Part shown: positions 1-64,000 of the stretch, piece after piece
Numbering within the stretch: the first letter of the stretch is position 1
Layout: the number at the start of each line of letters is the position of its first letter
Assembly (NCBI GenBank): GCA_964545575.1
Contig: CAZJFL010000006.1
Span: 25,721 to 89,720, forward strand
Length of the DNA stretch: 64,000 bases
Direction of reading: 5' to 3'
Origin: an uncultured Planctomycetales bacterium
GTDB taxonomy: Bacteria; Omnitrophota; Gorgyraeia; Gygaellales; Profunditerraquicolaceae
Program-made: the position numbers and the translations under genes
Notes under the pieces: generated by a model
Database searches by the model: none
The model's input: the letters and a program-made list of their open reading frames with translations, nothing else
What the model was told of the DNA's origin: nothing

Positions 1-2311
1 ATTTTTGGCAATCGGTAGTTTGTCTCCTGCTCAAGGAGAATCTTTATCGCCCGAAGCGCAAGCGAACGCGCAGGAAGCCACCCTTAAAACAGTCACCGCC
101 ATAGAAGTAAAAGGCAATAAGTCTATCAGTGCCAATACCATTATTTCCAAAATGAAGATCAGGATCGGCGGCGCATATCAGGAGAACGTGGTAAGCGATG
201 ATTTAAAACGCCTTTATCTTTTAGGTTTTTTTAGCGATATAAAAATCGATACCGAAGATTATAAAGGCGGAGTGAAAGTGATCGTGACAGTAGTAGAAAG
301 GCCGATCATCGAAAAAATAACCTTTTCCGGGATAGAACGCCTGCCGATGAAGGAAGAGAAAATACGGGAAGCTTTAAAAACCCGCCAGGGGCAGTATTTA
401 GATTATCCTGCCCTCACCGAAGATGTAGGGACTATAGCTAAGATGTACGAAAAAATAGGTTATATCCAGGCCAAGATAGATTACGAGGTAGATCTGAATA
501 AAGAAACCAATAAAGCAAAGGTGCAATTTAACGTGGTAGAAGGTAAAAGAGTTAAGGTCAGGAGCATATCCATTACCGGAAACAAGAGTTATCCGGCTAT
601 TCGCCTGATCAGGTTAATGAAGACAAAACCAGCCTGGCTTTTTAACCCCGGGGTCTTAAAAGACGAAGTCTTGGCGGAAGATATCGAGCGCCTGAAGTCA
701 TTCTACCGGCGGGAAGGTTTTGCGGATATAGCGGTTGATTCCGAAGTTAAAGCTGACCCCAAGAAGCCGTTTTTATATATCTCTATCAGCGTCCGGGAAG
801 GGAAAAAATACCTCGTCGGAAACGTTACTATAAAAGGTAATAAAGATATCCCGGAAAAGGACATTCTGGCAAAACTTAAGGAATGCGTGCCGGGCAAGGT
901 CTATAGCGATGAAGCGATGAAGCAGGATATCGCAAACATTCAGAGCCTTTATTTTGACCGGGGTTACATATTTGCCCAGGTAGAGGAAACTACTTCTCTG
1001 AATACCTATACCGCCCGCACCGATATAATCTATACCATTACTGAAAATGAAGTTGCCTACGTAGATAAAATTAAGATCAGGGGTAATGTTAAAACCAAAG
1101 ATATGGTCATCCGCCGCGAGCTAAGGATTAGGCCGGGAGACAGATTCGACGGAGAGAAGCTCAGGCGCAGCAAGGAGAGGCTGGATAACCTGGCATTTTT
1201 CGAAGAAGTAAGTTATGACACCGAGGATACCACCACCCCCAATAAAAAAGACCTGGTAGTGGAAGTCAAAGAAGCCAAAACCGGGGCCTTTAGTTTCGGC
1301 GGCGGTTACAGTACCGTTGACCAGTTTGTCGGGTTTGTGCAGATTGAGCAAAATAATTTCGACTGGAAGAACTTCCCCTATTTTACCGGCGCCGGCCAGG
1401 ATTTGAAGCTGAGGGCTTCCTTTGGAACGGTAAACAGCGGTTTTGATTTCAGCTTTACCGAGCCCTGGGTCTTTGATTACCCGGTAGCTTTTGGTTTTGA
1501 TGCCTATAAACACAGCACCAAGAGAGAAGAAGATGTGGGCTACGGTTATGACCAGGATATAACCGGAGGGGACGTGCGCGTCGGAAGAGACATCACCGAA
1601 TATATCAGGGGAGATTTAACCTACCGTTACGACCGCATAAAAATCAGTAACATTGACGAGAATGCCAGTCAAGCCTTAAAAGAAGAGGCCGGCACAAATA
1701 ATATCAGCAGCATAGAGCTGGATCTTGCCTATGACAACCGCAATAGTAAGCTTGATCCGGTAAGGGGAAACCTGATTACCGCTGCCATGCAAAATGCCGG
1801 AGGCCCGTTAGGCGCGGATAAAAATTTCTGGAAATTCTACGGCCGGGCTTCGCATTATTTTCCGCTCTTGCGCGGTTCGGCGCTGGAGTTTAGGGGCAGG
1901 CTCGGCATTAGCGGCCCTTACGGCAACTCCGATGATATTCCGCTTTATGAAAGGTTTTTTGCCGGCGGCTCTACTACTATCAGAGGCTATGATGAACGCA
2001 TGGTCGGGCCGATAGACCCCATTTCCAAGGATGCCCTGGGCGGAAGGGCAATGGTCATCGGCAATGTCGAATACCTTTACCCTATTTTTAGTTTCCTGAA
2101 ACTTGCTGTTTTTTACGATACGGGCAATGTCTGGTCCAAGGCAAACGGCATTAAATTAAACGAGTTAAAGTCAGGGATGGGTTTCGGGGTGAGAATTAAG
2201 ACCCCTATCGGGCCGATCATGGTCGATTACGGTATCCCCCTGGATACGCAACCCGGACAGAATAAAAGAGGCAGCGGCAAGTTTCACTTTAATATGAGCA
2301 ATAGTTTCTAG
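1..2311 (+). CDS. bamA: Outer membrane protein assembly factor BamA (Omp85 family), 5'-partial
   Basis: ORF open to the window edge with no signal peptide visible. Repeated POTRA-like segments are followed by a C-terminal beta-barrel ending in a terminal aromatic (…NSF). Sits upstream of skp-lpxD as in the canonical cluster. Confidence 0.88.
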   Translation, partial: FLAIGSLSPAQGESLSPEAQANAQEATLKTVTAIEVKGNKSISANTIISKMKIRIGGAYQENVVSDDLKRLYLLGFFSDIKIDTEDYKGGVKVIVTVVERPIIEKITFSGIERLPMKEEKIREALKTRQGQYLDYPALTEDVGTIAKMYEKIGYIQAKIDYEVDLNKETNKAKVQFNVVEGKRVKVRSISITGNKSYPAIRLIRLMKTKPAWLFNPGVLKDEVLAEDIERLKSFYRREGFADIAVDSEVKADPKKPFLYISISVREGKKYLVGNVTIKGNKDIPEKDILAKLKECVPGKVYSDEAMKQDIANIQSLYFDRGYIFAQVEETTSLNTYTARTDIIYTITENEVAYVDKIKIRGNVKTKDMVIRRELRIRPGDRFDGEKLRRSKERLDNLAFFEEVSYDTEDTTTPNKKDLVVEVKEAKTGAFSFGGGYSTVDQFVGFVQIEQNNFDWKNFPYFTGAGQDLKLRASFGTVNSGFDFSFTEPWVFDYPVAFGFDAYKHSTKREEDVGYGYDQDITGGDVRVGRDITEYIRGDLTYRYDRIKISNIDENASQALKEEAGTNNISSIELDLAYDNRNSKLDPVRGNLITAAMQNAGGPLGADKNFWKFYGRASHYFPLLRGSALEFRGRLGISGPYGNSDDIPLYERFFAGGSTTIRGYDERMVGPIDPISKDALGGRAMVIGNVEYLYPIFSFLKLAVFYDTGNVWSKANGIKLNELKSGMGFGVRIKTPIGPIMVDYGIPLDTQPGQNKRGSGKFHFNMSNSF

Positions 2312-2343
2312 ATGAGGGCATAACTCATGGAGAGGAGAGACAG

Positions 2344-2850
2344 ATGAAGAAGTTAATGGTGTTGTTAGTCGTGATTGCCGGTTGTGTGTTTCTAGTATCG
2401 CCTGTATTTGCCGCGGATAAGTTCGGCTACATCAACGTAGATGTGGTGGCTAAGGAATACGCCAAAGCCAATGACTATACCAAGGCGCTGGAAACTAAAG
2501 AGGCCGCATATAATACGGAGATAGAAAAAAAGGCCAATGAAGTAAAACAGCTGCAGGATAAAATCAACTTATTAAGCGATAAAGAGAAGGCGGCCAAGAA
2601 GAGCGAGTTTGAGGCGAAGGTTAAGGCATTCGATGAATTTGTACGTCAGAAACAGACCGACCTGCGTAAAGAATATATTGAGAAGAAAATCGAAATAGCC
2701 AAAGACATCAAGGATGCGGTAACCCAGTATGCGGAAAAAGAGGGCTATAGTTTTATCTTTGACGGGGCAACCTTAGTCTATCAGCCTAAGGGCGGGGATG
2801 TCTCTGATAAAATCATCAGCATCCTGAATAGCAAGGCCGCTAAGAAATAG
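2344..2850 (+). CDS. skp: Periplasmic chaperone Skp/OmpH
   Basis: N-terminal signal peptide, about 170 aa, Lys/Glu-rich coiled-coil. Lies between bamA and lpxD. RBS GGAGAGGAG upstream. Confidence 0.75.
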   Translation: MKKLMVLLVVIAGCVFLVSPVFAADKFGYINVDVVAKEYAKANDYTKALETKEAAYNTEIEKKANEVKQLQDKINLLSDKEKAAKKSEFEAKVKAFDEFVRQKQTDLRKEYIEKKIEIAKDIKDAVTQYAEKEGYSFIFDGATLVYQPKGGDVSDKIISILNSKAAKK

Positions 2851-2859
2851 ATACGGAAA

Positions 2860-3897
2860 GTGCGTAAAACCCTAAAAGAAATAGCCGATTTTATCGAGGG
2901 TGAAGTAGTCGGCGACGGCAAACTAGTGATTACGGGTATCTCGGGGATAAAGGAAGCCCGCCAGGGCGATATTACTTTCCTGGCTAACCCTAAATATTTA
3001 CCCCTCATAGAAAAGACCTGCGCTTCGGCGGTGATTGTGCCGCGCGATCTTCTAGTTAAAGATAAGCCGACTATCCGCACAGATAATCCTTCGCTGGCAT
3101 TTGCCAAGATACTTTCCCTACTCGGCCCCCAGGAAATAAAACACCCCAGAGGTATCCACTCAAGCGTCATATTAGGCCAGGGCTCCCAGACCGGCCGTAA
3201 TGTAGCCATCGGGCCTTATGCCGTAATCGGCGATAATGTATTTATAGGAGATAACACCGTAATCTACCCGGGTTGCTATTTGGGCCATGATACAAAAATA
3301 GGTAAAGACACTTTAATCTATCCTAATGTTTCTATCCGCGAACGCACCACTATCGGCGAGCGCGTGATTATTCATAGCGGTACGGTGATCGGCTCAGACG
3401 GTTTCGGTTTTACGACAGTGGAAGGGATGCACCAGAAGATCCCGCAGTTAGGGACAGTGGAGATAGGGGATGATGTAGAGATAGGCGCCAACGTCACTAT
3501 TGACCGCGCCCGTTTCGACAAGACCGTTATCGGAAGCGGCACTAAAATTGATAATCTGGTGCAGATCGCCCATAATGTAGTGATCGGAGAAAACTCCCTC
3601 ATTGTGGCGCAGGTAGGGATATCCGGAAGCACGACTGTCGGCAAGAATGTGATCCTGGCCGGACAGGTGGGGATCGTGGGGCACATTGATATCGGAGACA
3701 AGGCTATTGTGATGGCGCAGTCAGGAGTAAATAAATCCGTCCCCGCGGGAGCGACCTTTTGGGGCTATCCGGCAAAACCGGCTGAAATTTCCAGAAAAGT
3801 CAATGCCTGCGTCCAGAACTTGCCCCGCCTATATAATACCATCGCCGAACTTAAGAAAAAAATAGCGGAGTTAGAAGCCAGGCTCAATAAAAAATAA
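2860..3897 (+). CDS. lpxD: UDP-3-O-acylglucosamine N-acyltransferase LpxD
   Basis: GTG start. Left-handed beta-helix hexapeptide repeats (IGxxVxIG…) and an LpxD N-terminal domain. Confidence 0.9.
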
Positions 3898-3899
3898 AT

Positions 3900-5213
3900 A
3901 TGGAACAGCAAAGGACGATTGCCAGAGACGCCAGTTTAAAAGGCGTAGGCCTGCATACGGCTAAGGAAGTGAACATTACCTTTAAGCCGGCAGGCCTGGA
4001 CTGCGGTATCAATTTTATCCGCACGGATACAACACCCAGAGTCACGATTAAAGCCTCGGTGGATACGCTGTTATCTCAGTCGCGCTCACCCCGGCGCACC
4101 TCCATAGGCAAGGACGGTATAGAGGTGCATACCATCGAGCATCTGATGGCGGCCCTGTCGGGTTTGGGGATAGACAACCTGGATATTGAAATTAACAACG
4201 AAGAAGTCCCCGGTCTTGACGGCAGCAGCCTGAATTTTTTAAAAGCGCTTACTGATGCGGGCATTAAAGAGCAGGCTAAGGCGCGTCATTATTATCTGGT
4301 CAGAGACCCTATTTTTGTAGAAGAGCCCGGCGGCTCGATTGTAGTTTTGCCGGCGCAGGATTTCAGGATATCCTACACTTTAAGTTACGATCACCCGCTT
4401 TTAAAAGCGGAGTTTATGGAGTTGGGCATTAATGCGGATACCTTTAAGGATGAATTAGCTGCTTCGCGCACCTTCTGCCTGGAAGAAGAAGCGACGGAAT
4501 TGCAGCAGCAGGGTATTGGACAGGGCGCAAATTACGAGAATACTCTTGTCTTAGGCAAGACCGGGGTGCTGAAGAACAAACTGCGCTATGAGGATGAGTT
4601 CATCCGGCATAAGATACTGGATTTAATGGGCGATTTATACGTGCTGGGCCAACCGATAAAGGCTCACGTTATTGCTTTAAGGAGCGGGCACTCTTTGAAC
4701 CTGAAATTAATCAAGAAAATAGACCGGGAAAAGCAAAAGCAGTCTGCCGGAGGCATCGGCGCTTCCTACTCTCCGCCTGAAGGGCAGGAGCTGGGTGCGC
4801 CTGAGATTATGAAAATATTGCCGCACCGCGAGCCTTTCCTGTTTGTAGATAGAATAACTTCTTTGGAAAAAGGCAGGCGCGCCGTGGGGATAAAGAACGT
4901 TACCATAAACGATTATTTTTTTAAAGGGCATTTTCCCACCAGACCGGTGATGCCGGGGGTGCTGATTATCGAAGCTATGGCGCAGGTGGGCGGGGTGATG
5001 ATGCTTTCTCCGGAGGAGAATCAGGGTAAGATCGCTTATTTTATCGCTGCCGATAATATAAAGTTTAGAAAAACCGTGGTGCCGGGCGACCAGCTGGTGC
5101 TGGAAGTAGATGCCGGAAAAATTAAACCTAAGACCGGCCTGGTGCATGCTAAGGCAAAAGTAGAGGGAAAAGTGGTCGCCGAAGCAGACCTTAAGTTTGT
5201 TTTAACGGATTAA
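3900..5213 (+). CDS. lpxC-fabZ: Bifunctional UDP-3-O-acyl-GlcNAc deacetylase LpxC / 3-hydroxyacyl-ACP dehydratase FabZ fusion
   Basis: The N-terminal 280 aa have LpxC hallmarks (GVGLHTAKEV…HTIEHL). The C-terminal 140 aa form a FabZ hotdog domain (…GHFPTRPVMPGVLIIEAMAQ…). A Gly/Ser/Pro linker joins them. Confidence 0.9.
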   Translation: MEQQRTIARDASLKGVGLHTAKEVNITFKPAGLDCGINFIRTDTTPRVTIKASVDTLLSQSRSPRRTSIGKDGIEVHTIEHLMAALSGLGIDNLDIEINNEEVPGLDGSSLNFLKALTDAGIKEQAKARHYYLVRDPIFVEEPGGSIVVLPAQDFRISYTLSYDHPLLKAEFMELGINADTFKDELAASRTFCLEEEATELQQQGIGQGANYENTLVLGKTGVLKNKLRYEDEFIRHKILDLMGDLYVLGQPIKAHVIALRSGHSLNLKLIKKIDREKQKQSAGGIGASYSPPEGQELGAPEIMKILPHREPFLFVDRITSLEKGRRAVGIKNVTINDYFFKGHFPTRPVMPGVLIIEAMAQVGGVMMLSPEENQGKIAYFIAADNIKFRKTVVPGDQLVLEVDAGKIKPKTGLVHAKAKVEGKVVAEADLKFVLTD

Positions 5214-5214
5214 A

Positions 5215-6006
5215 ATGAAAACAGAAATAGATACCAGTGCCGTGGTCTCCCAGAAAGCTAAATTATACGATCATGTCACAATCGGCGAGTATTCTATTAT
5301 TAAAGATAATGTCTCTATCGGTGCGGGTACAAAAATCGGCGCGCACTGCGTAATAGAAGGCAATACCACAATCGGGAAATCCTGCGAAATCTTTACCGGG
5401 GCAGTGCTGGGAAGCCGGCCGCAGGACTTAAAATATAAAGGAGAAAATAGCTTATTGGAGATAGGCGATCATAATATCATCCGTGAATACTGCACCTTTA
5501 ACCCCGGCACAGAAGACGGGAGAAAGACCAAGGTCGGAAATAATAACCTGTTTATGGCTTATTCGCACATTGCCCACGATTGCGTAGTAGGAAATAATTG
5601 TATCATCGCTAACAACGGAACGCTGGCCGGCCATGTTACCATTGAAGATAAGGCAGTGGTCGGGGGTTTGGTTGCTATCCATCAGTTCGTCAGGATCGGG
5701 CAACTTTCCATTATCGGAGGCTGTTCCAAGGTAGTGCAGGATATTCCGCCGTATTCCACCTGCGACGGGCATCCGGCGCGGGTATACGGATTAAACCTGG
5801 TGGGTTTAAGGCGCCATAATATCCCCAAAGAATCGTTAAAGCAATTGAACCGCGCCTTTTCCATTCTTTTTAATCAAGGGTTAACCATTAAACATGCTCT
5901 TGCCAAATTAGAAGAAGAGATCCAGCCCGCCTCAGCTGAGGTTCGGTATCTGGTAAATTTTATCAAAAAGTCCGAAAGAGGTATTGCGCGTTCCTGCCGT
6001 AAATAG
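5215..6006 (+). CDS. lpxA: Acyl-ACP--UDP-GlcNAc O-acyltransferase LpxA
   Basis: Hexapeptide-repeat acyltransferase, 263 aa, with an LpxA C-terminal helical domain. Directly follows lpxC-fabZ. Confidence 0.9.
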   Translation: MKTEIDTSAVVSQKAKLYDHVTIGEYSIIKDNVSIGAGTKIGAHCVIEGNTTIGKSCEIFTGAVLGSRPQDLKYKGENSLLEIGDHNIIREYCTFNPGTEDGRKTKVGNNNLFMAYSHIAHDCVVGNNCIIANNGTLAGHVTIEDKAVVGGLVAIHQFVRIGQLSIIGGCSKVVQDIPPYSTCDGHPARVYGLNLVGLRRHNIPKESLKQLNRAFSILFNQGLTIKHALAKLEEEIQPASAEVRYLVNFIKKSERGIARSCRK

Positions 6007-6054
6007 GGACTGTCCCCGCAGTCGCCTTTTACTTCAGGCTGAGGGGACTGTCCC
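6006..6054. repeat. Paired palindromes GGGACTGTCCCC … GGGGACTGTCCC (family 3), copy 1
   Basis: The 11-mer GGGACTGTCCC is self-complementary. Two copies flank a 25-nt spacer immediately after the lpxA stop. The same pair recurs at 60561-60641. Confidence 0.55.
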
Positions 6055-6071
6055 TAAGGCTTTAAAAGAAA

Positions 6072-6875
6072 ATGGAAAAAATTGGTTTAATCGCCGGTAA
6101 CCGTAAGTTTCCCCTTCTTTTTTGCGCCGCCGCCAAGAAAAGAGCCTATCATATCGTGGCCGTAGCCATAAAAGGGGACACCTCGCCCGCTTTAAAAAAA
6201 CTCGTGGATAAAATATACTGGCTTAGGCTCGGCGAGTTCACCCGCCTTTTTGAGATCTTTAAGAAAGAAGGGGTCACTAAAGTAGTCATGGCCGGCCAGA
6301 TCAGCCCGCACCGCCTTTTTAGCAAAGAAGTAAGTAAAAATAAAGCAATACAGGATATCTTAAGCAGCATCAGAGATAAAAAAGCCGACACCATATTCGG
6401 CGCGATAGCGCAAAAGTTAAAAGACTCCGGGATTGAATTAGCGGACTCTACTATTTTTATGGAAGAGTTTCTTCCTGCCAAAGGCACACTCGCCAGGAGA
6501 GAGCCGGATTTTGCCGAATGGGAAGATATCCACTTTGGCTTAAGGCTAGCCAAAGAAATTGCTTATTTGGATATCGGCCAGAGCGTGGCGGTAAAACATA
6601 AAGCCGTAGTGGCGGTGGAAGCTCTGGAAGGCACGGATAATCTCATCCGCCGCGCCGGTAAAATTGCCGGAAAAGGCGCAGTCATGGTTAAGGTCAGTAA
6701 GCCAAAGCAGGACATGCGATTTGATATCCCGGTCATAGGTTTGACCACCGTAAAGAACCTGATCAAAGCAGGTGTCTGCTGCCTGGCCATTGAAGCCGAT
6801 AAAACTCTTTTTATTGACAAGGAAGCCAGCATAAGACTAGCCGATAAAAAAGGTCTCGCCATCGTCGCAGTATAA
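6072..6875 (+). CDS. lpxI: UDP-2,3-diacylglucosamine hydrolase LpxI (DUF1009 family)
   Basis: 267 aa. N-terminus MEKIGLIAGNRKFPLLF is typical of LpxI. Positioned after lpxA as in lpxA-lpxI-lpxB clusters. Confidence 0.7.
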   Translation: MEKIGLIAGNRKFPLLFCAAAKKRAYHIVAVAIKGDTSPALKKLVDKIYWLRLGEFTRLFEIFKKEGVTKVVMAGQISPHRLFSKEVSKNKAIQDILSSIRDKKADTIFGAIAQKLKDSGIELADSTIFMEEFLPAKGTLARREPDFAEWEDIHFGLRLAKEIAYLDIGQSVAVKHKAVVAVEALEGTDNLIRRAGKIAGKGAVMVKVSKPKQDMRFDIPVIGLTTVKNLIKAGVCCLAIEADKTLFIDKEASIRLADKKGLAIVAV

Positions 6876-6888
6876 ATTACCCCTTCAG

Positions 6889-6917
6889 TTGAAAAGCTAT
6901 CTTTTTCATGCTATACT
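6889..6917 (+). promoter_or_regulatory. Sigma70-like promoter (TTGAAA-17-TATACT)
   Basis: The hexamers and a 17-nt spacer are read directly. The predicted TSS coincides with the start of a 12-bp helix arm at 6925. Confidence 0.4.
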
Positions 6918-6924
6918 TTATATT

Positions 6925-7102
6925 GCCGATAAAGGCAAACCCGCCGAAAGGCGGGGGCGCAAAGCCGCAGGCCTAAGGCCGTGAGTTAACGTTGGACGGC
7001 TACGGTAGCTGGGCTGCCGAAGGAGGTCGAGAGGAGTGCTTTCGACTGGCCTTTATCGGCGGTCGTTTTACAAGGAATCCCAACATTTTGTTGGGATTTT
7101 TT
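6925..7102 (+). ncRNA. Candidate structured small RNA (about 178 nt) of unknown family
   Basis: A 12-bp perfect long-range helix (GCCGATAAAGGC 6925-6936 with GCCTTTATCGGC 7049-7060). It encloses a GNRA hairpin CCCGCC-GAAA-GGCGGG and other hairpins. It ends in an intrinsic-terminator-like hairpin plus T-run. Local GC looks well above that of flanking genes. Confidence 0.3.
7076..7102 (+). terminator. Rho-independent terminator-like hairpin (AATCCCAAC-ATTTT-GTTGGGATT + TTTTTTG)
   Basis: Perfect 9-bp stem with a 5-nt loop, followed by a T-run. Confidence 0.45.
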
Positions 7103-7127
7103 GTTAGCAACCCCGTCGATTTCCCAC

Positions 7128-7365
7128 CCATATATTTTGTGGGGCCTGTCTTGGCTATTTTCTCGCGGGGACGCTTGTTGCGTCCCAGCGTGCCGCAATT
7201 GCGTCCTTCGCTTACGCTTCAGGACGCAACCCCTCTTAGTAAGCGCATGGGCTGCGCTCGTCTCCAGCCCCTCGCTCTCACCGAGTATCTATTTAGCGGG
7301 TGAACCGTGCCCGCTCGGGGCTTCCGACGCCCCGCTCTAAAATAGCCAAGCCACCCACAAAATAT
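7128..7365. repeat. Roughly 238-bp segment bounded by about 33-nt imperfect terminal inverted repeats (MITE-like, or domain 2 of a large RNA)
   Basis: Left end ATATTTTGTGGGGCC…TTGGCTATTTTCTCGC matches the reverse complement of right end GCTCTAAAATAGCCAAGCCACCCACAAAATAT. This gives nested helices 7130-7143/7352-7363 and 7153-7161/7341-7349. The interior holds two 7-bp hairpins sharing GCGTCC arms and a three-way junction at 7289-7345. Confidence 0.4.
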
Positions 7366-7416
7366 CGAATTCGTTCAAAAACTCTCCAGATTCATTTTTT
7401 GATGGCTTAAGTTGCA

Positions 7417-7491
7417 TTTAGCGGGTGGCACGGGGATGCTTCGCGAGCGCTATCATAGCGCAAGAAGCGCCCCGTGACAGGACCCGCTAAA
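7417..7491 (+). repeat. Family-2 palindromic element TTTAGCGGGT…ACCCGCTAAA (about 75-nt extended hairpin)
   Basis: Four stacked perfect stem segments (10+7+5+6 bp). The conserved termini recur at 28610-28681 in the same sense relative to the downstream gene. A related unit lies at 7289-7345. Confidence 0.55.
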
Positions 7492-7572
7492 CTCTTACTT
7501 CTATTCGTAATAATACCTTATTATTGGCATTTTCTATTTCCATTTTAGATGAGCGGTGTTATAATACAATCT

Positions 7573-8790
7573 ATGTTAAAGTTTCCAGCTAACTTTCTCT
7601 GGGGCGCGGCGACTTCTGCCTATCAGGTAGAAGGTAGTAATACTAATAGCGACTGGTGGGAGTGGGAGAAGCGCACTGGCAGGGAATCTTCGGGTGATGC
7701 CTGCCGCCATTACGCACTCTACCGGCAGGATTTCGATTTAGCTAAAGCCCTTAACCATAATGCCCACCGTCTATCCCTGGAATGGAGCCGCATCGAGCCC
7801 GAAGAGGGCAAGTTTTCAGAGCAAGAGCTCAAACATTACAAAGATGTGATCTTAGCGCTTAAGGAGCGCGGCCTCCAACCTATTGTTACGCTGCATCATT
7901 TCAGCAACCCCATCTGGCTTACGCGTTTAGGCGGATGGGAGAATAAAAAAGCCGCGCAATATTTTTTGCGTTTTGTCGAGCGCGCGGTGAATGAATTAGC
8001 CGACCAGGTGCATTACTGGATTCCTATAAACGAACCGATGGTCTATGTGTATCATAGCTACATCGCCGGAGTCTGGCCGCCGCAGGAAAAATCATTCTCC
8101 AAAGCCAGGTTAGTGGAGAATAATTTAGCCGCCGCCCATCTTAAAGCATACAGGTTAATCCACGCCATTTATAAAAATAGAAAATTAAACCCTCCTTTGG
8201 TAGGTATCGCGCAAAACATGCAGGCGTTTATAGCTTGTCAGGCGACACTCAGGAATAAGCTGGCAGTGCGTTTAAGGGACAGGCTCTTTAACTTTGCTTT
8301 TATCGCCAGACTCACACAGAGGCGTGCCCTTGATTTTATCGGGGTTAATTATTATTCGCGCGGGCTGGTAGAAGTAAACCATTGGGGTTTTAAGCATCTC
8401 TTGCTGGATAATTGTAAGAATAATCACCTTCCGGTGCGTAAGAACTCTTTAGGGTGGGATATCTATCCGGCCGGCCTGTATGCGCTGCTTTTGAAACTAA
8501 AAAAATATAAACTCCCTATATTGATTTCAGAAAACGGCATCTGCACTGAAGACGATAATTTGCGCTGGGATTACATATCCGAACATTTAAAAAATATACA
8601 TTCGGCAATAGAAAAAGGGGTGCCGGTATTAGGTTACATTTATTGGTCGTTGATCGATAATTATGAATGGGATAAAGCCTTTACCCCGCGCTTCGGTATT
8701 ATCGCAGTGGATTATTCTACCTATAAACGCACGGTCAGGGAAAGCGGGAAAAAACTAGCCCTGGTCTGTCAGCATAACGCGCTGGATTAA
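7573..8790 (+). CDS. Glycoside hydrolase family 1 beta-glucosidase
   Basis: MLKFPANFLWGAATSAYQVEGS N-terminus, …NEP… acid/base motif and I(S/T)ENG nucleophile motif. The ORF track starts at 7549. The ATG at 7573 fits the family N-terminus and follows a TGtTATAAT element at 7557-7565. Confidence 0.85.
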   Translation: MLKFPANFLWGAATSAYQVEGSNTNSDWWEWEKRTGRESSGDACRHYALYRQDFDLAKALNHNAHRLSLEWSRIEPEEGKFSEQELKHYKDVILALKERGLQPIVTLHHFSNPIWLTRLGGWENKKAAQYFLRFVERAVNELADQVHYWIPINEPMVYVYHSYIAGVWPPQEKSFSKARLVENNLAAAHLKAYRLIHAIYKNRKLNPPLVGIAQNMQAFIACQATLRNKLAVRLRDRLFNFAFIARLTQRRALDFIGVNYYSRGLVEVNHWGFKHLLLDNCKNNHLPVRKNSLGWDIYPAGLYALLLKLKKYKLPILISENGICTEDDNLRWDYISEHLKNIHSAIEKGVPVLGYIYWSLIDNYEWDKAFTPRFGIIAVDYSTYKRTVRESGKKLALVCQHNALD

Positions 8791-10806
8791 ATGGAGCTGA
8801 TTAACAAAGACTTAATTTTAAAAGAAATGCCGTTGTTCGCCGGCCTCACTGCCGAAGAGCGCCGGATCATCAAAGGCAAATGCTCCTTAAGAGACTATAA
8901 AAAAGGCGAAGTCATTTACAAGGAAGGCTCTCCTGCGGATGCGTTTTATTGCGTGGTCCTCGGCCGAGTGGTCATTTATGCCCGGGACAGAGACGGACAG
9001 GAAAAAATCCTGGAATACCTGCACCGCGGAAAATACTTCGGCATTATTTCTCTCCTTACCGGAGAGACGCATTCCGTGACTGCCGAGACTATAAACGACT
9101 GCCTGCTTCTGGTGATTGAGAAAAAGGACTTCGATTATGTCTTAAACAAGGCCCCGCGCTTAGCCATTGACTTAAGCCAGACCCTTTCCCGCAGGCTCAA
9201 ACGTAAAGATATCCACCAGAAGACAATCTTTGAAAGTACGGTGATTTCAGTATTCAGCTCTTATTCCCAAGCGGGTAAAACCGTTTACGCGATGAATCTC
9301 GCCCTGAGCCTGCGCAAAGAGACGCAGAAGAGCCTGGTGATACTGGGTATCCTGCCGCAGGATAAAATCCATAGCCTGCCTAAAAGGCTGGAGAGCGCAG
9401 GAGATTACCGGGTCTTTGATTTATCTTCTTCGGCCGCCAGCACCTCAAGGATTAAAGATTTTATTTTAAAAAACAGGTTTGCGGTAGATTTAATCTGCTT
9501 AAGCTATAACCCCGAAGATTATTCCTGCGTCAGGAAGCTGGTTGAGATTTTAAGCCTCCTGGTGAATGATTACCATTACCTGATTTTAGACCTGCCTTCC
9601 TCGATGGACAGGCCGGTTTTTAGCATCTTGAACCAATCCGATTTGATCTATATGCTGACCGGCCCGGAGCCGGTAGATTTGAAGCGTACCCAGCACCTGA
9701 TAGCAAAACTTAAGAAAGAGTTTCATTTTCAGGAAAGCAAGATCAGGGTGGTGATCAACGAATATAAACTTTCCAAGCTTAGCCACGAGGAGCTGATCGG
9801 GCTATTGAAGCAAAATATTTCGGCTACTTTGCCGAGAATAGAATTTGGCGCCGGGGACAGGTTGATTTTGGATAATCCTGATTGCGAATACTCCAAAGCA
9901 GTCAGGCGCATCGCGCGCCAGATCGGCGATTGCCAGGTAGGCCTGGTGCTCGGCGTGGGGGTAGCTTACGGTTTCTGCCATATCGGGGTATTAAAGGTAA
10001 TCGAGGAAGAAAAAATCCCCGTTGACGTCATTTGCGGTTCCAGTATCGGAGCCCTGATTGCCAGCCTCTGGGCAACCGGAAAATCCGCCCCGGAGATCCT
10101 TGAAATCACTAAAGAGTTTAAGGAGGCAAAATCCATGTGGGGGATGGTGGACTTGACTTTCCCGCTCCTGGGCTTTATCAAAGGCAACAAGCTCCATAAT
10201 TTCCTGAAAAAATATTTGGGCAATAAGACCTTCTATGAGGTTAAGCTTCCCTTAAAGATAATTGCCAGCGACGTAAAAAGAAAAGAGCCGCGCGTCCTGG
10301 ACAAAGGCTTAATCGCGGATGCGATCATGGCCAGCTGTGCCATGCCCGGGGTGTTTGCGCCTTTTAAGTTCAGGGAAGAGATACTTTTTGACGGCGGCAT
10401 CATCAACCCTTTGCCGACTGAACCTTTATTTAAGATGGGGGTTAAAAAGATTATCGCCGTCAATGTCACGCCTTCCCGTCAGGATATCATGCGCCAGTAT
10501 GATTTGCTGAAAGAAAAAATTACGGTTACGATCCCCGAGAGCATCAAGAAGAAAAAGTGGTTTAGCTTACGGCAGTACCTGAAGGATATATTTAAGAATA
10601 ATATCCTGGATATCATTTTTAGTAGCGTCGAAATATTGCAGTCGGAAGTAGCCCAGAAAGAAGCGCAACTGGCAGATGTAGTCCTGCATCCGGACACCGC
10701 CGGTTTATTTTGGCTGGATTTACACAAGGCAGAGGAGTTTGCCAAAAGGGGAGAAACAGAGGCGCGCCGGAACCTGGATAAAATCAAGCAGTTGGTTAAT
10801 GATTAA
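8791..10806 (+). CDS. Three-domain protein: cNMP-binding (CAP_ED) + degenerate ParA/MinD-like domain + patatin-like phospholipase (NTE-like)
   Basis: The N-terminus has the cNMP-binding beta-roll (…FGIISLLTGETHSVTAETI…). The middle has a deviant P-loop (SSYSQAGKT). The C-terminal half has the patatin motifs GxGxxG (GVGVAYGF) and GxSxG (GSSIG), with a DGG. The start overlaps the GH1 stop (TAAATG). Confidence 0.8.
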   Translation: MELINKDLILKEMPLFAGLTAEERRIIKGKCSLRDYKKGEVIYKEGSPADAFYCVVLGRVVIYARDRDGQEKILEYLHRGKYFGIISLLTGETHSVTAETINDCLLLVIEKKDFDYVLNKAPRLAIDLSQTLSRRLKRKDIHQKTIFESTVISVFSSYSQAGKTVYAMNLALSLRKETQKSLVILGILPQDKIHSLPKRLESAGDYRVFDLSSSAASTSRIKDFILKNRFAVDLICLSYNPEDYSCVRKLVEILSLLVNDYHYLILDLPSSMDRPVFSILNQSDLIYMLTGPEPVDLKRTQHLIAKLKKEFHFQESKIRVVINEYKLSKLSHEELIGLLKQNISATLPRIEFGAGDRLILDNPDCEYSKAVRRIARQIGDCQVGLVLGVGVAYGFCHIGVLKVIEEEKIPVDVICGSSIGALIASLWATGKSAPEILEITKEFKEAKSMWGMVDLTFPLLGFIKGNKLHNFLKKYLGNKTFYEVKLPLKIIASDVKRKEPRVLDKGLIADAIMASCAMPGVFAPFKFREEILFDGGIINPLPTEPLFKMGVKKIIAVNVTPSRQDIMRQYDLLKEKITVTIPESIKKKKWFSLRQYLKDIFKNNILDIIFSSVEILQSEVAQKEAQLADVVLHPDTAGLFWLDLHKAEEFAKRGETEARRNLDKIKQLVND

Positions 10807-11018
10807 GTGAGGGCATAAGTTATGCCTGCCTGACCGGTGAGGCAGGGAGGTAGCTATTAGTTGGCTAACCGTCATAACTTATGTGCCCGAACTTACACCG
10901 CACCTTTTAAATATTCAAAAATACTTTAATAAAAAGGTGCGGTGTTAATTCGCGCAAATAACTTACGTCGCTCTTTCAGAGCTTCCGTAAGTTATGCGCT
11001 CATTAAAAGGAGAGGAAG
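10807..11018 (+). repeat. Family-1 structured intergenic element, copy A (three stem-loops)
   Basis: Starts GTGAGGGCATAAGTTATGCC right after the stop codon. SL1 is GGGCATAAGTTATG…CATAACTTATGTGCCC. SL2 is CACCGCACCTTTTA…TAAAAGGTGCGGTG. SL3 is GCGCAAATAACTTACG…CGTAAGTTATGCGC. It ends GCTCATTAAAAGGAG + ATG. Homologous modules lie at 13575, 29472, 30881 and 38930. Confidence 0.55.
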
Positions 11019-11411
11019 ATGAAAACAAAGATTTTAATTCTGGCATCGCTCATTTTGGTCACCGGTTGCGCATCCTTAAAAGAAGGCATCAAAGGGTTAG
11101 CCGGGGTGTCGACTAAGGCGCTGGAAGAGAACAGAAAGACCGCCATAGTCAAAGTGTTTGATATGGATTATTTTAACTGCTACATTAGGGCGTTGGATAG
11201 CTTGAAGAAAATGGGCGCTTATATTTACGCGCAGGATATAAAGAAGTATATGATCGCTATCTATGTATCTGAAAGCGATACTACTCCGGTAGGCGTATTT
11301 TTTAAAGAAGTAATCCGGAACGCTACGCAAGTGGAAGTTTCCTCTCCTAGCTCTTATGCCAAAGAGGTTATTGCCGCAAAATTATTTTCTGCTTTAGAAG
11401 GCAAAAATTAA
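11019..11411 (+). CDS. Lipoprotein of unknown function
   Basis: Signal peptide with lipobox LVTG-C. Strong RBS AAAGGAGAGG. No recognisable catalytic motif. Confidence 0.5.
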   Translation: MKTKILILASLILVTGCASLKEGIKGLAGVSTKALEENRKTAIVKVFDMDYFNCYIRALDSLKKMGAYIYAQDIKKYMIAIYVSESDTTPVGVFFKEVIRNATQVEVSSPSSYAKEVIAAKLFSALEGKN

Positions 11412-11420
11412 AGGAATAAT

Positions 11421-12989
11421 TTGATGCCGCAGAAAAAAAGAGATAGCTGGGGTTCGCGCTTGGGGATTATTATGGCGGTTGCCGGTTCTGCAATCGGGCT
11501 GGGAAATTTCTTGAGGTTCCCTGCCAAAGCCGCCTCTAACGGCGGTGGCGCCTTTATGATCCCTTATTTTATTTCTTTATTTCTCTTAGGCATACCGCTG
11601 ATGTGGATTGAGTGGACTTTAGGTCGTTACGGAGGAGGTTTTGAACACGGGACCGCCCCTGGGATATTCCATAGCATCTGGCAGAAGAACCGTTTTATCA
11701 AATATTTCGGCGTCATCGGTATCTTCGGGCCGCTGGTAATTTTTATTTATTATACCTATATCGAATCCTGGACGCTGGCTTATAGTTTTTTTGCCCTGGC
11801 GGGGAAATTTTCCGGCATAGGCGATCAGGCCACCATGAAGAGTTTCTTAAGCGGTTTTCAGGGCCTGGAGAGCAATCATTTTTTTAACGGGATCGGGGCG
11901 GCATACTTCTTTTTTATCCTCACATTTCTGGTGAATACCTGGGTGATTTATTACGGCATAAAAGGCGGGATAGAAAAACTTTGCAAATGGGCGATGCCGC
12001 TTTTATTTGCCTGCGGTTTATTATTGTTAATCAGGGTTATAACTTTGGGCACTCCGGATTTGACTAAACCGGGATGGAATATAGCCAGTGGCTTTGGCTT
12101 CTTATGGAACCCGGATTTTTCCGCCCTAAAGTCAGCAAAGGTGTGGCTGGAGGCAGCCGGACAGATATTTTTTACTTTAAGCATCGGCATCGGAGTAATC
12201 CTTACTTACGCCAGCTATTTATCCAAGGGTGATGACGTAGTGCTTTCGGGATTGACCGCTTCCGCTACAAATGAGTTTGCCGAGATTATCTTAGGCGGAA
12301 GTATTGTGATCCCGGCGGCATTTGTTTTTTTCGGGCCCATAGACATCCAGTCAATTGCGCGCTCCGGCGTATTCAACCTAGGATTTGTAACCATGCCTTT
12401 AGTTTTAAATAAACTGCCCTGGGCGGCGATATTCGGTTTTAGCTGGTTTTTCCTCTTATTTTTGGCAGGTATAACCTCTTCGATTTCTTTGGCCCAGCCG
12501 GCAGTGGCATTCTTAGAAGACGAATTTAACCTCAACCGTAAAAAAGCGGTCTTGATATTTGCGGTGATTTCCTTTATACTATGTCAACCGGCAATATTTT
12601 GCCTTAAGAACGGCGTGGTGGATGAATTAGACTTCTGGGGCGGGACTTTTTGCCTGGTGCTCTTTGGCACTATCGAGACAATTCTTTTTGCCTGGGTTTT
12701 TGGCATGGAGAAGGCCTGGGATGAGATACATAAGGGCGCGGATATGCGGGTGCCTAAGGTTTATAAATTTATTATTAAGTATATCACGCCTTTATTTCTG
12801 TTTTTTATCTTAGGGATGTGGTTCTGGCAGGAGTGGCTGCCGGTAATCTTGATGAAAAAAGTTTCGGCAGCGAATCAGCCTTTTATCCTCGGCACAAGAT
12901 TGGGGTTATTACTTATGTTTTTGACGCTGGCGTTGCTGGTCAAGGTCGCCTGGCGCCATAAGCGCAAAGTTAAAGAGATGCCGGTATGA
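11421..12989 (+). CDS. Sodium-dependent transporter, neurotransmitter:sodium symporter (NSS/SNF) family
   Basis: N-terminal GSRLGIIMAVAGSAIGLGNFLRFP signature of LeuT-like transporters. About 12 TM segments, 522 aa. Confidence 0.9.
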   Translation: MMPQKKRDSWGSRLGIIMAVAGSAIGLGNFLRFPAKAASNGGGAFMIPYFISLFLLGIPLMWIEWTLGRYGGGFEHGTAPGIFHSIWQKNRFIKYFGVIGIFGPLVIFIYYTYIESWTLAYSFFALAGKFSGIGDQATMKSFLSGFQGLESNHFFNGIGAAYFFFILTFLVNTWVIYYGIKGGIEKLCKWAMPLLFACGLLLLIRVITLGTPDLTKPGWNIASGFGFLWNPDFSALKSAKVWLEAAGQIFFTLSIGIGVILTYASYLSKGDDVVLSGLTASATNEFAEIILGGSIVIPAAFVFFGPIDIQSIARSGVFNLGFVTMPLVLNKLPWAAIFGFSWFFLLFLAGITSSISLAQPAVAFLEDEFNLNRKKAVLIFAVISFILCQPAIFCLKNGVVDELDFWGGTFCLVLFGTIETILFAWVFGMEKAWDEIHKGADMRVPKVYKFIIKYITPLFLFFILGMWFWQEWLPVILMKKVSAANQPFILGTRLGLLLMFLTLALLVKVAWRHKRKVKEMPV

Positions 12990-13055
12990 AAGCCGGAGGG
13001 CTGTACTTTGGCTGGCCGTATTTTGGTTTATAAAAGTTTTTTCCAAAAAGGAGTT

Positions 13056-13448
13056 GCAATGAAAAAAGGGATGGCTTTTTTATTTTCTCTTCCTATAATA
13101 ATGATAATTATTTCGGGATGCCTTCCTGCAATTATTGTCGGTGGTGCGGTAGGGGCAGTGGGAGGTTATGCGGTAAGCAGGGATACCATACAGGGAGAGA
13201 CAGATAAGCCCTATGAGGTGCTTTGGAATTCAGCCACCACCGTTGCCCGGATCCGCGGCAAGCTAAAGTCAGAGGATGCGATCAAGGGCCGTATTGAATT
13301 GGAAGCGGAATCAAGCCGTGTGTATATCAGCCTGGATAGATTGACGCAGTCCACTACCAGAGTGAGAGTTTCTGCGCGCAAATACCATCTGCCGAATATC
13401 GCCCTTGCGCAGGATATCTTTGTCAAGGTAATGGAAGGAATACGCTAG
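13056..13448 (+). CDS. Small lipoprotein with glycine-zipper segment
   Basis: ATG at 13056 preceded by AAGGAG. Lipobox ISG-C. GGAVGAVGG glycine zipper. The ORF track offers 13008 as an alternative start. Confidence 0.5.
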   Translation, partial: AMKKGMAFLFSLPIIMIIISGCLPAIIVGGAVGAVGGYAVSRDTIQGETDKPYEVLWNSATTVARIRGKLKSEDAIKGRIELEAESSRVYISLDRLTQSTTRVRVSARKYHLPNIALAQDIFVKVMEGIR

Positions 13449-13460
13449 CCGAGGTAGCTC
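13447..13460 (+). repeat. 14-nt duplicate of the tRNA-Phe 5' end (AGCCGAGGTAGCTC)
   Basis: Identical to 13501-13514, 40 nt upstream of the intact tRNA. It overlaps the lipoprotein stop codon and is followed by the hairpin TCCGCCA-caaaaca-TGGCGGA. Confidence 0.5.
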
Positions 13461-13501
13461 TCCGCCACAAAACATGGCGGATTCGCCGATAAAAAAATTT
13501 A

Positions 13502-13573
13502 GCCGAGGTAGCTCAGTGGTAGAGCGCGGCCCTGAAAAGGCCGGCGTGGGGGGTCCGATTCCCTCCCTCGGCA
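13502..13573 (+). tRNA. tRNA-Phe (anticodon GAA)
   Basis: Hand-folded cloverleaf. Acceptor GCCGAGG/CCTCGGC, D-arm GCTC-AGTGGTA-GAGC, anticodon stem CGGCC/GGCCG with loop CTGAAAA, T-arm GGGGG-TCCGATT-CCCTC. No encoded CCA. Confidence 0.85.
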
Positions 13574-13574
13574 T

Positions 13575-13625
13575 AAATGAGCAGACGGCTTACGGAGCGA
13601 AAGCGACGTAAGCCGTAGCTGTTTT
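13575..13625 (-). repeat. Family-1 element fragment (copy D, inverted module)
   Basis: AATGAGCAGACGGCTTACGGAGCgaaagCGACGTAAGCCG is the reverse-orientation counterpart of the 3' module of copies B and C (…CCGTAAATTGTCTGCTCATT). Confidence 0.4.
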
Positions 13626-13667
13626 ATATACTGGCAACCAGCGTCTGCGAATTTATCCCGAGCCTAT

Positions 13668-13696
13668 GCCAAAAATTTTATTCTAAAATTTTTGGC
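13668..13696. repeat. Perfect palindrome GCCAAAAATTTTA-ttc-TAAAATTTTTGGC
   Basis: 13-nt arms with a 3-nt spacer. Confidence 0.6.
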
Positions 13697-13841
13697 AATG
13701 TTTAGGCGAGGGACATATATACAATTTCCAACCTATTATTCCGCAATAAATTACAATCTCCCGGTAACAATCTAGTATCTCTGGTGCCCAAATTGCGCCC
13801 ATCGCAATAATAGTAGAGCTTCTTTTTTAGTTTCGGATATT

Positions 13842-13857
13842 AAATTGCTTACCATTT
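13842..13857 (+). promoter_or_regulatory. Islet promoter/operator motif, copy 1 (AAATTGCTTACCATTT, then TATAAT 17 nt after TTACCA)
   Basis: One of three copies of TAAATTGCTTRCAATTTTG. TATAAT at 13880-13885. Precedes the 32-aa peptide ORF. Confidence 0.45.
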
Positions 13858-13896
13858 TGAGATGGAAGTGGTATAATTATAAAAAAAGAGGAGAAA

Positions 13897-13995
13897 TGAA
13901 AATAGCCATAGTAATTATAATAGTATTGGTAGTTGTTTTATTATTGTGCAAGAAGTTCTGTAAATCTTGTTGCAAAACCGATAAGAAAGAATAAA
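13897..13995 (+). CDS. Hypothetical 32-aa hydrophobic Cys-rich peptide (MKIAIVIIIVLVVVLLLCKKFCKSCCKTDKKE)
   Basis: Not in the ORF track because it is shorter than 60 aa. RBS AAGAGGAG 6 nt upstream. Preceded by motif copy 1 and a -10. One TM helix plus a CxxCC tail. Confidence 0.3.
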
Positions 13996-14172
13996 TAAGG
14001 TAACTATCCTTGGGAGCTGGAATACTCACCCGCCTCAAAGTAAAGGAACCGCTTAAGTAACCTAGCCCAGCCCCCATTTTTTCAATTCTTATAACTCGTT
14101 TTAATCGCAATAATTATATATATCTTTGTGATACTCTACAGATAAAAAAATAGAGAGGGGGCTTGAAGGCAG

Positions 14173-14364
14173 TTATTTAGGCGGTTCGTATTCCTCGTAA
14201 ATATCTTTTTTCATCTTTATTGTTTCTTTTAATCTGAATACCTCCTCGTCAAGTATATTTGTTTTGCTCCTTATTTTGGTTATTTCTTCAGTAATTAGCC
14301 GGTAACGGATTTCAAAACCCAAAAGAATAGCTAAAATGCATATAATGACAAATATCACATTCAT
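14173..14364 (-). CDS. Small membrane protein (N-terminal TM helix + coiled-coil)
   Basis: AGGAGG RBS on the minus strand (GAAAAGGAGGCGGTATG). 63 aa. Confidence 0.45.
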   Translation of the reverse strand: MNVIFVIICILAILLGFEIRYRLITEEITKIRSKTNILDEEVFRLKETIKMKKDIYEEYEPPK

Positions 14365-14498
14365 ACCGCCTCCTTTTCTTTAATTATATCATTAAAAATA
14401 AACAGATAAAAATAATTATATTATGAGGAAACTGCCTAATTTTCTCTTGCCAAATCCCCCCCCAGCCACCCCTTGTTATAACCATAAACCCGCTCGCT

Positions 14499-14514
14499 AA
14501 ATTGCTTGCAATTT
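14499..14514. promoter_or_regulatory. Islet palindromic motif, copy 2 (AAATTGCTTGCAATTT)
   Basis: Near-perfect 6-4-6 palindrome between divergent genes 14364(-) and 14735(+). Confidence 0.45.
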
Positions 14515-14734
14515 TGGAATTAAAGTAGGACAATTCTATTATAAAAAGGAGGGAGGTTATTAAGCCGAAGTGGCTAGAAAATGCGGCTGCTCTCTCTTAA
14601 GAACTGGTACAACTTATAGGGGCAGGTCATTATAACATTTCTTATTACATATGGTTACATAAACTGTCTAGTGTTTTGTGCCTACTGTTTTACTTCCCAT
14701 TTGCAAAATAGATTGATAAAAGGGAGATAATGCG

Positions 14735-15121
14735 ATGGCAAAGTACAGCGTGTTTTTTACGGGGGTGTGTATAGCGGCTTTGGGTATTTTGTTTCTGGGG
14801 CAGAATATATGCAATGCTTCATGTGAAGAGGAGTGCAAAGTTTCTAAGAGCTGCCTGAGTTATTCCGACTGTAATACCGCTCATGTGCAGTGCCTGGCTG
14901 CCTGCAAGGAAAAGGAAGCTTGGGATTTTGCGTCGAAGTCATACGAGAAAACTGTCGAGATCCAATCAAAGCTGATTGAGCATCTAGAAGGCCAGAATGT
15001 CGCTCTTGAAAGACTGCTTACGCTTATCGACTCTCTTATTACAAAAATCACCAAGATGAACTCGGAAAGCGAAGCCGGGCAGCAGCAAGGGCAAATTCAG
15101 GTAGAGCTGAATAAAGAATAA
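14735..15121 (+). CDS. Secreted/membrane-anchored Cys-rich coiled-coil protein (8 Cys in CxxxC-type spacing)
   Basis: N-terminal hydrophobic segment, then CNASCEEECKVSKSCLSYSDCNTAHVQCLAAC, then a heptad-like C-terminus. RBS GGGAGA. Confidence 0.5.
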   Translation: MAKYSVFFTGVCIAALGILFLGQNICNASCEEECKVSKSCLSYSDCNTAHVQCLAACKEKEAWDFASKSYEKTVEIQSKLIEHLEGQNVALERLLTLIDSLITKITKMNSESEAGQQQGQIQVELNKE

Positions 15122-15206
15122 AAGTAGGATATTTTTAGACAGGGGATGTTCCTCGGATGGGCACTCTATTTATGTAAAGAAGGTAGATAGTTTATATAAC
15201 TCACTA

Positions 15207-15222
15207 AATTGCTTACAATTTT
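15207..15222 (+). promoter_or_regulatory. Islet promoter/operator motif, copy 3 (AAATTGCTTACAATTT; TTACAA-17-TATAAT)
   Basis: -10 TATAAT at 15236-15241. Precedes the OMP gene. Confidence 0.5.
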
Positions 15223-15285
15223 GAAAAGAAAGCGGTATAATAAAATAATAAAGAATCAATTAAAGAGAAAAAAGGATGGTGGCTG

Positions 15286-16143
15286 ATGAAGAAATTATTT
15301 TCCTTGTCGGCATTATGTGCGTTATTTATATCAGTAGCCGGTTTAGCTACGCCAGCCTACGCTGGTAAATTTAACCTGAGTGCAGGAATAGGGATTGAAT
15401 ATATGAAGTATGAGGAACACTTTCCGGAGGATGCGTTAACCCCTTTTCCCGTAGATTCCGATGCCGAAGTGATCAATACCGTCGCTAGCGCTGTAGCCGA
15501 ATATACTTTCAATAATAAATTTTTTCTGGGAGCCAAGGGCGCAATCCCAGTCGGTAAAGGCGACGATACCGAAGAGTGGGAAGAGGCGGGTTTCCTTTTC
15601 CAGACTAATGACCTGGAGTACGGCTGGACGAGGGCTGATGCCTACGCCGGTTATACTTTCGCATTTCAAGGAGAAGATGTTATCGCTAACGAATTTTCTC
15701 CGTTTATAGGCATACGTTCTTCTTGGGCCAAGCAGGAGAGGAGTAATTTTGTAGTGGTGGGGGTTCCTACCCCCGGCCTTACGGCCACCGAAAAAATTAA
15801 TTCCTATGGGACGATCTTGGGCTTTAAGGCAGTAAATAGTTTATTCGATCAAAAGCTAGTCATCGGCACTAATTTTGAATGGGTTTTTCCTTTTGATGTG
15901 GAAGTTACTAACACAGCGATTCCCGGCATGGAGATAAATGCTAAAAAAGGATACACCTGGAAATTAGGGATAAGCGGGGCATATATTCTCTCCGAGCGTT
16001 GGTCAATTGGTAGCGAACTATATGGCGGCAGGATGCATTGGAAGGGAAGCGATTGGGTCCCCTATGGAATCGGTTTCGTAAAATGGCCGAGTAATGATAC
16101 CACCTATTTCGGCGGCAACGCGTCTTTGACCTATAAATTTTAA
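15286..16143 (+). CDS. Putative outer-membrane beta-barrel protein
   Basis: Signal peptide …ATPAYA↓. Alternating amphipathic strands. C-terminal …LTYKF with terminal Phe, an OMP signature. Confidence 0.6.
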   Translation: MKKLFSLSALCALFISVAGLATPAYAGKFNLSAGIGIEYMKYEEHFPEDALTPFPVDSDAEVINTVASAVAEYTFNNKFFLGAKGAIPVGKGDDTEEWEEAGFLFQTNDLEYGWTRADAYAGYTFAFQGEDVIANEFSPFIGIRSSWAKQERSNFVVVGVPTPGLTATEKINSYGTILGFKAVNSLFDQKLVIGTNFEWVFPFDVEVTNTAIPGMEINAKKGYTWKLGISGAYILSERWSIGSELYGGRMHWKGSDWVPYGIGFVKWPSNDTTYFGGNASLTYKF

Positions 16144-16177
16144 TTAGCTTAAGCATACTTTATTCCCCGTTAGTTTT

Positions 16178-16219
16178 ATCCCCTTTTTACGTTTATTAAA
16201 CGCAGAAAGGGGATTTTTT
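16178..16219 (+). terminator. Rho-independent terminator (ATCCCCTTT…AAAGGGGAT + T6)
   Basis: 9-bp stem and T-run downstream of the OMP gene. Confidence 0.6.
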
Positions 16220-16497
16220 ATCTCTAACTCGCCTTCCGGGAAGATCAGATTACCCTCTCTTTAGAAAGAATTCTTTAAAGCAAGGGACACTCTTACTTTG
16301 CCTTAAGAACCGTCCCTGAATTTAGGTGTTAGATTTTGCCACCCCTTGCGTCTATTATAGCAGGAGGGCGAAATGAAGCCAACCAAGCAGCTAATCCAAG
16401 AAACTAAGGTTATTTTAAATTAAGGATATCTGTAGCTCCAGAAAAACGACCAATAATAATCCGGTAATTGAGGCCAAGAGGTTAAAAAAAAGAAAGA

Positions 16498-17040
16498 GTG
16501 CAGGAAAGGCGGGTTATCCCGGATAGCGAATTATTCAAATTCTTTGAAGAGGCTAAGAAGAGAAGCGAGCGGGTAAATTGGTATGGGTATTTCGTAACTT
16601 TGTATATGACTTGCTCAAGAGTAAGCGAAATAACCTCCCTCAAGAAATCGCAGATTAAAAATGGTATTATACAATTTCATAAAACTAAAGCTAAACCAAA
16701 AGCCGTCTTTATACACCCTCAATTAAGGCCTATTTTAGAAGAGGCCATTAAACGCTCAAAGGTTGAGCTGGTATTTCCTAATATAAATGGGGAAGAGATA
16801 AACCGCAGGAAGATAAGGGATAGAATGATAGAGCTATGTCGCCTGGTCGGGATACCTAAGGCCACGCCACACGATTTAAGACATACTTTTGCCAGCAGAA
16901 TTGATATAGAAAGCTATGTAAAACAAAAGATAGGTGGTTGGGTTAATAAAAGAGTGCTGGAGGATACCTATAACCATCCGGCAGAGGATATTGTAAGACA
17001 GGCATATTTCGGGGTTGATTTAATGCCTAAGTCAGAATAA
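16498..17040 (+). pseudogene. Truncated tyrosine recombinase/integrase (catalytic domain only)
   Basis: Box I Arg (CSRVSE), HDLRHTFAS (H-x-x-R) and …GW…EDTYNH (catalytic Tyr) are present. The reading frame opens only 12 nt upstream of the GTG (TAA at 16483), so the roughly 100-aa N-terminal core-binding domain is absent. Confidence 0.65.
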
Positions 17041-17123
17041 ACGCCACACTAACGCCACAAGGGGTTGACTAAATGAATAAACTATATTATAATTCAAGGA
17101 GTTATCACAGAGGGGGTGCTTTA

Positions 17124-17135
17124 TCCCTCCCTCGG
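17124..17135 (+). repeat. att-like direct repeat of the tRNA-Phe 3' end (TCCCTCCCTCGG)
   Basis: 12/12 identity to 13560-13571, and 15/17 with flanks. Lies 84 nt past the integrase stop. Confidence 0.4.
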
Positions 17136-17148
17136 TACCACCTAAAAA

Positions 17149-17176
17149 GAGAGGGTTTTCATAACCCCTCTTTTTT
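17149..17176 (+). terminator. Rho-independent terminator (GAGGGTT-ttcat-AACCCCTC + T6)
   Basis: Hairpin plus T-run. Confidence 0.55.
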
Positions 17177-17426
17177 ATTATAGTTGTAGCGTAATGGGCT
17201 GTAATTTAAGTAGTTGCGGGGCCTGGTAAGTTTTTGCGGACCCCTTGATTCTTAGTGGCGCGTTAATAGCCACAGAATTATAATCTGTGAAGAGGCGATG
17301 GATGCATAGCCTTGGATATATTTCAAAAGTATTCTCATAAGTGCTTGCTTATGATATAATTGTCGAAAGCAGTTTCAATGAAAAAGATGATAGACAAAAA
17401 TTTCCTTTAATGCCCTAGAGGCAATC

Positions 17427-18173
17427 GTGTATATGTTAGAGAATATTTGTAAACAAGCTATATTTGAAGGAAAAAAAATTGATTTAACAGGCTGTAATTA
17501 TGGAAGCCGCGATTATGAATTTCCCCATCAGAAAGTGGATTTTATCGATACGCCATGTCCGTATTATTTTTTTCTCGCAGGCCTTGTTAGATCTCAAAGA
17601 TTGACCAATATATTAGAGATAGGAACGAATTGGGGAGGCTCTATCATGTCATTGAGCAGGGGATTACATAGTCAAGACCTCGGGAAAAGTAAACTGGTCA
17701 CAGTGGACATAACTTATGCGAATGAGGAAGGTTTTAAAAAGTATCCCCACATCAAAAGAATATACGGAGACGCGTTAAATAAAAAAGTGGTAAAGGAAGT
17801 TGTAGCGTGTTTCAACAAGGATATCGACTTAATGTTTATTGATTCGGTACACGAATATGAGCATGTAAAGCTGTGCCTATATATTTACGCTAATATGCTA
17901 AAACCAAAATATATAATTCTTGATGACATATGTTACAATTACTCGATGAGAAAGTTATGGTTAGAGTTAACGAAAGAATTCGGGAATAGAGCTTTTGATG
18001 CGACAGAAATAAGCATGAGAGAGCGGGAAGCGGGTCTCGGTATCATTGATTGGGGGCATGCTACTTGGCGATACCGGAAATATAAAATATATTGGATTAA
18101 AATGTGCTCTATAAAGATAAAAATTTTAAATCGTATTCTTACGCTTATCCCCAAATATGCCCATCCAATGTAG
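17427..18173 (+). CDS. Class I SAM-dependent methyltransferase-like protein (CmcI/Methyltransf_24-like)
   Basis: Motif I LEIGTNWGGS, acidic motif II VDI, motif IV FIDSVH. AT-rich codon usage continuous with the islet. Confidence 0.5.
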   Translation: MYMLENICKQAIFEGKKIDLTGCNYGSRDYEFPHQKVDFIDTPCPYYFFLAGLVRSQRLTNILEIGTNWGGSIMSLSRGLHSQDLGKSKLVTVDITYANEEGFKKYPHIKRIYGDALNKKVVKEVVACFNKDIDLMFIDSVHEYEHVKLCLYIYANMLKPKYIILDDICYNYSMRKLWLELTKEFGNRAFDATEISMREREAGLGIIDWGHATWRYRKYKIYWIKMCSIKIKILNRILTLIPKYAHPM

Positions 18174-18226
18174 AAACATCCCTAAATAAAACTAAACATC
18201 AATAAACATCCGGACAATCCAATTTA

Positions 18227-18253
18227 TTGACAATAAAGTTGTTATGTTATAAT
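18227..18253 (+). promoter_or_regulatory. Sigma70-like promoter (TTGACA-15-TGtTATAAT)
   Basis: Consensus -35 and extended -10 upstream of the oxidoreductase gene. Confidence 0.4.
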
Positions 18254-18393
18254 ATGTTGTATCGACGGCGCGTTTAGCTGCAGGCAAAGGCAGTTAAAAA
18301 GAGAGGTTTTTGTAGTTCTCCCTTTTTATTTACAGTAATGCATGATGCAGGTATACTATAAAGAATAAATAGTTAACTTTTCGGATAAATTTT

Positions 18394-19938
18394 ATGCTTA
18401 ACAATAATTATGATGTGATTGTAATCGGAGCGGGAATGGGCGGGCTGACCTGCGCCCTGAAATTGGCCGCAGCCGGCAAGAAGGTTTTAGTCCTAGAAAG
18501 GCAGCCGGCACCGGGAGGCATTGCCACAAGTTTTAAGCGCAACGGCTTTACTTTTGAGTCAGTACTGCATTATGTGGACGGGCTTGCTCCTGATGGCGAA
18601 ATACGGAATTTCCTAGATGAGCATGGCGTAAGCAAGAAGGTTGATTTTATAGAAGTAAAAGAATTCGGCAGGGTGATTTATCCGGAACATGATTTCCTGA
18701 TCAGGAACGATTTTGATTCCCTTAAGCTGTGGCTAAAAAGTAATTTCCCGCAGGATGAAGAGGGGATAGAAAGGTTCTTTCGCGATATAGATAAGTTTTA
18801 CCGACAGTTAGACCGTTTCGCAGAATCTAGGATCCCGGATTGGCTTAAACTTCTTCTCTCTCCGTTTATTTACCCCTCGATAATAAAGACATCCTGCCTT
18901 ACCTTAGAGCAGTTCATTACCAAGAGGATTAAAGATAAGCGGGCGCGCTCTATCATCGGTACCATCTGGGGTTTTCTCGGGCCTGCGCCTTCGGAAATAT
19001 CTGCGTTTTATTTTTTAATCGTATTCAGGGGCTGCTGGGGGGAAAGCACGGCGTTTATCAAAGGGGGCTTCAGCAGTTTATTTAATGCCATAGTAGAAAG
19101 AATCAGAGAGTTGGGTTCAGAGGTAAGATTTAATAGTGTGGTCAAAGAGATTATTACCGGACAAAACAGGCGTGTCCGGGGAGTGCGGACAATAGACGGC
19201 GAAGAATTTACGGCTTCTGCGGTGATTTCAAATGCCAACGCTCTCGATACGCTCGCCAAGCTCATTGATTGTGATCCGCTTAAGGAAGCCTATGCCCAAA
19301 AGCTTTCTTCGATGAAAAAATCGCTTTCCGGCACACAGCTTTATCTGGGATTAGATATTCCCATAACAACACTGGGGATGTCCCATATACTTATGTGCAT
19401 TAATACTACCTATGACCATGATCAGAATTGCAGGTATTGTATTTGCAGCGATTACCAACGCTGTAATCTCCTGGTGACGAGCCACTCCCAGCTTGACCCG
19501 GGATTAGCCCCATCTGAAAAATCTACGCTTTACGCGATGACTCTGGATAATTATGCAAACTGGGATAATCTGACACCGGAAGAGTACGAAAAGAAGAAAA
19601 AGGAGTTCGCCGATATTATTTTGGCGCGCCTGGAAAAATATCTACCGGGTATCTCGGGCCATATTGAGATTTTAGAAGTAGCTACTCCTAAGACAATGGA
19701 GAAATTTGGTTTGCTGGCAGAGGGAGCGTTGTATGGGTTTGCCCAGACCCCGGGGCAATCCAGCATCAACCGTCTCAGTCAGGAGACTAAAATTAAAGGC
19801 CTGTTTCTTGCCGGCGCCTGGACTCAGCCGGGTGCCGGAATACACGGTTGTCTTGTTTCGGGCCAAGATGCGGCGGATTCGGTTTTAAAATTACTTAAAA
19901 AAGCAAAAACCCAGCCCCCGCGTGCAGGGGCTGGGTAG
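18394..19938 (+). CDS. FAD-dependent oxidoreductase, phytoene-desaturase/amine-oxidase (CrtI-like) family
   Basis: N-terminal dinucleotide-binding motif DVIVIGAGMGGLTCALKLAAAGKKVLVLE. 514 aa. Confidence 0.75.
   Translation: MLNNNYDVIVIGAGMGGLTCALKLAAAGKKVLVLERQPAPGGIATSFKRNGFTFESVLHYVDGLAPDGEIRNFLDEHGVSKKVDFIEVKEFGRVIYPEHDFLIRNDFDSLKLWLKSNFPQDEEGIERFFRDIDKFYRQLDRFAESRIPDWLKLLLSPFIYPSIIKTSCLTLEQFITKRIKDKRARSIIGTIWGFLGPAPSEISAFYFLIVFRGCWGESTAFIKGGFSSLFNAIVERIRELGSEVRFNSVVKEIITGQNRRVRGVRTIDGEEFTASAVISNANALDTLAKLIDCDPLKEAYAQKLSSMKKSLSGTQLYLGLDIPITTLGMSHILMCINTTYDHDQNCRYCICSDYQRCNLLVTSHSQLDPGLAPSEKSTLYAMTLDNYANWDNLTPEEYEKKKKEFADIILARLEKYLPGISGHIEILEVATPKTMEKFGLLAEGALYGFAQTPGQSSINRLSQETKIKGLFLAGAWTQPGAGIHGCLVSGQDAADSVLKLLKKAKTQPPRAGAG
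19910..19935. terminator. Bidirectional terminator hairpin (CCCAGCCCC-cgcgtgca-GGGGCTGGG)
   Basis: 9-bp perfect stem between convergent genes. A-run on one side and T-run on the other. Confidence 0.55.
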
Positions 19939-19958
19939 TTTATCTGGTTGCTCTAAAT

Positions 19959-20159
19959 TTATATTCTGGTTACGTTGGTCGCTTGTTCTCCTTTGGGCCC
20001 TTGAGTGACCTCGAATTCTACTTCCTGGCCTTCTTCCAGGCTTTTATAGCCGTCACCTTTAATTGCGCTATAGTGCACAAACAGGTCTTTGCCGTCTTCG
20101 CTGGTGATAAAGCCATAACCCTTTTGGTTCGAAAACCACTTTACTTTGCCTTTTGCCAT
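19959..20159 (-). CDS. cspA: Cold-shock protein, CspA family
   Basis: 66 aa with RNP1 KGYGFI and RNP2 VHYS motifs. Long 5' UTR. Confidence 0.9.
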
Positions 20160-20345
20160 CAGTTACCTTTCACCTCCCCTCATAATGAAAAAACCGCAAA
20201 GCCCTTTTTTAAATTCTATGCTTTACGGTTTTAGAATTACCTGTATCTTTTATACTCATAAACTTTGTTCTGCTTAAAATGAGTATAGCAAGTTTTTAGG
20301 ATTTGTCAATGTTTTTTTAATACCGCTTCTGATAACGAGAATATA

Positions 20346-20374
20346 TTGACTTATTTTCTAAATTATTGTATAAT
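20346..20374 (+). promoter_or_regulatory. Sigma70 promoter TTGACT-17-TATAAT for rpsO-pnp
   Basis: Near-consensus hexamers. AGGAGG RBS at 20394. Confidence 0.55.
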
Positions 20375-20406
20375 ATTTTAACTTAAGAAGAAAGGAGGTA
20401 AAGGAA

Positions 20407-20676
20407 GTGGTTTTGGTAAAAGAAAGAAAAGGCAAGATTATAGACGATTTTAGGATTCATCCCAGGGATACCGGTTCGGCTGATGTCCAGATCGCGCTTT
20501 TGAGCGCAAGGATCAATAACCTGGGGGAGCATTTCAAGCAGCATAAAAAAGACTTCCATTCTCGTCGCGGCCTCTTAATGTTAGTCGGAAAGCGCCGCAG
20601 GCTTCTCAATTACCTCAAGAAAAAAGACGTCAAGAAATACGAAGAAGTCATCGAGAAACTTAGCTTACGAAAATAA
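20407..20676 (+). CDS. rpsO: 30S ribosomal protein S15
   Basis: GTG start, 89 aa. …[17 protein letters not shown]…HSRRGLL… is typical of S15. Confidence 0.9.
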
Positions 20677-20703
20677 TCCTAAACATCACCCAATATAAAT
20701 ATT

Positions 20704-22794
20704 ATGCAGAATAATACCCTGAAAGTCAGATTCGGACGCGATGATTTAATCTTAGGCACTGGTACGGTTGCCAAACAGGCAAACGGCTCGGTAACGGTCC
20801 AGTACGGCGGGACTGTAGTTTTAGTCACTGCCTGTATGTCTGGTGAAGCAAAGGAAGGCCAGGATTTTTTCCCCCTCACCGTTGAGTATCAGGAGAAGAC
20901 ATACGCAGCCGGCAGGATTCCCGGAGGCTTCTTTAAGAGGGAGGGCCGTCCTTCGGAAAGCGAGATTTTAACCGCGAGGTTAATCGATCGGCCTATCCGG
21001 CCGCTCTTTCCCGACGGCATGTTTAATGAAGTGCAGATTATGGCGATTGTCTTATCCAGCGACGGAGAAAACGACCCCGATATCCTAGCCGTAATCGGCG
21101 CCTCAGCGGCTTTATCCATATCCGATATACCCTTTAGCGGCCCCTTGGCATGCTGCCGCGTGGGAAGAGTCAATAATGAGTTTGTCTTAAATCCTACTTA
21201 CGCACAGCTTGAGCTTTCGGATTTAGACCTGGTTTTAGTAGCGAATACCTTAGGTATCGTCATGCTTGAATCGAAGGCTAAAGAAGTGTCTGAAGAGATA
21301 TACCTGGAAGCGGTAAAATTCGGCTTTGAGAATACCAAAGATATAATGCATCTAGAGGAAGAGTTCGCCCGTAAATACGGCATCCCCAAGGCAGACGTTC
21401 AGCTTAAAAATATAGATCCTTCCCTGAAATCAAAGATTGAAGTTTTAGCTAAGGAGAAGCTGAAGAAAATATATCAGCTGAGCAAAAAGGAAGAGCGGGA
21501 AGAGGGGGTGGTTTTACTGGTTAAGGAATTAGAAGCCAGCCTCACCAACGAAGGGTATTTGCCCGCGGATATAAAAATGGCCTTGGTAGAAATAGAAAAA
21601 GAGCAGGTCAGGAATAAAATACTTAATGAAAATCTGCGCGTGGACGGGCGCGGCTTTGGCGATATCAGGCAGATCACCTGCGGCGTATCTGTTTTGCCGC
21701 GTACTCATGGCTCCAGCCTTTTTACCCGCGGCCAGACTCAGAGCTTGGCGATTACTACCCTTGGCACAGGAGAAGACGAGCAGCTGATTGAGGCGCTGGA
21801 GGGGAAAACATATAAATCTTTTATGTTGCATTATAGCTTTCCGCCTTTTAGCGTAGGCGAGACCGCGCCGGTGCGCGGGCCGGGCCGCAGGGAAATAGGC
21901 CACGGCGCGCTTGCGGAAAAATCGCTTCTGGCGGTAATGCCGGCAAAAGAAAAGTTTCCTTATACCATCAGGGTAGTTTCGGAGGTTTTAGAATCTAACG
22001 GCTCCTCGAGCATGGCGACAGTGTGTGCGGCGACTTTGTCGCTGATGGATGCCGGAGTCCCGATTAAGGATGCGGTGGCGGGTATTGCTTTGGGGCTGAT
22101 CAAAGAGGGTGATAAAGCTGCGATATTGACTGATATCGCCGGTTTAGAAGACCATTTCGGGGATATGGATTTTAAGGTTGCCGGGACTAAAACCGGAGTG
22201 ACTGCAGTGCAGATGGATTTAAAAATAAACGGCATCAGTATAGATTTATTGCGTTCCTGCCTCGCTCAGGCAAAAGAAGGCAGGCTTTTTATTCTGGATA
22301 AGATGAATGCTGCTTTGGCCGGCCCGCGCCAGGAGCTATCCAGCTATGCCCCGCGCATAGAAGTACTTAAAATAAATACCGAGAAGATCGGCGAACTGAT
22401 CGGCCCGGGCGGCAAGAATATCAAAGCGATAATTGCGGCAACCGGCGCCAGTATCGATATCAAAGATGACGGTACTGTCCTGGTCGGCTCTACTGAAGCG
22501 GCTAAGTCCGATGAGGCGATTAAGATGATCAAGGCCATCACCGATGATGTGGAGGTCGGCCGCATCTATATCGCCAAAGTAAAACGGATCATGCCCTTTG
22601 GCGCTTTCTGCGAGATCGCTCCGCGTAAAGAGGGGCTGGTGCATGTCTCCGAATTATCCAGCCGTTTTGTCAAAAGCGTAGAAGAGATAGTGAAAATCGG
22701 GGATGAAATCAAAGTCAAGGTCGTCGGCATAGATGAATTGGGCCGGATAAATTTAAGCAAGAAACAGGCAGAAGCAGATACAGACAGCAAGTGA
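20704..22794 (+). CDS. pnp: Polyribonucleotide nucleotidyltransferase (PNPase)
   Basis: Two RNase PH domains, then KH and S1 domains. Sits in the rpsO-pnp arrangement. Confidence 0.95.
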   Translation: MQNNTLKVRFGRDDLILGTGTVAKQANGSVTVQYGGTVVLVTACMSGEAKEGQDFFPLTVEYQEKTYAAGRIPGGFFKREGRPSESEILTARLIDRPIRPLFPDGMFNEVQIMAIVLSSDGENDPDILAVIGASAALSISDIPFSGPLACCRVGRVNNEFVLNPTYAQLELSDLDLVLVANTLGIVMLESKAKEVSEEIYLEAVKFGFENTKDIMHLEEEFARKYGIPKADVQLKNIDPSLKSKIEVLAKEKLKKIYQLSKKEEREEGVVLLVKELEASLTNEGYLPADIKMALVEIEKEQVRNKILNENLRVDGRGFGDIRQITCGVSVLPRTHGSSLFTRGQTQSLAITTLGTGEDEQLIEALEGKTYKSFMLHYSFPPFSVGETAPVRGPGRREIGHGALAEKSLLAVMPAKEKFPYTIRVVSEVLESNGSSSMATVCAATLSLMDAGVPIKDAVAGIALGLIKEGDKAAILTDIAGLEDHFGDMDFKVAGTKTGVTAVQMDLKINGISIDLLRSCLAQAKEGRLFILDKMNAALAGPRQELSSYAPRIEVLKINTEKIGELIGPGGKNIKAIIAATGASIDIKDDGTVLVGSTEAAKSDEAIKMIKAITDDVEVGRIYIAKVKRIMPFGAFCEIAPRKEGLVHVSELSSRFVKSVEEIVKIGDEIKVKVVGIDELGRINLSKKQAEADTDSK

Positions 22795-24986
22795 AAGAAA
22801 GAAGACTGAATGAAGTAAAAGGCGTAATCCTGGTGGCAATAGGGCTGATGGTCTTAGCCAGCCTGATTAAGTTTGAACGCCTGGATTTGCCGATTTACAC
22901 CTCCCACCCCAATATCCCCCCTCAGAATCTTCTCGGTATTTTCGGAGCCTATCTAGGCGGCATAATCATCGCTTTATTCGGCAGGCCGACCAGCTTCACG
23001 ATTCCTGTTTTCATTATACTACTGGGGGTTAAGTTTTTCCGCCAGCAAAGCCCGTATTTAAGCGTCGCCCGGATATTAGGGATGTTTATTCTGCTTTTAT
23101 CCATCTCTTCCCTGATCGGGATGTTCAATTTAAATCACGAACAGGCCAGGTTCTATACCGCCGGGCTCCTGGGTTCAGTCACCGCTAATTTTATCACTGC
23201 CTATTTTAGCCGTTTAGGCGGTTTCATTATTTTTATTACTTTTATTATCCTCTCTTTGGCGTTGGTTACCGAGATACTGATTTCCTCGCTATTCGCTAAT
23301 ATCGTCAATAAGTCTAAAGATCTTTGGGATTCCATCTTTAAGTTCACCCAAAGAGAAAAGACGGTTAAGGTCAAGCCGGCTTTTGCGGGTAACTCTAAGG
23401 TCTTAGAAAAAAAAGAACCGTTCCCGCCCCTAATTAAAACTAAGGTCTTGGCTCCTCAAGAGGCCTTAACTTCAAAGCCTAAGATTCTGATCAAGACTAA
23501 GCCGCCGGAGGCATTGCCGGAGGCAAAGGCCAGGCCAAAAGAAATAAAAATAGGCGACTATCACCTTCCCTCTCTGGATCTGCTGGATTCTCCGCCGCCT
23601 TTAGAAGCCAGGCAGATTAAGGATGATCTGACCGCTAATGCCGGTATCCTAGAGGAGACCTTGGAGGATTTCGGTATTTCGGTCAAGGTCACCGATATAG
23701 AGCGCGGCCCGGTGATCACCCGTTACGAACTTGAACCGGCGCCCGGAGTCAAGGTAAACCGTATTGTAGCTTTATCAGATGACATTGCTTTGACGATGAA
23801 AGCCCAGTCAGTCCGGATTGTGGCGCCTATTCCGGGGAAAAGCAGGGTGGGCGTGGAAGTGCCGAATACCCAGAGCAGCATCGTTTATTTAAAGGAAATT
23901 TTTGCCTCCAAAGGTTTTCAGGAGGCGGCTTCAAAACTAACTCTTGCCTTAGGTAAGGATATAGCGGGGCGGCCGGTGGTCACGAAATTAGATGATATGC
24001 CGCATCTTTTAATTGCCGGAACTACCGGTTCAGGAAAGACGGTCTGCGTAAACTGCCTGATTCTCTCTATGCTCTTTCGCGCGACACCCAATGAATTAAA
24101 AATGCTGATGATCGACCCTAAGATGGTGGAGATGGCGCCTTTTAACGGGCTGCCGCATCTTTTATGCCCGGTAGTCACTGATGCTAAGAAAGCGGCAGTG
24201 GCGCTGAACTGGGTGGTCAACGAAATGGAGGAGCGTTACCGGCTTCTGGCTAAAGCCGGGTCAAGGAATATCGAGGCCTATAATGAAAAACAGGAGAAGC
24301 TGCCTTATATTGTGGTGATTATAGATGAACTGGCGGATTTGATGACTGTTTCCCGCGACCATATCGAGAATGCGATTACCCGCCTGGCGCAGCTTTCCCG
24401 CGCAGTAGGCATACACCTGATTTTAGCTACGCAGCGGCCTTCGGTAGACGTAATTACCGGAGTGATCAAGGCGAACTTTCCGGCGCGCATCTCCTTTAAA
24501 GTCGCCTCCAAAGTAGATTCGCGCACCGTTCTGGATATGAACGGAGCGGATAAACTTTTAGGCAAAGGGGATATGTTATTCCTGCGCCCCGGAGAAGAAA
24601 AACTCATTCGCGCGCAGGGTTCCCTGGTTTCGGACAAAGAAATTGACAGAGTAGTGGAGTTTATTAAATCTCAGGCAGAGCCTATTTATGACGAAGAGAT
24701 TTTAAAAGAACAGCACAAATCGGTCCTGAGCAACGGAGAAAAAGACGACCTTTACGATGAGGCAGTAAGGGTGATTATGGAGAGCAACCAGGCCTCGGTG
24801 TCCATACTGCAGAGGCGGATGCGCTTAGGTTATACGCGCGCCGCGCGCATTATCGATACCATGGAGCAGGAGGGCTTAATCGGGCCTTTTGAAGGAAGTA
24901 AACCGCGCCGGATATTGGCGGACAGGGAAGTCTGGCTAAAAAAAGGCATAGCTGAAGAGGAGAGCGATGGAATCACCAGGGGCTAG
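22791..24986 (+). CDS. ftsK: DNA translocase FtsK/SpoIIIE
   Basis: N-terminal TM domain and a Pro-rich linker. Motor domain with Walker A GTTGSGKT and a gamma (winged-helix) C-terminus. Confidence 0.9.
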   Translation: MKERRLNEVKGVILVAIGLMVLASLIKFERLDLPIYTSHPNIPPQNLLGIFGAYLGGIIIALFGRPTSFTIPVFIILLGVKFFRQQSPYLSVARILGMFILLLSISSLIGMFNLNHEQARFYTAGLLGSVTANFITAYFSRLGGFIIFITFIILSLALVTEILISSLFANIVNKSKDLWDSIFKFTQREKTVKVKPAFAGNSKVLEKKEPFPPLIKTKVLAPQEALTSKPKILIKTKPPEALPEAKARPKEIKIGDYHLPSLDLLDSPPPLEARQIKDDLTANAGILEETLEDFGISVKVTDIERGPVITRYELEPAPGVKVNRIVALSDDIALTMKAQSVRIVAPIPGKSRVGVEVPNTQSSIVYLKEIFASKGFQEAASKLTLALGKDIAGRPVVTKLDDMPHLLIAGTTGSGKTVCVNCLILSMLFRATPNELKMLMIDPKMVEMAPFNGLPHLLCPVVTDAKKAAVALNWVVNEMEERYRLLAKAGSRNIEAYNEKQEKLPYIVVIIDELADLMTVSRDHIENAITRLAQLSRAVGIHLILATQRPSVDVITGVIKANFPARISFKVASKVDSRTVLDMNGADKLLGKGDMLFLRPGEEKLIRAQGSLVSDKEIDRVVEFIKSQAEPIYDEEILKEQHKSVLSNGEKDDLYDEAVRVIMESNQASVSILQRRMRLGYTRAARIIDTMEQEGLIGPFEGSKPRRILADREVWLKKGIAEEESDGITRG

Positions 24987-25743
24987 ACTTAAAAAAATAC
25001 GTTTGGAAAAAGGCTTAAGCCTGCAAGAGGTGCATAAGAAGACCAAGGTCCATTTGAACATCTTAAAGGCCATAGAAGAAGACGGCCTGGTCAGCCTCAA
25101 CCCCGTCTACACGAAAGGGTTTTTAAAGATCTACTGTAAGTTTTTAGGCACAGACCCGCGTGATTTTATTTCGGATTATAAAGAACCGCGCAGCCACGCT
25201 AAGATCGCCGAGGATTTATCCGAAAGGAAAAACCCCCAGGCGCCTTTATTGAAGACCGCCTCTTTTAGGCTCAAAACTTTTCGGCCGCAGATCAGCTTAA
25301 AGTCCGTAATTATATTTATTTTGGCCGTAATTTTTATCGTGTTTTTATTTAAATTACCGAAAATAATTTTCTCCCGGCGCGCTCCCGCGCTTCCTAAGAA
25401 TAATCCGCCTATCGTAGTCCTGCCTAAAAAAATAGAGAAGACCGCGCAGACAGTTTCTGTGCAGAAGGTCCCCGCGGCAAGCGAGGTGAGGCTGGGGATA
25501 TGGGCGAAAGAGAATTGCCTGGTAAAGGTCAAGCTCGACGGGCATCTGATGATGGACCGCGTTTTTAAGAAAGGCACGCGCGAAAGTTGGACCGCCAAGG
25601 AAAAAATAGAGCTTTCTTTAGGCAATGCCACAGCGGTAGAGCTGGAAGTAAACGGCAGGATTATACCGCCTGTAGGCAGAAAAGGCCAGCCGGCCAGAAA
25701 CATAGTCATCACCAAGAGTGGTTTAATCAATATTCCCCGATGA
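24967..25743 (+). CDS. rodZ: RodZ-like cytoskeleton protein (HTH_XRE + TM + DUF4115)
   Basis: N-terminal HTH, a single TM segment and a C-terminal beta-rich domain. Confidence 0.6.
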   Translation: MESPGARLKKIRLEKGLSLQEVHKKTKVHLNILKAIEEDGLVSLNPVYTKGFLKIYCKFLGTDPRDFISDYKEPRSHAKIAEDLSERKNPQAPLLKTASFRLKTFRPQISLKSVIIFILAVIFIVFLFKLPKIIFSRRAPALPKNNPPIVVLPKKIEKTAQTVSVQKVPAASEVRLGIWAKENCLVKVKLDGHLMMDRVFKKGTRESWTAKEKIELSLGNATAVELEVNGRIIPPVGRKGQPARNIVITKSGLINIPR

Positions 25744-27002
25744 ACCCCGCCAGGAGCAAACAGAAAATAGGTATCTTAAGCCTGGGTTGCCCCCGTAATT
25801 TGGTAGATTCGGAAAGCATCTTAGGCAGGCTGAATCTTAAAGGGTACCCCGTCGTCGATATGGCAAAGGCGGATACGGCGATTATCAATACCTGCGCTTT
25901 TACCGAAGAAGCCAAGAGAGAATCTATAGATGCGATATTAGACCTGATCGAGTTAAAAAAAGAAGGTGCGCTGAAAAAAATAGTAGTTTGCGGCTGCCTG
26001 GCAGAGCGCTATAAGGATGAGTTAAATAAGGAGCTGCCTCAGGTAGACGCATTTGTGGGCGTTCCTTCCCTGAATCACTCCCCGGCCCGTTTTCGGCTCA
26101 CCCCCGAACATTATGCCTACTTAAAGATTTGCGAGAGCTGCATTAACCATTGCAGTTACTGTATTATCCCTAAGATAAAAGGAAAGTTCTCCAGCCTCGA
26201 TAAGCAGACATTAATCCGCAAGGTAAGAGGGTTTGACGGAGAGAGAATAAGCGAGTTAAATATTATCGGACAGGATATCACCGGTTACGGCGCAGATTTA
26301 TATCAAGATTACGGGTTAACCGGGTTACTTGAGGATATCACCCGGAACTTACGCAATATTAACTGGATCAGGTTACTTTATCTTTATCCGGCCCGTATAA
26401 GCGATGAACTGCTGGATTTAATCAGTAATGAGCCGCGGATCTGTAAATATATAGACCTGTCTATTCAGCATATCAACGGGCGGATTCTTAAGTTAATGCG
26501 CAGGCATACCACTAAAAAAGATATTTTAAAATTGCTTGAGAAGATCAGGAAGAAGATCCCGGAAGTCGCGATACGCACGTCAATAATAGTGGGTTTTCCT
26601 TCGGAGACAGACAAGGAGTTTGGGGAGTTGCTGCGTTTTATCAGAGAGGCAAAATTCGAAAGATTGGGCGCGTTTATTTACTCGCGCGAAGAGGGTACGG
26701 CCGCATATAATTTCTCTGGGCAGGTCCCGCACCGGGTAAAGAGAGAGCGTTTTGATGCCGTGATGTTAAAACAGCAGGAGGTCTCGCGGGAGATCAATCA
26801 GAAGTTCCTGGGAAAAACCATGCAGGTTTTGATAGACGGCAAGGAGGAAAAGGCTTATTTAGGGAGAACCGAATACGATGCGCCGGAAGTGGACGGGCTG
26901 GTTTATATAAGCTCTAAAAAAGCATTAAAAGCCGGTGACTTTGTCCGGGCAAAGATTACCGATACGCTGGAGTACGATCTGGTAGGGGAGGTAGTATCAT
27001 GA
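25740..27002 (+). CDS. rimO: Ribosomal protein S12 methylthiotransferase RimO (MiaB-like radical SAM)
   Basis: KIGILSLGCPRNLVDSE N-terminus, radical-SAM CxxxCxxC (CINHCSYC) and a C-terminal TRAM domain. The ATG at 25740 overlaps the rodZ stop (ATGA). The ORF-track start 25587 is an out-of-context upstream extension. Confidence 0.85.
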   Translation: MNPARSKQKIGILSLGCPRNLVDSESILGRLNLKGYPVVDMAKADTAIINTCAFTEEAKRESIDAILDLIELKKEGALKKIVVCGCLAERYKDELNKELPQVDAFVGVPSLNHSPARFRLTPEHYAYLKICESCINHCSYCIIPKIKGKFSSLDKQTLIRKVRGFDGERISELNIIGQDITGYGADLYQDYGLTGLLEDITRNLRNINWIRLLYLYPARISDELLDLISNEPRICKYIDLSIQHINGRILKLMRRHTTKKDILKLLEKIRKKIPEVAIRTSIIVGFPSETDKEFGELLRFIREAKFERLGAFIYSREEGTAAYNFSGQVPHRVKRERFDAVMLKQQEVSREINQKFLGKTMQVLIDGKEEKAYLGRTEYDAPEVDGLVYISSKKALKAGDFVRAKITDTLEYDLVGEVVS

Positions 27003-27592
27003 ATATCGCTAACCGTTTAACCGTATCCAGGATAATCCTCACCTTTATTTTTATGTTTTTTTTATCTTTTCCCTTTAAGGGCGCCTGGGTTCTTTGGTCG
27101 AAGGTGATTAGCCTGCTGATTTTTATACTGGCGGCTTTAACGGATTTCTTCGATGGGCTGTTCGCTAAACAAAGAAACATGGTTACCGATTTCGGCAAGC
27201 TGATGGACCCTATCGCCGATAAGATACTGGTGATAGCGGCGTTTGCGGCGTTCGTGCAGATACAGATTATCGATGCCTGGATGTTCGTGATTATCATCTC
27301 GCGCGAAATAATCATTACGTCTTTAAGGCTCTTTGCCCTGAATAAAGGCAAGGTTCTTTCTGCGACCCGGTCCGGAAAACACAAAACTTTATCCCAGATG
27401 CTGGTGATCTTTCTGATATTGGGTTTTATTGTTTTAAAAGAAGTAACCCTTACCTACTTTACCTGGGACCCGGGGTGGGAGCAATTTTTCCGTCAGGGTA
27501 TCTACGTGCTGATGCTTTTGACGGTGGCGCTTACCCTTTATTCGGGCCTGTCATATCTGTGGGATAACCGCAAGATTATCACCCAGCTTTAG
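26999..27592 (+). CDS. pgsA: CDP-diacylglycerol--glycerol-3-phosphate 3-phosphatidyltransferase
   Basis: CDP-alcohol phosphatidyltransferase motif DFFDG…A…G…DPIADK. Multi-TM. Confidence 0.85.
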   Translation: MNIANRLTVSRIILTFIFMFFLSFPFKGAWVLWSKVISLLIFILAALTDFFDGLFAKQRNMVTDFGKLMDPIADKILVIAAFAAFVQIQIIDAWMFVIIISREIIITSLRLFALNKGKVLSATRSGKHKTLSQMLVIFLILGFIVLKEVTLTYFTWDPGWEQFFRQGIYVLMLLTVALTLYSGLSYLWDNRKIITQL

Positions 27593-27602
27593 TGCGCCCC
27601 CG

Positions 27603-28067
27603 ATGAAAATAGGCGACTTCGTCGTAAAAACCACAAGTACGTTTTTTTATTCAGGCTATGCCCCTTTCATACCCGGCACAATCGGCAGTATCTTAGGCCT
27701 GTTTTTGTTCTACCTGCTTAAAGACGATTCTTTAGTATACGGCTTTTTTACTTTCCTGATACTGATTTTGGGGTTTTTAGTCTCGGGGGAAGCGGAGAGG
27801 ATTTTTAAGCAAAAAGACAGCCGCTATATCGTCATCGATGAAGTAGGAGGCATGCTTTTAAGCCTGGCGTTTATTCCTTCCGATATCAAGTGGGTCATCG
27901 CCGGATTTATAATATTCCGTATCTTAGACGCCTTAAAACCCTATCCTGCCGCAAGGCTGCAAGAATTAAAAGGAAGCTTAGGGGTGATGAGCGATGATAT
28001 CGTGGCCGCGCTCTATACCAATATTATTCTTCAGATTGTCTTAAGATTTACTTCTTTTAAGGCTTGA
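27603..28067 (+). CDS. pgpA: Phosphatidylglycerophosphatase A
   Basis: PgpA-family membrane protein (…PGTIGSILG…DEVGGM…). Adjacent to pgsA. Confidence 0.75.
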   Translation: MKIGDFVVKTTSTFFYSGYAPFIPGTIGSILGLFLFYLLKDDSLVYGFFTFLILILGFLVSGEAERIFKQKDSRYIVIDEVGGMLLSLAFIPSDIKWVIAGFIIFRILDALKPYPAARLQELKGSLGVMSDDIVAALYTNIILQIVLRFTSFKA

Positions 28068-28603
28068 TAGATTGGGCCCTTGGGGGTAAGTGTACTTTTA
28101 TAGAGCACGATTTGTCTTACGGGAAATTCCGCTTTTTCCTCACCCAACTTATCCGCGCAAACGTTTAGTCCTTTAATCAATTCCGCGATATTCTTAGATG
28201 ATTTTGTCCTGGCGATAGTAATATGCGAGGAAAAGGCTTTTTCTTCTTTGGGGATACCTGTACGGGAGATTTTTTCTTCGAGCTCCGCGGCAATTAATTT
28301 AGTTTCTTCATCCCCCCGATCAATCCCTACCCAGATGACCCTCGGCGAGGTAATTTTGGGGAAGGCGCCCAGAGTAGAAAGGCGCGCCAGAAACTGCTTT
28401 TTATTCTTTACCGCCTCCTCGAGGATATTGCTAATCTCTTTTATCTTTTTATCGTCCCTTTCGCCTAAGAATTTTAAGGTTAAGTGGATATTTTCCGGCT
28501 CCACCCATTTTACCTCTGCGCCGCTGGTTTTTAGCTCGTTTTGTAGTTCGGCAAGAAAGGCTTTGATTTCCTGAGGTAGCGGGATAGCTATAAAAGTTCT
28601 CAT
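28031..28603 (-). CDS. thpR: RNA 2',3'-cyclic phosphodiesterase / 2'-5' RNA ligase (2H family)
   Basis: Two H-x-T/S-x motifs (HLTLKFLG and HITIAR). 190 aa. Confidence 0.8.
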   Translation of the reverse strand: MRTFIAIPLPQEIKAFLAELQNELKTSGAEVKWVEPENIHLTLKFLGERDDKKIKEISNILEEAVKNKKQFLARLSTLGAFPKITSPRVIWVGIDRGDEETKLIAAELEEKISRTGIPKEEKAFSSHITIARTKSSKNIAELIKGLNVCADKLGEEKAEFPVRQIVLYKSTLTPKGPIYQALKEVNLKTI

Positions 28604-28609
28604 TGGTTT

Positions 28610-28681
28610 TTTAGCGGGTCCTGTCGCGGCATGTTTCTCGTCGCATCATGCTCCTCAAAACACGCCGCGCCACCCGCTAAA
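28610..28681 (-). repeat. Family-2 palindromic element (TTTAGCGGGT…ACCCGCTAAA), second locus
   Basis: Termini are identical to those of 7417-7491. The interior diverges but remains hairpin-forming. It ends 7 nt before the thpR start codon. Confidence 0.55.
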
Positions 28682-28687
28682 AGAGGC

Positions 28688-29155
28688 TTATAAAATTTTT
28701 TTTAATAGCTGTAACGCTGCCATAACAGATTTCTTTCGCATAGTGCTACGGTTTCCGTTGAAGTGACGCCTTTCGCAAATGGTTGTATTTTTTGTAGTGA
28801 TGGCGATAAAGACTGTGCCGACTGGTTTATGCGGCGTGGCACCTGTCGGGCCGGCGATGCCGGTAATGCCTATGCCAAAATCGGTTTGGGATATTTTTCT
28901 TACTGATTCAGCCATTGCCATAGCTACCGGCTCCGAGACCGCGCCGTTTTTCCGTAGCTTTGCTGCCGCTATGCCCAAAACCGATGTCTTGCTTTTATTG
29001 CTGTAAGCCACTACGCCCAGCTTAAAATATTCTGAGCTGCCGGATAACTTTGTCAGCAGGCTAGAGAGCATCCCGCCGGTGCAGGATTCCGCTACGGAGA
29101 GGGTTTTTCCCCTGGCGATGAGTAGCCTATGAATTTTGGCGGTAATTTCTTTCAT
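28688..29155 (-). CDS. pncC: CinA C-terminal domain protein / nicotinamide-nucleotide amidohydrolase PncC
   Basis: LSVAESCTGGMLSSLLT motif, 155 aa. Confidence 0.85.
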   Translation of the reverse strand: MKEITAKIHRLLIARGKTLSVAESCTGGMLSSLLTKLSGSSEYFKLGVVAYSNKSKTSVLGIAAAKLRKNGAVSEPVAMAMAESVRKISQTDFGIGITGIAGPTGATPHKPVGTVFIAITTKNTTICERRHFNGNRSTMRKKSVMAALQLLKKIL

Positions 29156-29187
29156 CTCTGGCTATATTATAAATACTTTTAAACCTG

Positions 29188-29215
29188 TTGACAAGCTTTG
29201 ATTTTGTGTTAAAAT
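29188..29215 (+). promoter_or_regulatory. Sigma70 promoter TTGACA-16-TGtTAAAAT for the rib operon
   Basis: Consensus -35 with an extended -10. TSS about 10 nt before the riboswitch. Confidence 0.5.
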
Positions 29216-29262
29216 AGAAAAAGATTAATCTTCAGGGCAAGGTGAAATTCCCGACCGGCGGT

Positions 29263-29348
29263 AGCGCAGAAACGCACACCAAACCATCAATTTGGTTTGG
29301 GTGTTAGCGCAGAAGCGCACACCAATTTATCCTATAAAATTGGGTGTT
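29263..29348 (+). repeat. Tandem duplicated roughly 43-nt insertion in the riboswitch P3 loop
   Basis: Unit 1 is AGCGCAGAAACGCACACCAAAccatcaaTTTGGTTTGGGTGTT. Unit 2 is AGCGCAGAAGCGCACACCAATTTatcctatAAAATTGGGTGTT. The P3 hairpin is usually short. The CACCMAA…TTGGGTGTTA motif resembles the family-1 SL2 module. Confidence 0.6.
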
Positions 29349-29437
29349 AAAGTCCGCGAGCCAAAAAGGCATGAACTGGTGCGAGTCCAGTACCGATGGT
29401 ATAGTCCAGAGGGGAGAAGATTGAAATTACCTTTATA

Positions 29438-29466
29438 CCCGAAGATTCTTTTCGGGTTTTTTGTTT
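29438..29466 (+). terminator. Riboswitch intrinsic terminator (CCCGAAgattcTTTTCGGG + T6)
   Basis: Hairpin plus T-run immediately after the aptamer. Confidence 0.7.
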
Positions 29467-29471
29467 TTAAT

Positions 29472-29671
29472 GAGCAGAAGACTTACGGAGTTCCGAAAGA
29501 GCGACGTAAGTCTTAGTGATAGCGTTATACGAAATTATTCACGTCTGCGAATTAACGCCGCACCTTTTATTTTTTTAAATGCCTTAAAAAGGTGCGGCGT
29601 AAGTTCGCACAAATAAGTTATGTCGATTAGCTCTAGTTAAATAACGGTCTCCATAACTTATGTGCTCACTT
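29472..29671 (+). repeat. Family-1 structured intergenic element, copy B
   Basis: Modules: GAGCAGAAGACTTACGGAG…CGACGTAAGTC; GCGAATTAACGCCGCACCTTTT…AAAAAGGTGCGGCG; ACAAATAAGTTATGTCG…CATAACTTATGTGCTCAC. It overlaps the first ATG of ribBA. Confidence 0.5.
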
Positions 29672-30880
29672 ATGTTCAATTCTATCCAGGAAATAATTCA
29701 GGATTTAAAGAGCGGTTCCCAGGTCATTGTGGTGGATGACGAGAGCCGGGAGAACGAAGGCGACCTGATCATGGCGGCTTCTTTTGTCCGGCCGCAGGAT
29801 ATAAACTTTATGGCCAAGGAGGGGCGGGGGCTCATCTGCGTGCCCATGGAAGAGGAAAGGTTAAGCTATTTACGCCTTGAGCCGATGCTTAAAGACGATG
29901 TTTCTCTGAGCCGGAAAGATCCTTTTTCTACCGCCTGGATGATTTCTGTGGACGCCGCGCGGGGGATAACTACCGGTATCTCTGCGGGCGACCGCAGCCG
30001 CACCATAGAGGCCTTGGCTAATCTTAAGACGACGCCCGAAGAATTGATACGTCCCGGTCATATCTTTCCTTTAAAGGCGCGTAAAGGCGGAGTATTGGTC
30101 AGGGCCGGGCACACTGAAGCAGCGATAGACCTGATGCGCCTCTGTGGGCTATATCCGGTAGCGGTAATCTGTGAGATTATGAACGAAGACGGCACCATGG
30201 CCAGGCTGCCGGAGTTGCTTGAGTTTTCCCGTAAACACAAGCTTAAGATCTGCTCTATTGCCGATTTAATCGAATACCGCAGGCGTTCTGAAAAACTAAT
30301 AGAGCGGGTTTCTGAAACTATACTTCCGACTGAATATGGCACCTACCGGCTGATCTTATACCGGGATTTAATCAGCAGGCAGATGCATATTGCGCTGACG
30401 ATGGGGAAGCTTAACAGCGGCGCTACCCTGGTGCGCGTGCATTCCGAATGCCTGACCGGCGATACGCTGGGGTCTTTACGCTGCGATTGCGGGAAGCAGC
30501 TGGAAAAAGCGATGCAGATTATCGGCCGGGAAAAAAAGGGCGTGCTCCTTTATATGCAGCAGGAGGGTCGCGGCATCGGTTTGGCGGATAAAATCCGCGC
30601 TTATAGCCTGCAGGATAAAGGGATGGATACGGTGGAGGCCAATGAAGCCTTAGGTCATAAGCCGGACCTGCGCGATTACGGTATAGGCGCTCAGATTTTA
30701 GCGGACCTCGGGCTAGAAAATATCCGGCTCTTAACCAATAATCCGCGTAAAATCGTGGGCCTGGAAGGCTATGGTTTAGCTGTCACTGAACGCCTGCCCC
30801 TGGAGGTCAAACCTAATCCTGCAAATTACCGGTATCTAAAGACCAAAAAGGAAAAATTAGGGCACGATTTAAAAATATAA
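29660..30880 (+). CDS. ribBA: Bifunctional 3,4-dihydroxy-2-butanone-4-phosphate synthase / GTP cyclohydrolase II
   Basis: N-terminal RENEGDL…, C-terminal HSECLTGD…CDCG. The second ATG at 29672 (MFNSIQ…) is an alternative start. Confidence 0.92.
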   Translation: MCSLMFNSIQEIIQDLKSGSQVIVVDDESRENEGDLIMAASFVRPQDINFMAKEGRGLICVPMEEERLSYLRLEPMLKDDVSLSRKDPFSTAWMISVDAARGITTGISAGDRSRTIEALANLKTTPEELIRPGHIFPLKARKGGVLVRAGHTEAAIDLMRLCGLYPVAVICEIMNEDGTMARLPELLEFSRKHKLKICSIADLIEYRRRSEKLIERVSETILPTEYGTYRLILYRDLISRQMHIALTMGKLNSGATLVRVHSECLTGDTLGSLRCDCGKQLEKAMQIIGREKKGVLLYMQQEGRGIGLADKIRAYSLQDKGMDTVEANEALGHKPDLRDYGIGAQILADLGLENIRLLTNNPRKIVGLEGYGLAVTERLPLEVKPNPANYRYLKTKKEKLGHDLKI

Positions 30881-31036
30881 GTGAGGGCATAAGTTTGCAC
30901 CCAAAGATACTTTTTAATAGAGATTTGGGTGTTAATTCGCAGACGCTAATAGATAAGTAAAATGATGGATGCTACAATTTACGTCGCTCCTGGAGGAGCT
31001 CCGTAAATTGTCTGCTCATTAAAAGGAGGGAGAAAG
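30881..31036 (+). repeat. Family-1 structured intergenic element, copy C
   Basis: Begins GTGAGGGCATAAGTT right after the ribBA stop. Contains CACCCAAA…TTTGGGTGTTAATTCGC and …TTACGTCGCTC…GAGCTCCGTAAATTGTCTGCTCATTAAAAGGAGGG before the ribH ATG. Confidence 0.55.
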
Positions 31037-31504
31037 ATGACAAAGGTGATCGAAGGCAATTTAATTGCCAAGGGAAAGAAGTTTGCTATCATCGCTTCGC
31101 GCTTCAACGATTTTATTACCAAGGAGCTGATTGCCGGTTGCCTGGATACGCTGATCAGGCATGGCGCCGACGATAAAGATTTAGTGTTGGCCTGGGTGCC
31201 GGGTGCGTTTGAGATCTCAGTCGTCGCTCAGCGCTTGGCTAAGTCTAAAGCATATGACGCTCTTATTTGTCTGGGTACGGTTATCCGCGGCTCCACCCCG
31301 CATTTTGATTATATCGCTTCAGAAGTAGCCAAGGGAGTAGCCAAGGTCTCTTTGGATAGCGCAACGCCGGTAATTTTCGGCGTGATTACTGCCGATACTA
31401 TCGAGCAGGCTATCGAGCGCGCCGGGACAAAAGACGGCAATAAAGGAAGAGATGCGGCATTAAACGCCATTGAAATGGCAAGCTTAGTGGATAATTTAAA
31501 ATAA
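31037..31504 (+). CDS. ribH: 6,7-dimethyl-8-ribityllumazine synthase
   Basis: 155 aa. …[10 protein letters not shown]…GAFE… is typical of RibH. Confidence 0.9.
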
Positions 31505-31511
31505 ATCCCCG

Positions 31512-31928
31512 ATGAGAAAACGCACCCAGGCCAGGGAGTTTGCCCTGCAGCTCCTTTACCAGATCGATATCACCGGCGATGACTGCGATCAGGCGCTTTT
31601 AGGTTTCTGGCAGTCAAATGCCGGGGATAATATAGAGGAGGAAATTAAGGCTTTTACCTCTGAGCTGGTAAAGGGTGTTGTGGCCTCCCTCACCGCTATC
31701 GACGCTAAAATATCCGCCTATGCCACCAATTGGCAACTTGGGCGCATGGCCTTTGTAGACAGGAATATACTGCGGATGAGTTGCTATGAGCTTTTATTCC
31801 GCGCTGACGTGCCGCCTAAAGTATCGATCAACGAAGCGGTGGAACTGGCTAAGAAATATTCTACCCGGGAAGCGGCAAAGTTCGTCAACGGGATATTGGA
31901 TAAAATAAAGATTGAGAAGGAGAAATGA
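31512..31928 (+). CDS. nusB: Transcription antitermination factor NusB
   Basis: 138 aa all-helical protein with AREFALQLLYQ N-terminus. Canonical ribH-nusB linkage. Confidence 0.85.
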   Translation: MRKRTQAREFALQLLYQIDITGDDCDQALLGFWQSNAGDNIEEEIKAFTSELVKGVVASLTAIDAKISAYATNWQLGRMAFVDRNILRMSCYELLFRADVPPKVSINEAVELAKKYSTREAAKFVNGILDKIKIEKEK

Positions 31929-32746
31929 AGTTTGCCGACCTGCACCTGCACACCATGTTTTCCGACGGGACTTACAAACCGGAGGAGCTTCCGGATAAGG
32001 CAGCTAAAAGCGGCTTATCCTGTATAGCTATAGTTGACCATGACACCGTGGCCGGATTACCGCGGGCCTTAGAGGCTGCCAAGCTTAGTGATATAGAGGT
32101 TTTACCGGGGATAGAGCTGAGCGCTGAATATGACGGCTTAGAAATCCATATCCTCGGCTATCTGATTGATCATAAAAATAAAGACCTGCTTAAGAAACTG
32201 GATTTCTTAAAAAATAACCGCATTGAGCGCGTCTATAAGATGGTGGAGAAATTAAAAGGTTTAGGAGTAGCCTTAAAAGCAGAGGATGTTTTTGCCCTGT
32301 CGGAAAACGGCACGGTAGGCAGGCTTCATATCGCCAGGGCGCTTCTTAAGGCAGGACAAGTCAAATCTACGGCGGAAGCATTCCATAAATACATCGGCGA
32401 TAGATGCCCGGCTTATTTTTGCGGTTTTAAATTGACGCCGCGGGAGGCGATAGAGTTAATCCGCAAGGCGGGCGGAGTGCCGGTTTTAGCCCATCCTTAT
32501 ACTTTAGGAAAAGATGAGCTGATAGCCCAGTTCGTAAGAGACGGGCTGATGGGTTTAGAGGTTTATTATCCGGAGCATACGCAATCGATGGTTAATTTTT
32601 ACCTTAAATTATCCCAGGAATACCGGCTGCTGGTAACCGGCGGCTCTGACTGCCACGGTGAGGCAAAACCGGAGGTAAAAATCGGCTCAATAAAAATACC
32701 TTACGCATTGGTCGAGAAAATAAAAGCGGTAAAGAAGAGGTTGTAA
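31925..32746 (+). CDS. PHP-domain metal-dependent phosphoesterase
   Basis: DLHLHTMFSDG…IVDHD PHP motifs. Embedded in the rib operon. Confidence 0.7.
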   Translation: MKFADLHLHTMFSDGTYKPEELPDKAAKSGLSCIAIVDHDTVAGLPRALEAAKLSDIEVLPGIELSAEYDGLEIHILGYLIDHKNKDLLKKLDFLKNNRIERVYKMVEKLKGLGVALKAEDVFALSENGTVGRLHIARALLKAGQVKSTAEAFHKYIGDRCPAYFCGFKLTPREAIELIRKAGGVPVLAHPYTLGKDELIAQFVRDGLMGLEVYYPEHTQSMVNFYLKLSQEYRLLVTGGSDCHGEAKPEVKIGSIKIPYALVEKIKAVKKRL

Positions 32747-33837
32747 TGCCAAAAAATCACGCCTATTTTATGGGGTTAGCCATGAAGTTAGCCTTAAAAG
32801 GAAAAGGTAAGACTTCGCCTAATCCGATGGTCGGGGCGCTGGTAGTAAAGAAGGGCAGGATCATCGGTAGGGGTTATCATGAGAAAGCAGGTTCTGCTCA
32901 TGCGGAAGCGATAGCTTTAGATGAAGCAGGAAGTAACGCTAAAGGAGCAACGCTCTACGTTACCTTAGAGCCCTGCGCGCACTTCGGCAGGACGCCTCCC
33001 TGCGTCGACAGAATAATTAAAAGCGGGGTCAAAGAGGTAATCGTAGGGATGGTGGACCCGAATCCCCTGAATAACGGCAGAGGCATTAACATACTGAGGC
33101 AGCATAAGCTAAAAGTTGAGGCGGGCATTTTAGAGGATGAGCTAAAGAAACTAAATGAGGTATTTATAAAATATATTACGCGCAAAATTCCCTTTGTGAC
33201 CGTAAAAGTAGGCCAATCCCTGGACGGTAAAATTGCCACCAAAAGCGGAGACTCCAAGTGGATAACTTCTGATAAGTCGCGCGCTTATGTCCATCGCATG
33301 CGCCAGGGTTACGATGCGGTAATGGTAGGGGTAAACACGGTGCTCAGGGATAACCCGACCCTTGACCCCTGGTTTTCTAAAAAGAAACTGACTAAGATTG
33401 TGGTGGATAGCCAGCTCAGCATTCACGAGGAGGCCAATATCTTCTCTTCCGGGGCGCCGGTAATCGTCGTAACTTTATCTATTGCCGCGGGGCAGGAAAC
33501 GGAAAATAGGAAGATATTAGCCCAAAAGGCCAGGATTTTAGAGGCCAAAGAAAAAGAAGGCCAGATTAACCTTAAAGACATGATGAAAAAACTGGCCGGT
33601 CTAGAGATAACTAATATTTTAGTAGAAGGCGGCGGCACGCTGATCGGGGCGTTATTCGATGAAGGATTAGTAGATAAGGTCTGCATTTTTATTAGCCCCA
33701 AGATCATCGGGGGCAAAGATGCAATCAGCTCGGTGGAGGGTAAGGGTATTACGCGCATAGATAAGGCAATCAGATTAAGAGGCGTCAAGCTAAAGCGCAT
33801 CGGCGAAGATTTTTTAGTAGAGGGTTACATCGCTTAA
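32746..33837 (+). CDS. ribD: Bifunctional riboflavin biosynthesis deaminase/reductase RibD
   Basis: CMP/dCMP deaminase zinc motif (HAE…PCAHFGRTPPC) and a C-terminal RibG reductase domain. Confidence 0.9.
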   Translation: MPKNHAYFMGLAMKLALKGKGKTSPNPMVGALVVKKGRIIGRGYHEKAGSAHAEAIALDEAGSNAKGATLYVTLEPCAHFGRTPPCVDRIIKSGVKEVIVGMVDPNPLNNGRGINILRQHKLKVEAGILEDELKKLNEVFIKYITRKIPFVTVKVGQSLDGKIATKSGDSKWITSDKSRAYVHRMRQGYDAVMVGVNTVLRDNPTLDPWFSKKKLTKIVVDSQLSIHEEANIFSSGAPVIVVTLSIAAGQETENRKILAQKARILEAKEKEGQINLKDMMKKLAGLEITNILVEGGGTLIGALFDEGLVDKVCIFISPKIIGGKDAISSVEGKGITRIDKAIRLRGVKLKRIGEDFLVEGYIA

Positions 33838-33838
33838 T

Positions 33839-34417
33839 ATGTTCACTGGCATAATTGAGGAACTGGGGCAGATAAAACGTATCTCTAAAATAGGCAATAT
33901 CGCTTTACTTGCCGTTAAAACGCATAAAATCTTAGAAGATGCAAAAATAGGCGATAGCATATCCGTTAACGGCGCCTGCCTGACTATAACAAGGATAGAA
34001 AACGGCATTTTATTTTTTGAAGTCATGCCTGAAACGCTAAAAATCACAAATCTGGGTATTTTGAGAATTTCGGATAAAGTCAACCTTGAGCGTAGCCTAA
34101 AGATCGGGGATAGGTTGTCCGGGCACTTTGTCACCGGTCATGTTGATTGCCTGGGTCTAATCCGCAAAAAAAAATATATCAAGGGCAATCTTTGTTTTGA
34201 GATCGCCATCCCTGGAGAGTTTAGCAGATACTGTTTACCTAAAGGCTCCGTGGCCGTGGACGGCATCAGCCTTACTTTAGCCGCAAATTTAGCGGGCACC
34301 TTTAGCGTTTATATTATTCCGCATACCTTTAAAAATACCACTCTCGGCTTTAAAGGGCCTTCGGATAAGGTGAATGTAGAGTTTGATATTCTCGCCAAAA
34401 AGAACCTGCACCAATAA
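33839..34417 (+). CDS. ribE: Riboflavin synthase alpha subunit
   Basis: MFTGIIEELG N-terminus. Two lumazine-binding repeats. Confidence 0.85.
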   Translation: MFTGIIEELGQIKRISKIGNIALLAVKTHKILEDAKIGDSISVNGACLTITRIENGILFFEVMPETLKITNLGILRISDKVNLERSLKIGDRLSGHFVTGHVDCLGLIRKKKYIKGNLCFEIAIPGEFSRYCLPKGSVAVDGISLTLAANLAGTFSVYIIPHTFKNTTLGFKGPSDKVNVEFDILAKKNLHQ

Positions 34418-34505
34418 GTTATGTAAACTTCAATTATTGCCAACTTCATAAATTTCTGCTATACTAATTTCATTCGAATTTTCCAGCATGTAATAGATTG
34501 AAAAA

Positions 34506-34580
34506 CGGGGCGTGGCTCAGTTTGGCTAGAGCGCTTGGTTCGGGACCAAGAGGTCGACAGTTCAAATCTGTCCGCCCCGA
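34506..34580 (+). tRNA. tRNA-Pro (anticodon CGG)
   Basis: Hand-folded. Acceptor CGGGGCG/CGCCCCG, anticodon stem CTTGG/CCAAG with loop TTCGGGA, T-arm GACAG-TTCAAAT-CTGTC. Confidence 0.85.
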
Positions 34581-34704
34581 TTAAATAAATGCCTGCGGAC
34601 AGAATCGCGGATTTAATTTTTCCTCGCCGACTAATTTATAGCTGGCGAGCCCTTTTCCGGTAATACAGGCGGGGGGAAAGGGTGTCCGCCCCGATTAAAT
34701 AAAT
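34570..34704 (+). repeat. 22-nt perfect direct repeat (GTCCGCCCCGATTAAATAAATG) bracketing a roughly 91-nt insert
   Basis: Copy 1 is the last 11 nt of tRNA-Pro plus 11 nt of flank (34570-34591). Copy 2 is at 34683-34704 and ends in the acyP ATG. The interior holds the hairpin CTCGCC…GGCGAG. Confidence 0.6.
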
Positions 34705-34975
34705 GAAGAAGCAGATCCATGTTTATTATGGCGGAGCGGTGCAGGGTGTGGGATTCCGCTATACTGTCCGCGAGATAGCCGAAGATTTGGACATTTGCGG
34801 CTGGGCTAAGAATCTGGACGACGGCCGGGTAGAAGTGGTAGCAGAGGCCGAAGAGGGAATTTTAGAGGACTTTTTATCCCGGGTCAGGCAGCATTTTTCC
34901 CGTTACATCAGCGATACGCAGCGAGAGTGGCAGATCGCCAGCGGAGAGTTTAAAGATTTTGGCATAAGGTTTTGA
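34703..34975 (+). CDS. acyP: Acylphosphatase
   Basis: 90 aa. VQGVGFR and GWAKNL motifs. Confidence 0.85.
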   Translation: MKKQIHVYYGGAVQGVGFRYTVREIAEDLDICGWAKNLDDGRVEVVAEAEEGILEDFLSRVRQHFSRYISDTQREWQIASGEFKDFGIRF

Positions 34976-34976
34976 T

Positions 34977-37717
<2,741 letters not shown>

Positions 37718-37776
37718 TGGCGCGCGGGATCCCGCTATAGGAAGGAAAATGATATAGCGGGAAAGGAGATGATTAA

Positions 37777-38310
37777 ATGAAACTTCGAACTCGAGAACTC
37801 GAGAACTCGCGAACTTTTGCTGTAATCTTGCTCTTTTCTTTTCTGGTTACAACCTTAGGCTGCGACTCCTTTGTGCGCAAATTCACGCGTAAATCTAAAA
37901 AAGAGAAAGAAGAACAGGTAGAAATGGTCATCGCCCCGGAAGTATATAAGTCTACTATGACAGGAGAGGATTATTACCGCCAATACCTTCTCTATTGGAA
38001 ATCCTGGCAGGGAGAGCTGATTGAGTCTCTTAATATCAGCGGTAGAGGCAATGTCGGCGGCAACCATAAAAAACAAAAAGATTGCGTTAATCAGGCTATA
38101 ACTAACCTGGTAAATATGCGTACGCTTTTGAACCCTGCTCTGCAGGCAAAATTGGATAAGTATATTTCCAGTATGAACGCCTTAAAAGATTCTATTGTTT
38201 CCGATTCCTATAGTAACCTTGCTGATTATAACCGTCAGCGGGCAGAACAATTAAGAAGGGATATATTAAAAGATTTTTCCTATAATTACGTAAAGGCGTC
38301 GCTAAAGTGA
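37777..38310 (+). CDS. Lipoprotein of unknown function
   Basis: Lipobox TLG-C. The 5' end carries a short tandem repeat (GAACTCGA)x3. Confidence 0.4.
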   Translation: MKLRTRELENSRTFAVILLFSFLVTTLGCDSFVRKFTRKSKKEKEEQVEMVIAPEVYKSTMTGEDYYRQYLLYWKSWQGELIESLNISGRGNVGGNHKKQKDCVNQAITNLVNMRTLLNPALQAKLDKYISSMNALKDSIVSDSYSNLADYNRQRAEQLRRDILKDFSYNYVKASLK

Positions 38311-38924
38311 TATTAGAAACAGTCCGCGTAGGCCCCTTTGATGTAAATTGTTATATCCTGGCAGCAAGTCCAGGCAGTAAGGCCATCATCATCGACCCGG
38401 GGGCAGAGGATAAAAAGATAGAGCGGGTTTTAAAGAGGCATAATTTAAAACCGGTTTTGGTCATTAACACCCACGGCCATTTCGACCATATCGGATGCGA
38501 TGACAAATTCGGCGTCCCCGTCTATATACACAGCGATGATTTAATGCTTTTAAAAGACCCCCAGCTTAATCTTTCTAATTTTATGGCTTCGGCGTATAAG
38601 GTGAAATCAGAAATAAAGACCCTAAAAGATAAAGAAAAGATACTGTTGGAAGATATAGAATTAGAGGTGATACATACCCCCGGTCATACCCCGGGCGGGA
38701 TCTGCCTTTTGCTGAAAAAACCGGTGAATAATGTTCTCTTCAGCGGTGATACTTTATTTTTTCAGGGCGTCGGAAGGACGGATTTTCCTCAGGCGAGCCC
38801 GGATCAGCTGCTTGAGTCTATAAAAGAAAAATTATTGGTTTTGCCGGATGAGACAGCCGTTTATCCCGGCCACGGGCCGTCTTCTACCATCGGCAGGGAG
38901 AGGAAGTCAATGAGTGCACATTAA
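38307..38924 (+). CDS. MBL-fold metallo-hydrolase (glyoxalase II-like)
   Basis: HGHFDH motif plus downstream His/Asp ligands. 205 aa. Confidence 0.8.
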   Translation: MILETVRVGPFDVNCYILAASPGSKAIIIDPGAEDKKIERVLKRHNLKPVLVINTHGHFDHIGCDDKFGVPVYIHSDDLMLLKDPQLNLSNFMASAYKVKSEIKTLKDKEKILLEDIELEVIHTPGHTPGGICLLLKKPVNNVLFSGDTLFFQGVGRTDFPQASPDQLLESIKEKLLVLPDETAVYPGHGPSSTIGRERKSMSAH

Positions 38925-38929
38925 TCCCG

Positions 38930-39075
38930 CCCCTTTTTAGTATTTAAATGTTTTTAAAATAAAAGGTGCGGGATAAATTCAGCCAACGAACTTATGTTCG
39001 CTTGCCGCAAAAGCGGCACACCGGCTGTTCCAATACAGCCGGGTGTTATGCTCCATAAGTTCGGGCTTCATTTAA
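38930..39075 (+). repeat. Family-1-related intergenic element, copy E
   Basis: CCCCTTTTTAG…TAAAAGGTGCGGG hairpin plus AACTTATGT / CATAAGTTCG modules. Overlaps the ORF-track N-terminal extension of xerC. Confidence 0.4.
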
Positions 39076-39962
39076 TGCGTGAATTGATAGACATATTTTT
39101 AAACTATTTATCCGTGGAGCGGGGATTATCCCGCAATACCATGGTTTCCTATAAGGAAGACCTTAATTATTATCTGGAGTATCTCGCCCGGCGCCATATC
39201 GATGCGATCTCTAAGACTAATAAAAATGACATAGTAAGTTTTATGCTGGAGCAGAAAGATAAAGGGCTAGCCGCCAACTCCGTTGCCAGGCGCCTGGCAG
39301 CAATAAAGGTATTTTACCGCTTTTTGGTCCGGGAGAGGATCTTAAAAGAAGATGCCACCACTTTAATAGATTCCCCTAAATTATGGAAGAAGATTCCCGA
39401 GACGCTTTCGCTGAACGAAGTGGAGACCCTGCTTGCTCAACCGGATATCAGAAATAAACAGGGAATAAGGGATAAGGCGATTTTAGAGACGCTCTACGCT
39501 ACCGGGATGCGCGTTTCTGAGGCGGTAAACTTAAGGACCGATAACGTGAATCTGGACGTCGGGTTCCTGCGCTGTATCGGTAAAGGCAATAAAGAACGGG
39601 TCATACCTTTGGGCAAAAAAGCGATAGCCAGCGTCAGAAGGTACCTCCAAGGCAGCCGGCCGCAGTTATTAAAGAGAAAAGAAAGCGACTTTCTTTTTGT
39701 CAGCCGCTTAGCAAAAAAGCTTTCCCGGCAGTCGATTTGGAAGATGATTAAAAAATATGCCAAACAAGGCCGGATCAGGAAACCTTTAAGGCCGCATATC
39801 TTAAGGCATTCTTTTGCCACCCATCTTCTGGAGAGGGGGGCGGACCTGCGTTCGGTACAGGAAATGCTGGGGCACGCCAATATCTCGACCACCCAGATTT
39901 ATACGCACATAAACAAAGACAGGCTGAAGACTATTCATAAGATGTTCCATCCCAGGCCGTGA
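38994..39962 (+). CDS. xerC: Site-specific tyrosine recombinase, XerC/XerD family
   Basis: …YATGMRVSE…HILRHSFATHLLE…GHANISTTQIYTH catalytic motifs. The true start is probably the ATG at about 39076 (MRELIDIF…), about 295 aa. Confidence 0.85.
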   Translation: MFACRKSGTPAVPIQPGVMLHKFGLHLMRELIDIFLNYLSVERGLSRNTMVSYKEDLNYYLEYLARRHIDAISKTNKNDIVSFMLEQKDKGLAANSVARRLAAIKVFYRFLVRERILKEDATTLIDSPKLWKKIPETLSLNEVETLLAQPDIRNKQGIRDKAILETLYATGMRVSEAVNLRTDNVNLDVGFLRCIGKGNKERVIPLGKKAIASVRRYLQGSRPQLLKRKESDFLFVSRLAKKLSRQSIWKMIKKYAKQGRIRKPLRPHILRHSFATHLLERGADLRSVQEMLGHANISTTQIYTHINKDRLKTIHKMFHPRP

Positions 39963-40002
39963 TAGTAGTTAGGGATTAGTAGGTAGGGGGTAGGGGGGAA
40001 GA

Positions 40003-41280
40003 ATGAGCAAAGATTATTTAGACAAGTTGCCGAAAGAGATTAATGATTTAGTTTATTTAGCCAGGGATATCTCTGCTAAAAACCATGTGCCGGTATATTT
40101 AGTAGGCGGGGTGGTCCGGGATTTAATTTTAGGGGTAAAAAACCTGGACTTAGATATAGTGGTTAGCGGGGACGGGATTAAGTTTGCGCGCCAGTTCTCT
40201 CTCGCCCTAAACGCCCGGATCGTCGAGCATGCCAGATTCGGCACGGCTACGGTTATGCTGCCGGATAATATAAAGGTAGATTTTGCCACAGCCAGAAAGG
40301 AAGTTTACCCCGAGCCCGCTCATCTGCCGCAGGTATCGGCCGGCACCTTAGAAGACGATCTGTATCGAAGGGACTTTACCATTAATGCCATGGCCATCGG
40401 CATAGGCGAAATAAACTTCGGAAAAATCATAGACTTTTTCTCCGGCAGATCCGATTTAAATAAGAAGAGGATACGCATATTGCATGATGCCAGTTTTATT
40501 GACGACCCTACGCGTATCTTAAGGGCAGTGCGTTTTGAAAAAAGATACAATTTCAAGATCGAGCCCGGGACGCTTCAATGCTTAAAGGAAGCGGTGGACC
40601 TGGAAATGTTAGAAAGGGTCCAGCCGCAGCGGTTACGCGACGAGATCATCCTCATCTTAAAAGAAAGAGAACCCCTAAAATATATCAGGCGCATAGACGA
40701 ATTATCGGGGTTGGATTTTATTAACCGGCATTTATTCCTTTCCCAGAAGGTCAATAATCTATTAAGCTCTGCGCAAAAAGAGATTATCTGGTTTAAAAAG
40801 ACATATCCAGAGCGCCGCCGGCTCGACACGTGGCTGGTCTATTTTCTGGCCCTGATGGAACCCTTGAGTATTAAGGAAGTTAAAGCGGTATGCGCAAAGT
40901 TCGTCTTTGGCGGCGGAGAAGAAAAAAGGATAATAAATTATAAAAAATTCGGCAGGTCGCCGGTTAAAGAATTGAGCCGCGCAAAAATCAGGCCGGCGCG
41001 GATTTTTGCTTTGCTTGAGCCTTTAAGCTATGAGGTGATTATAATCCTGAAGGCTAAATACGAGGCTGCTGTTTTTAAGAAACATGTCCGTGATTTTTTC
41101 GCAATCTATAACGGTATGCGTATCATGGCCAGGGGTGCCGATCTGCATAAATTAGGCGTTGCCCCCGGGCCTGATTACCAGAAAATCTTTGCCACAGTCT
41201 TGGAGGCAAAGCTTGCAGGCAGGGTGAGGACTAAAGAAGAAGAGTTAGCACTGATTAAGAGGCTGATAAGAAAGAAATGA
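40003..41280 (+). CDS. tRNA nucleotidyltransferase (CCA-adding) / poly(A) polymerase family protein
   Basis: Pol-beta head motif YLVGGVVRDLILG…DLDIV. Confidence 0.8.
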   Translation: MSKDYLDKLPKEINDLVYLARDISAKNHVPVYLVGGVVRDLILGVKNLDLDIVVSGDGIKFARQFSLALNARIVEHARFGTATVMLPDNIKVDFATARKEVYPEPAHLPQVSAGTLEDDLYRRDFTINAMAIGIGEINFGKIIDFFSGRSDLNKKRIRILHDASFIDDPTRILRAVRFEKRYNFKIEPGTLQCLKEAVDLEMLERVQPQRLRDEIILILKEREPLKYIRRIDELSGLDFINRHLFLSQKVNNLLSSAQKEIIWFKKTYPERRRLDTWLVYFLALMEPLSIKEVKAVCAKFVFGGGEEKRIINYKKFGRSPVKELSRAKIRPARIFALLEPLSYEVIIILKAKYEAAVFKKHVRDFFAIYNGMRIMARGADLHKLGVAPGPDYQKIFATVLEAKLAGRVRTKEEELALIKRLIRKK

Positions 41281-41311
41281 CCGTCGGCATATTGAAGATG
41301 GAGCTATCCTA

Positions 41312-41689
41312 ATGTCCAGGCACGATAAGGTAAAAGAAACGATTAAAAAAGAGGTCAGCAATATCATCCATGATGAGTTAAATGACCCGCGCCTGGGGTT
41401 TATTACGGTCACCGACGTGGAATTAAGCAAGGATATGCGTTACGCCAAGGTTTTTTTTAGTGTCCTAGGAAAAGATGAGGATTACCGGAAGTCTAAGCAG
41501 GCGTTAGATTCAGCCCTGGGTTTTATCCGCAAGTTAGTTGCCCAGAGGATAAGGCTCAGGTTCGCTCCGGAAATTTCTTTTCGGGAAGACCGTTCGGGAG
41601 AATACAGCATCCATATCCAGCAAGTTTTGGATGAGATAAAGGAGTTAAATGGGCCTGGCAAGAGCCGTAAGGCTAATAAAAAGAAGTAA
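41312..41689 (+). CDS. rbfA: Ribosome-binding factor A
   Basis: 125 aa, KH-like. …ITVTDVELSKDMRYAKVF…. Confidence 0.85.
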   Translation: MSRHDKVKETIKKEVSNIIHDELNDPRLGFITVTDVELSKDMRYAKVFFSVLGKDEDYRKSKQALDSALGFIRKLVAQRIRLRFAPEISFREDRSGEYSIHIQQVLDEIKELNGPGKSRKANKKK

Positions 41690-42620
41690 GTATTTCCTGA
41701 TTACTACCCACACTAATGCCGAAGGAGACGCGTTGGGTTCTCTTCTGGCATTCTATCGCTTAGTGCAGGCATTGGGGAAAAAGGCGGTGATGGTTACCGG
41801 CGATAAGGTTCCTTACGGGTATGATTTTATACCCGGGATAAATAAGGTCAGGAAGCTTAGCCCTAAATTAAGGCAGATTAAGTTTGACTGTTTTGTCGCT
41901 TTAGATTGTTCTGACCTGGCGCGCTGCGGTGGGGTGCGCGGATTAAATCAGGAGAAGAGGCCGGTCATTAATATCGACCACCACATTAGTAATGACAGGT
42001 TCGGCGATATCAACTGGGTCGAGCCGCACTGTTCTTCTACTTCCGAGATGATTTATCGGCTTTACAAGGAAATGCGCCTTCCCTATCGCCGAGATACGGC
42101 ATTGGCTTTGTATACGGGGATGATGACTGATACCGGGTCATTCCGTTATCCTAACACCACCAGTTTTACCCATCAGGCGGTGGCAGAACTTCTAAAATGC
42201 GGTTTAAATGTTACGGCAATACACAAAAGCGTATACGAAAATATACCGCTTCCGGATGCCAGGCTCTTAAGCAGGATACTGCCGGGGATGAAGGAGGAGT
42301 TAGGCGGAAAAATTATTTGGTTCGAGATCAAGCGGGGGCTGCTTAATAAAAGAAAACTTTCTTTTGATTTAAGCGATGAAGTCCTGGGGTTTGCCCGCGC
42401 CATAAAAGGGGTGGAGGTAGCGGTTTTATTTAAAGAGAACTTAAGTAGCTCCGGAGAAATACGGGTAAATTTCCGCTCGCAGGGTAAAATCGACGTGAAT
42501 AGGATCGCGCGCCATTTCGGAGGCGGAGGGCATAAGACAGCTAGCGGCTGCACTGTTAAGGGCAGTCTCGACAGCGTGCGTAGGAGAGTGCTACGCAGAG
42601 TTAAAGAAAATTTTAAATGA
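41649..42620 (+). CDS. nrnA: DHH-family phosphoesterase NrnA (nanoRNase / pAp phosphatase)
   Basis: DHH N-terminal motifs (…HTNAEGDALGS…, DHH) and a DHHA1 C-terminus with GGGH. Confidence 0.8.
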   Translation: MGLARAVRLIKRSKYFLITTHTNAEGDALGSLLAFYRLVQALGKKAVMVTGDKVPYGYDFIPGINKVRKLSPKLRQIKFDCFVALDCSDLARCGGVRGLNQEKRPVINIDHHISNDRFGDINWVEPHCSSTSEMIYRLYKEMRLPYRRDTALALYTGMMTDTGSFRYPNTTSFTHQAVAELLKCGLNVTAIHKSVYENIPLPDARLLSRILPGMKEELGGKIIWFEIKRGLLNKRKLSFDLSDEVLGFARAIKGVEVAVLFKENLSSSGEIRVNFRSQGKIDVNRIARHFGGGGHKTASGCTVKGSLDSVRRRVLRRVKENFK

Positions 42621-43549
42621 AAATTATACTGGGCGTAGCGAAGATCAGAAGAATCCCGAAGGCGGTGGTGGCACTGGGCGTATTTGACGGGGTGCACCGC
42701 GCGCACCGGGAAATACTGGAATACGCGGCGAGAGAGGCGCGGCGCATAAAAGGAAAGAGTGTGGCAGTGACTTTCTGGCCGCATCCGCAGCAAGAGGCGA
42801 GTTTATATTCCCTGAAGCACCGCCTGAAGTTAATCGAAGAAACAGGCGTGGATACCTCTATAGTCATCAGTTTCAACCGCCCCTTCGCCGGGATATCCGC
42901 CGAAAATTTCGTAAAAAATATTTTAGTCAAGAGGATCGGCGCGCAGTGCGTCTGCTGCGGAAAGAACTTTAGATTCGGCAAAGGCGCTAAGGGAAATTTT
43001 AACCTTCTAAAAAGGCTAGCGCATAAATATCATTTTAAGTTAAAGGCCTTCGAGGTGCTAAGAACAAAACATCTTCCCATCAGCAGCACCTCGATACGCC
43101 GGGCGATAAGCAGGGGAGACTTTAAGACGGCCAAGGTTTTGCTTTTAAGGCCGGTCAGCGTCTTAGGGACCGTGATCCGCGGTAGTTCTTTAGCCAAACG
43201 CTTAGGATTCCCCACGGCCAATATTAATCCGCACCATGAAGTGCTTCCTCCTTCGGGAGTTTATGCGGTAAAAATTATTTTTCAGCGCAAGACATTTAAG
43301 GGTATTTGCTACATCGGAAGCAAACCGACGTTTAAGCCGCATATCGCATATCGCATATCGCATATCGCAAAAGAAAGACATATCGAAGTGCACATTTTTA
43401 ATTTTAAGCGCAGGATTTACGGAAAAGATTTAGAGATACAGTTTATCCGCAAGATCAGAAATGAGAAAAAATTCGCCTCTCTGGCGCGATTAGCCTGCCA
43501 GATCAAAAAAGACGTTTTCTTAGCCAAAAAGCTGCTTTCCCTCCCCTAA
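42617..43549 (+). CDS. ribF: Bifunctional riboflavin kinase / FMN adenylyltransferase
   Basis: N-terminal GVFDGVHRAH nucleotidyltransferase motif. C-terminal riboflavin kinase (…PTF…E.H…YG). Confidence 0.9.
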   Translation: MKIILGVAKIRRIPKAVVALGVFDGVHRAHREILEYAAREARRIKGKSVAVTFWPHPQQEASLYSLKHRLKLIEETGVDTSIVISFNRPFAGISAENFVKNILVKRIGAQCVCCGKNFRFGKGAKGNFNLLKRLAHKYHFKLKAFEVLRTKHLPISSTSIRRAISRGDFKTAKVLLLRPVSVLGTVIRGSSLAKRLGFPTANINPHHEVLPPSGVYAVKIIFQRKTFKGICYIGSKPTFKPHIAYRISHIAKERHIEVHIFNFKRRIYGKDLEIQFIRKIRNEKKFASLARLACQIKKDVFLAKKLLSLP

Positions 43550-43629
43550 GTTATACCACAAGCGCTGCCTTTTATTATCCCCTCTCAATACTACCCGTTG
43601 TATTTTATATAGTTAGATAAAATTTTATC

Positions 43630-43658
43630 TTGACAAAAGAACAATTTTTATTTATACT
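43630..43658 (+). promoter_or_regulatory. dcw-cluster promoter TTGACA-17-TATACT
   Basis: Near-consensus sigma70 hexamers immediately upstream of the MraZ boxes. Confidence 0.55.
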
Positions 43659-43666
43659 CTGACTAC

Positions 43667-43693
43667 AAAGTGGTTAAAAGTGGTTTAAAGTGG
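43667..43693 (+). promoter_or_regulatory. Three direct AAAGTGG repeats at 10-bp spacing (MraZ-box-like operator)
   Basis: Copies at 43667, 43677 and 43687, just downstream of the -10. They match the AAAGTG[T/G]-type MraZ boxes and the direct-repeat spacing described for MraZ operators. Confidence 0.5.
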
Positions 43694-43771
43694 AGAACCG
43701 CAAAAACGCGAAAATCCGCAAAGACGCAAAGATTTTGCGGTTTAGCGGTTATTTTGCGGTTTAGCGATTAA

Positions 43772-44209
43772 ATGTTCTATGGTGAGTATTTACATTCCAT
43801 AGACCGCAAGGGCCGCCTGATCTTGCCCGCCAAATTTCGCGAGGTCACCAAAACTAATTTTATCGAGAGATTTTTTGTCACCCGAGGTCTGGATAAATGC
43901 CTTTTTATGTTTTCCGAAGAAGAATGGCGTTCGCAGGAAAGCAAATTTAAAGCCATATCTTTTACCAAGCAGCAGGCGCGCACTTTTAACCGCCTTTATT
44001 TTTCCGGGGCGGTAGAGGTTTCTCCCGACAGGCAGGGAAGGATTTTATTGCCGCAGTACCTTAAAGACTTTGCCGAGATAAAAAAGGATGTGATGATCGT
44101 CGGGGTCTCTAACCGGATAGAAATCTGGGCAAAGGATAAATGGAGCGAGTTTTACGGCACTTCCCGGCAGTCTTTCGAGGAGATTGCCGAGAAGTTAATG
44201 GACGTCTGA
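43772..44209 (+). CDS. mraZ: Transcriptional regulator MraZ
   Basis: 145 aa. MFYGEYLHSIDRKGRLILPAKFRE; duplicated MraZ (SpoVT/AbrB-like) halves. Confidence 0.9.
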   Translation: MFYGEYLHSIDRKGRLILPAKFREVTKTNFIERFFVTRGLDKCLFMFSEEEWRSQESKFKAISFTKQQARTFNRLYFSGAVEVSPDRQGRILLPQYLKDFAEIKKDVMIVGVSNRIEIWAKDKWSEFYGTSRQSFEEIAEKLMDV

Positions 44210-44228
44210 TTTTTTAGATAGGTTTTTC

Positions 44229-45128
44229 ATGGTAGAGAAACTTCATACTCCTGTGATGCTACAGGAGGTTTTAGCTTATTTAAATTTAGGCCCGGGGAAG
44301 ATCATCCTGGATGCTACCGTTGGTACGGGAGGGCATGCCGAAGAAATCTTAAAGCGTATTTCTCCCGGAGGCAGGCTGATCGGTATTGACCGGGACCGGG
44401 AATCTTTAAGCGTTGCTAAAGAGAGGTTAAGCAGATTTGGCAGCGCCTGCGAGCTGGTGCACGGCAACTTTCTGGATATCGATAGCATATTAAAAGGGTT
44501 AAAGATTAAAAAAGTGGATGGTGTCCTTTTTGATTTAGGTATTTCTTCTTTTCAGCTGGAAGACCCCCAAAGGGGTTTTAGCTTTCAGCAGGAGGGGCCG
44601 CTGGATATGCGTATGGACAGAGAAAGTTACATCTCTGCTTACGACCTGTTAAATAACCTTAACGAAGAAGAGATTTCTGCGCTGCTCTGGAACTTCGGGC
44701 AGGAGAGATGGCACAACCGCATTGCCCGCCTGTTGGTCAGTGAAAGAGAAAGGCACCCCATTTCTACCACCGCCGAATTATCCAGTATCGCCGTCAGGGC
44801 GACGCCCTATAAATACCGGCATTACCGTATTCATCCGGCAACGCGCACCTTTCAGGCGGTGCGTATCGCGGTTAACCGGGAGCTGGAGACTCTCGAGATC
44901 GCCCTGCGTAAAGCCACAGAACTGTTAGCTAAAGCCGGCAGGATTTGCGTAATTTCATTCCACTCCCTGGAAGACCGGATAGTCAAAATCAGTTTTAAAG
45001 AGTTCGCCCGCGAGGGCTTAATCAAAATAATCACCCCTAAGCCATTGACGCCGGGTTTAGCCGAGATCGAGGATAATCCTTCCAGCCGCAGCAGCAAATT
45101 CAGGGTTGCAGAGAAGGTATTAAGATGA
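44229..45128 (+). CDS. rsmH: 16S rRNA (cytosine1402-N4)-methyltransferase RsmH (MraW)
   Basis: HTPVMLQEVL…DATVGTGGHA SAM motif. Confidence 0.9.
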   Translation: MVEKLHTPVMLQEVLAYLNLGPGKIILDATVGTGGHAEEILKRISPGGRLIGIDRDRESLSVAKERLSRFGSACELVHGNFLDIDSILKGLKIKKVDGVLFDLGISSFQLEDPQRGFSFQQEGPLDMRMDRESYISAYDLLNNLNEEEISALLWNFGQERWHNRIARLLVSERERHPISTTAELSSIAVRATPYKYRHYRIHPATRTFQAVRIAVNRELETLEIALRKATELLAKAGRICVISFHSLEDRIVKISFKEFAREGLIKIITPKPLTPGLAEIEDNPSSRSSKFRVAEKVLR

Positions 45129-45493
45129 GGATACCTAAATTTTTATCGGTCATTACTTTAGTCACAGCGCTCTGCCTCCTGCATGTTTATCAGCAGACAG
45201 AGATATTCCGCTTTGCCTATGCCGGTCAGAAGAAGCTTACGGCGATGCAGGATTTACTTGATAAAAACGTTATCCTAAGATACAATATAGAAAAGAATAC
45301 TTCTTTGGTACGCCTCGGCAGCAGGATGTCCGAGTCTAGTGATTTCCAGATGCCCGAGACGTACCGCTTGGTCAGGTTAGAGCGGCCTAGGGGCGCGGTA
45401 ATGGCTGCTAAGCCCATAGCTAATAAAGAGAATATATTTGCTCGTCTCTTCGGTGTAACCAGACAAGCCGAAGCAAAAACCATAACTCCCTAA
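45125..45493 (+). CDS. ftsL: Cell division protein FtsL-like (single-TM)
   Basis: Called from its position between rsmH and ftsI, and a single N-terminal TM segment. Sequence is not diagnostic. Confidence 0.5.
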   Translation: MRIPKFLSVITLVTALCLLHVYQQTEIFRFAYAGQKKLTAMQDLLDKNVILRYNIEKNTSLVRLGSRMSESSDFQMPETYRLVRLERPRGAVMAAKPIANKENIFARLFGVTRQAEAKTITP

Positions 45494-45505
45494 AATTAAA
45501 TAATT

Positions 45506-47227
45506 GTGTATATCAGCAGTTACCGCCGCAGGGTCTATGCGGTGTTCTTATGCTTTTTTCTTATCTTAACCTTAAGCATCGCCCGCCTGTTTTTTGTCCA
45601 GTTTTTCCGTTCCAGCTACCTGAAAAATATCGCCCAGAAGCAGCATAACCTGTTTGTGGAATTAGAGCCGCGGCGCGGGACTATCTATGATATCAACTTG
45701 AGGCCGCAGGCGGTAAATGTTTCCGCGGATTCGCTCTATGCCTGCCCCGGTGACATAGACGATAAGGATAAAGAAACGCTGATCAAGCGGTTATCGCCGA
45801 TATTAAAAGTAAATGATAGCTACTTAAGGGAGCGTTTATTCCGTAAAAAGGCTTTTGTCTGGCTGGCCAGAAAAGTAGACCCCACACAGAGCGAAGCAAT
45901 CAGAAATTTGAAGCTTAAGGGCATTGATTTCTTAAAAGAAAGCAAACGTTGCTATCCGAACGGGTATCTCGCCAGCCACGTGATCGGTTTCGCGGGGCTG
46001 GACAACAAGGGGCTGGAAGGAGCGGAATTATATTACGATAAATACCTGATAGGGGAAGCCGGCTGGGAGATGTTTTTGCGGGATGCCCGCCAGAAAAAAC
46101 TGGATTTGCGGGAGAAGATGCTCTTGCCCAAAGATGGCTATGATCTGGTGCTGACTATTGACGAGGTAATCCAGTATATTGCCGAACGCGAGGTGGAGAA
46201 GGCTTTCAGGGTGTATCATGCCAAAGGCGCAATCATTATCGTGATGAATCCTTATACCGGAGAGATACTGGCGATGGCAGATCGGCCCACCTATGATCTG
46301 AATGATTATGGCATAGCAGAGAAAGATACCAAGCGTAACCGCGCGATCTCGGATTTATTTGAGCCGGGATCGGTATTTAAGATTGTTACTGCCTCCGCGG
46401 CGATAGAAGAGAAAAAAGTAAGTGAGGAGGATAAATTCTTTTGCGAAAACGGGACATATCAAGTGGGGCCGCACATACTTCACGATCATCGCCCGCACGG
46501 CTGGCTTACTTTCCGGGAGGTTATCGAGCAGTCCAGTAATATCGGCACCACCAAAGTCGCTCAGGTTTTAGGTAATGACAGTATCTACCGTTACGTTAAA
46601 CTTTTTGGTTTTGGCACCAAGACCGGTATAGGGCTGCCGGGTGAGATTTCGGGGATGATAAAGGAGCCGCGCGCATGGTCTAAAATATCCATCGCTGCCA
46701 TACCCATCGGCCAGGAAATAGGGGTGACTGCTTTACAGTTAGCTGCAGCCATCTCAGTCATCGCCAACGGCGGCCAACTGGTAAAACCCTGCATCGTAAA
46801 AGAAATCCGGGATAAATACGGAGAGAATATTAAGAAATTTTCGCCCGTCGTAGTACGCAGAACCATATCCGGTAATACCGCTCTCCGGGTCAAGAAGATA
46901 CTTACCGGAGTGGTGGAGAACGGCACGGGAAAGCTGGCTAAAGTGCCGGGTTTTAGCGCCGCAGGTAAGACCGGGACAGGGCAGAAATTAGAGCCCAATG
47001 GTACTTATTCGCATAATAAATTCATGGCTTCTTTTATCGGTTTTGCGCCCGCAGAAAATCCGGTGGTCGCCATAGCCGTAATACTTGATGAGCCGCACCC
47101 CTATTACGGAGGAGTGGTGGCGGCTCCGGTATTTAAGAACGTGGCCCGCGACACCCTGCTTTATCTAAAGGCCAGGCAGCTGCCTGGCGAGGTTATTGCG
47201 CTGAATGAGACTAAAAGAGCTAATTAA
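45506..47227 (+). CDS. ftsI: Peptidoglycan D,D-transpeptidase FtsI (PBP3, class B PBP)
   Basis: TM anchor, PBP dimerisation domain, transpeptidase motifs SxxK (SVFK), SxN and KTG. Confidence 0.9.
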   Translation: MYISSYRRRVYAVFLCFFLILTLSIARLFFVQFFRSSYLKNIAQKQHNLFVELEPRRGTIYDINLRPQAVNVSADSLYACPGDIDDKDKETLIKRLSPILKVNDSYLRERLFRKKAFVWLARKVDPTQSEAIRNLKLKGIDFLKESKRCYPNGYLASHVIGFAGLDNKGLEGAELYYDKYLIGEAGWEMFLRDARQKKLDLREKMLLPKDGYDLVLTIDEVIQYIAEREVEKAFRVYHAKGAIIIVMNPYTGEILAMADRPTYDLNDYGIAEKDTKRNRAISDLFEPGSVFKIVTASAAIEEKKVSEEDKFFCENGTYQVGPHILHDHRPHGWLTFREVIEQSSNIGTTKVAQVLGNDSIYRYVKLFGFGTKTGIGLPGEISGMIKEPRAWSKISIAAIPIGQEIGVTALQLAAAISVIANGGQLVKPCIVKEIRDKYGENIKKFSPVVVRRTISGNTALRVKKILTGVVENGTGKLAKVPGFSAAGKTGTGQKLEPNGTYSHNKFMASFIGFAPAENPVVAIAVILDEPHPYYGGVVAAPVFKNVARDTLLYLKARQLPGEVIALNETKRAN

Positions 47228-48653
47228 AAGCCTCGGGGATTATCAGTCCGGCCCTTTGGAAGATTTCCAGGTTAAAGGGATCGGCTGCGATTCTAAAAAG
47301 ATCTCGGACGGTTTTATTTTTATCGCCATCAAAGGCACGGCTAGAGACGGGCACAGGTTTATTCAAGAGGCGATAAAAAAAGGCGCGGGGGCGGTAATAG
47401 CAGAGGAGCCGCAAGCCTCGGTTAAAAATCTTATTATAGTTAATGATACGCGCCGGGCTCTGGCTAAATTAGCCGCGGCATTTTACGGTTACCCCGCGCG
47501 TAAAATAAAAATAATCGGCATCACCGGCACCAACGGTAAAACCACTGTTTCGTACCTGGTGGAAAAGATGTTAAAAGAAGCGGGGGCAGGAGTTGCGGTG
47601 ATCGGCACGATCAATTACCGTTTCAAAGACAAAGTTATCCCCGCCAAGAATACCACCCCCGGCCCGATAGAAATCCAGTCGCTGTTGGCGGATATGCGCC
47701 AAAGCGGCGTTCAGTACGCAGTGATGGAAGTTTCTTCACATGCCCTTGATCAGAATAGGATAGAGGGAATAGATTTCAGTTCTGCGATATTCACCAATCT
47801 TACTCAGGACCACCTGGATTACCACCTGACTTTAGAAAACTACTTTTTAGCTAAGGCAAAGTTATTTCAGGGGCTTAGCCCGCAGGCCTTTGCCGTGCTG
47901 AATAACGATGACCCTTATTCAGAGAGGCTAAAAAAGATGACCCGGGCAAAGATAGTTACTTATGCTATAGAGAAGAAAGCAGACCTGGCGGCAGGCCAGA
48001 TACAGATGGATATGTCGGCAACGACTTTTTCGCTGGGTTACCGCCAGGCAAAGATGTTAGGAAGGGTGAGTCTGATCGGCAAGCATAATGTCTATAATCT
48101 CTTAGCCGCCGTTGCCTGGGGGCTTACGGAAGGGTTAGATCCGGAAATAATTAAATCTGCCCTGGAAAAATTCGGGGTTGTCCCCGGCAGGCTGCAAAGA
48201 ATAGATTGTCCAAATGGGTTCTCGGTTTTTGTGGATTACGCCCATACGGAAGATGCGCTGACCAGCGTGATTAAAACATTAAGGCAATTATCTAAAAAAA
48301 GGATTATTGTGGTCTTTGGCTGCGGAGGAGAACGCGATAAGACCAAACGGTCTAAGATGGGCCGCGCGGTTTCTGAATTAGCGGATTTTGCGATTATCAC
48401 CAGCGATAATCCCCGCTCGGAAGAGCCTCTTTCGATCATCGAAGATATCAAGCAGGGGATCAGCAAAAATAATTATTGCGTGATTCCGGAACGCAGGGAT
48501 GCGATCCGGGAGTCTTTGTCTATGGCCAAGCCGCAAGATATTGTTTTAGTGGCGGGCAAAGGCCATGAGAACTGCCAGATATTAAAAGATAAAACCATAC
48601 CTTTTGACGACTCCGAGGTGGTAAAAGAATGTTTACGCTCAATGAATTATTAA
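47205..48653 (+). CDS. murE: UDP-MurNAc-L-Ala-D-Glu--2,6-diaminopimelate ligase
   Basis: Mur ligase P-loop ITGTNGKTT. Position in the dcw cluster. Confidence 0.9.
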   Translation: MRLKELIKSLGDYQSGPLEDFQVKGIGCDSKKISDGFIFIAIKGTARDGHRFIQEAIKKGAGAVIAEEPQASVKNLIIVNDTRRALAKLAAAFYGYPARKIKIIGITGTNGKTTVSYLVEKMLKEAGAGVAVIGTINYRFKDKVIPAKNTTPGPIEIQSLLADMRQSGVQYAVMEVSSHALDQNRIEGIDFSSAIFTNLTQDHLDYHLTLENYFLAKAKLFQGLSPQAFAVLNNDDPYSERLKKMTRAKIVTYAIEKKADLAAGQIQMDMSATTFSLGYRQAKMLGRVSLIGKHNVYNLLAAVAWGLTEGLDPEIIKSALEKFGVVPGRLQRIDCPNGFSVFVDYAHTEDALTSVIKTLRQLSKKRIIVVFGCGGERDKTKRSKMGRAVSELADFAIITSDNPRSEEPLSIIEDIKQGISKNNYCVIPERRDAIRESLSMAKPQDIVLVAGKGHENCQILKDKTIPFDDSEVVKECLRSMNY

Positions 48654-49990
48654 AGGCTACCGGCGGAAAATTAATCCGGGGCGCAAGCGATAGCCCGATC
48701 AGGGGCATTTCCATAGATTCAAGGACCCTCAAGCCGCAGGAGGCGTTTATCGCGATAAAAGGGATTAATTTTGACGGCCATGATTTTATCCCGGAAGCAA
48801 TCAATAGGGGGGCATCCTGCGTGATAAAAAACAGGCAAAGTAAGACTAAAGGCGCGTTGCCGGTTGCCTTGTTAGAAGTTAAAGATACGCTGCTGGCTTT
48901 AGGCGATATTGCGCGTTTTCAGCGCAGGAAGTTTAATCTTCCGGTTATCGCGGTTACGGGGAGTAACGGAAAAACTACCGCTAAGGAGATGATTGCAGAA
49001 GTTCTTTCTGTAAAATTCAGGGTACTTAAAAACCCGGGGACCAAGAATAATCAAATCGGTCTTCCGATGACCCTGCTGAATTTAAGCGCCGGCTACGATA
49101 TGGCAGTTTTAGAAATCGGGACCAACCATTTTGGCGAAGTAGATTATTTAAGCAGGATCTGCCTGCCGAATATAGGCGTGATTACTAATATCGGGCCGGC
49201 GCATCTGGAATATCTTAATGATTTAAAGGGCGTATTCCGGGAGAAATGCGCTTTGCTGAAGAACCTAAAGAGGCCTGCCCTGGCTATCCTGAATGCCGAC
49301 GATAAGCTGTTAAAAAAAGAGCTCTGCCGTAAAACTAAAGGATCCATAGTATTGGGATTCGGCACCAGGCAGAAGAGCGATTTTTTCGCCTCGGATATCA
49401 GGTCTAAAGCCGGAAGAACCGAATTTTTGCTCCGGAAGAAGCATAGGTTCGCGTTAAATACCGCAGGGTATCATAATATCTATAATGCCCTGATTGCGAT
49501 AGGCATAGGCCGTATTTTCGGTTTAAGTTATCCTGGAATTTCCGCCAGCTTATCGGGTTTTACTTTTCCCGAGGGCAGGCTTAACCTCAAGACGATAAAT
49601 AACCTCACCTTTCTTGACGATACCTATAACTCCAATCCTTTTTCTTTAGAGCAGGCGCTTTCTGCCTTGGCCGGCCTGAAGCCGAAGGGGAGAAAAATTT
49701 TTGTGATGGGCGACATGTTTGAATTGGGCAAAGACCGCGAACTATTCCACAGACGCCCGGCCAAAATTATAGCTAAGGCCTGCGATGTATTCATTGCCGC
49801 GGGAAAACTCTCTAAACTGACGGCAAAGGCGCTTGCATCAGGCGGTTTCCCGGCTAAAAATATATTCACCTGCGAAACCGCTTCCGAGGCGCGCGATATT
49901 TTATTTAAGAAGATATCTCCCCGGAGAAATGATATAATATTAGTGAAGGGATCGCGCTTGATGAAGATGGAGGAGGTCTTAAGAACCTAA
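48629..49990 (+). CDS. murF: UDP-MurNAc-tripeptide--D-alanyl-D-alanine ligase
   Basis: Mur ligase P-loop VTGSNGKTT. Confidence 0.9.
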   Translation: MFTLNELLKATGGKLIRGASDSPIRGISIDSRTLKPQEAFIAIKGINFDGHDFIPEAINRGASCVIKNRQSKTKGALPVALLEVKDTLLALGDIARFQRRKFNLPVIAVTGSNGKTTAKEMIAEVLSVKFRVLKNPGTKNNQIGLPMTLLNLSAGYDMAVLEIGTNHFGEVDYLSRICLPNIGVITNIGPAHLEYLNDLKGVFREKCALLKNLKRPALAILNADDKLLKKELCRKTKGSIVLGFGTRQKSDFFASDIRSKAGRTEFLLRKKHRFALNTAGYHNIYNALIAIGIGRIFGLSYPGISASLSGFTFPEGRLNLKTINNLTFLDDTYNSNPFSLEQALSALAGLKPKGRKIFVMGDMFELGKDRELFHRRPAKIIAKACDVFIAAGKLSKLTAKALASGGFPAKNIFTCETASEARDILFKKISPRRNDIILVKGSRLMKMEEVLRT

Positions 49991-49991
49991 G

Positions 49992-51080
49992 ATGCTATAT
50001 TATCTGCTCTACCCGTTACACGATCTAATTTCCGCTTTTAACGTCTTCCGTTATATTACTTTCCGCGCGGCCATGGCGGCAATCACCGCTTTTCTGATCA
50101 GCCTGATCTTCGGTCCCCTCCTGATTAGAAAGCTTAAACAACTAAAGATAGGAGAGAAGACTAGAAAAGAGGATAGTCCTACCCTGGATGATTTACACCG
50201 CCATAAACAAGATACCCCCACCATGGGCGGGATATTGATTTTGCTGGCGATTATCTCGGCTACGCTCTTATGGGCGGAAGTAACCAATAAATATATAATT
50301 ATTGCCCTCTTCGTTACTCTCTGGTTAGGCTTAACCGGCCTCTGTGATGATTATTTAAAACAGGTAAAAAAGAGGCCCAAGGGTTTAGCTGCCAGCGCTA
50401 AGCTTACCAGCCAGATCGTCTTAGGGCTGATTTTGGGCACGGTTTGTTTCTTAGACCCACAGAATATCACCAAAATTGACGTGCCGTTTTTAAAAGACGT
50501 ATCATTGGACCTCGGGATGTTCTACATATTATTTATTATCGTCGTGATCACCGGCGCATCAAATGCCGTGAACCTGACCGACGGCTTAGATGGCCTGGCC
50601 ATAGGCATAGTAGTGATGGTGGCTATAGCTTTTAGCGTATTAAGCTACGTCTCGGGCAATATCAAGTTTAGCAACTACCTCTTAATACCGTATCTAGCCG
50701 GAAGCGGAGAATTAACCGTATTTTGCTCTTCCATCATAGGAGCGGGGCTGGGTTTTTTATGGTTTAATTGTTATCCGGCATCTATCTTTATGGGCGATGT
50801 GGGGTCGCTGGGCTTAGGCGGGGCATTAGGGACGGTGGCGATATTACTTAAAAAAGAGTTGCTTTTAGTAATCGTAGGTGGGATATTTGTTCTGGAGGCC
50901 CTATCGGTGATTTTACAGGTCGCATCCTTCCGCCTCACCGGGAAGCGGATATTTAAAATCGCTCCCCTGCACCATCATTTTCAATTTCTGGGCTGGAACG
51001 AAAATAAGGTGATTGTCAGGTTCTGGATTGCGGCTAGCCTTCTAGCCCTACTTACATTGGTTACTTTGAAGATACGCTAG
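49992..51080 (+). CDS. mraY: Phospho-N-acetylmuramoyl-pentapeptide transferase
   Basis: 10-TM protein with …NAVNLTDGLDGLA… and PLHHHF motifs. Confidence 0.95.
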   Translation: MLYYLLYPLHDLISAFNVFRYITFRAAMAAITAFLISLIFGPLLIRKLKQLKIGEKTRKEDSPTLDDLHRHKQDTPTMGGILILLAIISATLLWAEVTNKYIIIALFVTLWLGLTGLCDDYLKQVKKRPKGLAASAKLTSQIVLGLILGTVCFLDPQNITKIDVPFLKDVSLDLGMFYILFIIVVITGASNAVNLTDGLDGLAIGIVVMVAIAFSVLSYVSGNIKFSNYLLIPYLAGSGELTVFCSSIIGAGLGFLWFNCYPASIFMGDVGSLGLGGALGTVAILLKKELLLVIVGGIFVLEALSVILQVASFRLTGKRIFKIAPLHHHFQFLGWNENKVIVRFWIAASLLALLTLVTLKIR

Positions 51081-51093
51081 TTTCATTTTTCCC

Positions 51094-52377
51094 ATGCGCA
51101 ACACCGCATATTTTAAGGATAAAAAAATCACCATAGTGGGGCTTGCCCGTTCGGGGCTGGCCTGCGCAAACCTGCTCGACGCTTTAGGCGCTAAGGTTAG
51201 TATTACCGACCAACAGGATAGCGATACCACGCGCGCCCATGCCGCAAAATTAAAATCAAAAGAGATAAAATTAGAATTAGGCCGGCACACCCAGGATTTT
51301 GTTCAGGGGCAGGACATGCTAGTGGTATCTCCGGGTGTCCCGTATGATGCCTTGCCGCTTGCCTGGGCAAGAGAGAAGAATATCCCGGTCATCAGCGAGA
51401 TAGAAGTGGGCTGGCGGCTATGTCCGGCGGTGGTCATTGCGGTCACCGGCTCAAACGGTAAAACCACGGTTACCACTCTGATCGGTAAAATATTAGCCGC
51501 CGCCGGTAAAAGGGTTTTTATCTTAGGTAATATCGGAAAGCCTTTTTGCGGGGAGTTAGAAAAGATACAAGAAGGCGATTTTGTATCCCTGGAAGTAAGT
51601 TCTTTTCAGCTGGAGACCATCGATAAGTTTAAGCCTAAGGTAGCGGTTATGCTGAACTTTAGCCCCAACCACTTAGACCGGCATAAGGATATGCGGGAAT
51701 ACCTAAAGGCCAAAAAGCGCATCTTTCTGAATCAGGACGCTTCTGATTATTTAGTTTTAAATAAGCGTGACCCCGCACTAAAGGATTTAGCCGGTCAGGC
51801 CCGCTCTAAAATCATTTATTTTGCAGAAAGCCAGAGTTTGAACCCTAATCAGGCCGCGGTTTTAGAGGTAGGTTCAATATTGGGCATCGACAAAGAAACG
51901 TGCCTGGAGGTATTCAGGACATTCAAGGGGGTCGAGCACCGCTTGGAATCAGTGGGTGAGATACAGGGGGTAGAGTTTATCAATGATTCCAAGAGCACGA
52001 ACGTGGAATCCACAGCCTGGGCGTTAGAGACGTTGAAAAAACCGGTGATACTGATTGCCGGAGGCAGGGATAAAAATCTTGATTACAGCGCAATTCTGGA
52101 TTTAGTGCAGAGAAGAGTAAAAAGTATTATTTTAATCGGCGAGGCAAAGGTAAAATTAAGGCAGGCCTTGGAGAGTTTCCCTTATTTAGAAGATGCCCCG
52201 ACATTAGAAGAGGCGTTAGAGTTAGCGCGCCGCAAGGCCTCGCACGGCGATTGCGTTTTGCTTTCTCCGATGTGCACAAGCTTCGATATGTTTCAGGATT
52301 TCGAAGACAGGGGCAGGGCTTTCAAAAAGGCAGTTTATAGCTTAATGACAAAGGAGAAGATTGATCCTAGTAATTAG
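51094..52377 (+). CDS. murD: UDP-MurNAc-L-Ala--D-glutamate ligase
   Basis: Rossmann N-terminus and P-loop VTGSNGKTT. Confidence 0.9.
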   Translation: MRNTAYFKDKKITIVGLARSGLACANLLDALGAKVSITDQQDSDTTRAHAAKLKSKEIKLELGRHTQDFVQGQDMLVVSPGVPYDALPLAWAREKNIPVISEIEVGWRLCPAVVIAVTGSNGKTTVTTLIGKILAAAGKRVFILGNIGKPFCGELEKIQEGDFVSLEVSSFQLETIDKFKPKVAVMLNFSPNHLDRHKDMREYLKAKKRIFLNQDASDYLVLNKRDPALKDLAGQARSKIIYFAESQSLNPNQAAVLEVGSILGIDKETCLEVFRTFKGVEHRLESVGEIQGVEFINDSKSTNVESTAWALETLKKPVILIAGGRDKNLDYSAILDLVQRRVKSIILIGEAKVKLRQALESFPYLEDAPTLEEALELARRKASHGDCVLLSPMCTSFDMFQDFEDRGRAFKKAVYSLMTKEKIDPSN

Positions 52378-52378
52378 T

Positions 52379-52465
52379 ACGCCAGTAACTAGTAACTGGT
52401 AATCTTTTTAAAAATTACTAGTTACAAGTTACTAGTTTACCAGTTACTAAAATTGTGGTTATAAT
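52379..52465. repeat. AT-rich compound palindrome built from AGTAACT/AGTTACT heptamers
   Basis: GCCAGTAACTAGTAACTGGTAA-tctttttaaaaa-TTACTAGTTACAAGTTACTAGTTTACCAGTTACT. GTAACTAGTAAC is the reverse complement of GTTACTAGTTAC. Confidence 0.55.
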
Positions 52466-52479
52466 TTTGAGTTTTAAGT

Positions 52480-53574
52480 ATGGCTCGCAATACCAGGATA
52501 AACCTGTTTACAGTCACGGTAATTTTAATCTGTATTGGTATCGTGATGATCTATAGCGCCTCCAGCATCTACGCCTGGGAAAGGTATCAGGACAGCGCAT
52601 TTTTCTTAAAAAGGCACATCCTGTTTTTGGCGATAGGAATAGTGCTTACTTTTCTGGTGATGAGCATTGATTATAAAGTCTTCAGAAAGTTCTCCCGGCC
52701 GCTTTTATTTATTTCTTTCTTTTTGCTGGCCTTAGTTTTAATCCCCGGCATCGGCAGGGAAGTCTCCGGGGCAAGGCGGTGGTTCAGGTTTAAGGTCATC
52801 AGTTTCCAGCCGTCAGAATTAGCAAACCTGGCAGTGATCATTTATGTCGCGGATTTTATCGCCCGCAAGGGCAATCTCATTAAAACATTTCTGAAGGGCT
52901 TTCTGCCGCCGCTATTAATCTTAGGGGCGGCGGCGCTCTTGATTCTTATCCAGCCGGACTTAGGCACGGTAATGGCTATGGGAATAGTGGTATTTATTAT
53001 GCTTTTTGTCGCGGGGGCGCGCGTATCGTATCTAGCCTCGGTAATATTAGCCAGCCTTCCGGCGCTTTATCTTTTGATCTTTCGGGTTCCTTACCGCCGG
53101 ATGCGCATCATGGCTTTTTTAAATCCTTGGGTAGACCCGCGGGGGAGCGGTTTTCAGATTATCCAGTCGCAGATCGCCTTGGGCTCAGGAGGGATGTTCG
53201 GGGTGGGCCTGGGGCATTCCATGCAAAAACTTTTTTATTTACCCGCAGCGCATACGGATTTTATTTTTTCCATTATCGGAGAAGAATTGGGTTTGGGCGG
53301 GACCATCGCGGTGATTATCTTGTTTGTTATCCTGATCCTGGAAGGGCTGAAGGTAGTCAAGAATGCCCCGGATAAGTTCGGTTATTTTTTAGCCTTGGGC
53401 CTGGTTTCTATGATTTCTATCAAGGCAATCATCAATATCGGAGTTTCCTGCGGCCTGCTGCCTACTAAAGGCCTGCCGCTTCCTTTTATCAGTTACGGCG
53501 GTTCTTCCTTTATCTTTGATTTGGTTAGCGTAGGGATCCTGATGAATATCGCCCGCACCGGAGAATATCCATGA
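52480..53574 (+). CDS. ftsW: Peptidoglycan glycosyltransferase FtsW (SEDS family)
   Basis: 10-TM SEDS protein. Position between murD and murG. Confidence 0.9.
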   Translation: MARNTRINLFTVTVILICIGIVMIYSASSIYAWERYQDSAFFLKRHILFLAIGIVLTFLVMSIDYKVFRKFSRPLLFISFFLLALVLIPGIGREVSGARRWFRFKVISFQPSELANLAVIIYVADFIARKGNLIKTFLKGFLPPLLILGAAALLILIQPDLGTVMAMGIVVFIMLFVAGARVSYLASVILASLPALYLLIFRVPYRRMRIMAFLNPWVDPRGSGFQIIQSQIALGSGGMFGVGLGHSMQKLFYLPAAHTDFIFSIIGEELGLGGTIAVIILFVILILEGLKVVKNAPDKFGYFLALGLVSMISIKAIINIGVSCGLLPTKGLPLPFISYGGSSFIFDLVSVGILMNIARTGEYP

Positions 53575-54656
53575 GAATCCTGGTTGTCACCGGCGCAAGC
53601 GGCGGACATATTTTTCCCGCCATAGCTTTCCTGGAAAACCTGAAAACCAGGCTTGCCGATGCAGAAACGCTTTTACTCCTGCCCAGAAATAACGCGGCAA
53701 GAGGCATAGATGCCAAAGTTTTAAAAGTAAGTTATATTTCCATCACCGCTGTTAAGGCCGCATTCACTTTTAAAAATATTGCCGCGCTATATAATTTCTG
53801 CAAAGGGTCTCTGGAGACTTTCTTTATTATCTTAGAGTTTCGTCCGGATAGGGTGGTGGGATTCGGCAGCCTCGCTTCTATCCCGGCAATTTTATTGGCC
53901 TGGCTTTTCCGGACCAAGAGCGTAATCCATGAGCAGAATGTGATACCGGGCTGGGCAAACAGGTTGTTGGGGGTATTCGCGGATAAAATCGCCGTTTCCT
54001 TTGCTAAAACCGGGGAATATTTTCCCCGCTATAAAAATAAAGTGGTGCTCACCGGCAATCCGTTGCGCAGGGGATTAGCCCGGGTAGAAAAGAAAACGGC
54101 GCGGGATTTTTTCCAGCTCAATCCCGATAGATTTACCATTTTAGCCATCGGCGGCAGCCAGGGGAGCAGCAGCATAAATGCGGGGTTCTTTAAAGCCGTG
54201 TCCGCGCTATCGGATAAGTTTGACTTTCAGGTAATTCATATCGCGGGAGAGAAAGATTATCTTTTGCTAAAGGATGCTTACCAGGGCTTAAAGATAGAGC
54301 ATCGGATTTTCGGCTTCTTTGAGGCGATGCAATACGCTTATAGCGCAAGCGACCTGGCGGTATCCCGCGCCGGAGCTACCAGCATTGCGGAGTTGATATT
54401 TTTTAGGGTACCGGCAATAATTTCCCCGTACCCTTATGCCTGGCAGCATCAGGTGGCTAACGCCGAAATTTTAAGGAATGCCGGCGCTGCCGTTATCGTC
54501 GAGGATGAGGAACTCGCTGGAGATAAGTTAGCGCAAAATATAGCTAGCTTGATGAGTAACCGCGGGAAGCTAGACCAGATGCGTTCTGCCTACGCGGATA
54601 TTTTGCTGCCGCAGGCAGAGGATTTGTTGGTTCAGGAAATTATAACTTTGAATTGA
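53571..54656 (+). CDS. murG: UDP-GlcNAc--MurNAc-pentapeptide-PP-undecaprenol GlcNAc transferase
   Basis: GT28 family. N-terminal GGTGGH motif. Confidence 0.9.
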   Translation: MRILVVTGASGGHIFPAIAFLENLKTRLADAETLLLLPRNNAARGIDAKVLKVSYISITAVKAAFTFKNIAALYNFCKGSLETFFIILEFRPDRVVGFGSLASIPAILLAWLFRTKSVIHEQNVIPGWANRLLGVFADKIAVSFAKTGEYFPRYKNKVVLTGNPLRRGLARVEKKTARDFFQLNPDRFTILAIGGSQGSSSINAGFFKAVSALSDKFDFQVIHIAGEKDYLLLKDAYQGLKIEHRIFGFFEAMQYAYSASDLAVSRAGATSIAELIFFRVPAIISPYPYAWQHQVANAEILRNAGAAVIVEDEELAGDKLAQNIASLMSNRGKLDQMRSAYADILLPQAEDLLVQEIITLN

Positions 54657-54666
54657 GAGTCAGGGA

Positions 54667-56034
54667 ATGGCCAAACATTATCATTTTATAGGTATCGGGG
54701 GGATCGGCATGAGCGGCATCGCGCATTTGTTCCTCAGGCGCGGCCTAAAGGTAAGCGGCTCTGACCTGAAAAAGACCGAAATCACAGACGGGTTAGAAAA
54801 GTCGGGGGCAGAGATTCACTTCGGCCATGACGGCTTAAATACGCGCGGCGCAGAGGTAATTATCTATTCTTCCGCTATCAAAGAAGATAATCCCGAGATG
54901 ATCGCGGCAAAGAAAGCGGGTTTGCCTTTGCTAAAGAGGGCAGAGGCGCTGGCACAACTGATGCAGGACAGAATCGGCATTACCGTTACCGGCAGCCACG
55001 GCAAGACCACTACCACGTCCCTGGTATCTTATCTATTACTGGAAACGGGGCTCTCGCCCACCGTAGTAATAGGCGGGATACTCAAAAATATAGATAGCAA
55101 CGCCTCTTCCGGGGAGGGTAAGTTTTTTGTCGCCGAGGCAGATGAATCTGACGGCTCGTTCCTTTGTTACCGGCCGAAATACTCCATCATTACCAATATC
55201 GACTATGAGCACTTGGATTATTATCAGAATTTCGAGAATCAGTTAGCCGCTTTTGGCGAGTTCATCAGGAGGACCGATCAGGAGGGTTGTGTTTTTGCTT
55301 GTAGCGATGATGCGAATCTAAAGAAAATATTAGGTGCATATAAAAATAGATATCTGCTATTCGGTTTAAAAGAAGGCGCACAGATTTACCCCCGGAACAT
55401 AAAAATTCAGGGTCTTGCCTGCGACTTCGATTGCTATTATCGGGATAGATTTATTCAGAGATTCCATTTGGCCTTAGGCGGGATGCATAATGTTTCTAAT
55501 GCCCTGGCGGTGATTGCTCTGGGGATGGAACTTAAGATAGGCCTAGGCCTGATACAAAAGGCGCTGGCTAATTACCCCGGCGCCCGCCGCAGGATAGATG
55601 TAAAGTTAAAGGATCAAGATTATCTGATCATCGACGATTATGCGCATCATCCTACGGAGATAAAGGCTACACTTGCCGCAGTCAGGAATTTAGGGCCGCG
55701 GCGGTTAATCGCAATATTCCAGCCGCACCGCTACACGCGCACAAAGTTGCTTTTGGATGAGTTCGGCAGGAGCTTTGACCTGGCCGATTACGTAGTGATC
55801 ACGGACATCTATCCTGCCGGCGAACCCCCCATCGCGGGAATTACGGCGAAGTTAATTTATGATAGAATAAGGCTAAACCATCCGGATAAAAAAATATACT
55901 ATCTGCCTAAAGAGGAAATTTTAGAGCATATCGCTGGAAATATACGCTCCGGTGACTTAGTAATTACTTTGGGAGCCGGAGATATTGTCAAGACTAACGA
56001 TGCATTGGTGGAAAAGCTTAAAAGGAAAAGTTAA
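54667..56034 (+). CDS. murC: UDP-N-acetylmuramate--L-alanine ligase
   Basis: HFIGIGGIGMSGIA N-terminus and P-loop VTGSHGKTTT. Confidence 0.9.
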   Translation: MAKHYHFIGIGGIGMSGIAHLFLRRGLKVSGSDLKKTEITDGLEKSGAEIHFGHDGLNTRGAEVIIYSSAIKEDNPEMIAAKKAGLPLLKRAEALAQLMQDRIGITVTGSHGKTTTTSLVSYLLLETGLSPTVVIGGILKNIDSNASSGEGKFFVAEADESDGSFLCYRPKYSIITNIDYEHLDYYQNFENQLAAFGEFIRRTDQEGCVFACSDDANLKKILGAYKNRYLLFGLKEGAQIYPRNIKIQGLACDFDCYYRDRFIQRFHLALGGMHNVSNALAVIALGMELKIGLGLIQKALANYPGARRRIDVKLKDQDYLIIDDYAHHPTEIKATLAAVRNLGPRRLIAIFQPHRYTRTKLLLDEFGRSFDLADYVVITDIYPAGEPPIAGITAKLIYDRIRLNHPDKKIYYLPKEEILEHIAGNIRSGDLVITLGAGDIVKTNDALVEKLKRKS

Positions 56035-56881
56035 AACAAGAGAGCCGCTTAGAGACCACACCACTTTTAAAATCGGCGGGCCGGCCAGGTTTTTTGTCGA
56101 GCCAAAGGACATCCGGGATTTAAGGTTATTGCTGTATTTTAAAAAAAGATATAAACTGCCGATTTTTATACTGGGCGCCGGAAGCAATATTTTGGCAGGG
56201 GATAAAGGAGTAAAAGGCGTAGTTTTACATCTGGGTTCTCTGTATTTTAAGCGGGTCTTTTTCCGTAATAATTTTATAGAGGCGGGAAGCGCAGTATTGT
56301 TAAGCCGGGCTATCCGTTTATCCGGCGAACGCGGCTTATCGGGGCTGGAATATCTGGCCGGTATTCCCGGTAGCATCGCAGGGGCGTTGGCAATGAATGC
56401 GGCGGTGGCGGATAAAGCAATCGCGGATTTGGTGGAAAATGTCACGGTTATGGATTATAATGGTAAGGTCAAGGTTTTGCATAAAAAAGACCTTAGGTTC
56501 GGGTACCGTAAATCCAATTTGACAAAATACCTGATTTTAAGCGTCTGCCTGAAGCTGGCCAGAAAAAATAAGCGCAGGATTCAAGAAGAAGCTATGCGGC
56601 GTCTTCGCCGCCGCTGGCTGACGCAGGATTTATCTCTTCCCTCTGCGGGCTGCGTTTTTAGAAACCCAAAGCATGATTCCGCCGGCAGGCTGATAGACTT
56701 ATGTGGTTTAAAGGGCAAAGTAGCGGGTGGCGCGGCTATTTCCTTAAAGCACGCTAATTTTATAGTCAACGCCGGGCGTGCCCGGGCAAAAGACGTGCTG
56801 CGCTTGATGGATTTAGCTAAAAAAGAAGTAAGGAAAAAATTCGGCATCATATTAGAGCCGGAAATAAAAATATGGAAATAA
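55985..56881 (+). CDS. murB: UDP-N-acetylenolpyruvoylglucosamine reductase
   Basis: FAD-binding PCMH domain (…HTTFKIGGPA…GAGSNIL…). The true start is likely the ATG at about 56000, overlapping the murC 3' end. Confidence 0.85.
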   Translation: MSRLTMHWWKSLKGKVKTREPLRDHTTFKIGGPARFFVEPKDIRDLRLLLYFKKRYKLPIFILGAGSNILAGDKGVKGVVLHLGSLYFKRVFFRNNFIEAGSAVLLSRAIRLSGERGLSGLEYLAGIPGSIAGALAMNAAVADKAIADLVENVTVMDYNGKVKVLHKKDLRFGYRKSNLTKYLILSVCLKLARKNKRRIQEEAMRRLRRRWLTQDLSLPSAGCVFRNPKHDSAGRLIDLCGLKGKVAGGAAISLKHANFIVNAGRARAKDVLRLMDLAKKEVRKKFGIILEPEIKIWK

Positions 56882-57822
56882 AGACAGGCAGAATCGGCGT
56901 TTTAATGGGCGGTCCTTCCAGCGAAAGGGAGATTTCTTTAAAATCCGGAAAGGCGGTTTACGCCGCCTTAAGGAAGATGGGTGTTGACGCCGTCGCTATT
57001 GATATAACCACCGGCGATACCGAGGGCAATATCCGCCTGATAAAATCGCAAGATATAGACTGCGCCTTTATCGCCCTGCACGGATTTTTCGGAGAGGACG
57101 GCAAGATCCAGTCTATTTTAGATGCGCTCTTGATTCCCTATACCGGTTCGGGAAAATCAGCCAGTATGCTGGCGATGGATAAAGTGGCTGCGCGTAAAAT
57201 CATCGCTGCCAGGGGATTATCCGTTCCCAGGTATAAAGTCGTCCAAAAATGCTCCGACGGAGAAAATCTTACCCGCCAGATACACTTTGCTTTACCCTGG
57301 GTGATAAAACCAATCGGCCACGGCTCTAGCGTAGGCTTATCGATCATAGATGAAAGGAGAGATTTAAGCCGGGCATTAAAAATTGCTTTTGCCTATGACG
57401 ACGCACTGGTAGAAGAGTATATAAAAGGAAGGGAAGTTACCGTGGGCATATTAGGCGATGTTGCCCTGCCGGTGATAGAAATCGTACCGAAGAACAGATT
57501 TTTTGACTATCAGGCTAAATATACCCCCGGCATGACCGATTATATTCTGCCGGCAAAACTTCCGGAGCATGTTGCCGCCAGGATTCAGGATGCAGCCTTG
57601 TCTGCGCATCAGGCACTCGGTTGTTCGGGCTGCTCAAGAGTGGATATGATTCTGGATAAAACCGATACCCCTTTTGTGCTGGAGCTCAATTCTATACCCG
57701 GTTTTACCGAGACGAGCCTGCTGCCTAAGGCGGCCGGGATTACCGGTATCGAATTTGGCGAACTCTGCCTTAAACTAATCAGATTGGCATATGAAAAAGC
57801 AGAAGCCCCGCTTCCCCGTTAG
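56872..57822 (+). CDS. ddl: D-alanine--D-alanine ligase
   Basis: ATP-grasp fold; …GKSASML…, …EEYIKGREVTVGIL…. Confidence 0.9.
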   Translation: MEIKTGRIGVLMGGPSSEREISLKSGKAVYAALRKMGVDAVAIDITTGDTEGNIRLIKSQDIDCAFIALHGFFGEDGKIQSILDALLIPYTGSGKSASMLAMDKVAARKIIAARGLSVPRYKVVQKCSDGENLTRQIHFALPWVIKPIGHGSSVGLSIIDERRDLSRALKIAFAYDDALVEEYIKGREVTVGILGDVALPVIEIVPKNRFFDYQAKYTPGMTDYILPAKLPEHVAARIQDAALSAHQALGCSGCSRVDMILDKTDTPFVLELNSIPGFTETSLLPKAAGITGIEFGELCLKLIRLAYEKAEAPLPR

Positions 57823-58528
57823 GCTGATCTTTGCCATAGCAATATTTTTCCTTCTGCCGGTCTTTACACTCATCTTTCTCTGGCATGTCTTAACCAATAT
57901 GAGCTATTTTAAGGTTAAGGACGTGCTCATGGTTAGCGACGGGAAGGTAACAGAACTTTCTTACTTAAGAGGCCGCAACATCTGGTCGCTGGATTTAGAG
58001 AGAGAGTCGAGGATTTTATCCGCAGTAAATCCGAATTATAAAAGGGTAAAGTTGATCCGGGTTTTGCCTAACCGGATTCTGGCGGTTTTTGAAAAACGCC
58101 AGGCGCTGGCGTATCTAAAACTCTATCGCTATTTTTACGTGGATAATCAGCGTGTCCTCTTTGATGCCGCGGAACCCCTGGACCTGCCGGTGATATCGGG
58201 CTTGGGCTCCAAGTTAGTTGATCCGCGTACGGGGGTAAAATATGACGCCAGAGAATTGATGCTGGCCCTGAATATAATCAAGGCATTTAAAAGTATCAAG
58301 CCCTTAAACGCATTCAAGATAGAAAGAATAGACGTAGCTAACCCCGCCGAGGCCGCATTTTTTCTTTCCGCGGGGCCAGAGGTAAAGATCGGGCAGGAGG
58401 AGATTAAAAATAAGCTGAATATACTGGCCAGTTTGCTTCTGCAATCCTATAAAGACCTGGCTGATATTAAATATATTGACTTGAGATTCAGGGAACCGGT
58501 GGTAAAATTAAAAGATGCTAAACGATAA
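57791..58528 (+). CDS. ftsQ: Cell division protein FtsQ (POTRA)
   Basis: N-terminal TM, then POTRA and a beta domain. Position between ddl and ftsA. Confidence 0.7.
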   Translation: MKKQKPRFPVRLIFAIAIFFLLPVFTLIFLWHVLTNMSYFKVKDVLMVSDGKVTELSYLRGRNIWSLDLERESRILSAVNPNYKRVKLIRVLPNRILAVFEKRQALAYLKLYRYFYVDNQRVLFDAAEPLDLPVISGLGSKLVDPRTGVKYDARELMLALNIIKAFKSIKPLNAFKIERIDVANPAEAAFFLSAGPEVKIGQEEIKNKLNILASLLLQSYKDLADIKYIDLRFREPVVKLKDAKR

Positions 58529-59771
58529 TTATATCTGCGCCTTAGATATCAGTTCTTCCAAGATCGCCGCTACGCTCGCCCAGCTTAAAGGCAGGCGTAT
58601 CAACAGGCTATTTTTTGATACGCTGCCCTCCAAAGGCATTAAGCGGGGCATAGTATTAAACTGCCCAGACTTAATCAGCGGCTTAAGCGGTTTTTTAAAA
58701 AGTTTAAAAGCCAAATCCGGCGTAAATATAAAATATGTATATACGAATATATCGGGGCAGGATATTATCACCAAGCACAGCCGCGCCATCATTCCGCTTA
58801 CCGAGAGGGGCAATAAAGTCATCACCCAATCAGACATAGACAAGGTCAATGAACAGGCGCGGATACTCGGCTCCAGCCTTGAAGAAGAAATAATACACTC
58901 CGTGCCTTTCGGCTACGCCATAGACTCCCAGAATAGTATTTTAAATCCCTTAGGTTTGTATAGCCACCGTCTGGAGTCGGACTTATACCTGGTCTGTGTC
59001 AAGTTGCCCTCCGTACAGACTCTCACCCGGGCAATAAATCAGGCAGGTTTCGAGATCAAGAACTTGTTTTACTCAGGGGTAGCTACCAGCGCCGCCTTAT
59101 TTAATAAAGAGGCGCAGGCAGGCGTCAATGTCATCTGCGATATCGGCAGCGATATTACCGACCTCTTGGTATTTAAGGACGGAGTGCTCAGGAATATCGA
59201 GGTATTGCCGCTGGGTAGCGATGATTTGACCTTGCAGCTGGAGGATACTTTAAAGATACCCTTTGAGTTAGCAGAAGACCTGAAAAAATCTTACGCCAGT
59301 ATCGGCGATTATAACCAGATACAGGAAGACAGGGAAGTCCTGATCAAGAGGAATAACCTCTATAAGCCGATAAAGCAAAAAATGATTTCCGAGATAGTAA
59401 CTGTTAGAGCCAGGCTTATCTGCCAGGGTATCAAAGAGCGGCTGGAAAATATCGTTTCCCCGGAGGAGGTAGATAATTTTACGGCGGTGGGCAGGTCGGT
59501 GCTGCTGGAAGGGTTTCTAGAGGCTTTGGAAAATAGCCTCGGCCTTCCGGTGAAATTGGGCCGGATTTCCCATCCCGATATATTTCCTTCGCTTGATAAA
59601 TACGATGCCGTTGCCGGGCAGAGATACCTTACTTATCTGGTTTCTTTAGGCATTGTCTGCCAAGCCCTGCATGAAGAAAGGCCATGGCCCCTATCGCTTA
59701 GTCAGCCCGCCGGTAATCCCATCTTAAAGGTAATCAATAAAGTAAAGGAAGTATATCAGGAATACTTTTAA
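58515..59771 (+). CDS. ftsA: Cell division protein FtsA (actin-like ATPase)
   Basis: Actin/Hsp70 fold (…ALDISSSKIA…) with an SHS2 insert. 418 aa. Confidence 0.88.
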   Translation: MLNDNYICALDISSSKIAATLAQLKGRRINRLFFDTLPSKGIKRGIVLNCPDLISGLSGFLKSLKAKSGVNIKYVYTNISGQDIITKHSRAIIPLTERGNKVITQSDIDKVNEQARILGSSLEEEIIHSVPFGYAIDSQNSILNPLGLYSHRLESDLYLVCVKLPSVQTLTRAINQAGFEIKNLFYSGVATSAALFNKEAQAGVNVICDIGSDITDLLVFKDGVLRNIEVLPLGSDDLTLQLEDTLKIPFELAEDLKKSYASIGDYNQIQEDREVLIKRNNLYKPIKQKMISEIVTVRARLICQGIKERLENIVSPEEVDNFTAVGRSVLLEGFLEALENSLGLPVKLGRISHPDIFPSLDKYDAVAGQRYLTYLVSLGIVCQALHEERPWPLSLSQPAGNPILKVINKVKEVYQEYF

Positions 59772-59772
59772 T

Positions 59773-59799
59773 TGACCCACCGCTTTTCTGGTGTATAAT
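59773..59799 (+). promoter_or_regulatory. Sigma70-like promoter TTGACC-15-TATAAT for yggS-proC
   Basis: Starts 2 nt after the ftsA stop. Confidence 0.45.
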
Positions 59800-59825
59800 A
59801 TTTTCGTCTTAAAAGGGCGCATAAA

Positions 59826-60539
59826 TTGATGATTAAGGACAATATCTTAAGAATCAGGCAACGGATCGCTTCAGTCTGTGCCAGAATAAATCGCGATCCT
59901 GCTGCAATACTTATTGTAGCGGTAAGCAAGGCAAGGACAGTAGACGAAATAGAAGAGGCAACCAGCGCGGGCGTAACCGATATAGGAGAGAATAGAGTCC
60001 AGGAAGCCCTTGCTAAATATAACGATATGCGATATGCGATACCTGCCTGCCGGCAGGCAGGGTGCGATATGCCAATCAGGTGGCATATGGTCGGCCACCT
60101 GCAAACTAACAAAGTCAAAGATGCGGTTAGGATTTTTGACGTGATCCAGTCCGTCGACAGCATTCGCCTGGCGCAGGAGATCGACAAACAAGCAGCCAAA
60201 ATCAATAAAATCCAGGATATTCTTATCGAGGTAAAGACCTCCGGGGAAACTGCCAAATTCGGTTTAGATCCTGAAGCAGCCGTGGGTGCGATTAAAGAGA
60301 TAACCAAATTGAAAAATATAAACCTAAAAGGCCTGATGACTATCGCGCCGCTTGCGGACAATCCTGAAAAGGCCCGGCCTTATTTTCAGATGCTAAAGAA
60401 ATTACGCGATGGCGTTAACGCGATATGCGATAAGCGATACGCGATACGCGACTTATCCATGGGCATGACCGACGACTTTGAGGTGGCGATAGAAGAAGGC
60501 GCTACCATGGTCAGATTAGGTAGAGCTATATTTGAGTAG
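59826..60539 (+). CDS. yggS: PLP homeostasis protein YggS/YlmE (alanine-racemase N-domain fold)
   Basis: …VSKARTVDEIEEA…GENRVQEA…WHMVGHLQTNK…GMTDDFE motifs. Confidence 0.85.
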   Translation: MMIKDNILRIRQRIASVCARINRDPAAILIVAVSKARTVDEIEEATSAGVTDIGENRVQEALAKYNDMRYAIPACRQAGCDMPIRWHMVGHLQTNKVKDAVRIFDVIQSVDSIRLAQEIDKQAAKINKIQDILIEVKTSGETAKFGLDPEAAVGAIKEITKLKNINLKGLMTIAPLADNPEKARPYFQMLKKLRDGVNAICDKRYAIRDLSMGMTDDFEVAIEEGATMVRLGRAIFE

Positions 60540-60560
60540 TAAGATAAAAGTGTTGCAGCA

Positions 60561-60641
60561 GGGACTGTCCCCGAAGAATGCAAGTTAGGCACCCAAACCT
60601 ATCGGATGGTTTGGTGCCCCGCCTCCTGCGGGGACTGTCCC
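60561..60641. repeat. Paired palindromes GGGACTGTCCCC … GGGGACTGTCCC (family 3), copy 2
   Basis: Same palindrome pair as 6006-6054. The interior holds the hairpin GGCACCcAAACC…GGTTTgGTGCC. It lies inside the ORF-track 5' extension of proC. Confidence 0.55.
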
Positions 60642-60652
60642 GACCAGAACAT

Positions 60653-61483
60653 ATGAAAAAAACAATCGGTATAATCGGTTTCGGTAATATGGGTAGCGCA
60701 ATCGCAGAAAAACTAAAATCCCATTACCGGATTTGCGTTTTCGATAAAGATAAAAATAAAACTGCAGGACTTTCAGGAATAGAAGTTGCAGAAGATGACG
60801 CGGCGTTAGTCAGTTTGGTTGATACGGTAATATTGGCGGTCAAACCGCAAGATTTCGATTTAGTCCTAGGGTTCTTAAAGAATACAGTTAAGGGAAAACT
60901 AATTATTTCCATTGCCGCAGGAATAACCACGGCATATATCGAAAAAATTCTTGGTGGCATAAGCGTGGTGCGAGTGATGCCTAATATTGCCGTTAAGATT
61001 AGCCAGGCAGAGACAAGTTTGTGTAAGGGTAAAAGTGCTACCGATACAGATTTAGAATTTACCCAAAGGCTATTTAATTGTCTAGGCAAAACATGGATTA
61101 TGAAAGAAGAGATGATTGACGCAGCTACGGCCATCGCCGGTAGCGGCCCCGCATATATTTATTTCGATATGGAGAAAAATAATTACCACGCTAACGATCT
61201 GCCGGAGTTCGTACAGAAAGATTATATTAAACGTTTAACAAAGGCCGCAGAACGGGTGGGTTTTGATTTTCAAACAGCAACTGAGCTGGCGTCGGCTACA
61301 ACCGCCTCTAGCATCAGTTTATCTAAAGTAACTAATCAGTCGCCTGCTGAATTAAGGAAGCAAGTAACTTCTAAGGGTGGGACTACAGAAGCGGCTTTGG
61401 AAGTTTTATCTAAAGGTGGTTCTTGGGAAGAAGCAACTCTGGCAGCTAAAAAACGCGCTCAAGAGCTATCAAAAAAGGAGTAA
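60653..61483 (+). CDS. proC: Pyrroline-5-carboxylate reductase
   Basis: MKKTIGIIGFGNMGSAIAEKL Rossmann N-terminus. The ORF-track start 60578 lies within a repeat element, so the ATG at 60653 is preferred. Confidence 0.85.
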   Translation: MKKTIGIIGFGNMGSAIAEKLKSHYRICVFDKDKNKTAGLSGIEVAEDDAALVSLVDTVILAVKPQDFDLVLGFLKNTVKGKLIISIAAGITTAYIEKILGGISVVRVMPNIAVKISQAETSLCKGKSATDTDLEFTQRLFNCLGKTWIMKEEMIDAATAIAGSGPAYIYFDMEKNNYHANDLPEFVQKDYIKRLTKAAERVGFDFQTATELASATTASSISLSKVTNQSPAELRKQVTSKGGTTEAALEVLSKGGSWEEATLAAKKRAQELSKKE

Positions 61484-61488
61484 TTACT

Positions 61489-62349
61489 ATGTCGCGTATC
61501 GGCATTATCGGTGGCAGCGGTTTATATAAGATTGAGGGAATTACCAAGGTAAAGGAAATAGCGATAAATACACCCTTTGGTAAGCCATCCGGGAAGTTTG
61601 TCTTAGGGGTTTTAGAAGGCAAAGACGTGGTCTTTGTGCCGCGCCATGACGTAGGACACCGTCTATCTCCCAGCCACATAAATTACCGCGCTAATATTTA
61701 TGCCATGAAAAAATTAGGCGTAGAGAGGATTATTTCTGTGGCTGCCTGCGGCAGTTTTAAGGAAGAATTAAAGCCGTTGGACTTCGTAGTGGTGGACCAA
61801 TTCGTAGATAGGACTAATTATGCCAGGGATATGTCGTTTTTTGAGGAAGGCATAGTAGCGCATATTGAATTTTCTCATCCCGTATGTCCGCAGATGAGCG
61901 AGCTAATGTACGCGGCAGGAAAAAATTTAGGTTTAAGGATCCACGATAGAGGTACCTATATAAACATGGAAGGCCCGGCATTTTCTACGCTTGCGGAATC
62001 AAATCTTTATAGGAGCTGGGGTATGGATGTCATCGGTATGACTAATTTCGCCGAGGCAAAGCTAGCCCGGGAGGCAGAGATTTGTTATTCGACGCTGGCA
62101 GCGGTAACGGATTATGACTGCTGGTATCCCGGACACGAATCCGTCTCAATAGAGATGGTAATCAATAACCTGCATAAGAACGTCGAAAACGCCAAGCACA
62201 TATTATCCATGGTTATAGAAGGTATTCCTGAACAAAGAACCTGCACTTGCAAGGATGCGCTTAAACATGCGATTCTTACGGATAGAAAAATGATTCCGAA
62301 GAAGATCCAGAGAGATTTAAAGATTATAATTGGAAAATATATTCAATAG
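61489..62349 (+). CDS. mtnP: S-methyl-5'-thioadenosine phosphorylase / purine nucleoside phosphorylase (PNP/MTAP family)
   Basis: [14 protein letters not shown]-terminus, PNP/UDP fold. 286 aa. Confidence 0.85.
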
Positions 62350-62350
62350 C

Positions 62351-64000
62351 ATGGACTATAAATCTACCCTAAATCTACCCAAGACTGATTTCCCCATGAA
62401 AGCGGATCTGCCCAAGCGCGAACCACTTTTCTTAAAAGCCTGGCAGGATAAGGATATTTATAAACTTATCCGCCGTAAGTCAGAGGGGAAGACCAAATAC
62501 GTCCTTCATGACGGCCCGCCTTATGCCAACGGAGACATACATATCGGCCATGCCTTGAATAAAACGCTCAAAGATATTATAGTAAAATATAAGACCATGC
62601 AGGGGTTTGATTCTGCGTATGTCCCCGGATGGGATTGCCACGGTTTGCCTATTGAGTATCAGCTTCTTAAGGAGTTAGGCAAAAGCAAGGGGCAGGTTGA
62701 ACGTGAACGCGTGGAGTTTAGAAAGAAGGCATATGACTATGCTTTAAAATATGTAGAGACGCAGAAAGAGCAATTCAAGCGCCTAGGTGTATTTGGGGAT
62801 TGGGAGAATCCTTATCTGACTTTATCTAAGGATTATGAAGAGGCGATAGTAAGGTCCTTTGGTGAATTGGTCAAGAGAGGTTACGTCTATCGGGGATTGA
62901 AGCCGGTGAACTGGTGTTATGTGTGTGAGACTGCTCTTGCAGAAGCAGAGGTAGAATACGAAGACCATGCCTCGCCTTCAATTTATGTCAAATTTGAAAT
63001 CATCGGTCTGCAGAATAAAATATCAGATATTCCCAAAACGCAAAAAGTCTATGCTGTGGTCTGGACTACTACGCCCTGGACGTTAATCGCTAATGTGGCT
63101 ATTGCAGTTAACCCTGTTTTTCGATATGTATTAGTAGAAGCTAATAATGAAATTTGGTTGATGCAAGAGGATTTGATTAAACTGGTAATGGAAAAATTAG
63201 GTATCCATGAATATGTAATAAAACATTATATTGTCGGTAAGGAATTGGAATATTTAGCCTATAAAGACATTTTTGACCGCCGTTCGGGCCGTCATTTTGT
63301 TTTAGCGGATTATGTTTCCAAAGAAGAAGGGACAGGTTGCGTGCATACTGCGCCCGGGCATGGCCAGGAAGATTATCTTACGGGCGAGAAATATAAATTA
63401 GAGACAGTAATGCCCGTCGATAGAAAAGGCATATTTTTCCAGGATATAGCGATGGAGGAATTTAAGGGGCAGCATGTTTTTGATGCCAATAAAGGCATAA
63501 TAGAGAAGTTAAAGAAACAGGGGAGTCTTTTGCATGCGGAGCAGGTTACCCATACTTATCCGCACTGCTGGCGTTGCAAGACGCCGATTATCTTTCGTGC
63601 CACAGAACAGTGGTTTCTGTCGATTGATAAGGATGGTCTAAGAGATAAGCTTATAGATGCAATAGAGCATCATGTGGAATGGATTCCGGCTGCAGGTAGG
63701 GAAAGGATTTCTGCAATGGTAAAGCTTCGCCCCGACTGGTGTCTTTCCCGCCAGAGATATTGGGGAGTGCCAATTCCGGCCTTGGTTTGTGATAGTTGCG
63801 GGAAAGAATTGCCTCTGGATCCTGCGGTTATAGATAAATTTGCTGAGTATGTAGCAACAGAGGGATCGGATTGCTGGTTTATAAGAAACACCAAAGATTT
63901 CCTTCCTGAAGGGTATGTATGTCCGGAATGTAAAAAGAAAAGCACATTCTTAAAATCGAACGATATCCTCGATGTCTGGTTTGATTCCGGCGTAAGCAGC
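62351..64000 (+). CDS. ileS: Isoleucyl-tRNA synthetase, 3'-partial
   Basis: [18 protein letters not shown]…[19 protein letters not shown] (HIGH motif). Open to the window end. Confidence 0.9.

Follow-up and report, generated by a model that had tools for sequence, protein, structure and literature searches.

An AT-rich islet with a truncated integrase at a tRNA-Phe gene: probably what is left of a small, now immobile integrative element in Omnitrophota

How did an AT-rich stretch ending in a tyrosine-recombinase gene come to lie between a tRNA-Phe gene and a second copy of that gene's 3' end? We addressed this question in a 64-kb window (the whole stretch of DNA analysed, 64,000 nucleotides), for which a sequence-only reading had proposed a decayed integrative element at tRNA-Phe. 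The proposal was supported by empty sites in relatives, by atypical composition and by the truncation of the integrase, and we put the probability at about 0.9 that positions 13572-17135 are what is left, in immobilised form, of a small integrative element whose tyrosine-integrase lineage targets the tRNA-Phe 3' end in Omnitrophota and related uncultured bacteria. Its two boundaries consist of the following features.

13502-13573, + strand: intact tRNA-Phe(GAA) gene (ARAGORN; Rfam tRNA, 63.5 bits).
13560-13571, + strand: attL core, TCCCTCCCTCGG, covering the last T-loop base, the 3' strand of the T stem and the 3' strand of the acceptor.
13574-13632, + strand: element-supplied tRNA trailer, TAAATGAGC, with a hairpin (GGCTTACG...CGTAAGCC) and a T-run, read from the sequence.
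17124-17141, + strand: attR, the displaced native tRNA-Phe 3' end, TCCCTCCCTCGG-t-ACCA, from alignments to relatives.
17142-17218, + strand: native tRNA-Phe trailer, with a terminator hairpin at 17143-17184, behind which a second conserved hairpin begins (GCGTAAT...).

The tRNA-Phe gene is found in identical or nearly identical form at more than 40 Omnitrophota loci. The 12-mer of its 3' end does recur at 17124-17135, as the sequence-only reading had stated, and is not a common word: besides this copy and the one at 13560-13571, the 64-kb window holds no third, even with one mismatch tolerated. The attL core falls within the last 12-14 nt of the tRNA gene, which after the insertion does not encode CCA; attR shows a single C-to-T change, keeps the encoded CCA and starts 83 nt past the stop codon of the integrase gene (int). 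When the 10 kb downstream were simulated 3000 times with a first-order Markov model, 19 runs produced a perfect match of 12 nt or more to the final 30 nt of the tRNA (p about 0.006); taken alone, the repeat is thus only moderately improbable by chance.

The comparison with uninterrupted tRNA-Phe loci is the decisive evidence for an insertion. At about 20 related Omnitrophota loci, from more than 15 genomes and metagenome contigs, an uninterrupted tRNA-Phe gene runs directly into the sequence that in the window stands behind the second 12-mer, with tACCA and a hairpin terminator; these are the empty sites sought. Nine of the metagenome contigs contain one stretch that matches the window up to 13573 and again from 17124 onward, with the core overlapping. 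Window positions 17124-17208 are 78-89% identical to the sequence directly continuing tRNA-Phe in relatives (trailers compared: L021, L038, L040, L051, L017, L094, L105-L108, L111-L113, L115 and L116), and the homology starts exactly at the core. The trailer at 13574, which stands in place of the native CCA and terminator, departs from the empty-site trailers immediately past GGCA. Since the two window segments are contiguous in relatives, with the core overlapping, 17124 to about 17218 is the displaced native tRNA end, and about 3.56 kb has been inserted by site-specific recombination. At one further locus, L018, the first 60-80 nt of the element-side trailer also follow tRNA-Phe, with compensatory changes in the stem; this trailer could therefore be a second native type, or a related element could have left its footprint there. 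Flanking DNA of the empty-site relatives is only 66-78% identical to the window. An empty allele of the same species was not found, all 15 population contigs being occupied and 99.7-100% identical to the window, nor was a circular or attP form.

The order SNF transporter, DUF3568, tRNA-Phe, variable segment (57 bp to 8 kb), cspA is conserved, and in several relatives the cspA-like gene lies just 57-190 bp from tRNA-Phe. The islet genes occur in 0 of 80 syntenic loci, so that their presence next to tRNA-Phe is no conserved trait of the lineage. The element and the tRNA gene recombined inside the 12-14-nt core, between the last T-loop base and the acceptor 3' strand; the tRNA was rebuilt with the element's own 3' end, in which CCA is not encoded, and the element's own hairpin terminator, while the native 3' end was shifted 3.56 kb downstream, together with the CCA that it encodes and the native terminator.

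The right part of the islet carries the integrase gene and its surroundings.

16282-16423, + strand: orphan sequence resembling a promoter/5' region, with a 16-codon ORF behind it (short matches to loci L024 and L049).
16486-17040, + strand: truncated tyrosine integrase gene, catalytic domain alone; 180 aa from the GTG at 16498 (ORF 16498-17040).
17039-17059, + strand: candidate arm-type integrase-binding sites, two tandem copies of (A/T)AACGCCACA, directly past the int stop codon.
17065-17093, + strand: outward-facing promoter-like site of the right arm, TTGACT-17-TATAAT (11/12 consensus match).

The reduction of the recombinase to its catalytic domain and the opening of its frame 12 nt upstream of the GTG, both pointed out earlier, held. 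The 180-aa product (Int180) matches Pfam Phage_integrase (PF00589) with 61.5 bits over profile positions 5-169 of 172, has no Pfam match to an N-terminal integrase domain, and retains all the catalytic residues (R41, K64, H125-x-x-R128, W148 and Y158). Its frame opens at 16486, behind an in-frame TAA at 16483-16485, and stops are also present upstream in both other frames. Homology to full-length integrases (tblastn) begins at 16486. The closest relatives are 355-372 aa long (P0003, 358 aa, 50% identity; P0004, 372 aa, 47%; P0005, 355 aa, 44%; P0007, 366 aa, 39%), and Int180 aligns to them only from residue ~170 to the end, being short of about 170 N-terminal residues. Its best similarity to a curated model is Xer-like and weak (49-50 bits, far under the cut-offs). 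These relatives are accompanied by an HTH_17 excisionase, whose gene in L102 and L103 precedes and overlaps int; nothing similar to an N-terminal domain or to Xis was found anywhere in 13574-16485. The segment 16282-16368 resembles L024 19464-19509 (84.8% over 46 nt) and L049 17887-17928 (86% over 42 nt), both just upstream of gene starts, and 16282-16423 is probably a remnant lying upstream of an internal deletion.

In three of the four close integrase relatives a tRNA 3'-end-like core, in two clearly that of tRNA-Phe, follows int at a similar distance; 75-95 nt separate int from GATTCCTCTCCTCGGCACCA and a native-type terminator in L102 and from GATTCCCTCCCTCGGCATAAAT in L103. The right arms of four elements can be aligned and comprise short tandem repeats past the stop codon, then a promoter-like stretch of AT-rich sequence and the core. 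L102, L103 and L104 have element-specific tandem repeats at the position matching 17039-17059, and L103 and L102 have motifs resembling TTGACT-17-TATAAT at the corresponding place of the alignment. A later internal deletion would have taken the excisionase gene and about 170 N-terminal int codons, those of the arm-binding and core-binding domains, and would have left the catalytic half of int joined to a promoter-like region unrelated to it. Deprived of these domains and of Xis, the element would have lost excision, and its cargo would have become fixed in the chromosome. Because no remnant of xis or of the N-terminal domain is present, the islet is probably immobile; residual activity of Int180 is possible, since all its catalytic residues are intact.

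The marked AT-richness of the islet was confirmed: GC is 39.6% over 13574-17123, while the background stands at 46.7% (sd 1.2%; z -6.1). Every background window of that size has a higher GC content, and the dinucleotide signature, too, falls beyond the background range. The AT-richness does run on through the methyltransferase region (17136-18393, 35.5% GC, z -5.6), ending before the oxidoreductase gene (18394-19938, 46.7% GC). The suggestion that the original element was larger and included the methyltransferase gene was not borne out: the native tRNA trailer (17136-~17218) separates that gene from the int-linked islet and so places it outside the element. The methyltransferase cassette is an AT-rich segment of its own, within a zone that is hypervariable in general.

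A tentative alternative, which we consider doubtful, makes the islet the proximal part of a composite or tandem island reaching to about 18336 or 19958, with the methyltransferase cassette as an older element of like kind pushed downstream. It would account for the low GC up to 18393, for the absence of both the methyltransferase and the 514-aa oxidoreductase from the locus in every relative, and for a repeat of the trailer/terminator 17143-17184 at 18295-18336 (42 nt, 71% identity), past the methyltransferase gene and preceded by GGCA. It also has a parallel in L022, whose SNF transporter is the most similar among the relatives: two tandem integrase-less islets after tRNA-Phe terminate there in tRNA 3' copies of 39 nt and 20 nt. 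The same islets mark the site as a hot spot, in keeping with the main reading. The copy at 18295-18336, however, has no recognisable tRNA 3' fragment besides GGCA, its hairpin is degenerate, and blastn against the trailers of relatives gave no match; the native-trailer homology belongs to 17143-17184, and two-copy repeats of 71% identity in AT-rich DNA may be due to chance. Moreover, the methyltransferase gene is not accompanied by a recombinase remnant, and the GC content of the oxidoreductase gene is native-like. The variable segments of relatives often have ordinary GC and housekeeping-like genes (two-component systems, radical-SAM), which indicates that the zone also varies by other means.

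The remaining features of the islet are its cargo genes and their control regions.

13667-13697, no strand: inverted repeat of 14 nt without mismatch, TGCCAAAAATTTTA/TAAAATTTTTGGCA, close to the left end (repeat search).
13836-13888, + strand: promoter/operator repeat copy 1 (AAATTGCTTACCATTT ... TGGTATAAT), before the small-peptide gene (repeat search, promoter scan, motif search).
13896-13994, + strand: hydrophobic 32-aa peptide, tail rich in Cys and Lys (MKIAIVIIIVLVVVLLLCKKFCKSCCKTDKKE) (ORF list).
14173-14364, - strand: 63-aa protein, membrane helix at the N-terminus, charged tail of coiled-coil-like type (ORF list).
14493-14545, + strand: promoter/operator repeat copy 2, perfect palindrome AAATTGC-TT-GCAATTT (repeat and motif search).
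14558-14635, + strand: 78-nt leader before the Cys-rich gene (blastn).
14735-15121, + strand: 128-aa Cys-rich protein, predicted to be exported or membrane-anchored, coiled-coil C-terminal half (ORF list).
15200-15252, + strand: promoter/operator repeat copy 3 (AAATTGCTTACAATTT ... GGTATAAT) (repeat search, promoter scan, motif search).
15286-16143, + strand: predicted 285-aa outer-membrane beta-barrel with a signal peptide and C-terminal ...LTYKF (AlphaFold model).
16178-16220, + strand: hairpin and T-run terminator past the barrel gene (repeat search, sequence).

The gene content is as first described, namely small secreted, membrane and Cys-rich proteins plus an outer-membrane protein, and searches of Pfam, NCBIfam and PHROG assigned no family to the 32/49-aa, 63-aa, 128-aa or 285-aa products. 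The small-peptide ORF as listed begins at 13845 (hence a 32/49-aa product), and the 32-aa version has a Shine-Dalgarno-like GAGGAG 5 nt upstream of its ATG; the 63-aa gene is also called in independent assemblies. The same palindromic operator-plus-promoter repeat heads three units, those of the 32-aa peptide, the Cys-rich protein and the omptin/OpcA-like barrel. The 78-nt leader, for which there was no Rfam match, has a counterpart with 83% identity, likewise a leader, in the variable region next to tRNA-Phe in L066. For the 285-aa protein, the AlphaFold model (pLDDT 80.3, about 14 predicted strand segments) would have the Pla/OmpT omptins and OpcA as its closest folds: these are of similar size and are its best PDB matches (2x55, 1i78 and 2vdf; TM 0.57-0.66), though at just 9-14% identity and with no omptin match in Pfam. 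Only six homologues were found, one of them named Omnitrophica, and the two examined lie in chromosomal outer-membrane contexts. Judging from predicted localisation only, a role in altering the cell envelope is most plausible for the cargo.

Is the islet a degraded prophage or phage satellite instead of a non-viral integrative element? Temperate phages typically integrate in tRNA genes and the integrase matches the PHROG families phrog_1 (2e-27) and phrog_216 (9e-23), but the other islet products have no meaningful PHROG match, the related elements L102 and L104 carry MerR, STAS, a BsobI-type endonuclease and a resolvase and no virion-indicative Pfam domain, and an exact-match scan of a viral contig collection with the reconstructed attP gave zero matches, which makes a viral origin improbable. 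It is still harder to see Int180 as a functional catalytic-domain-only recombinase, acting at the att sites or elsewhere. Its ORF is intact with R41, K64, H125, R128, W148 and Y158 in place, the gene is called in every assembly, and the element-rich region of L049 has another catalytic-domain-only recombinase ORF (181 aa). Yet the close relatives, apart from those truncated by a contig end, all have 355-372 aa, the stop 12 nt upstream closes the frame exactly where full-length homology begins, and no convincing Shine-Dalgarno sequence was found before the GTG. The candidate arm-type repeats at 17039-17059 would require the lost N-terminal domain, the islet has no xis gene, and the population shows neither a circular form nor an empty allele. 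Known tyrosine recombinases require the core-binding domain for clamping DNA, and Int180 is missing it. That the repeat is coincidental, the AT-rich segment being native lineage-specific DNA or having arrived other than by site-specific integration, is scarcely credible: a 12-nt match arose in about 0.6% of simulations and the stretch between tRNA-Phe and cspA is variable in many relatives that have no integrase there, but the second copy is followed by 80 nt with homology to the native trailer of the tRNA, and the integrase lineage occupies the same position beside tRNA-Phe fragments in two of the three relatives whose contig extends past int.

The remnant of an integrative element thus arrived at can be set beside known systems. 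Islands and elements integrated in tRNA genes through a tyrosine integrase, with crossover at the T loop or 3' end, were reportedly catalogued by Williams (Nucleic Acids Res 2002). The islet shares with them insertion at the tRNA 3' end, a replacement 3' end supplied by the element that keeps the tRNA intact, a displaced native 3' fragment that gives the far boundary its short direct repeat, an integrase gene adjoining one att site, atypical composition, and the capacity of several islands to stack at one tRNA. It differs from typical ones in being very small (3.56 kb), in having int at the tRNA-distal end, reading outward, and in the reduction of int to its catalytic domain with loss of xis. 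Remnant or "anchored" islands with degenerate integrases are also known, for example the cryptic int pseudogenes of P4-like type at tRNA loci of E. coli. There too, truncation-inactivated integrases leave the cargo permanently chromosomal with the att repeats still recognisable; in the islet, however, the N-terminal part was removed cleanly and the catalytic residues are intact, rather than there being scattered frameshifts, and the integrase is not P4-like.

In the literature searched, no elements of the tRNA-gene-island kind are described in Omnitrophota. The tRNA-Phe islet is a well-known kind of event, unusually cleanly documented here: an ordinary kind of integrative element, with the islet as a new member from Omnitrophota.

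The tRNA-Phe(GAA) gene was placed at 13502-13573 on the plus strand by ARAGORN, in agreement with Rfam (63.5 bits), and its 12-mer TCCCTCCCTCGG at 13560-13571, which runs from the last base of the T loop through the T stem's 3' strand and takes in most of that of the acceptor, was found again at 17124-17135. No third copy was present in the 64-kb window with one mismatch allowed. Markov simulations of the 10 kb downstream produced a match this long to the final 30 nt of the tRNA in 19 of 3,000 runs, and by itself the 12-nt repeat is suggestive, short of decisive. DNA of foreign composition starts at 13574, directly 3' of the intact tRNA gene; the islet of about 3.56 kb between the two copies has a GC content of 39.6%, versus 46.7% for the background (z, -6.1), and a dinucleotide delta* of 65, versus a background maximum of 59.

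We retrieved 80 loci by means of the upstream sodium-symporter (SNF) gene (11424-12989; 69 to 86% amino acid identity), most of them labelled Candidatus Omnitrophota MAGs, mapped tRNAs and the window proteins onto them, and searched them by blastn with 13574-19958 as the query. The stretch 17124-17195, composed of the second 12-mer, tACCAcc, and a hairpin terminator, was 81 to 89% identical to the sequence at or just after the tRNA-Phe 3' end of relatives (L021, L038, L040, L051, L017, L094, L049, L066, and L030; alignment A1), and from the core on, 17124-17208 is homologous to the relatives' tRNA-Phe end, CCA, and terminator. A metagenome scan for the uninterrupted site, with a query joining the T-loop side of the tRNA (distinct in sequence from what lies left of the second 12-mer copy) to the ACCA-trailer side, returned 12 contigs, and in nine of these one unbroken stretch matched both the window up to 13573 and 17124-17208, the two matches overlapping by the core (alignment A7). 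The tRNA-side junction, attL, tracks these empty sites through the core and then departs from them (GGCA, followed by TAAATGAGC...), while the distal junction, attR, departs from them left of the core and tracks them from the core onward. This mirrored divergence is the classical signature of site-specific integration and marks the segment from 17124 to about 17218 as the tRNA's own native end, displaced together with the encoded CCA and the terminator. A single C-to-T change in the displaced fragment (GGtACCA) is consistent with drift after loss of function. Joining the tRNA to the native trailer gave a reconstructed attB, ...GGTCCGATTCCCTCCCTCGGCACCACCTAAAAAGAG, and the corresponding attP of the free element was reconstructed as ...GGGGGTGCTTTATCCCTCCCTCGGCATAAATGAGCAG, for which the viral contig collection held no exact match.

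The genes of the islet were missing from all 80 syntenic loci and from the 12 metagenome loci. What is found at the locus is the set of features that defines a tRNA-integrated island, namely, a start at an intact tRNA, a distal repeat running into native flank, absence from the site in relatives, an integrase adjacent to att, and atypical composition. The sequence-only reading, which had taken the AT-rich segment for a decayed element integrated at tRNA-Phe, was accurate in its observation and right in its interpretation. An exact-protein look-up with the barrel protein, the integrase fragment, and the oxidoreductase of the locus yielded 15 contigs of the source population (L001 to L015), from one sample set and 99.7 to 100% identical to the window; all were occupied, and no same-species islet-free allele was among them. 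These assemblies often break near the tRNA (13392-13660) or inside the methyltransferase gene (17771-18096), which may reflect low coverage or strain variation left unresolved by the assemblies, and a 1-nt indel splits the methyltransferase ORF in L005.

The rebuilt tRNA-Phe gene of the window does not encode CCA. Since many relatives likewise lack it and a protein of the tRNA nucleotidyltransferase family is encoded in the window (40003-41280), the CCA-less gene should remain serviceable. The nucleotidyltransferase-family gene adjoins that of a housekeeping XerD (38994-39962; 382.8 bits, above the equivalog cutoff). The trailer supplied by the element (TAAATGAGC plus hairpin) is also found 3' of tRNA-Phe in L018, with compensatory changes in the stem (alignment A6); there it may have been left behind by a related element or be a native trailer of another type, and the attR evidence is unaffected. 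The hairpin that now terminates tRNA-Phe (GCAGACGGCTTACG...CGTAAGCCGT, 13574-13618) is 89% identical to a sequence within a 5' untranslated region elsewhere in L049 (9698-9741, opposite strand) and has a variant 3' of tRNA-Phe in L018 (12967-13010). These genomes may have it as a palindromic repeat in dispersed copies.

The islet's integrase gene, int (16498-17040), encodes a 180-aa tyrosine recombinase (Int180) that matched Pfam Phage_integrase (PF00589) with 61.5 bits (cutoff, 27.1) over profile positions 5 to 169 of 172. The residues that characterize the tyrosine-recombinase catalytic domain (R, K, H-x-x-R, H/W, and Y) are all kept as R41, K64, H125-x-x-R128, W148, and Y158, and the motifs SRVSE, HDLRHT, GGW, and TYNH align with those of relatives. 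Int180 does not qualify as a full-length phage-type integrase, having no match to an arm-binding or SAM-like core-binding domain. A word-indexed protein search with the integrase fragment returned only the protein itself and one 131-aa fragment; an exhaustive HMMER search returned 398 relatives, among them the following full-length proteins.

Full-length relatives of Int180 (length; identity to Int180; aligned region)
P0003; 358 aa; 50%; 176-352
P0004; 372 aa; 47%; 181-368
P0005; 355 aa; 44%; 177-352
P0007; 366 aa; 39%; 174-358

The shorter relatives were mostly fragments of 59 to 160 aa, with P0002 on a 1.1-kb contig, and no PDB sequence relative was found at an E value of ≤0.01. Compared with the full-length proteins, Int180 is missing about 170 residues, comprising the arm-binding and core-binding parts, and in tblastn the homology to full-length integrases begins at 16486, the codon after an in-frame TAA and 12 nt before the GTG, an offset that the sequence-only reading had already pointed out. 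A permissive tblastn with four full-length integrases, two Xis (excisionase) proteins, and neighbouring element proteins found nothing credible of any of these, the integrase N-part included, in 13574-16485.

The surroundings of full-length relatives were seen in L102, where an HTH_17 (excisionase-type) gene overlaps the int start and GATTCCTCTCCTCGGCACCA lies about 75 nt past the int stop, ahead of a terminator of the native type and the conserved 'TTTAGGCG'. L103 has the same HTH_17-int pair, with GATTCCCTCCCTCGGCATAAAT behind it where the contig ends, and L104 has only a core resembling the tRNA 3' end at the aligned position. The window int ends 83 nt before attR, a layout shared with the full-length relatives in L102 and L103. 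The right arms of four elements could be aligned (A2), each with the int stop, two tandem short repeats, an AT-rich promoter-like stretch, and the core; the tandem repeats, which differ between elements and in the window read (A/T)AACGCCACA twice (17039-17059), are candidate arm-type binding sites. Between the int stop and attR lies a promoter-like TTGACT-17-TATAAT close to consensus (17065-17093). It points outward, to the displaced tRNA fragment and the native terminator, and comparable motifs occur at the aligned position in L103 and L102. Neither an HTH_17 gene nor a trace of one was found in the window element, and the simplest account would be an internal deletion that took xis and the 5' half of int. 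A 16-codon ORF follows the segment 16282-16368, which is similar to promoter or 5' regions that precede unrelated genes in L024 and L049. The L049 integrase was rejected as the parent type, with 26% identity over the catalytic domain and a native trailer at the tRNA-Phe there. That locus has, at 13117-13662, another ORF for a catalytic-domain-only tyrosine recombinase of about 180 aa, in a mobile-element-rich stretch after tRNA-Phe in which Vsr-like and Dcm-like genes and an HTH_17-int pair (20443-21533) are found as well.

The remaining coding capacity of the islet, its cargo, consists of four ORFs.

Cargo of the islet (window coordinates)
13845/13896-13994, 32-aa hydrophobic peptide, read from the ATG after GAGGAG
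14173-14364, minus strand, ORF for a 63-aa protein with a membrane helix and a charged tail
14735-15121, ORF for a 128-aa protein with a signal/anchor, a Cys-rich stretch, and a coiled coil
15286-16143, ORF for a 285-aa protein

Apart from int, no islet ORF could be assigned to a family in Pfam, NCBIfam, or PHROGs. The 285-aa protein, modelled with six homologues, gave an all-beta barrel behind a signal helix (mean pLDDT, 80.3), the best PDB matches of which were the omptins Pla and OmpT and the adhesin OpcA (TM, 0.57 to 0.66; 9 to 14% identity). Its designation as an outer-membrane protein, made from the sequence, was thus borne out at the level of the fold. The likeness to the omptin family (TM, 0.6 to 0.66) is one of predicted fold only, with no Pfam match. 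Those six were the only detectable homologues, one of them named Omnitrophica by its source, and the two examined were chromosomal, beside genes for DUF1302/DUF1329, a TonB-dependent receptor, and CsgG; the islet copy is therefore a paralogue, captured from a family with few members. Neither the small proteins nor the Cys-rich protein had homologues in any fetched locus. A 53-nt repeat occurs three times (13836, 14493, and 15200), each copy ahead of one of three cargo units (the hydrophobic peptide, the Cys-rich protein, and the barrel), and contains a near-palindrome, AAATTGC-TT-RCAATTT, that overlaps a -35 region and is perfect in the second of the three copies; a -10 of the TATAAT type comes after it. 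The near-palindromic 16-mer AAATTGCTTRCAATTT at these three promoter-like sites (13842-13857, 14499-14514, and 15206-15221) had no further occurrence in the window and did not precede the barrel homologues of other genomes; it is likely to be an operator common to the three units, serving a regulator whose gene is missing from the surviving islet. A 78-nt noncoding leader (14558-14635) with no Rfam match is 83% identical to 12548-12625 of L066, the two lying in variable regions that adjoin tRNA-Phe and are otherwise unrelated; it precedes the gene of the Cys-rich protein in the window and that of an FAD-dependent oxidoreductase in L066. Judged by predicted localization, the cargo may be an envelope-modifying module.

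The AT-richness carries on, as the sequence-only reading had pointed out, through the region of a methyltransferase-like gene (17427-18173; Methyltransf_24/CmcI; 35.5% GC), but the accompanying suggestion that the element may once have included this gene is argued against, since the gene lies past the native tRNA trailer and hence outside the int-linked insertion. The methyltransferase cassette is flanked by a 42-nt terminator-like repeat (17143-17184 and 18295-18336; 71% identity; alignment A5). The methyltransferase region could be an older and more decayed insertion in its own right, as the recurrence of the trailer-terminator repeat after the gene would suggest, but the second copy is degenerate and holds no tRNA fragment except the preceding GGCA, and we regard such an origin as rather unlikely. 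The copy at 18295-18336 is too degenerate to be called a firm second attR; it may represent an older att site, now decayed, or may match by chance. The oxidoreductase at 18394-19938 (514 aa) is of native-like GC and matched the CrtI family of NCBIfam with 212.8 bits, below the cutoff of 238.1.

As to the kind of element, phage structural, packaging, and replication genes were absent from the islet, in which the integrase alone matched PHROGs, and the islet does not qualify as a prophage; nor does it as an ICE or integrative mobilizable element, for which relaxase or conjugation genes would be expected, int alone among the islet ORFs having a match in Pfam or NCBIfam. The islet, a decayed tRNA-Phe-integrated element, is probably immobile.

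Among relatives, the order of genes around the site is conserved: the SNF transporter, a DUF3568 lipoprotein, tRNA-Phe, a variable segment, a cspA-like gene on the opposite strand, and tRNA-Thr(CGT). The segment from tRNA-Phe to cspA, 6.4 kb in the window, ranges in relatives from 57 bp to about 8 kb, with 57 to 86 bp in L046, L047, L054, L068, L077, and L084 and no more than 190 bp in eight loci. In tblastn against the 80 loci, the islet proteins, the methyltransferase, and the 514-aa oxidoreductase gave nothing beyond short matches to the FAD-binding motif of the oxidoreductase. Across the phylum, the contents of the interval include restriction-modification, toxin-antitoxin, and two-component systems, and L022 has two integrase-less islets in tandem, whose ends repeat 39 and 20 nt of the tRNA 3' end. 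Given this variability and the tandem islets of L022, the window islet is one case of a recurrent process. At 20160-20406 of the window, the tRNA-Thr that follows the cspA-like gene in relatives is missing and rpsO-pnp stands in its place, so the far side of the locus is rearranged too. Rfam over 13000-20500 returned only the tRNA and a subthreshold match to the cspA thermoregulator.

The 5' side of the tRNA gene has a repeat of its own. An exact copy of the tRNA-Phe 5' end, 13 to 15 nt long (TAGCCGAGGTAGCTC), lies 54 nt upstream of the gene (site 13446-13501) and is followed by the hairpin TCCGCCA-CAAAACA-TGGCGGA and then TTCGCC. This layout recurs in L033 (3097), L073 (12121), L022 (12502), L024 (12815), L017 (3552), L068 (12189-12211), and L111 to L113, with exact copies of 13 to 23 nt, 38 nt to 1.3 kb of DNA between the copy and the gene, the same G/A as the local tRNA at tRNA position 7, and compensatory changes in the hairpin of L022. 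The native promoter/leader of L073 lies upstream of the copy, so 43 nt plus the new 5' end look inserted there; in L068, a DUF1778-like antitoxin and GNAT toxin pair lies between the gene and a 23-nt copy 1.3 kb upstream. The 5' copy may have been left as a scar when DNA integrated into the tRNA gene's 5' half, or it may be a structured leader. If both sides are integration scars, one tRNA gene would be a two-sided landing pad, and such a pad for a phylum-specific lineage is what these side observations allow.

We give a probability of roughly 0.35 to the joint reading that the islet is one footprint of an undescribed Omnitrophota lineage of small tRNA-Phe-specific integrative elements, that the interval is a phylum-wide plasticity zone, and that the tRNA has been hit on its 5' side as well. 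Members of the lineage would have an Int of 355 to 372 aa, an HTH_17 Xis whose gene overlaps int, and a conserved right arm in which the tandem repeats are particular to each element, and they would repeatedly seed, then abandon, cargo between tRNA-Phe and cspA. Tyrosine-integrase elements that target tRNA genes with crossovers at the 3' end have long been known and are textbook material (e.g., Williams 2002), and the understanding of such elements is unchanged by these findings. What appears new is membership, that is, the integrase-Xis lineage and its attB in Omnitrophota; the literature searched held no description of tRNA-linked islands in Omnitrophota or of this lineage and attB.

Annotators should regard the genes in 13845-17040 as cargo gained by horizontal transfer and label the 180-aa "integrase" a remnant, not a working recombinase. 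The integrase lineage could serve site-specific integration if these organisms or surrogates turn tractable. Omnitrophota are uncultured and their mobile elements barely described, and for them the locus supplies a concrete attB, the tRNA-Phe 3' end, together with an integrase-Xis lineage of recognizable attP layout, and marks the tRNA-Phe-to-cspA interval as a hot spot for the exchange of envelope-related and other accessory genes.

Follow-up and report, generated by a model that had tools for sequence, protein, structure and literature searches.

Within the 64,000-nt stretch of Omnitrophota DNA analysed here (the window), an FMN riboswitch precedes a riboflavin operon and carries, in the loop of its P3 stem, two tandem copies of a short repeat that is widely dispersed elsewhere. 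The explanation that we favour, with a probability of roughly three in four, is that this RNA is a working, FMN-sensing, transcription-terminating riboswitch of an Omnitrophota riboflavin operon, and that the two copies are passengers from a non-autonomous two-hairpin repeat of ~43-45 nt that has spread at the DNA level. The insert occupies a tolerant site at the P3a position, and the aptamer core, promoter, terminator and rib operon are all intact; a working riboswitch with passenger repeats is therefore the most likely reading. The riboswitch itself is an ordinary member of the known RF00050 family. What appears to be new is the colonisation of permissive riboswitch loops by a dispersed, structure-conserved repeat whose copy number varies among relatives.

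A Complete FMN Riboswitch Precedes the Riboflavin Operon

A search with Rfam cmscan matched RF00050 to positions 29224-29425 of the plus strand at 92.3 bits (gathering score 66.2; E 7e-20). The match covers model positions 1-138/138 and is not truncated, and the same locus was recovered again in an E-value scan. In the cmscan alignment, P1-P6 are all paired, the conserved junction residues are aligned, and the sole large insert is in the P3 loop, where 84 inserted nucleotides lie between GGCGGUA and CCGCGA compared to 10 in the consensus. P1 is also kept in the minimum-energy fold of the whole aptamer. Direct reading of the sequence sets the insert at 86 nt (29263-29348), exactly between GGCGGU and AAAGU-CCGC, where insertion-free orthologues read GGCGGU-AAAGY-CCGC. 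A preliminary description of this locus had called the aptamer core canonical, had placed the extra sequence in the P3 loop, and had named the replacement of essential aptamer helices as the sign of a pseudo-riboswitch. The RF00050 alignment that it proposed as a check bears out the complete core and the P3 loop as the insertion point, and none of the aptamer helices is replaced. The expected promoter, terminator and rib operon are present as well:

29188..29215, plus strand: promoter-like, sigma-70-like site TTGACA-16 nt-TAAAAT with a TG extension (consensus scan, 11/12 matches)
29224..29425, plus strand: FMN riboswitch aptamer (RF00050), full length, P1-P6 (cmscan)
29257..29262, plus strand: P3 5′ strand GGCGGU, with the insert beginning right after the U (sequence and insertion-free orthologues)
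29349..29357, plus strand: retained loop residues AAAGU and P3 3′ strand CCGC (sequence; identical residues in insertion-free orthologues)
29437..29467, plus strand: intrinsic terminator, a 9-bp hairpin ACCCGAAGA-UUC-UUUUCGGGU followed by a U run (terminator scan)
29672..34417, plus strand: regulated operon ribBA-ribH-nusB-PHP-ribD-ribE (ORF list; Pfam families of identical genes on metagenome contigs; RibBA relatives)
29672-30880, plus strand: ribBA (ORF list)
31037-31504, plus strand: ribH (ORF list)
31512-31928, plus strand: nusB (ORF list)
31925-32746, plus strand: PHP-domain gene (ORF list)
32746-33837, plus strand: ribD (ORF list)
33839-34417, plus strand: ribE (ORF list)

The promoter-like site ends 9 nt ahead of the aptamer, which places the transcription start just before the aptamer, and a TTGACA...TAnAAT layout is likewise present upstream of orthologous riboswitches. 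On reading the sequence, we found that the 5′ half of the terminator, CCCGAAGAUU, is complementary to the P1 5′ strand/J1-2 segment AAUCUUCAGGG (29227-29237), and this complementarity also exists in the orthologues. It is plausible that pairing between these two segments forms the antiterminator alternative through which the RNA would switch. We infer that FMN binding and switching have been retained by this aptamer.

The Insert Consists of Two Tandem Two-Hairpin Units

The insert is made up of two head-to-tail units of 43 nt (29263-29305 and 29306-29348). Reading, alignment and folding agree with the earlier account of two tandem 43-nt units with two hairpins each, although the units are identical at 32/43 positions, which is 74% rather than the ~80% originally given. 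Each unit begins with a small hairpin (GCGC-AGAA-GCGC) and continues with a longer one that has an ACACC...G-GGUGU foot, a bulged G and a variable distal stem:

29263..29305, plus strand: repeat unit A (unit model R1, 55.9 bits, in training set; alignment; fold)
29264-29275, plus strand: unit A small hairpin, GCG(C)AGAA(A)CGC
29276-29304, plus strand: unit A long hairpin, ACACCAAACCA-UCAAUU-UGGUUUG(bulge)GGUGU
29306..29348, plus strand: repeat unit B (unit model R1, 53.0 bits, in training set; alignment)
29307-29318, plus strand: unit B small hairpin, GCGC-AGAA-GCGC
29319-29347, plus strand: unit B long hairpin, ACACCAAUUU-AUCCUAUA-AAAUUG(bulge)GGUGU

The two units differ chiefly in the distal portion of the second hairpin, through compensatory changes (AAACCA/UGGUUU in A compared to AAUUU/AAAUU in B). 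The patterns ACACCAA-N-TTGGGTGT and AGCGCAGAARCGCACACC occur in the window only within the insert, and in 0/100 shuffles, which speaks against a chance resemblance of the units. The 86-nt insert folds at -32.8 kcal/mol (z = -5.5) with both long hairpins robust, and in the fold the small GCGC hairpins of units A and B are able to pair with each other. Tandem Repeats Finder gave no report for the pair because the distal stems are divergent; the repeat itself is present. Five metagenome contigs, each from a different sample (ENA, Logan, JGI), carry riboswitch and insert at 100% identity, and this base-for-base identity rules out an assembly artefact as the source of the insert.

The Unit Is a Member of a Dispersed Repeat Family with Conserved Structure

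A covariance model of the unit (R1) was built from 14 units, a training set to which both A and B (E ~1e-11) belonged. Among these 14, 85.5% of cells are paired as opposed to 23-43% in slid controls, with double changes in 10/15 pairs; in 110 distinct units, aligned by fitting to the model, the corresponding values are 92.8% of cells and 14/15 pairs. The model finds four copies in the window, which are the two riboswitch units and two dispersed copies:

39003..39046, plus strand: dispersed copy nested in a family-1 hairpin loop (ACTTATG...CATAAGT), in the spacer that separates an MBL-fold hydrolase gene from a XerD-like gene (R1, 46.7 bits; in training set)
60589..60632, minus strand: dispersed copy in an intergenic spacer, with GGGACAGTCCC on both sides (R1, 31 bits, E 1e-5; outside training set)

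The spacer that holds the first of these copies (38925-39074) contains 150 nt of nested repeats in the window compared to ~15-25 nt between the same genes in six relatives (among L017-L023), which represent empty sites. Of the long-hairpin variants in the metagenome matches listed, that of the second copy, CACCAAACCATCCGATAGGTTTGGGTG, is the most frequent.

A metagenome scan with a 20-base pattern for one long-hairpin variant, CACCAAACCAT-N5-10-GTTTGGGTG, returned at least 122 matches on at least 115 contigs in at least 119 distinct flanking contexts. Exact long-hairpin matches of 20-27 nt occur in at least 119 unrelated flanks. On the 115 contigs listed, the covariance model finds 134 units. 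The units in the riboswitch are copies of a dispersed, structure-conserved repeat family.

Several searches were directed at the carrier, relatives and mode of movement of this family. Only one match to the pattern was found among 2.9 million viral contigs, which disfavours phage carriage. The unit model gave no match in ~0.8 Mb of rib loci from other phyla, and in ~1.3 Mb of ribBA flanks from 80 representative genomes its matches lie only inside FMN riboswitches. The riboswitch is thus the sole location of the unit within ~20 kb in several relatives, which could mean selection or a preference for the site. Rfam at permissive E-values returned no known family for the unit or for the family-1 repeats; microRNA-like matches to the long hairpins were spurious. 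Clustering of 1277 ORFs from the 115 unit-bearing contigs listed (~0.6 Mb of fragmentary sequence) yielded no recurrent neighbour gene except rib-locus neighbours and no transposase adjoining the units.

No consistent terminal inverted repeat or target-site duplication was identified at the unit ends, and no common target sequence could be derived from left flanks as different as GGCGGT, GATGGT, GGGTGTT, CCTCCTT and ATCC. Insertion into hairpin loops in general is not enriched when the duplex energy of 20-nt flanks is compared with 3000 random controls at -10 kcal/mol (11% vs 10.6%). At -15 kcal/mol there is a small excess (3.7% vs 1.2%), and individual nested cases are clear. It is the distribution of the unit that suggests its mobility.

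Copy Number, Site and Orientation Vary among Orthologous Riboswitches

The closest relatives of the window's RibBA are from Omnitrophota MAGs (78-60% identity; one-genome-per-species contigs), and the loop between GGCGGU and CCGCGA was measured at the riboswitches located for these relatives. Within the clade that shares cinA-riboswitch-ribBA synteny (RibBA 70-79% identical), L3 carries 0, 1, 2 or 3 units, and plain hairpins occur at the site farther afield:

Canonical L3 of 5-7 nt (AAAGC, AUAGU...): L016, L017, L019, L021, L022, L024, L031-L033
One unit in L3: L015, L025
Two units in L3: L020, L023
Three units in L3: L018
Plain 21-28-nt hairpin in L3, more distant Omnitrophota: L027, L039, L040, L046

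The comparison of orthologues that the preliminary description recommended thus reveals 0-3 units, always at the same point of L3 (GGCGGU-insert-AAAGY-CCGC), and cores are equally conserved in orthologues with 1-3 units. The P6 loop L6 (GGU-insert-AAAGUCC), which is the pseudo-symmetric partner of L3, carries either no unit, a forward unit or a reverse unit, and P4 holds a forward unit in L025 and a reverse unit in L192. All ~20 units in L3 are forward. Purely neutral, orientation-blind insertion would not give this uniformity, unless it derives from one ancestral event or is demanded by the geometry of the loop. The reverse copies elsewhere in the same aptamer argue for DNA-level insertion over a dedicated RNA domain.

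A rough RibBA tree shows a patchy distribution of unit states between close relatives. L023, for example, carries two units in L3, whereas its near neighbours L199, L119 and L021 have none there but carry a unit or another insert in L6. The two units of L023 are near-identical, and in the single L3 unit of L102 the small hairpin matches window unit B and the long hairpin matches window unit A; both cases fit growth by tandem duplication. Heterogeneous arrays elsewhere also allow for a second insertion beside the first. Thus, of the earlier proposal that a repeat element inserted into the loop and then duplicated within it, the insertion is upheld by the dispersed copies in the window and in metagenomes, and the second unit may stem from either in-place duplication or a second insertion.

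Omnitrophota FMN riboswitches are generally bloated. Besides the two-hairpin unit, these RNAs, which lie ~200-400 nt upstream of ribBA, carry unrelated hairpin insertions of 18-113 nt in L2 (L018, L024, L102), P4, P5 (L027, L030) and L6 (L016, L021, L023, L126), and L025 also belongs to the bloated set.

Dispersed Copies Adjoin Ribosome-Binding Sites or Lie within Structured RNAs

In 39 of the 122 matches listed, a Shine-Dalgarno sequence and start codon, in reverse complement, adjoin the small hairpin immediately on its left, compared to 2.2% at random positions. A forward Shine-Dalgarno sequence on the right was seen for 2 of the 122 matches listed, which is background (control 2.8%). In mRNA sense, the adjacent copies read UAA - long hairpin - small hairpin - AAGGAGG - N5-9 - AUG, and they are located upstream of unrelated genes that include rpsC, rpsP, pgk, recA, aroC, trpB and others (loci L094-L208, e.g. 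L121, L148, L164, L205). This fixed orientation against the Shine-Dalgarno sequence indicates that the family is not simply neutral junk everywhere. One idea is that the GGA in the reverse-strand loop (CUAUCGGAUGG) might serve as a CsrA-type site upstream of the Shine-Dalgarno sequence; the window's own units are without GGA.

About 26 of the 122 matches listed are flanked by GGGACNGTCCC, which is the sole candidate for a terminal repeat or target duplication. The subfamily with these flanks has a small hairpin CCCCGC-AGGAG-GCGGGG, whose loop is Shine-Dalgarno-like, and the near-palindrome GGGAC(A/T)GTCCC on both sides. Its members include the window segment 60540-60653 (copy 60589-60632), L099, L110, L138, L166 and others. 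The near-palindromes may be element ends, target duplications or separate mini-hairpins.

Other copies lie within arrays or within structured RNAs. Head-to-tail arrays, often with differing distal stems, account for 18 of the matches listed, and ~15 of those listed are inside FMN riboswitches of cinA-riboswitch-ribBA contigs, whose RibBA is 71-79% identical to that of the window; these copies are forward in L3 and of either orientation in L6. Two units are carried by an RNase P RNA of bacterial class A (L130:202-626, minus strand; 197.6 bits), one in the P3 loop (53 nt vs 10 in the consensus) and one at the top of P12, in the orientation opposite to that seen in riboswitch L3. Units are also found in the loop of another unit's long hairpin (…ATCC-unit-GTATAGG…), as at L097:6146, L100:4612, L177:1828, L189:1279 and in the L3 of L107, and this nesting suggests repeated insertion into existing copies.

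A Second Repeat Family Lies between Terminator and ribBA

A different repeat occupies the remainder of the leader:

29465..29672, minus strand: family-1 composite repeat of ~200 nt, from the terminator to the ribBA start (blastn to other family-1 copies)

Five copies of this family are present in the 64 kb, in both orientations (10800-11025, 13563-13682, 29465-29672, 30875-31036 and 38910-39080), with lengths of ~150-220 nt and three hairpin modules. The gap between terminator and ribBA is only ~10-30 nt in relatives, compared to ~200 nt in the window. The preliminary description had likened the arms of the unit to the SL2 module of family-1 repeats. This resemblance holds only in part: a CACC...GGTGTTA foot is all that the two share, and the family-1 long hairpin scores only 9 bits (E 3.4) under the unit model, which rules out that the unit is the SL2 hairpin. 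However, a genuine unit (39003-39046) is nested in a family-1 copy. The unit is better treated as its own family, which can nest in family-1 elements.

In forward family-1 copies, the first module lies directly against the stop codon that ends the upstream gene, and the last module ends with GCTCATTAAAAGGAG right before the start codon (11020, 31037). No recognisable Shine-Dalgarno sequence accompanies the ribBA start, which alignment with relatives puts at ATG 29672, in the segment 29640-29675 of the window; this start sits within the end of the family-1 repeat (…CATAACTTATGTGCTCACTTATG), and the closest relative, L014, is arranged alike. Short-read metagenome contigs of this population repeatedly end within or beside the family-1 repeat and rib leader: L009 and L013 end at window position ~29586, and contigs L001-L008, which were found through RibH, all end inside ribBA. 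By fragmenting assemblies in this manner, repeats may hide such loci from MAG-based surveys. The window also carries a c-di-GMP-I-GGC riboswitch (RF03167; 6925-7022, plus strand; 73.4 bits vs a gathering score of 59), in which the terminal region of the second hairpin is enlarged and poorly aligned.

Explanations for the Units in the Riboswitch

We propose that the repeat would spread through these genomes at the DNA level and would persist wherever an extra self-folding hairpin is harmless. In the aptamer, these places would be P4, the P3a position of L3, and the mirror-image loop L6, all of which are expected to project away from the FMN pocket. Arrays could then lengthen or shorten by tandem duplication, deletion or further insertion, giving rise to the 0-3 units seen in close relatives. 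A DNA-level origin is favoured because identical long hairpins are found in unrelated contexts, relatives have empty sites, both orientations occur in the same aptamer loops, and copy number varies. The insert is probably neutral or nearly so.

A tentative extension of these observations, which we consider possible but on balance unlikely, is that the two-hairpin unit represents an undescribed class of Omnitrophota element with its own RNA-level function. It might, for example, be an intercistronic or 5′-UTR module (UAA - long hairpin - small hairpin - AAGGAGG - AUG) that is recognised by a cellular factor and whose hairpin-dependent spread prefers the loops of structured RNAs (L3, L6 and P4 of the FMN riboswitch, P3 and P12 of RNase P RNA, and the loops of other units). 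If this is true, a novel type of mobile regulatory cassette, and not ordinary junk repeats, would have left the riboswitch copies as a by-product.

It is also conceivable, but improbable, that the units constitute a selected, lineage-specific riboswitch domain. Such an elaborated P3a could be a platform for protein binding, or could lengthen the transcription time window of a kinetically controlled switch. Units do recur at one site in about half of the related riboswitches, always forward in L3, and their pairing is strongly kept through compensatory change. Moreover, the riboswitch is the only place where the unit is seen in the flanks of relatives, and the long hairpin of unit A is identical in the window, L102 and L120 despite differences in the variable parts of these aptamers. 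However, there are close relatives that have no units, or that have them in L6 or P4 instead and in either orientation. The unit also resides in at least 119 unrelated contexts, including an RNase P RNA and intergenic spacers, its copy number in the riboswitch ranges from 0 to 3, and distal stem sequences vary freely.

Two further proposals are, in our view, each very improbable. One is that the insertion disabled the aptamer, leaving a pseudo-riboswitch and an operon that is constitutive or under another signal; an 86-nt insert together with a ~200-nt family-1 repeat before ribBA does portray a leader under heavy repeat bombardment, but the full-length RF00050 match is well above threshold with helices and junction residues aligned, extra helices are known to be accepted where the insert lies (PMC2258182, PMC3201879), the terminator is intact, as is its complementarity to P1, and orthologues with 1-3 units retain cores that are just as conserved. 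The other is that no mobile repeat inserted here, that a simple P3a hairpin was instead elongated step by step and duplicated on the spot, and that similar hairpins elsewhere are convergent; plain 21-28-nt hairpins do occupy this site in more distant Omnitrophota (L027, L039, L040, L046) and the two units of L023 are clearly an in-place duplication, but with exact 20-27-nt matches in at least 119 unrelated flanks and an independent copy in the window, convergence cannot explain the unit. Duplication in place probably contributed, but it did not give rise to the unit itself.

Relationship to Known Riboswitch Insertions and Repeats

The L3 T-loop interruption site of FMN riboswitches is variable and accepts an optional P3a helix (PMC2258182, PMC3201879). 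Vicens et al. describe P3a/L3a of the Fusobacterium nucleatum RNA as turning solvent-exposed on folding, with L3-L5 and L2-L6 forming peripheral contacts (PMC3201879). The window aptamer has the same six helices as the F. nucleatum impX FMN aptamer with P3a, and its extra sequence is located at the same L3 T-loop interruption point, where it takes the place of P3a while the loop residues on either side are retained. As with known FMN riboswitches (RF00050), it lies upstream of riboflavin synthesis genes with an intrinsic terminator. In contrast to the single P3a helix of F. nucleatum, the window insert is composed of two tandem copies of a genome-wide repeat, with two hairpins each. Its copy number also varies in close relatives, and the unit can reside in L6 or P4 in either orientation.

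Rickettsia palindromic elements (RPEs) are ~100-150 nt in length and are best known inside protein-coding genes. Like the unit, they are small non-autonomous palindromic repeats that survive in functional genes at positions tolerating an extra folded module. One such element is located in the tmRNA gene (PMC1458961). There is no sequence relationship between RPEs and the window unit, which differs further in its size of ~44 nt, its tandem arrays and its strong tendency to adjoin Shine-Dalgarno sequences. STRRs are heptanucleotide tandem repeats, and Vioque reportedly described these short genome-wide repeats within a peripheral helix of cyanobacterial RNase P RNA. The presence of window-type units in P3 and P12 of the RNase P RNA on L130 is a likeness to these repeats, which figure, as part of cyanobacterial RNase P RNA, in a title cited in PMC2858038. 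The unit differs from STRRs in that it is a structured two-hairpin module.

The BOX elements of Streptococcus pneumoniae contain a variable number of tandem ~45-nt boxB modules. Together with the RAYT-associated REP/BIME elements of enterobacteria and pseudomonads, they are the closest behavioural analogues of the unit, with which they share a short imperfect palindrome with a conserved bulge, high copy number, an extragenic but transcribed location, modularity and frequent clustering. An overview of such modular hairpin repeats is available (PMC3184786). The description of a REP as a short imperfect palindrome with many extragenic copies also suits the unit, given its bulged G, its at least 119 contexts and its four window copies. 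However, the unit has no GTAG-type head, and its starts are variable (AGCGC, CCGC, AAGC, CCCCGC...). Its arrays are head-to-tail direct repeats rather than the inverted pairs of REPIN/BIME, and no RAYT-like gene, as associated with REPs, was seen nearby on the 115 contigs listed (~0.6 Mb, fragmentary). REPs favour positions at gene 3′ ends, whereas about one-third of the listed unit copies lie directly against a Shine-Dalgarno sequence, in a single orientation. The unit likewise differs from a MITE, since consistent terminal inverted repeats or target-site duplications are lacking at its ends and only the GGGACNGTCCC flanks are a candidate for them. Our literature search did not turn up any report of such a repeat within the aptamer of a riboswitch, or any account of riboswitches or repeats in Omnitrophota.

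Implications

The orthologous riboswitches amount to a natural experiment in insertion tolerance, in which one module is present in 0-3 copies, in two orientations and in three loops of one aptamer. The distribution of the unit thus marks the points at which the FMN aptamer can be extended with its core preserved, a useful guide for engineering. Whether 40-130 extra nucleotides change the kinetics of this presumably kinetically driven switch is a further question. Structured RNAs that have been enlarged by such units may be split or overlooked by annotation pipelines.

Omnitrophota are known almost exclusively through metagenomes, and these observations expose in their genomes a repeat family that is abundant and conserved in structure. 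It colonises structured RNA genes, disrupts short-read assembly, and takes a fixed position and orientation against ribosome-binding sites. This repeat family, with its bias toward Shine-Dalgarno-adjacent sites, is the more intriguing lead.
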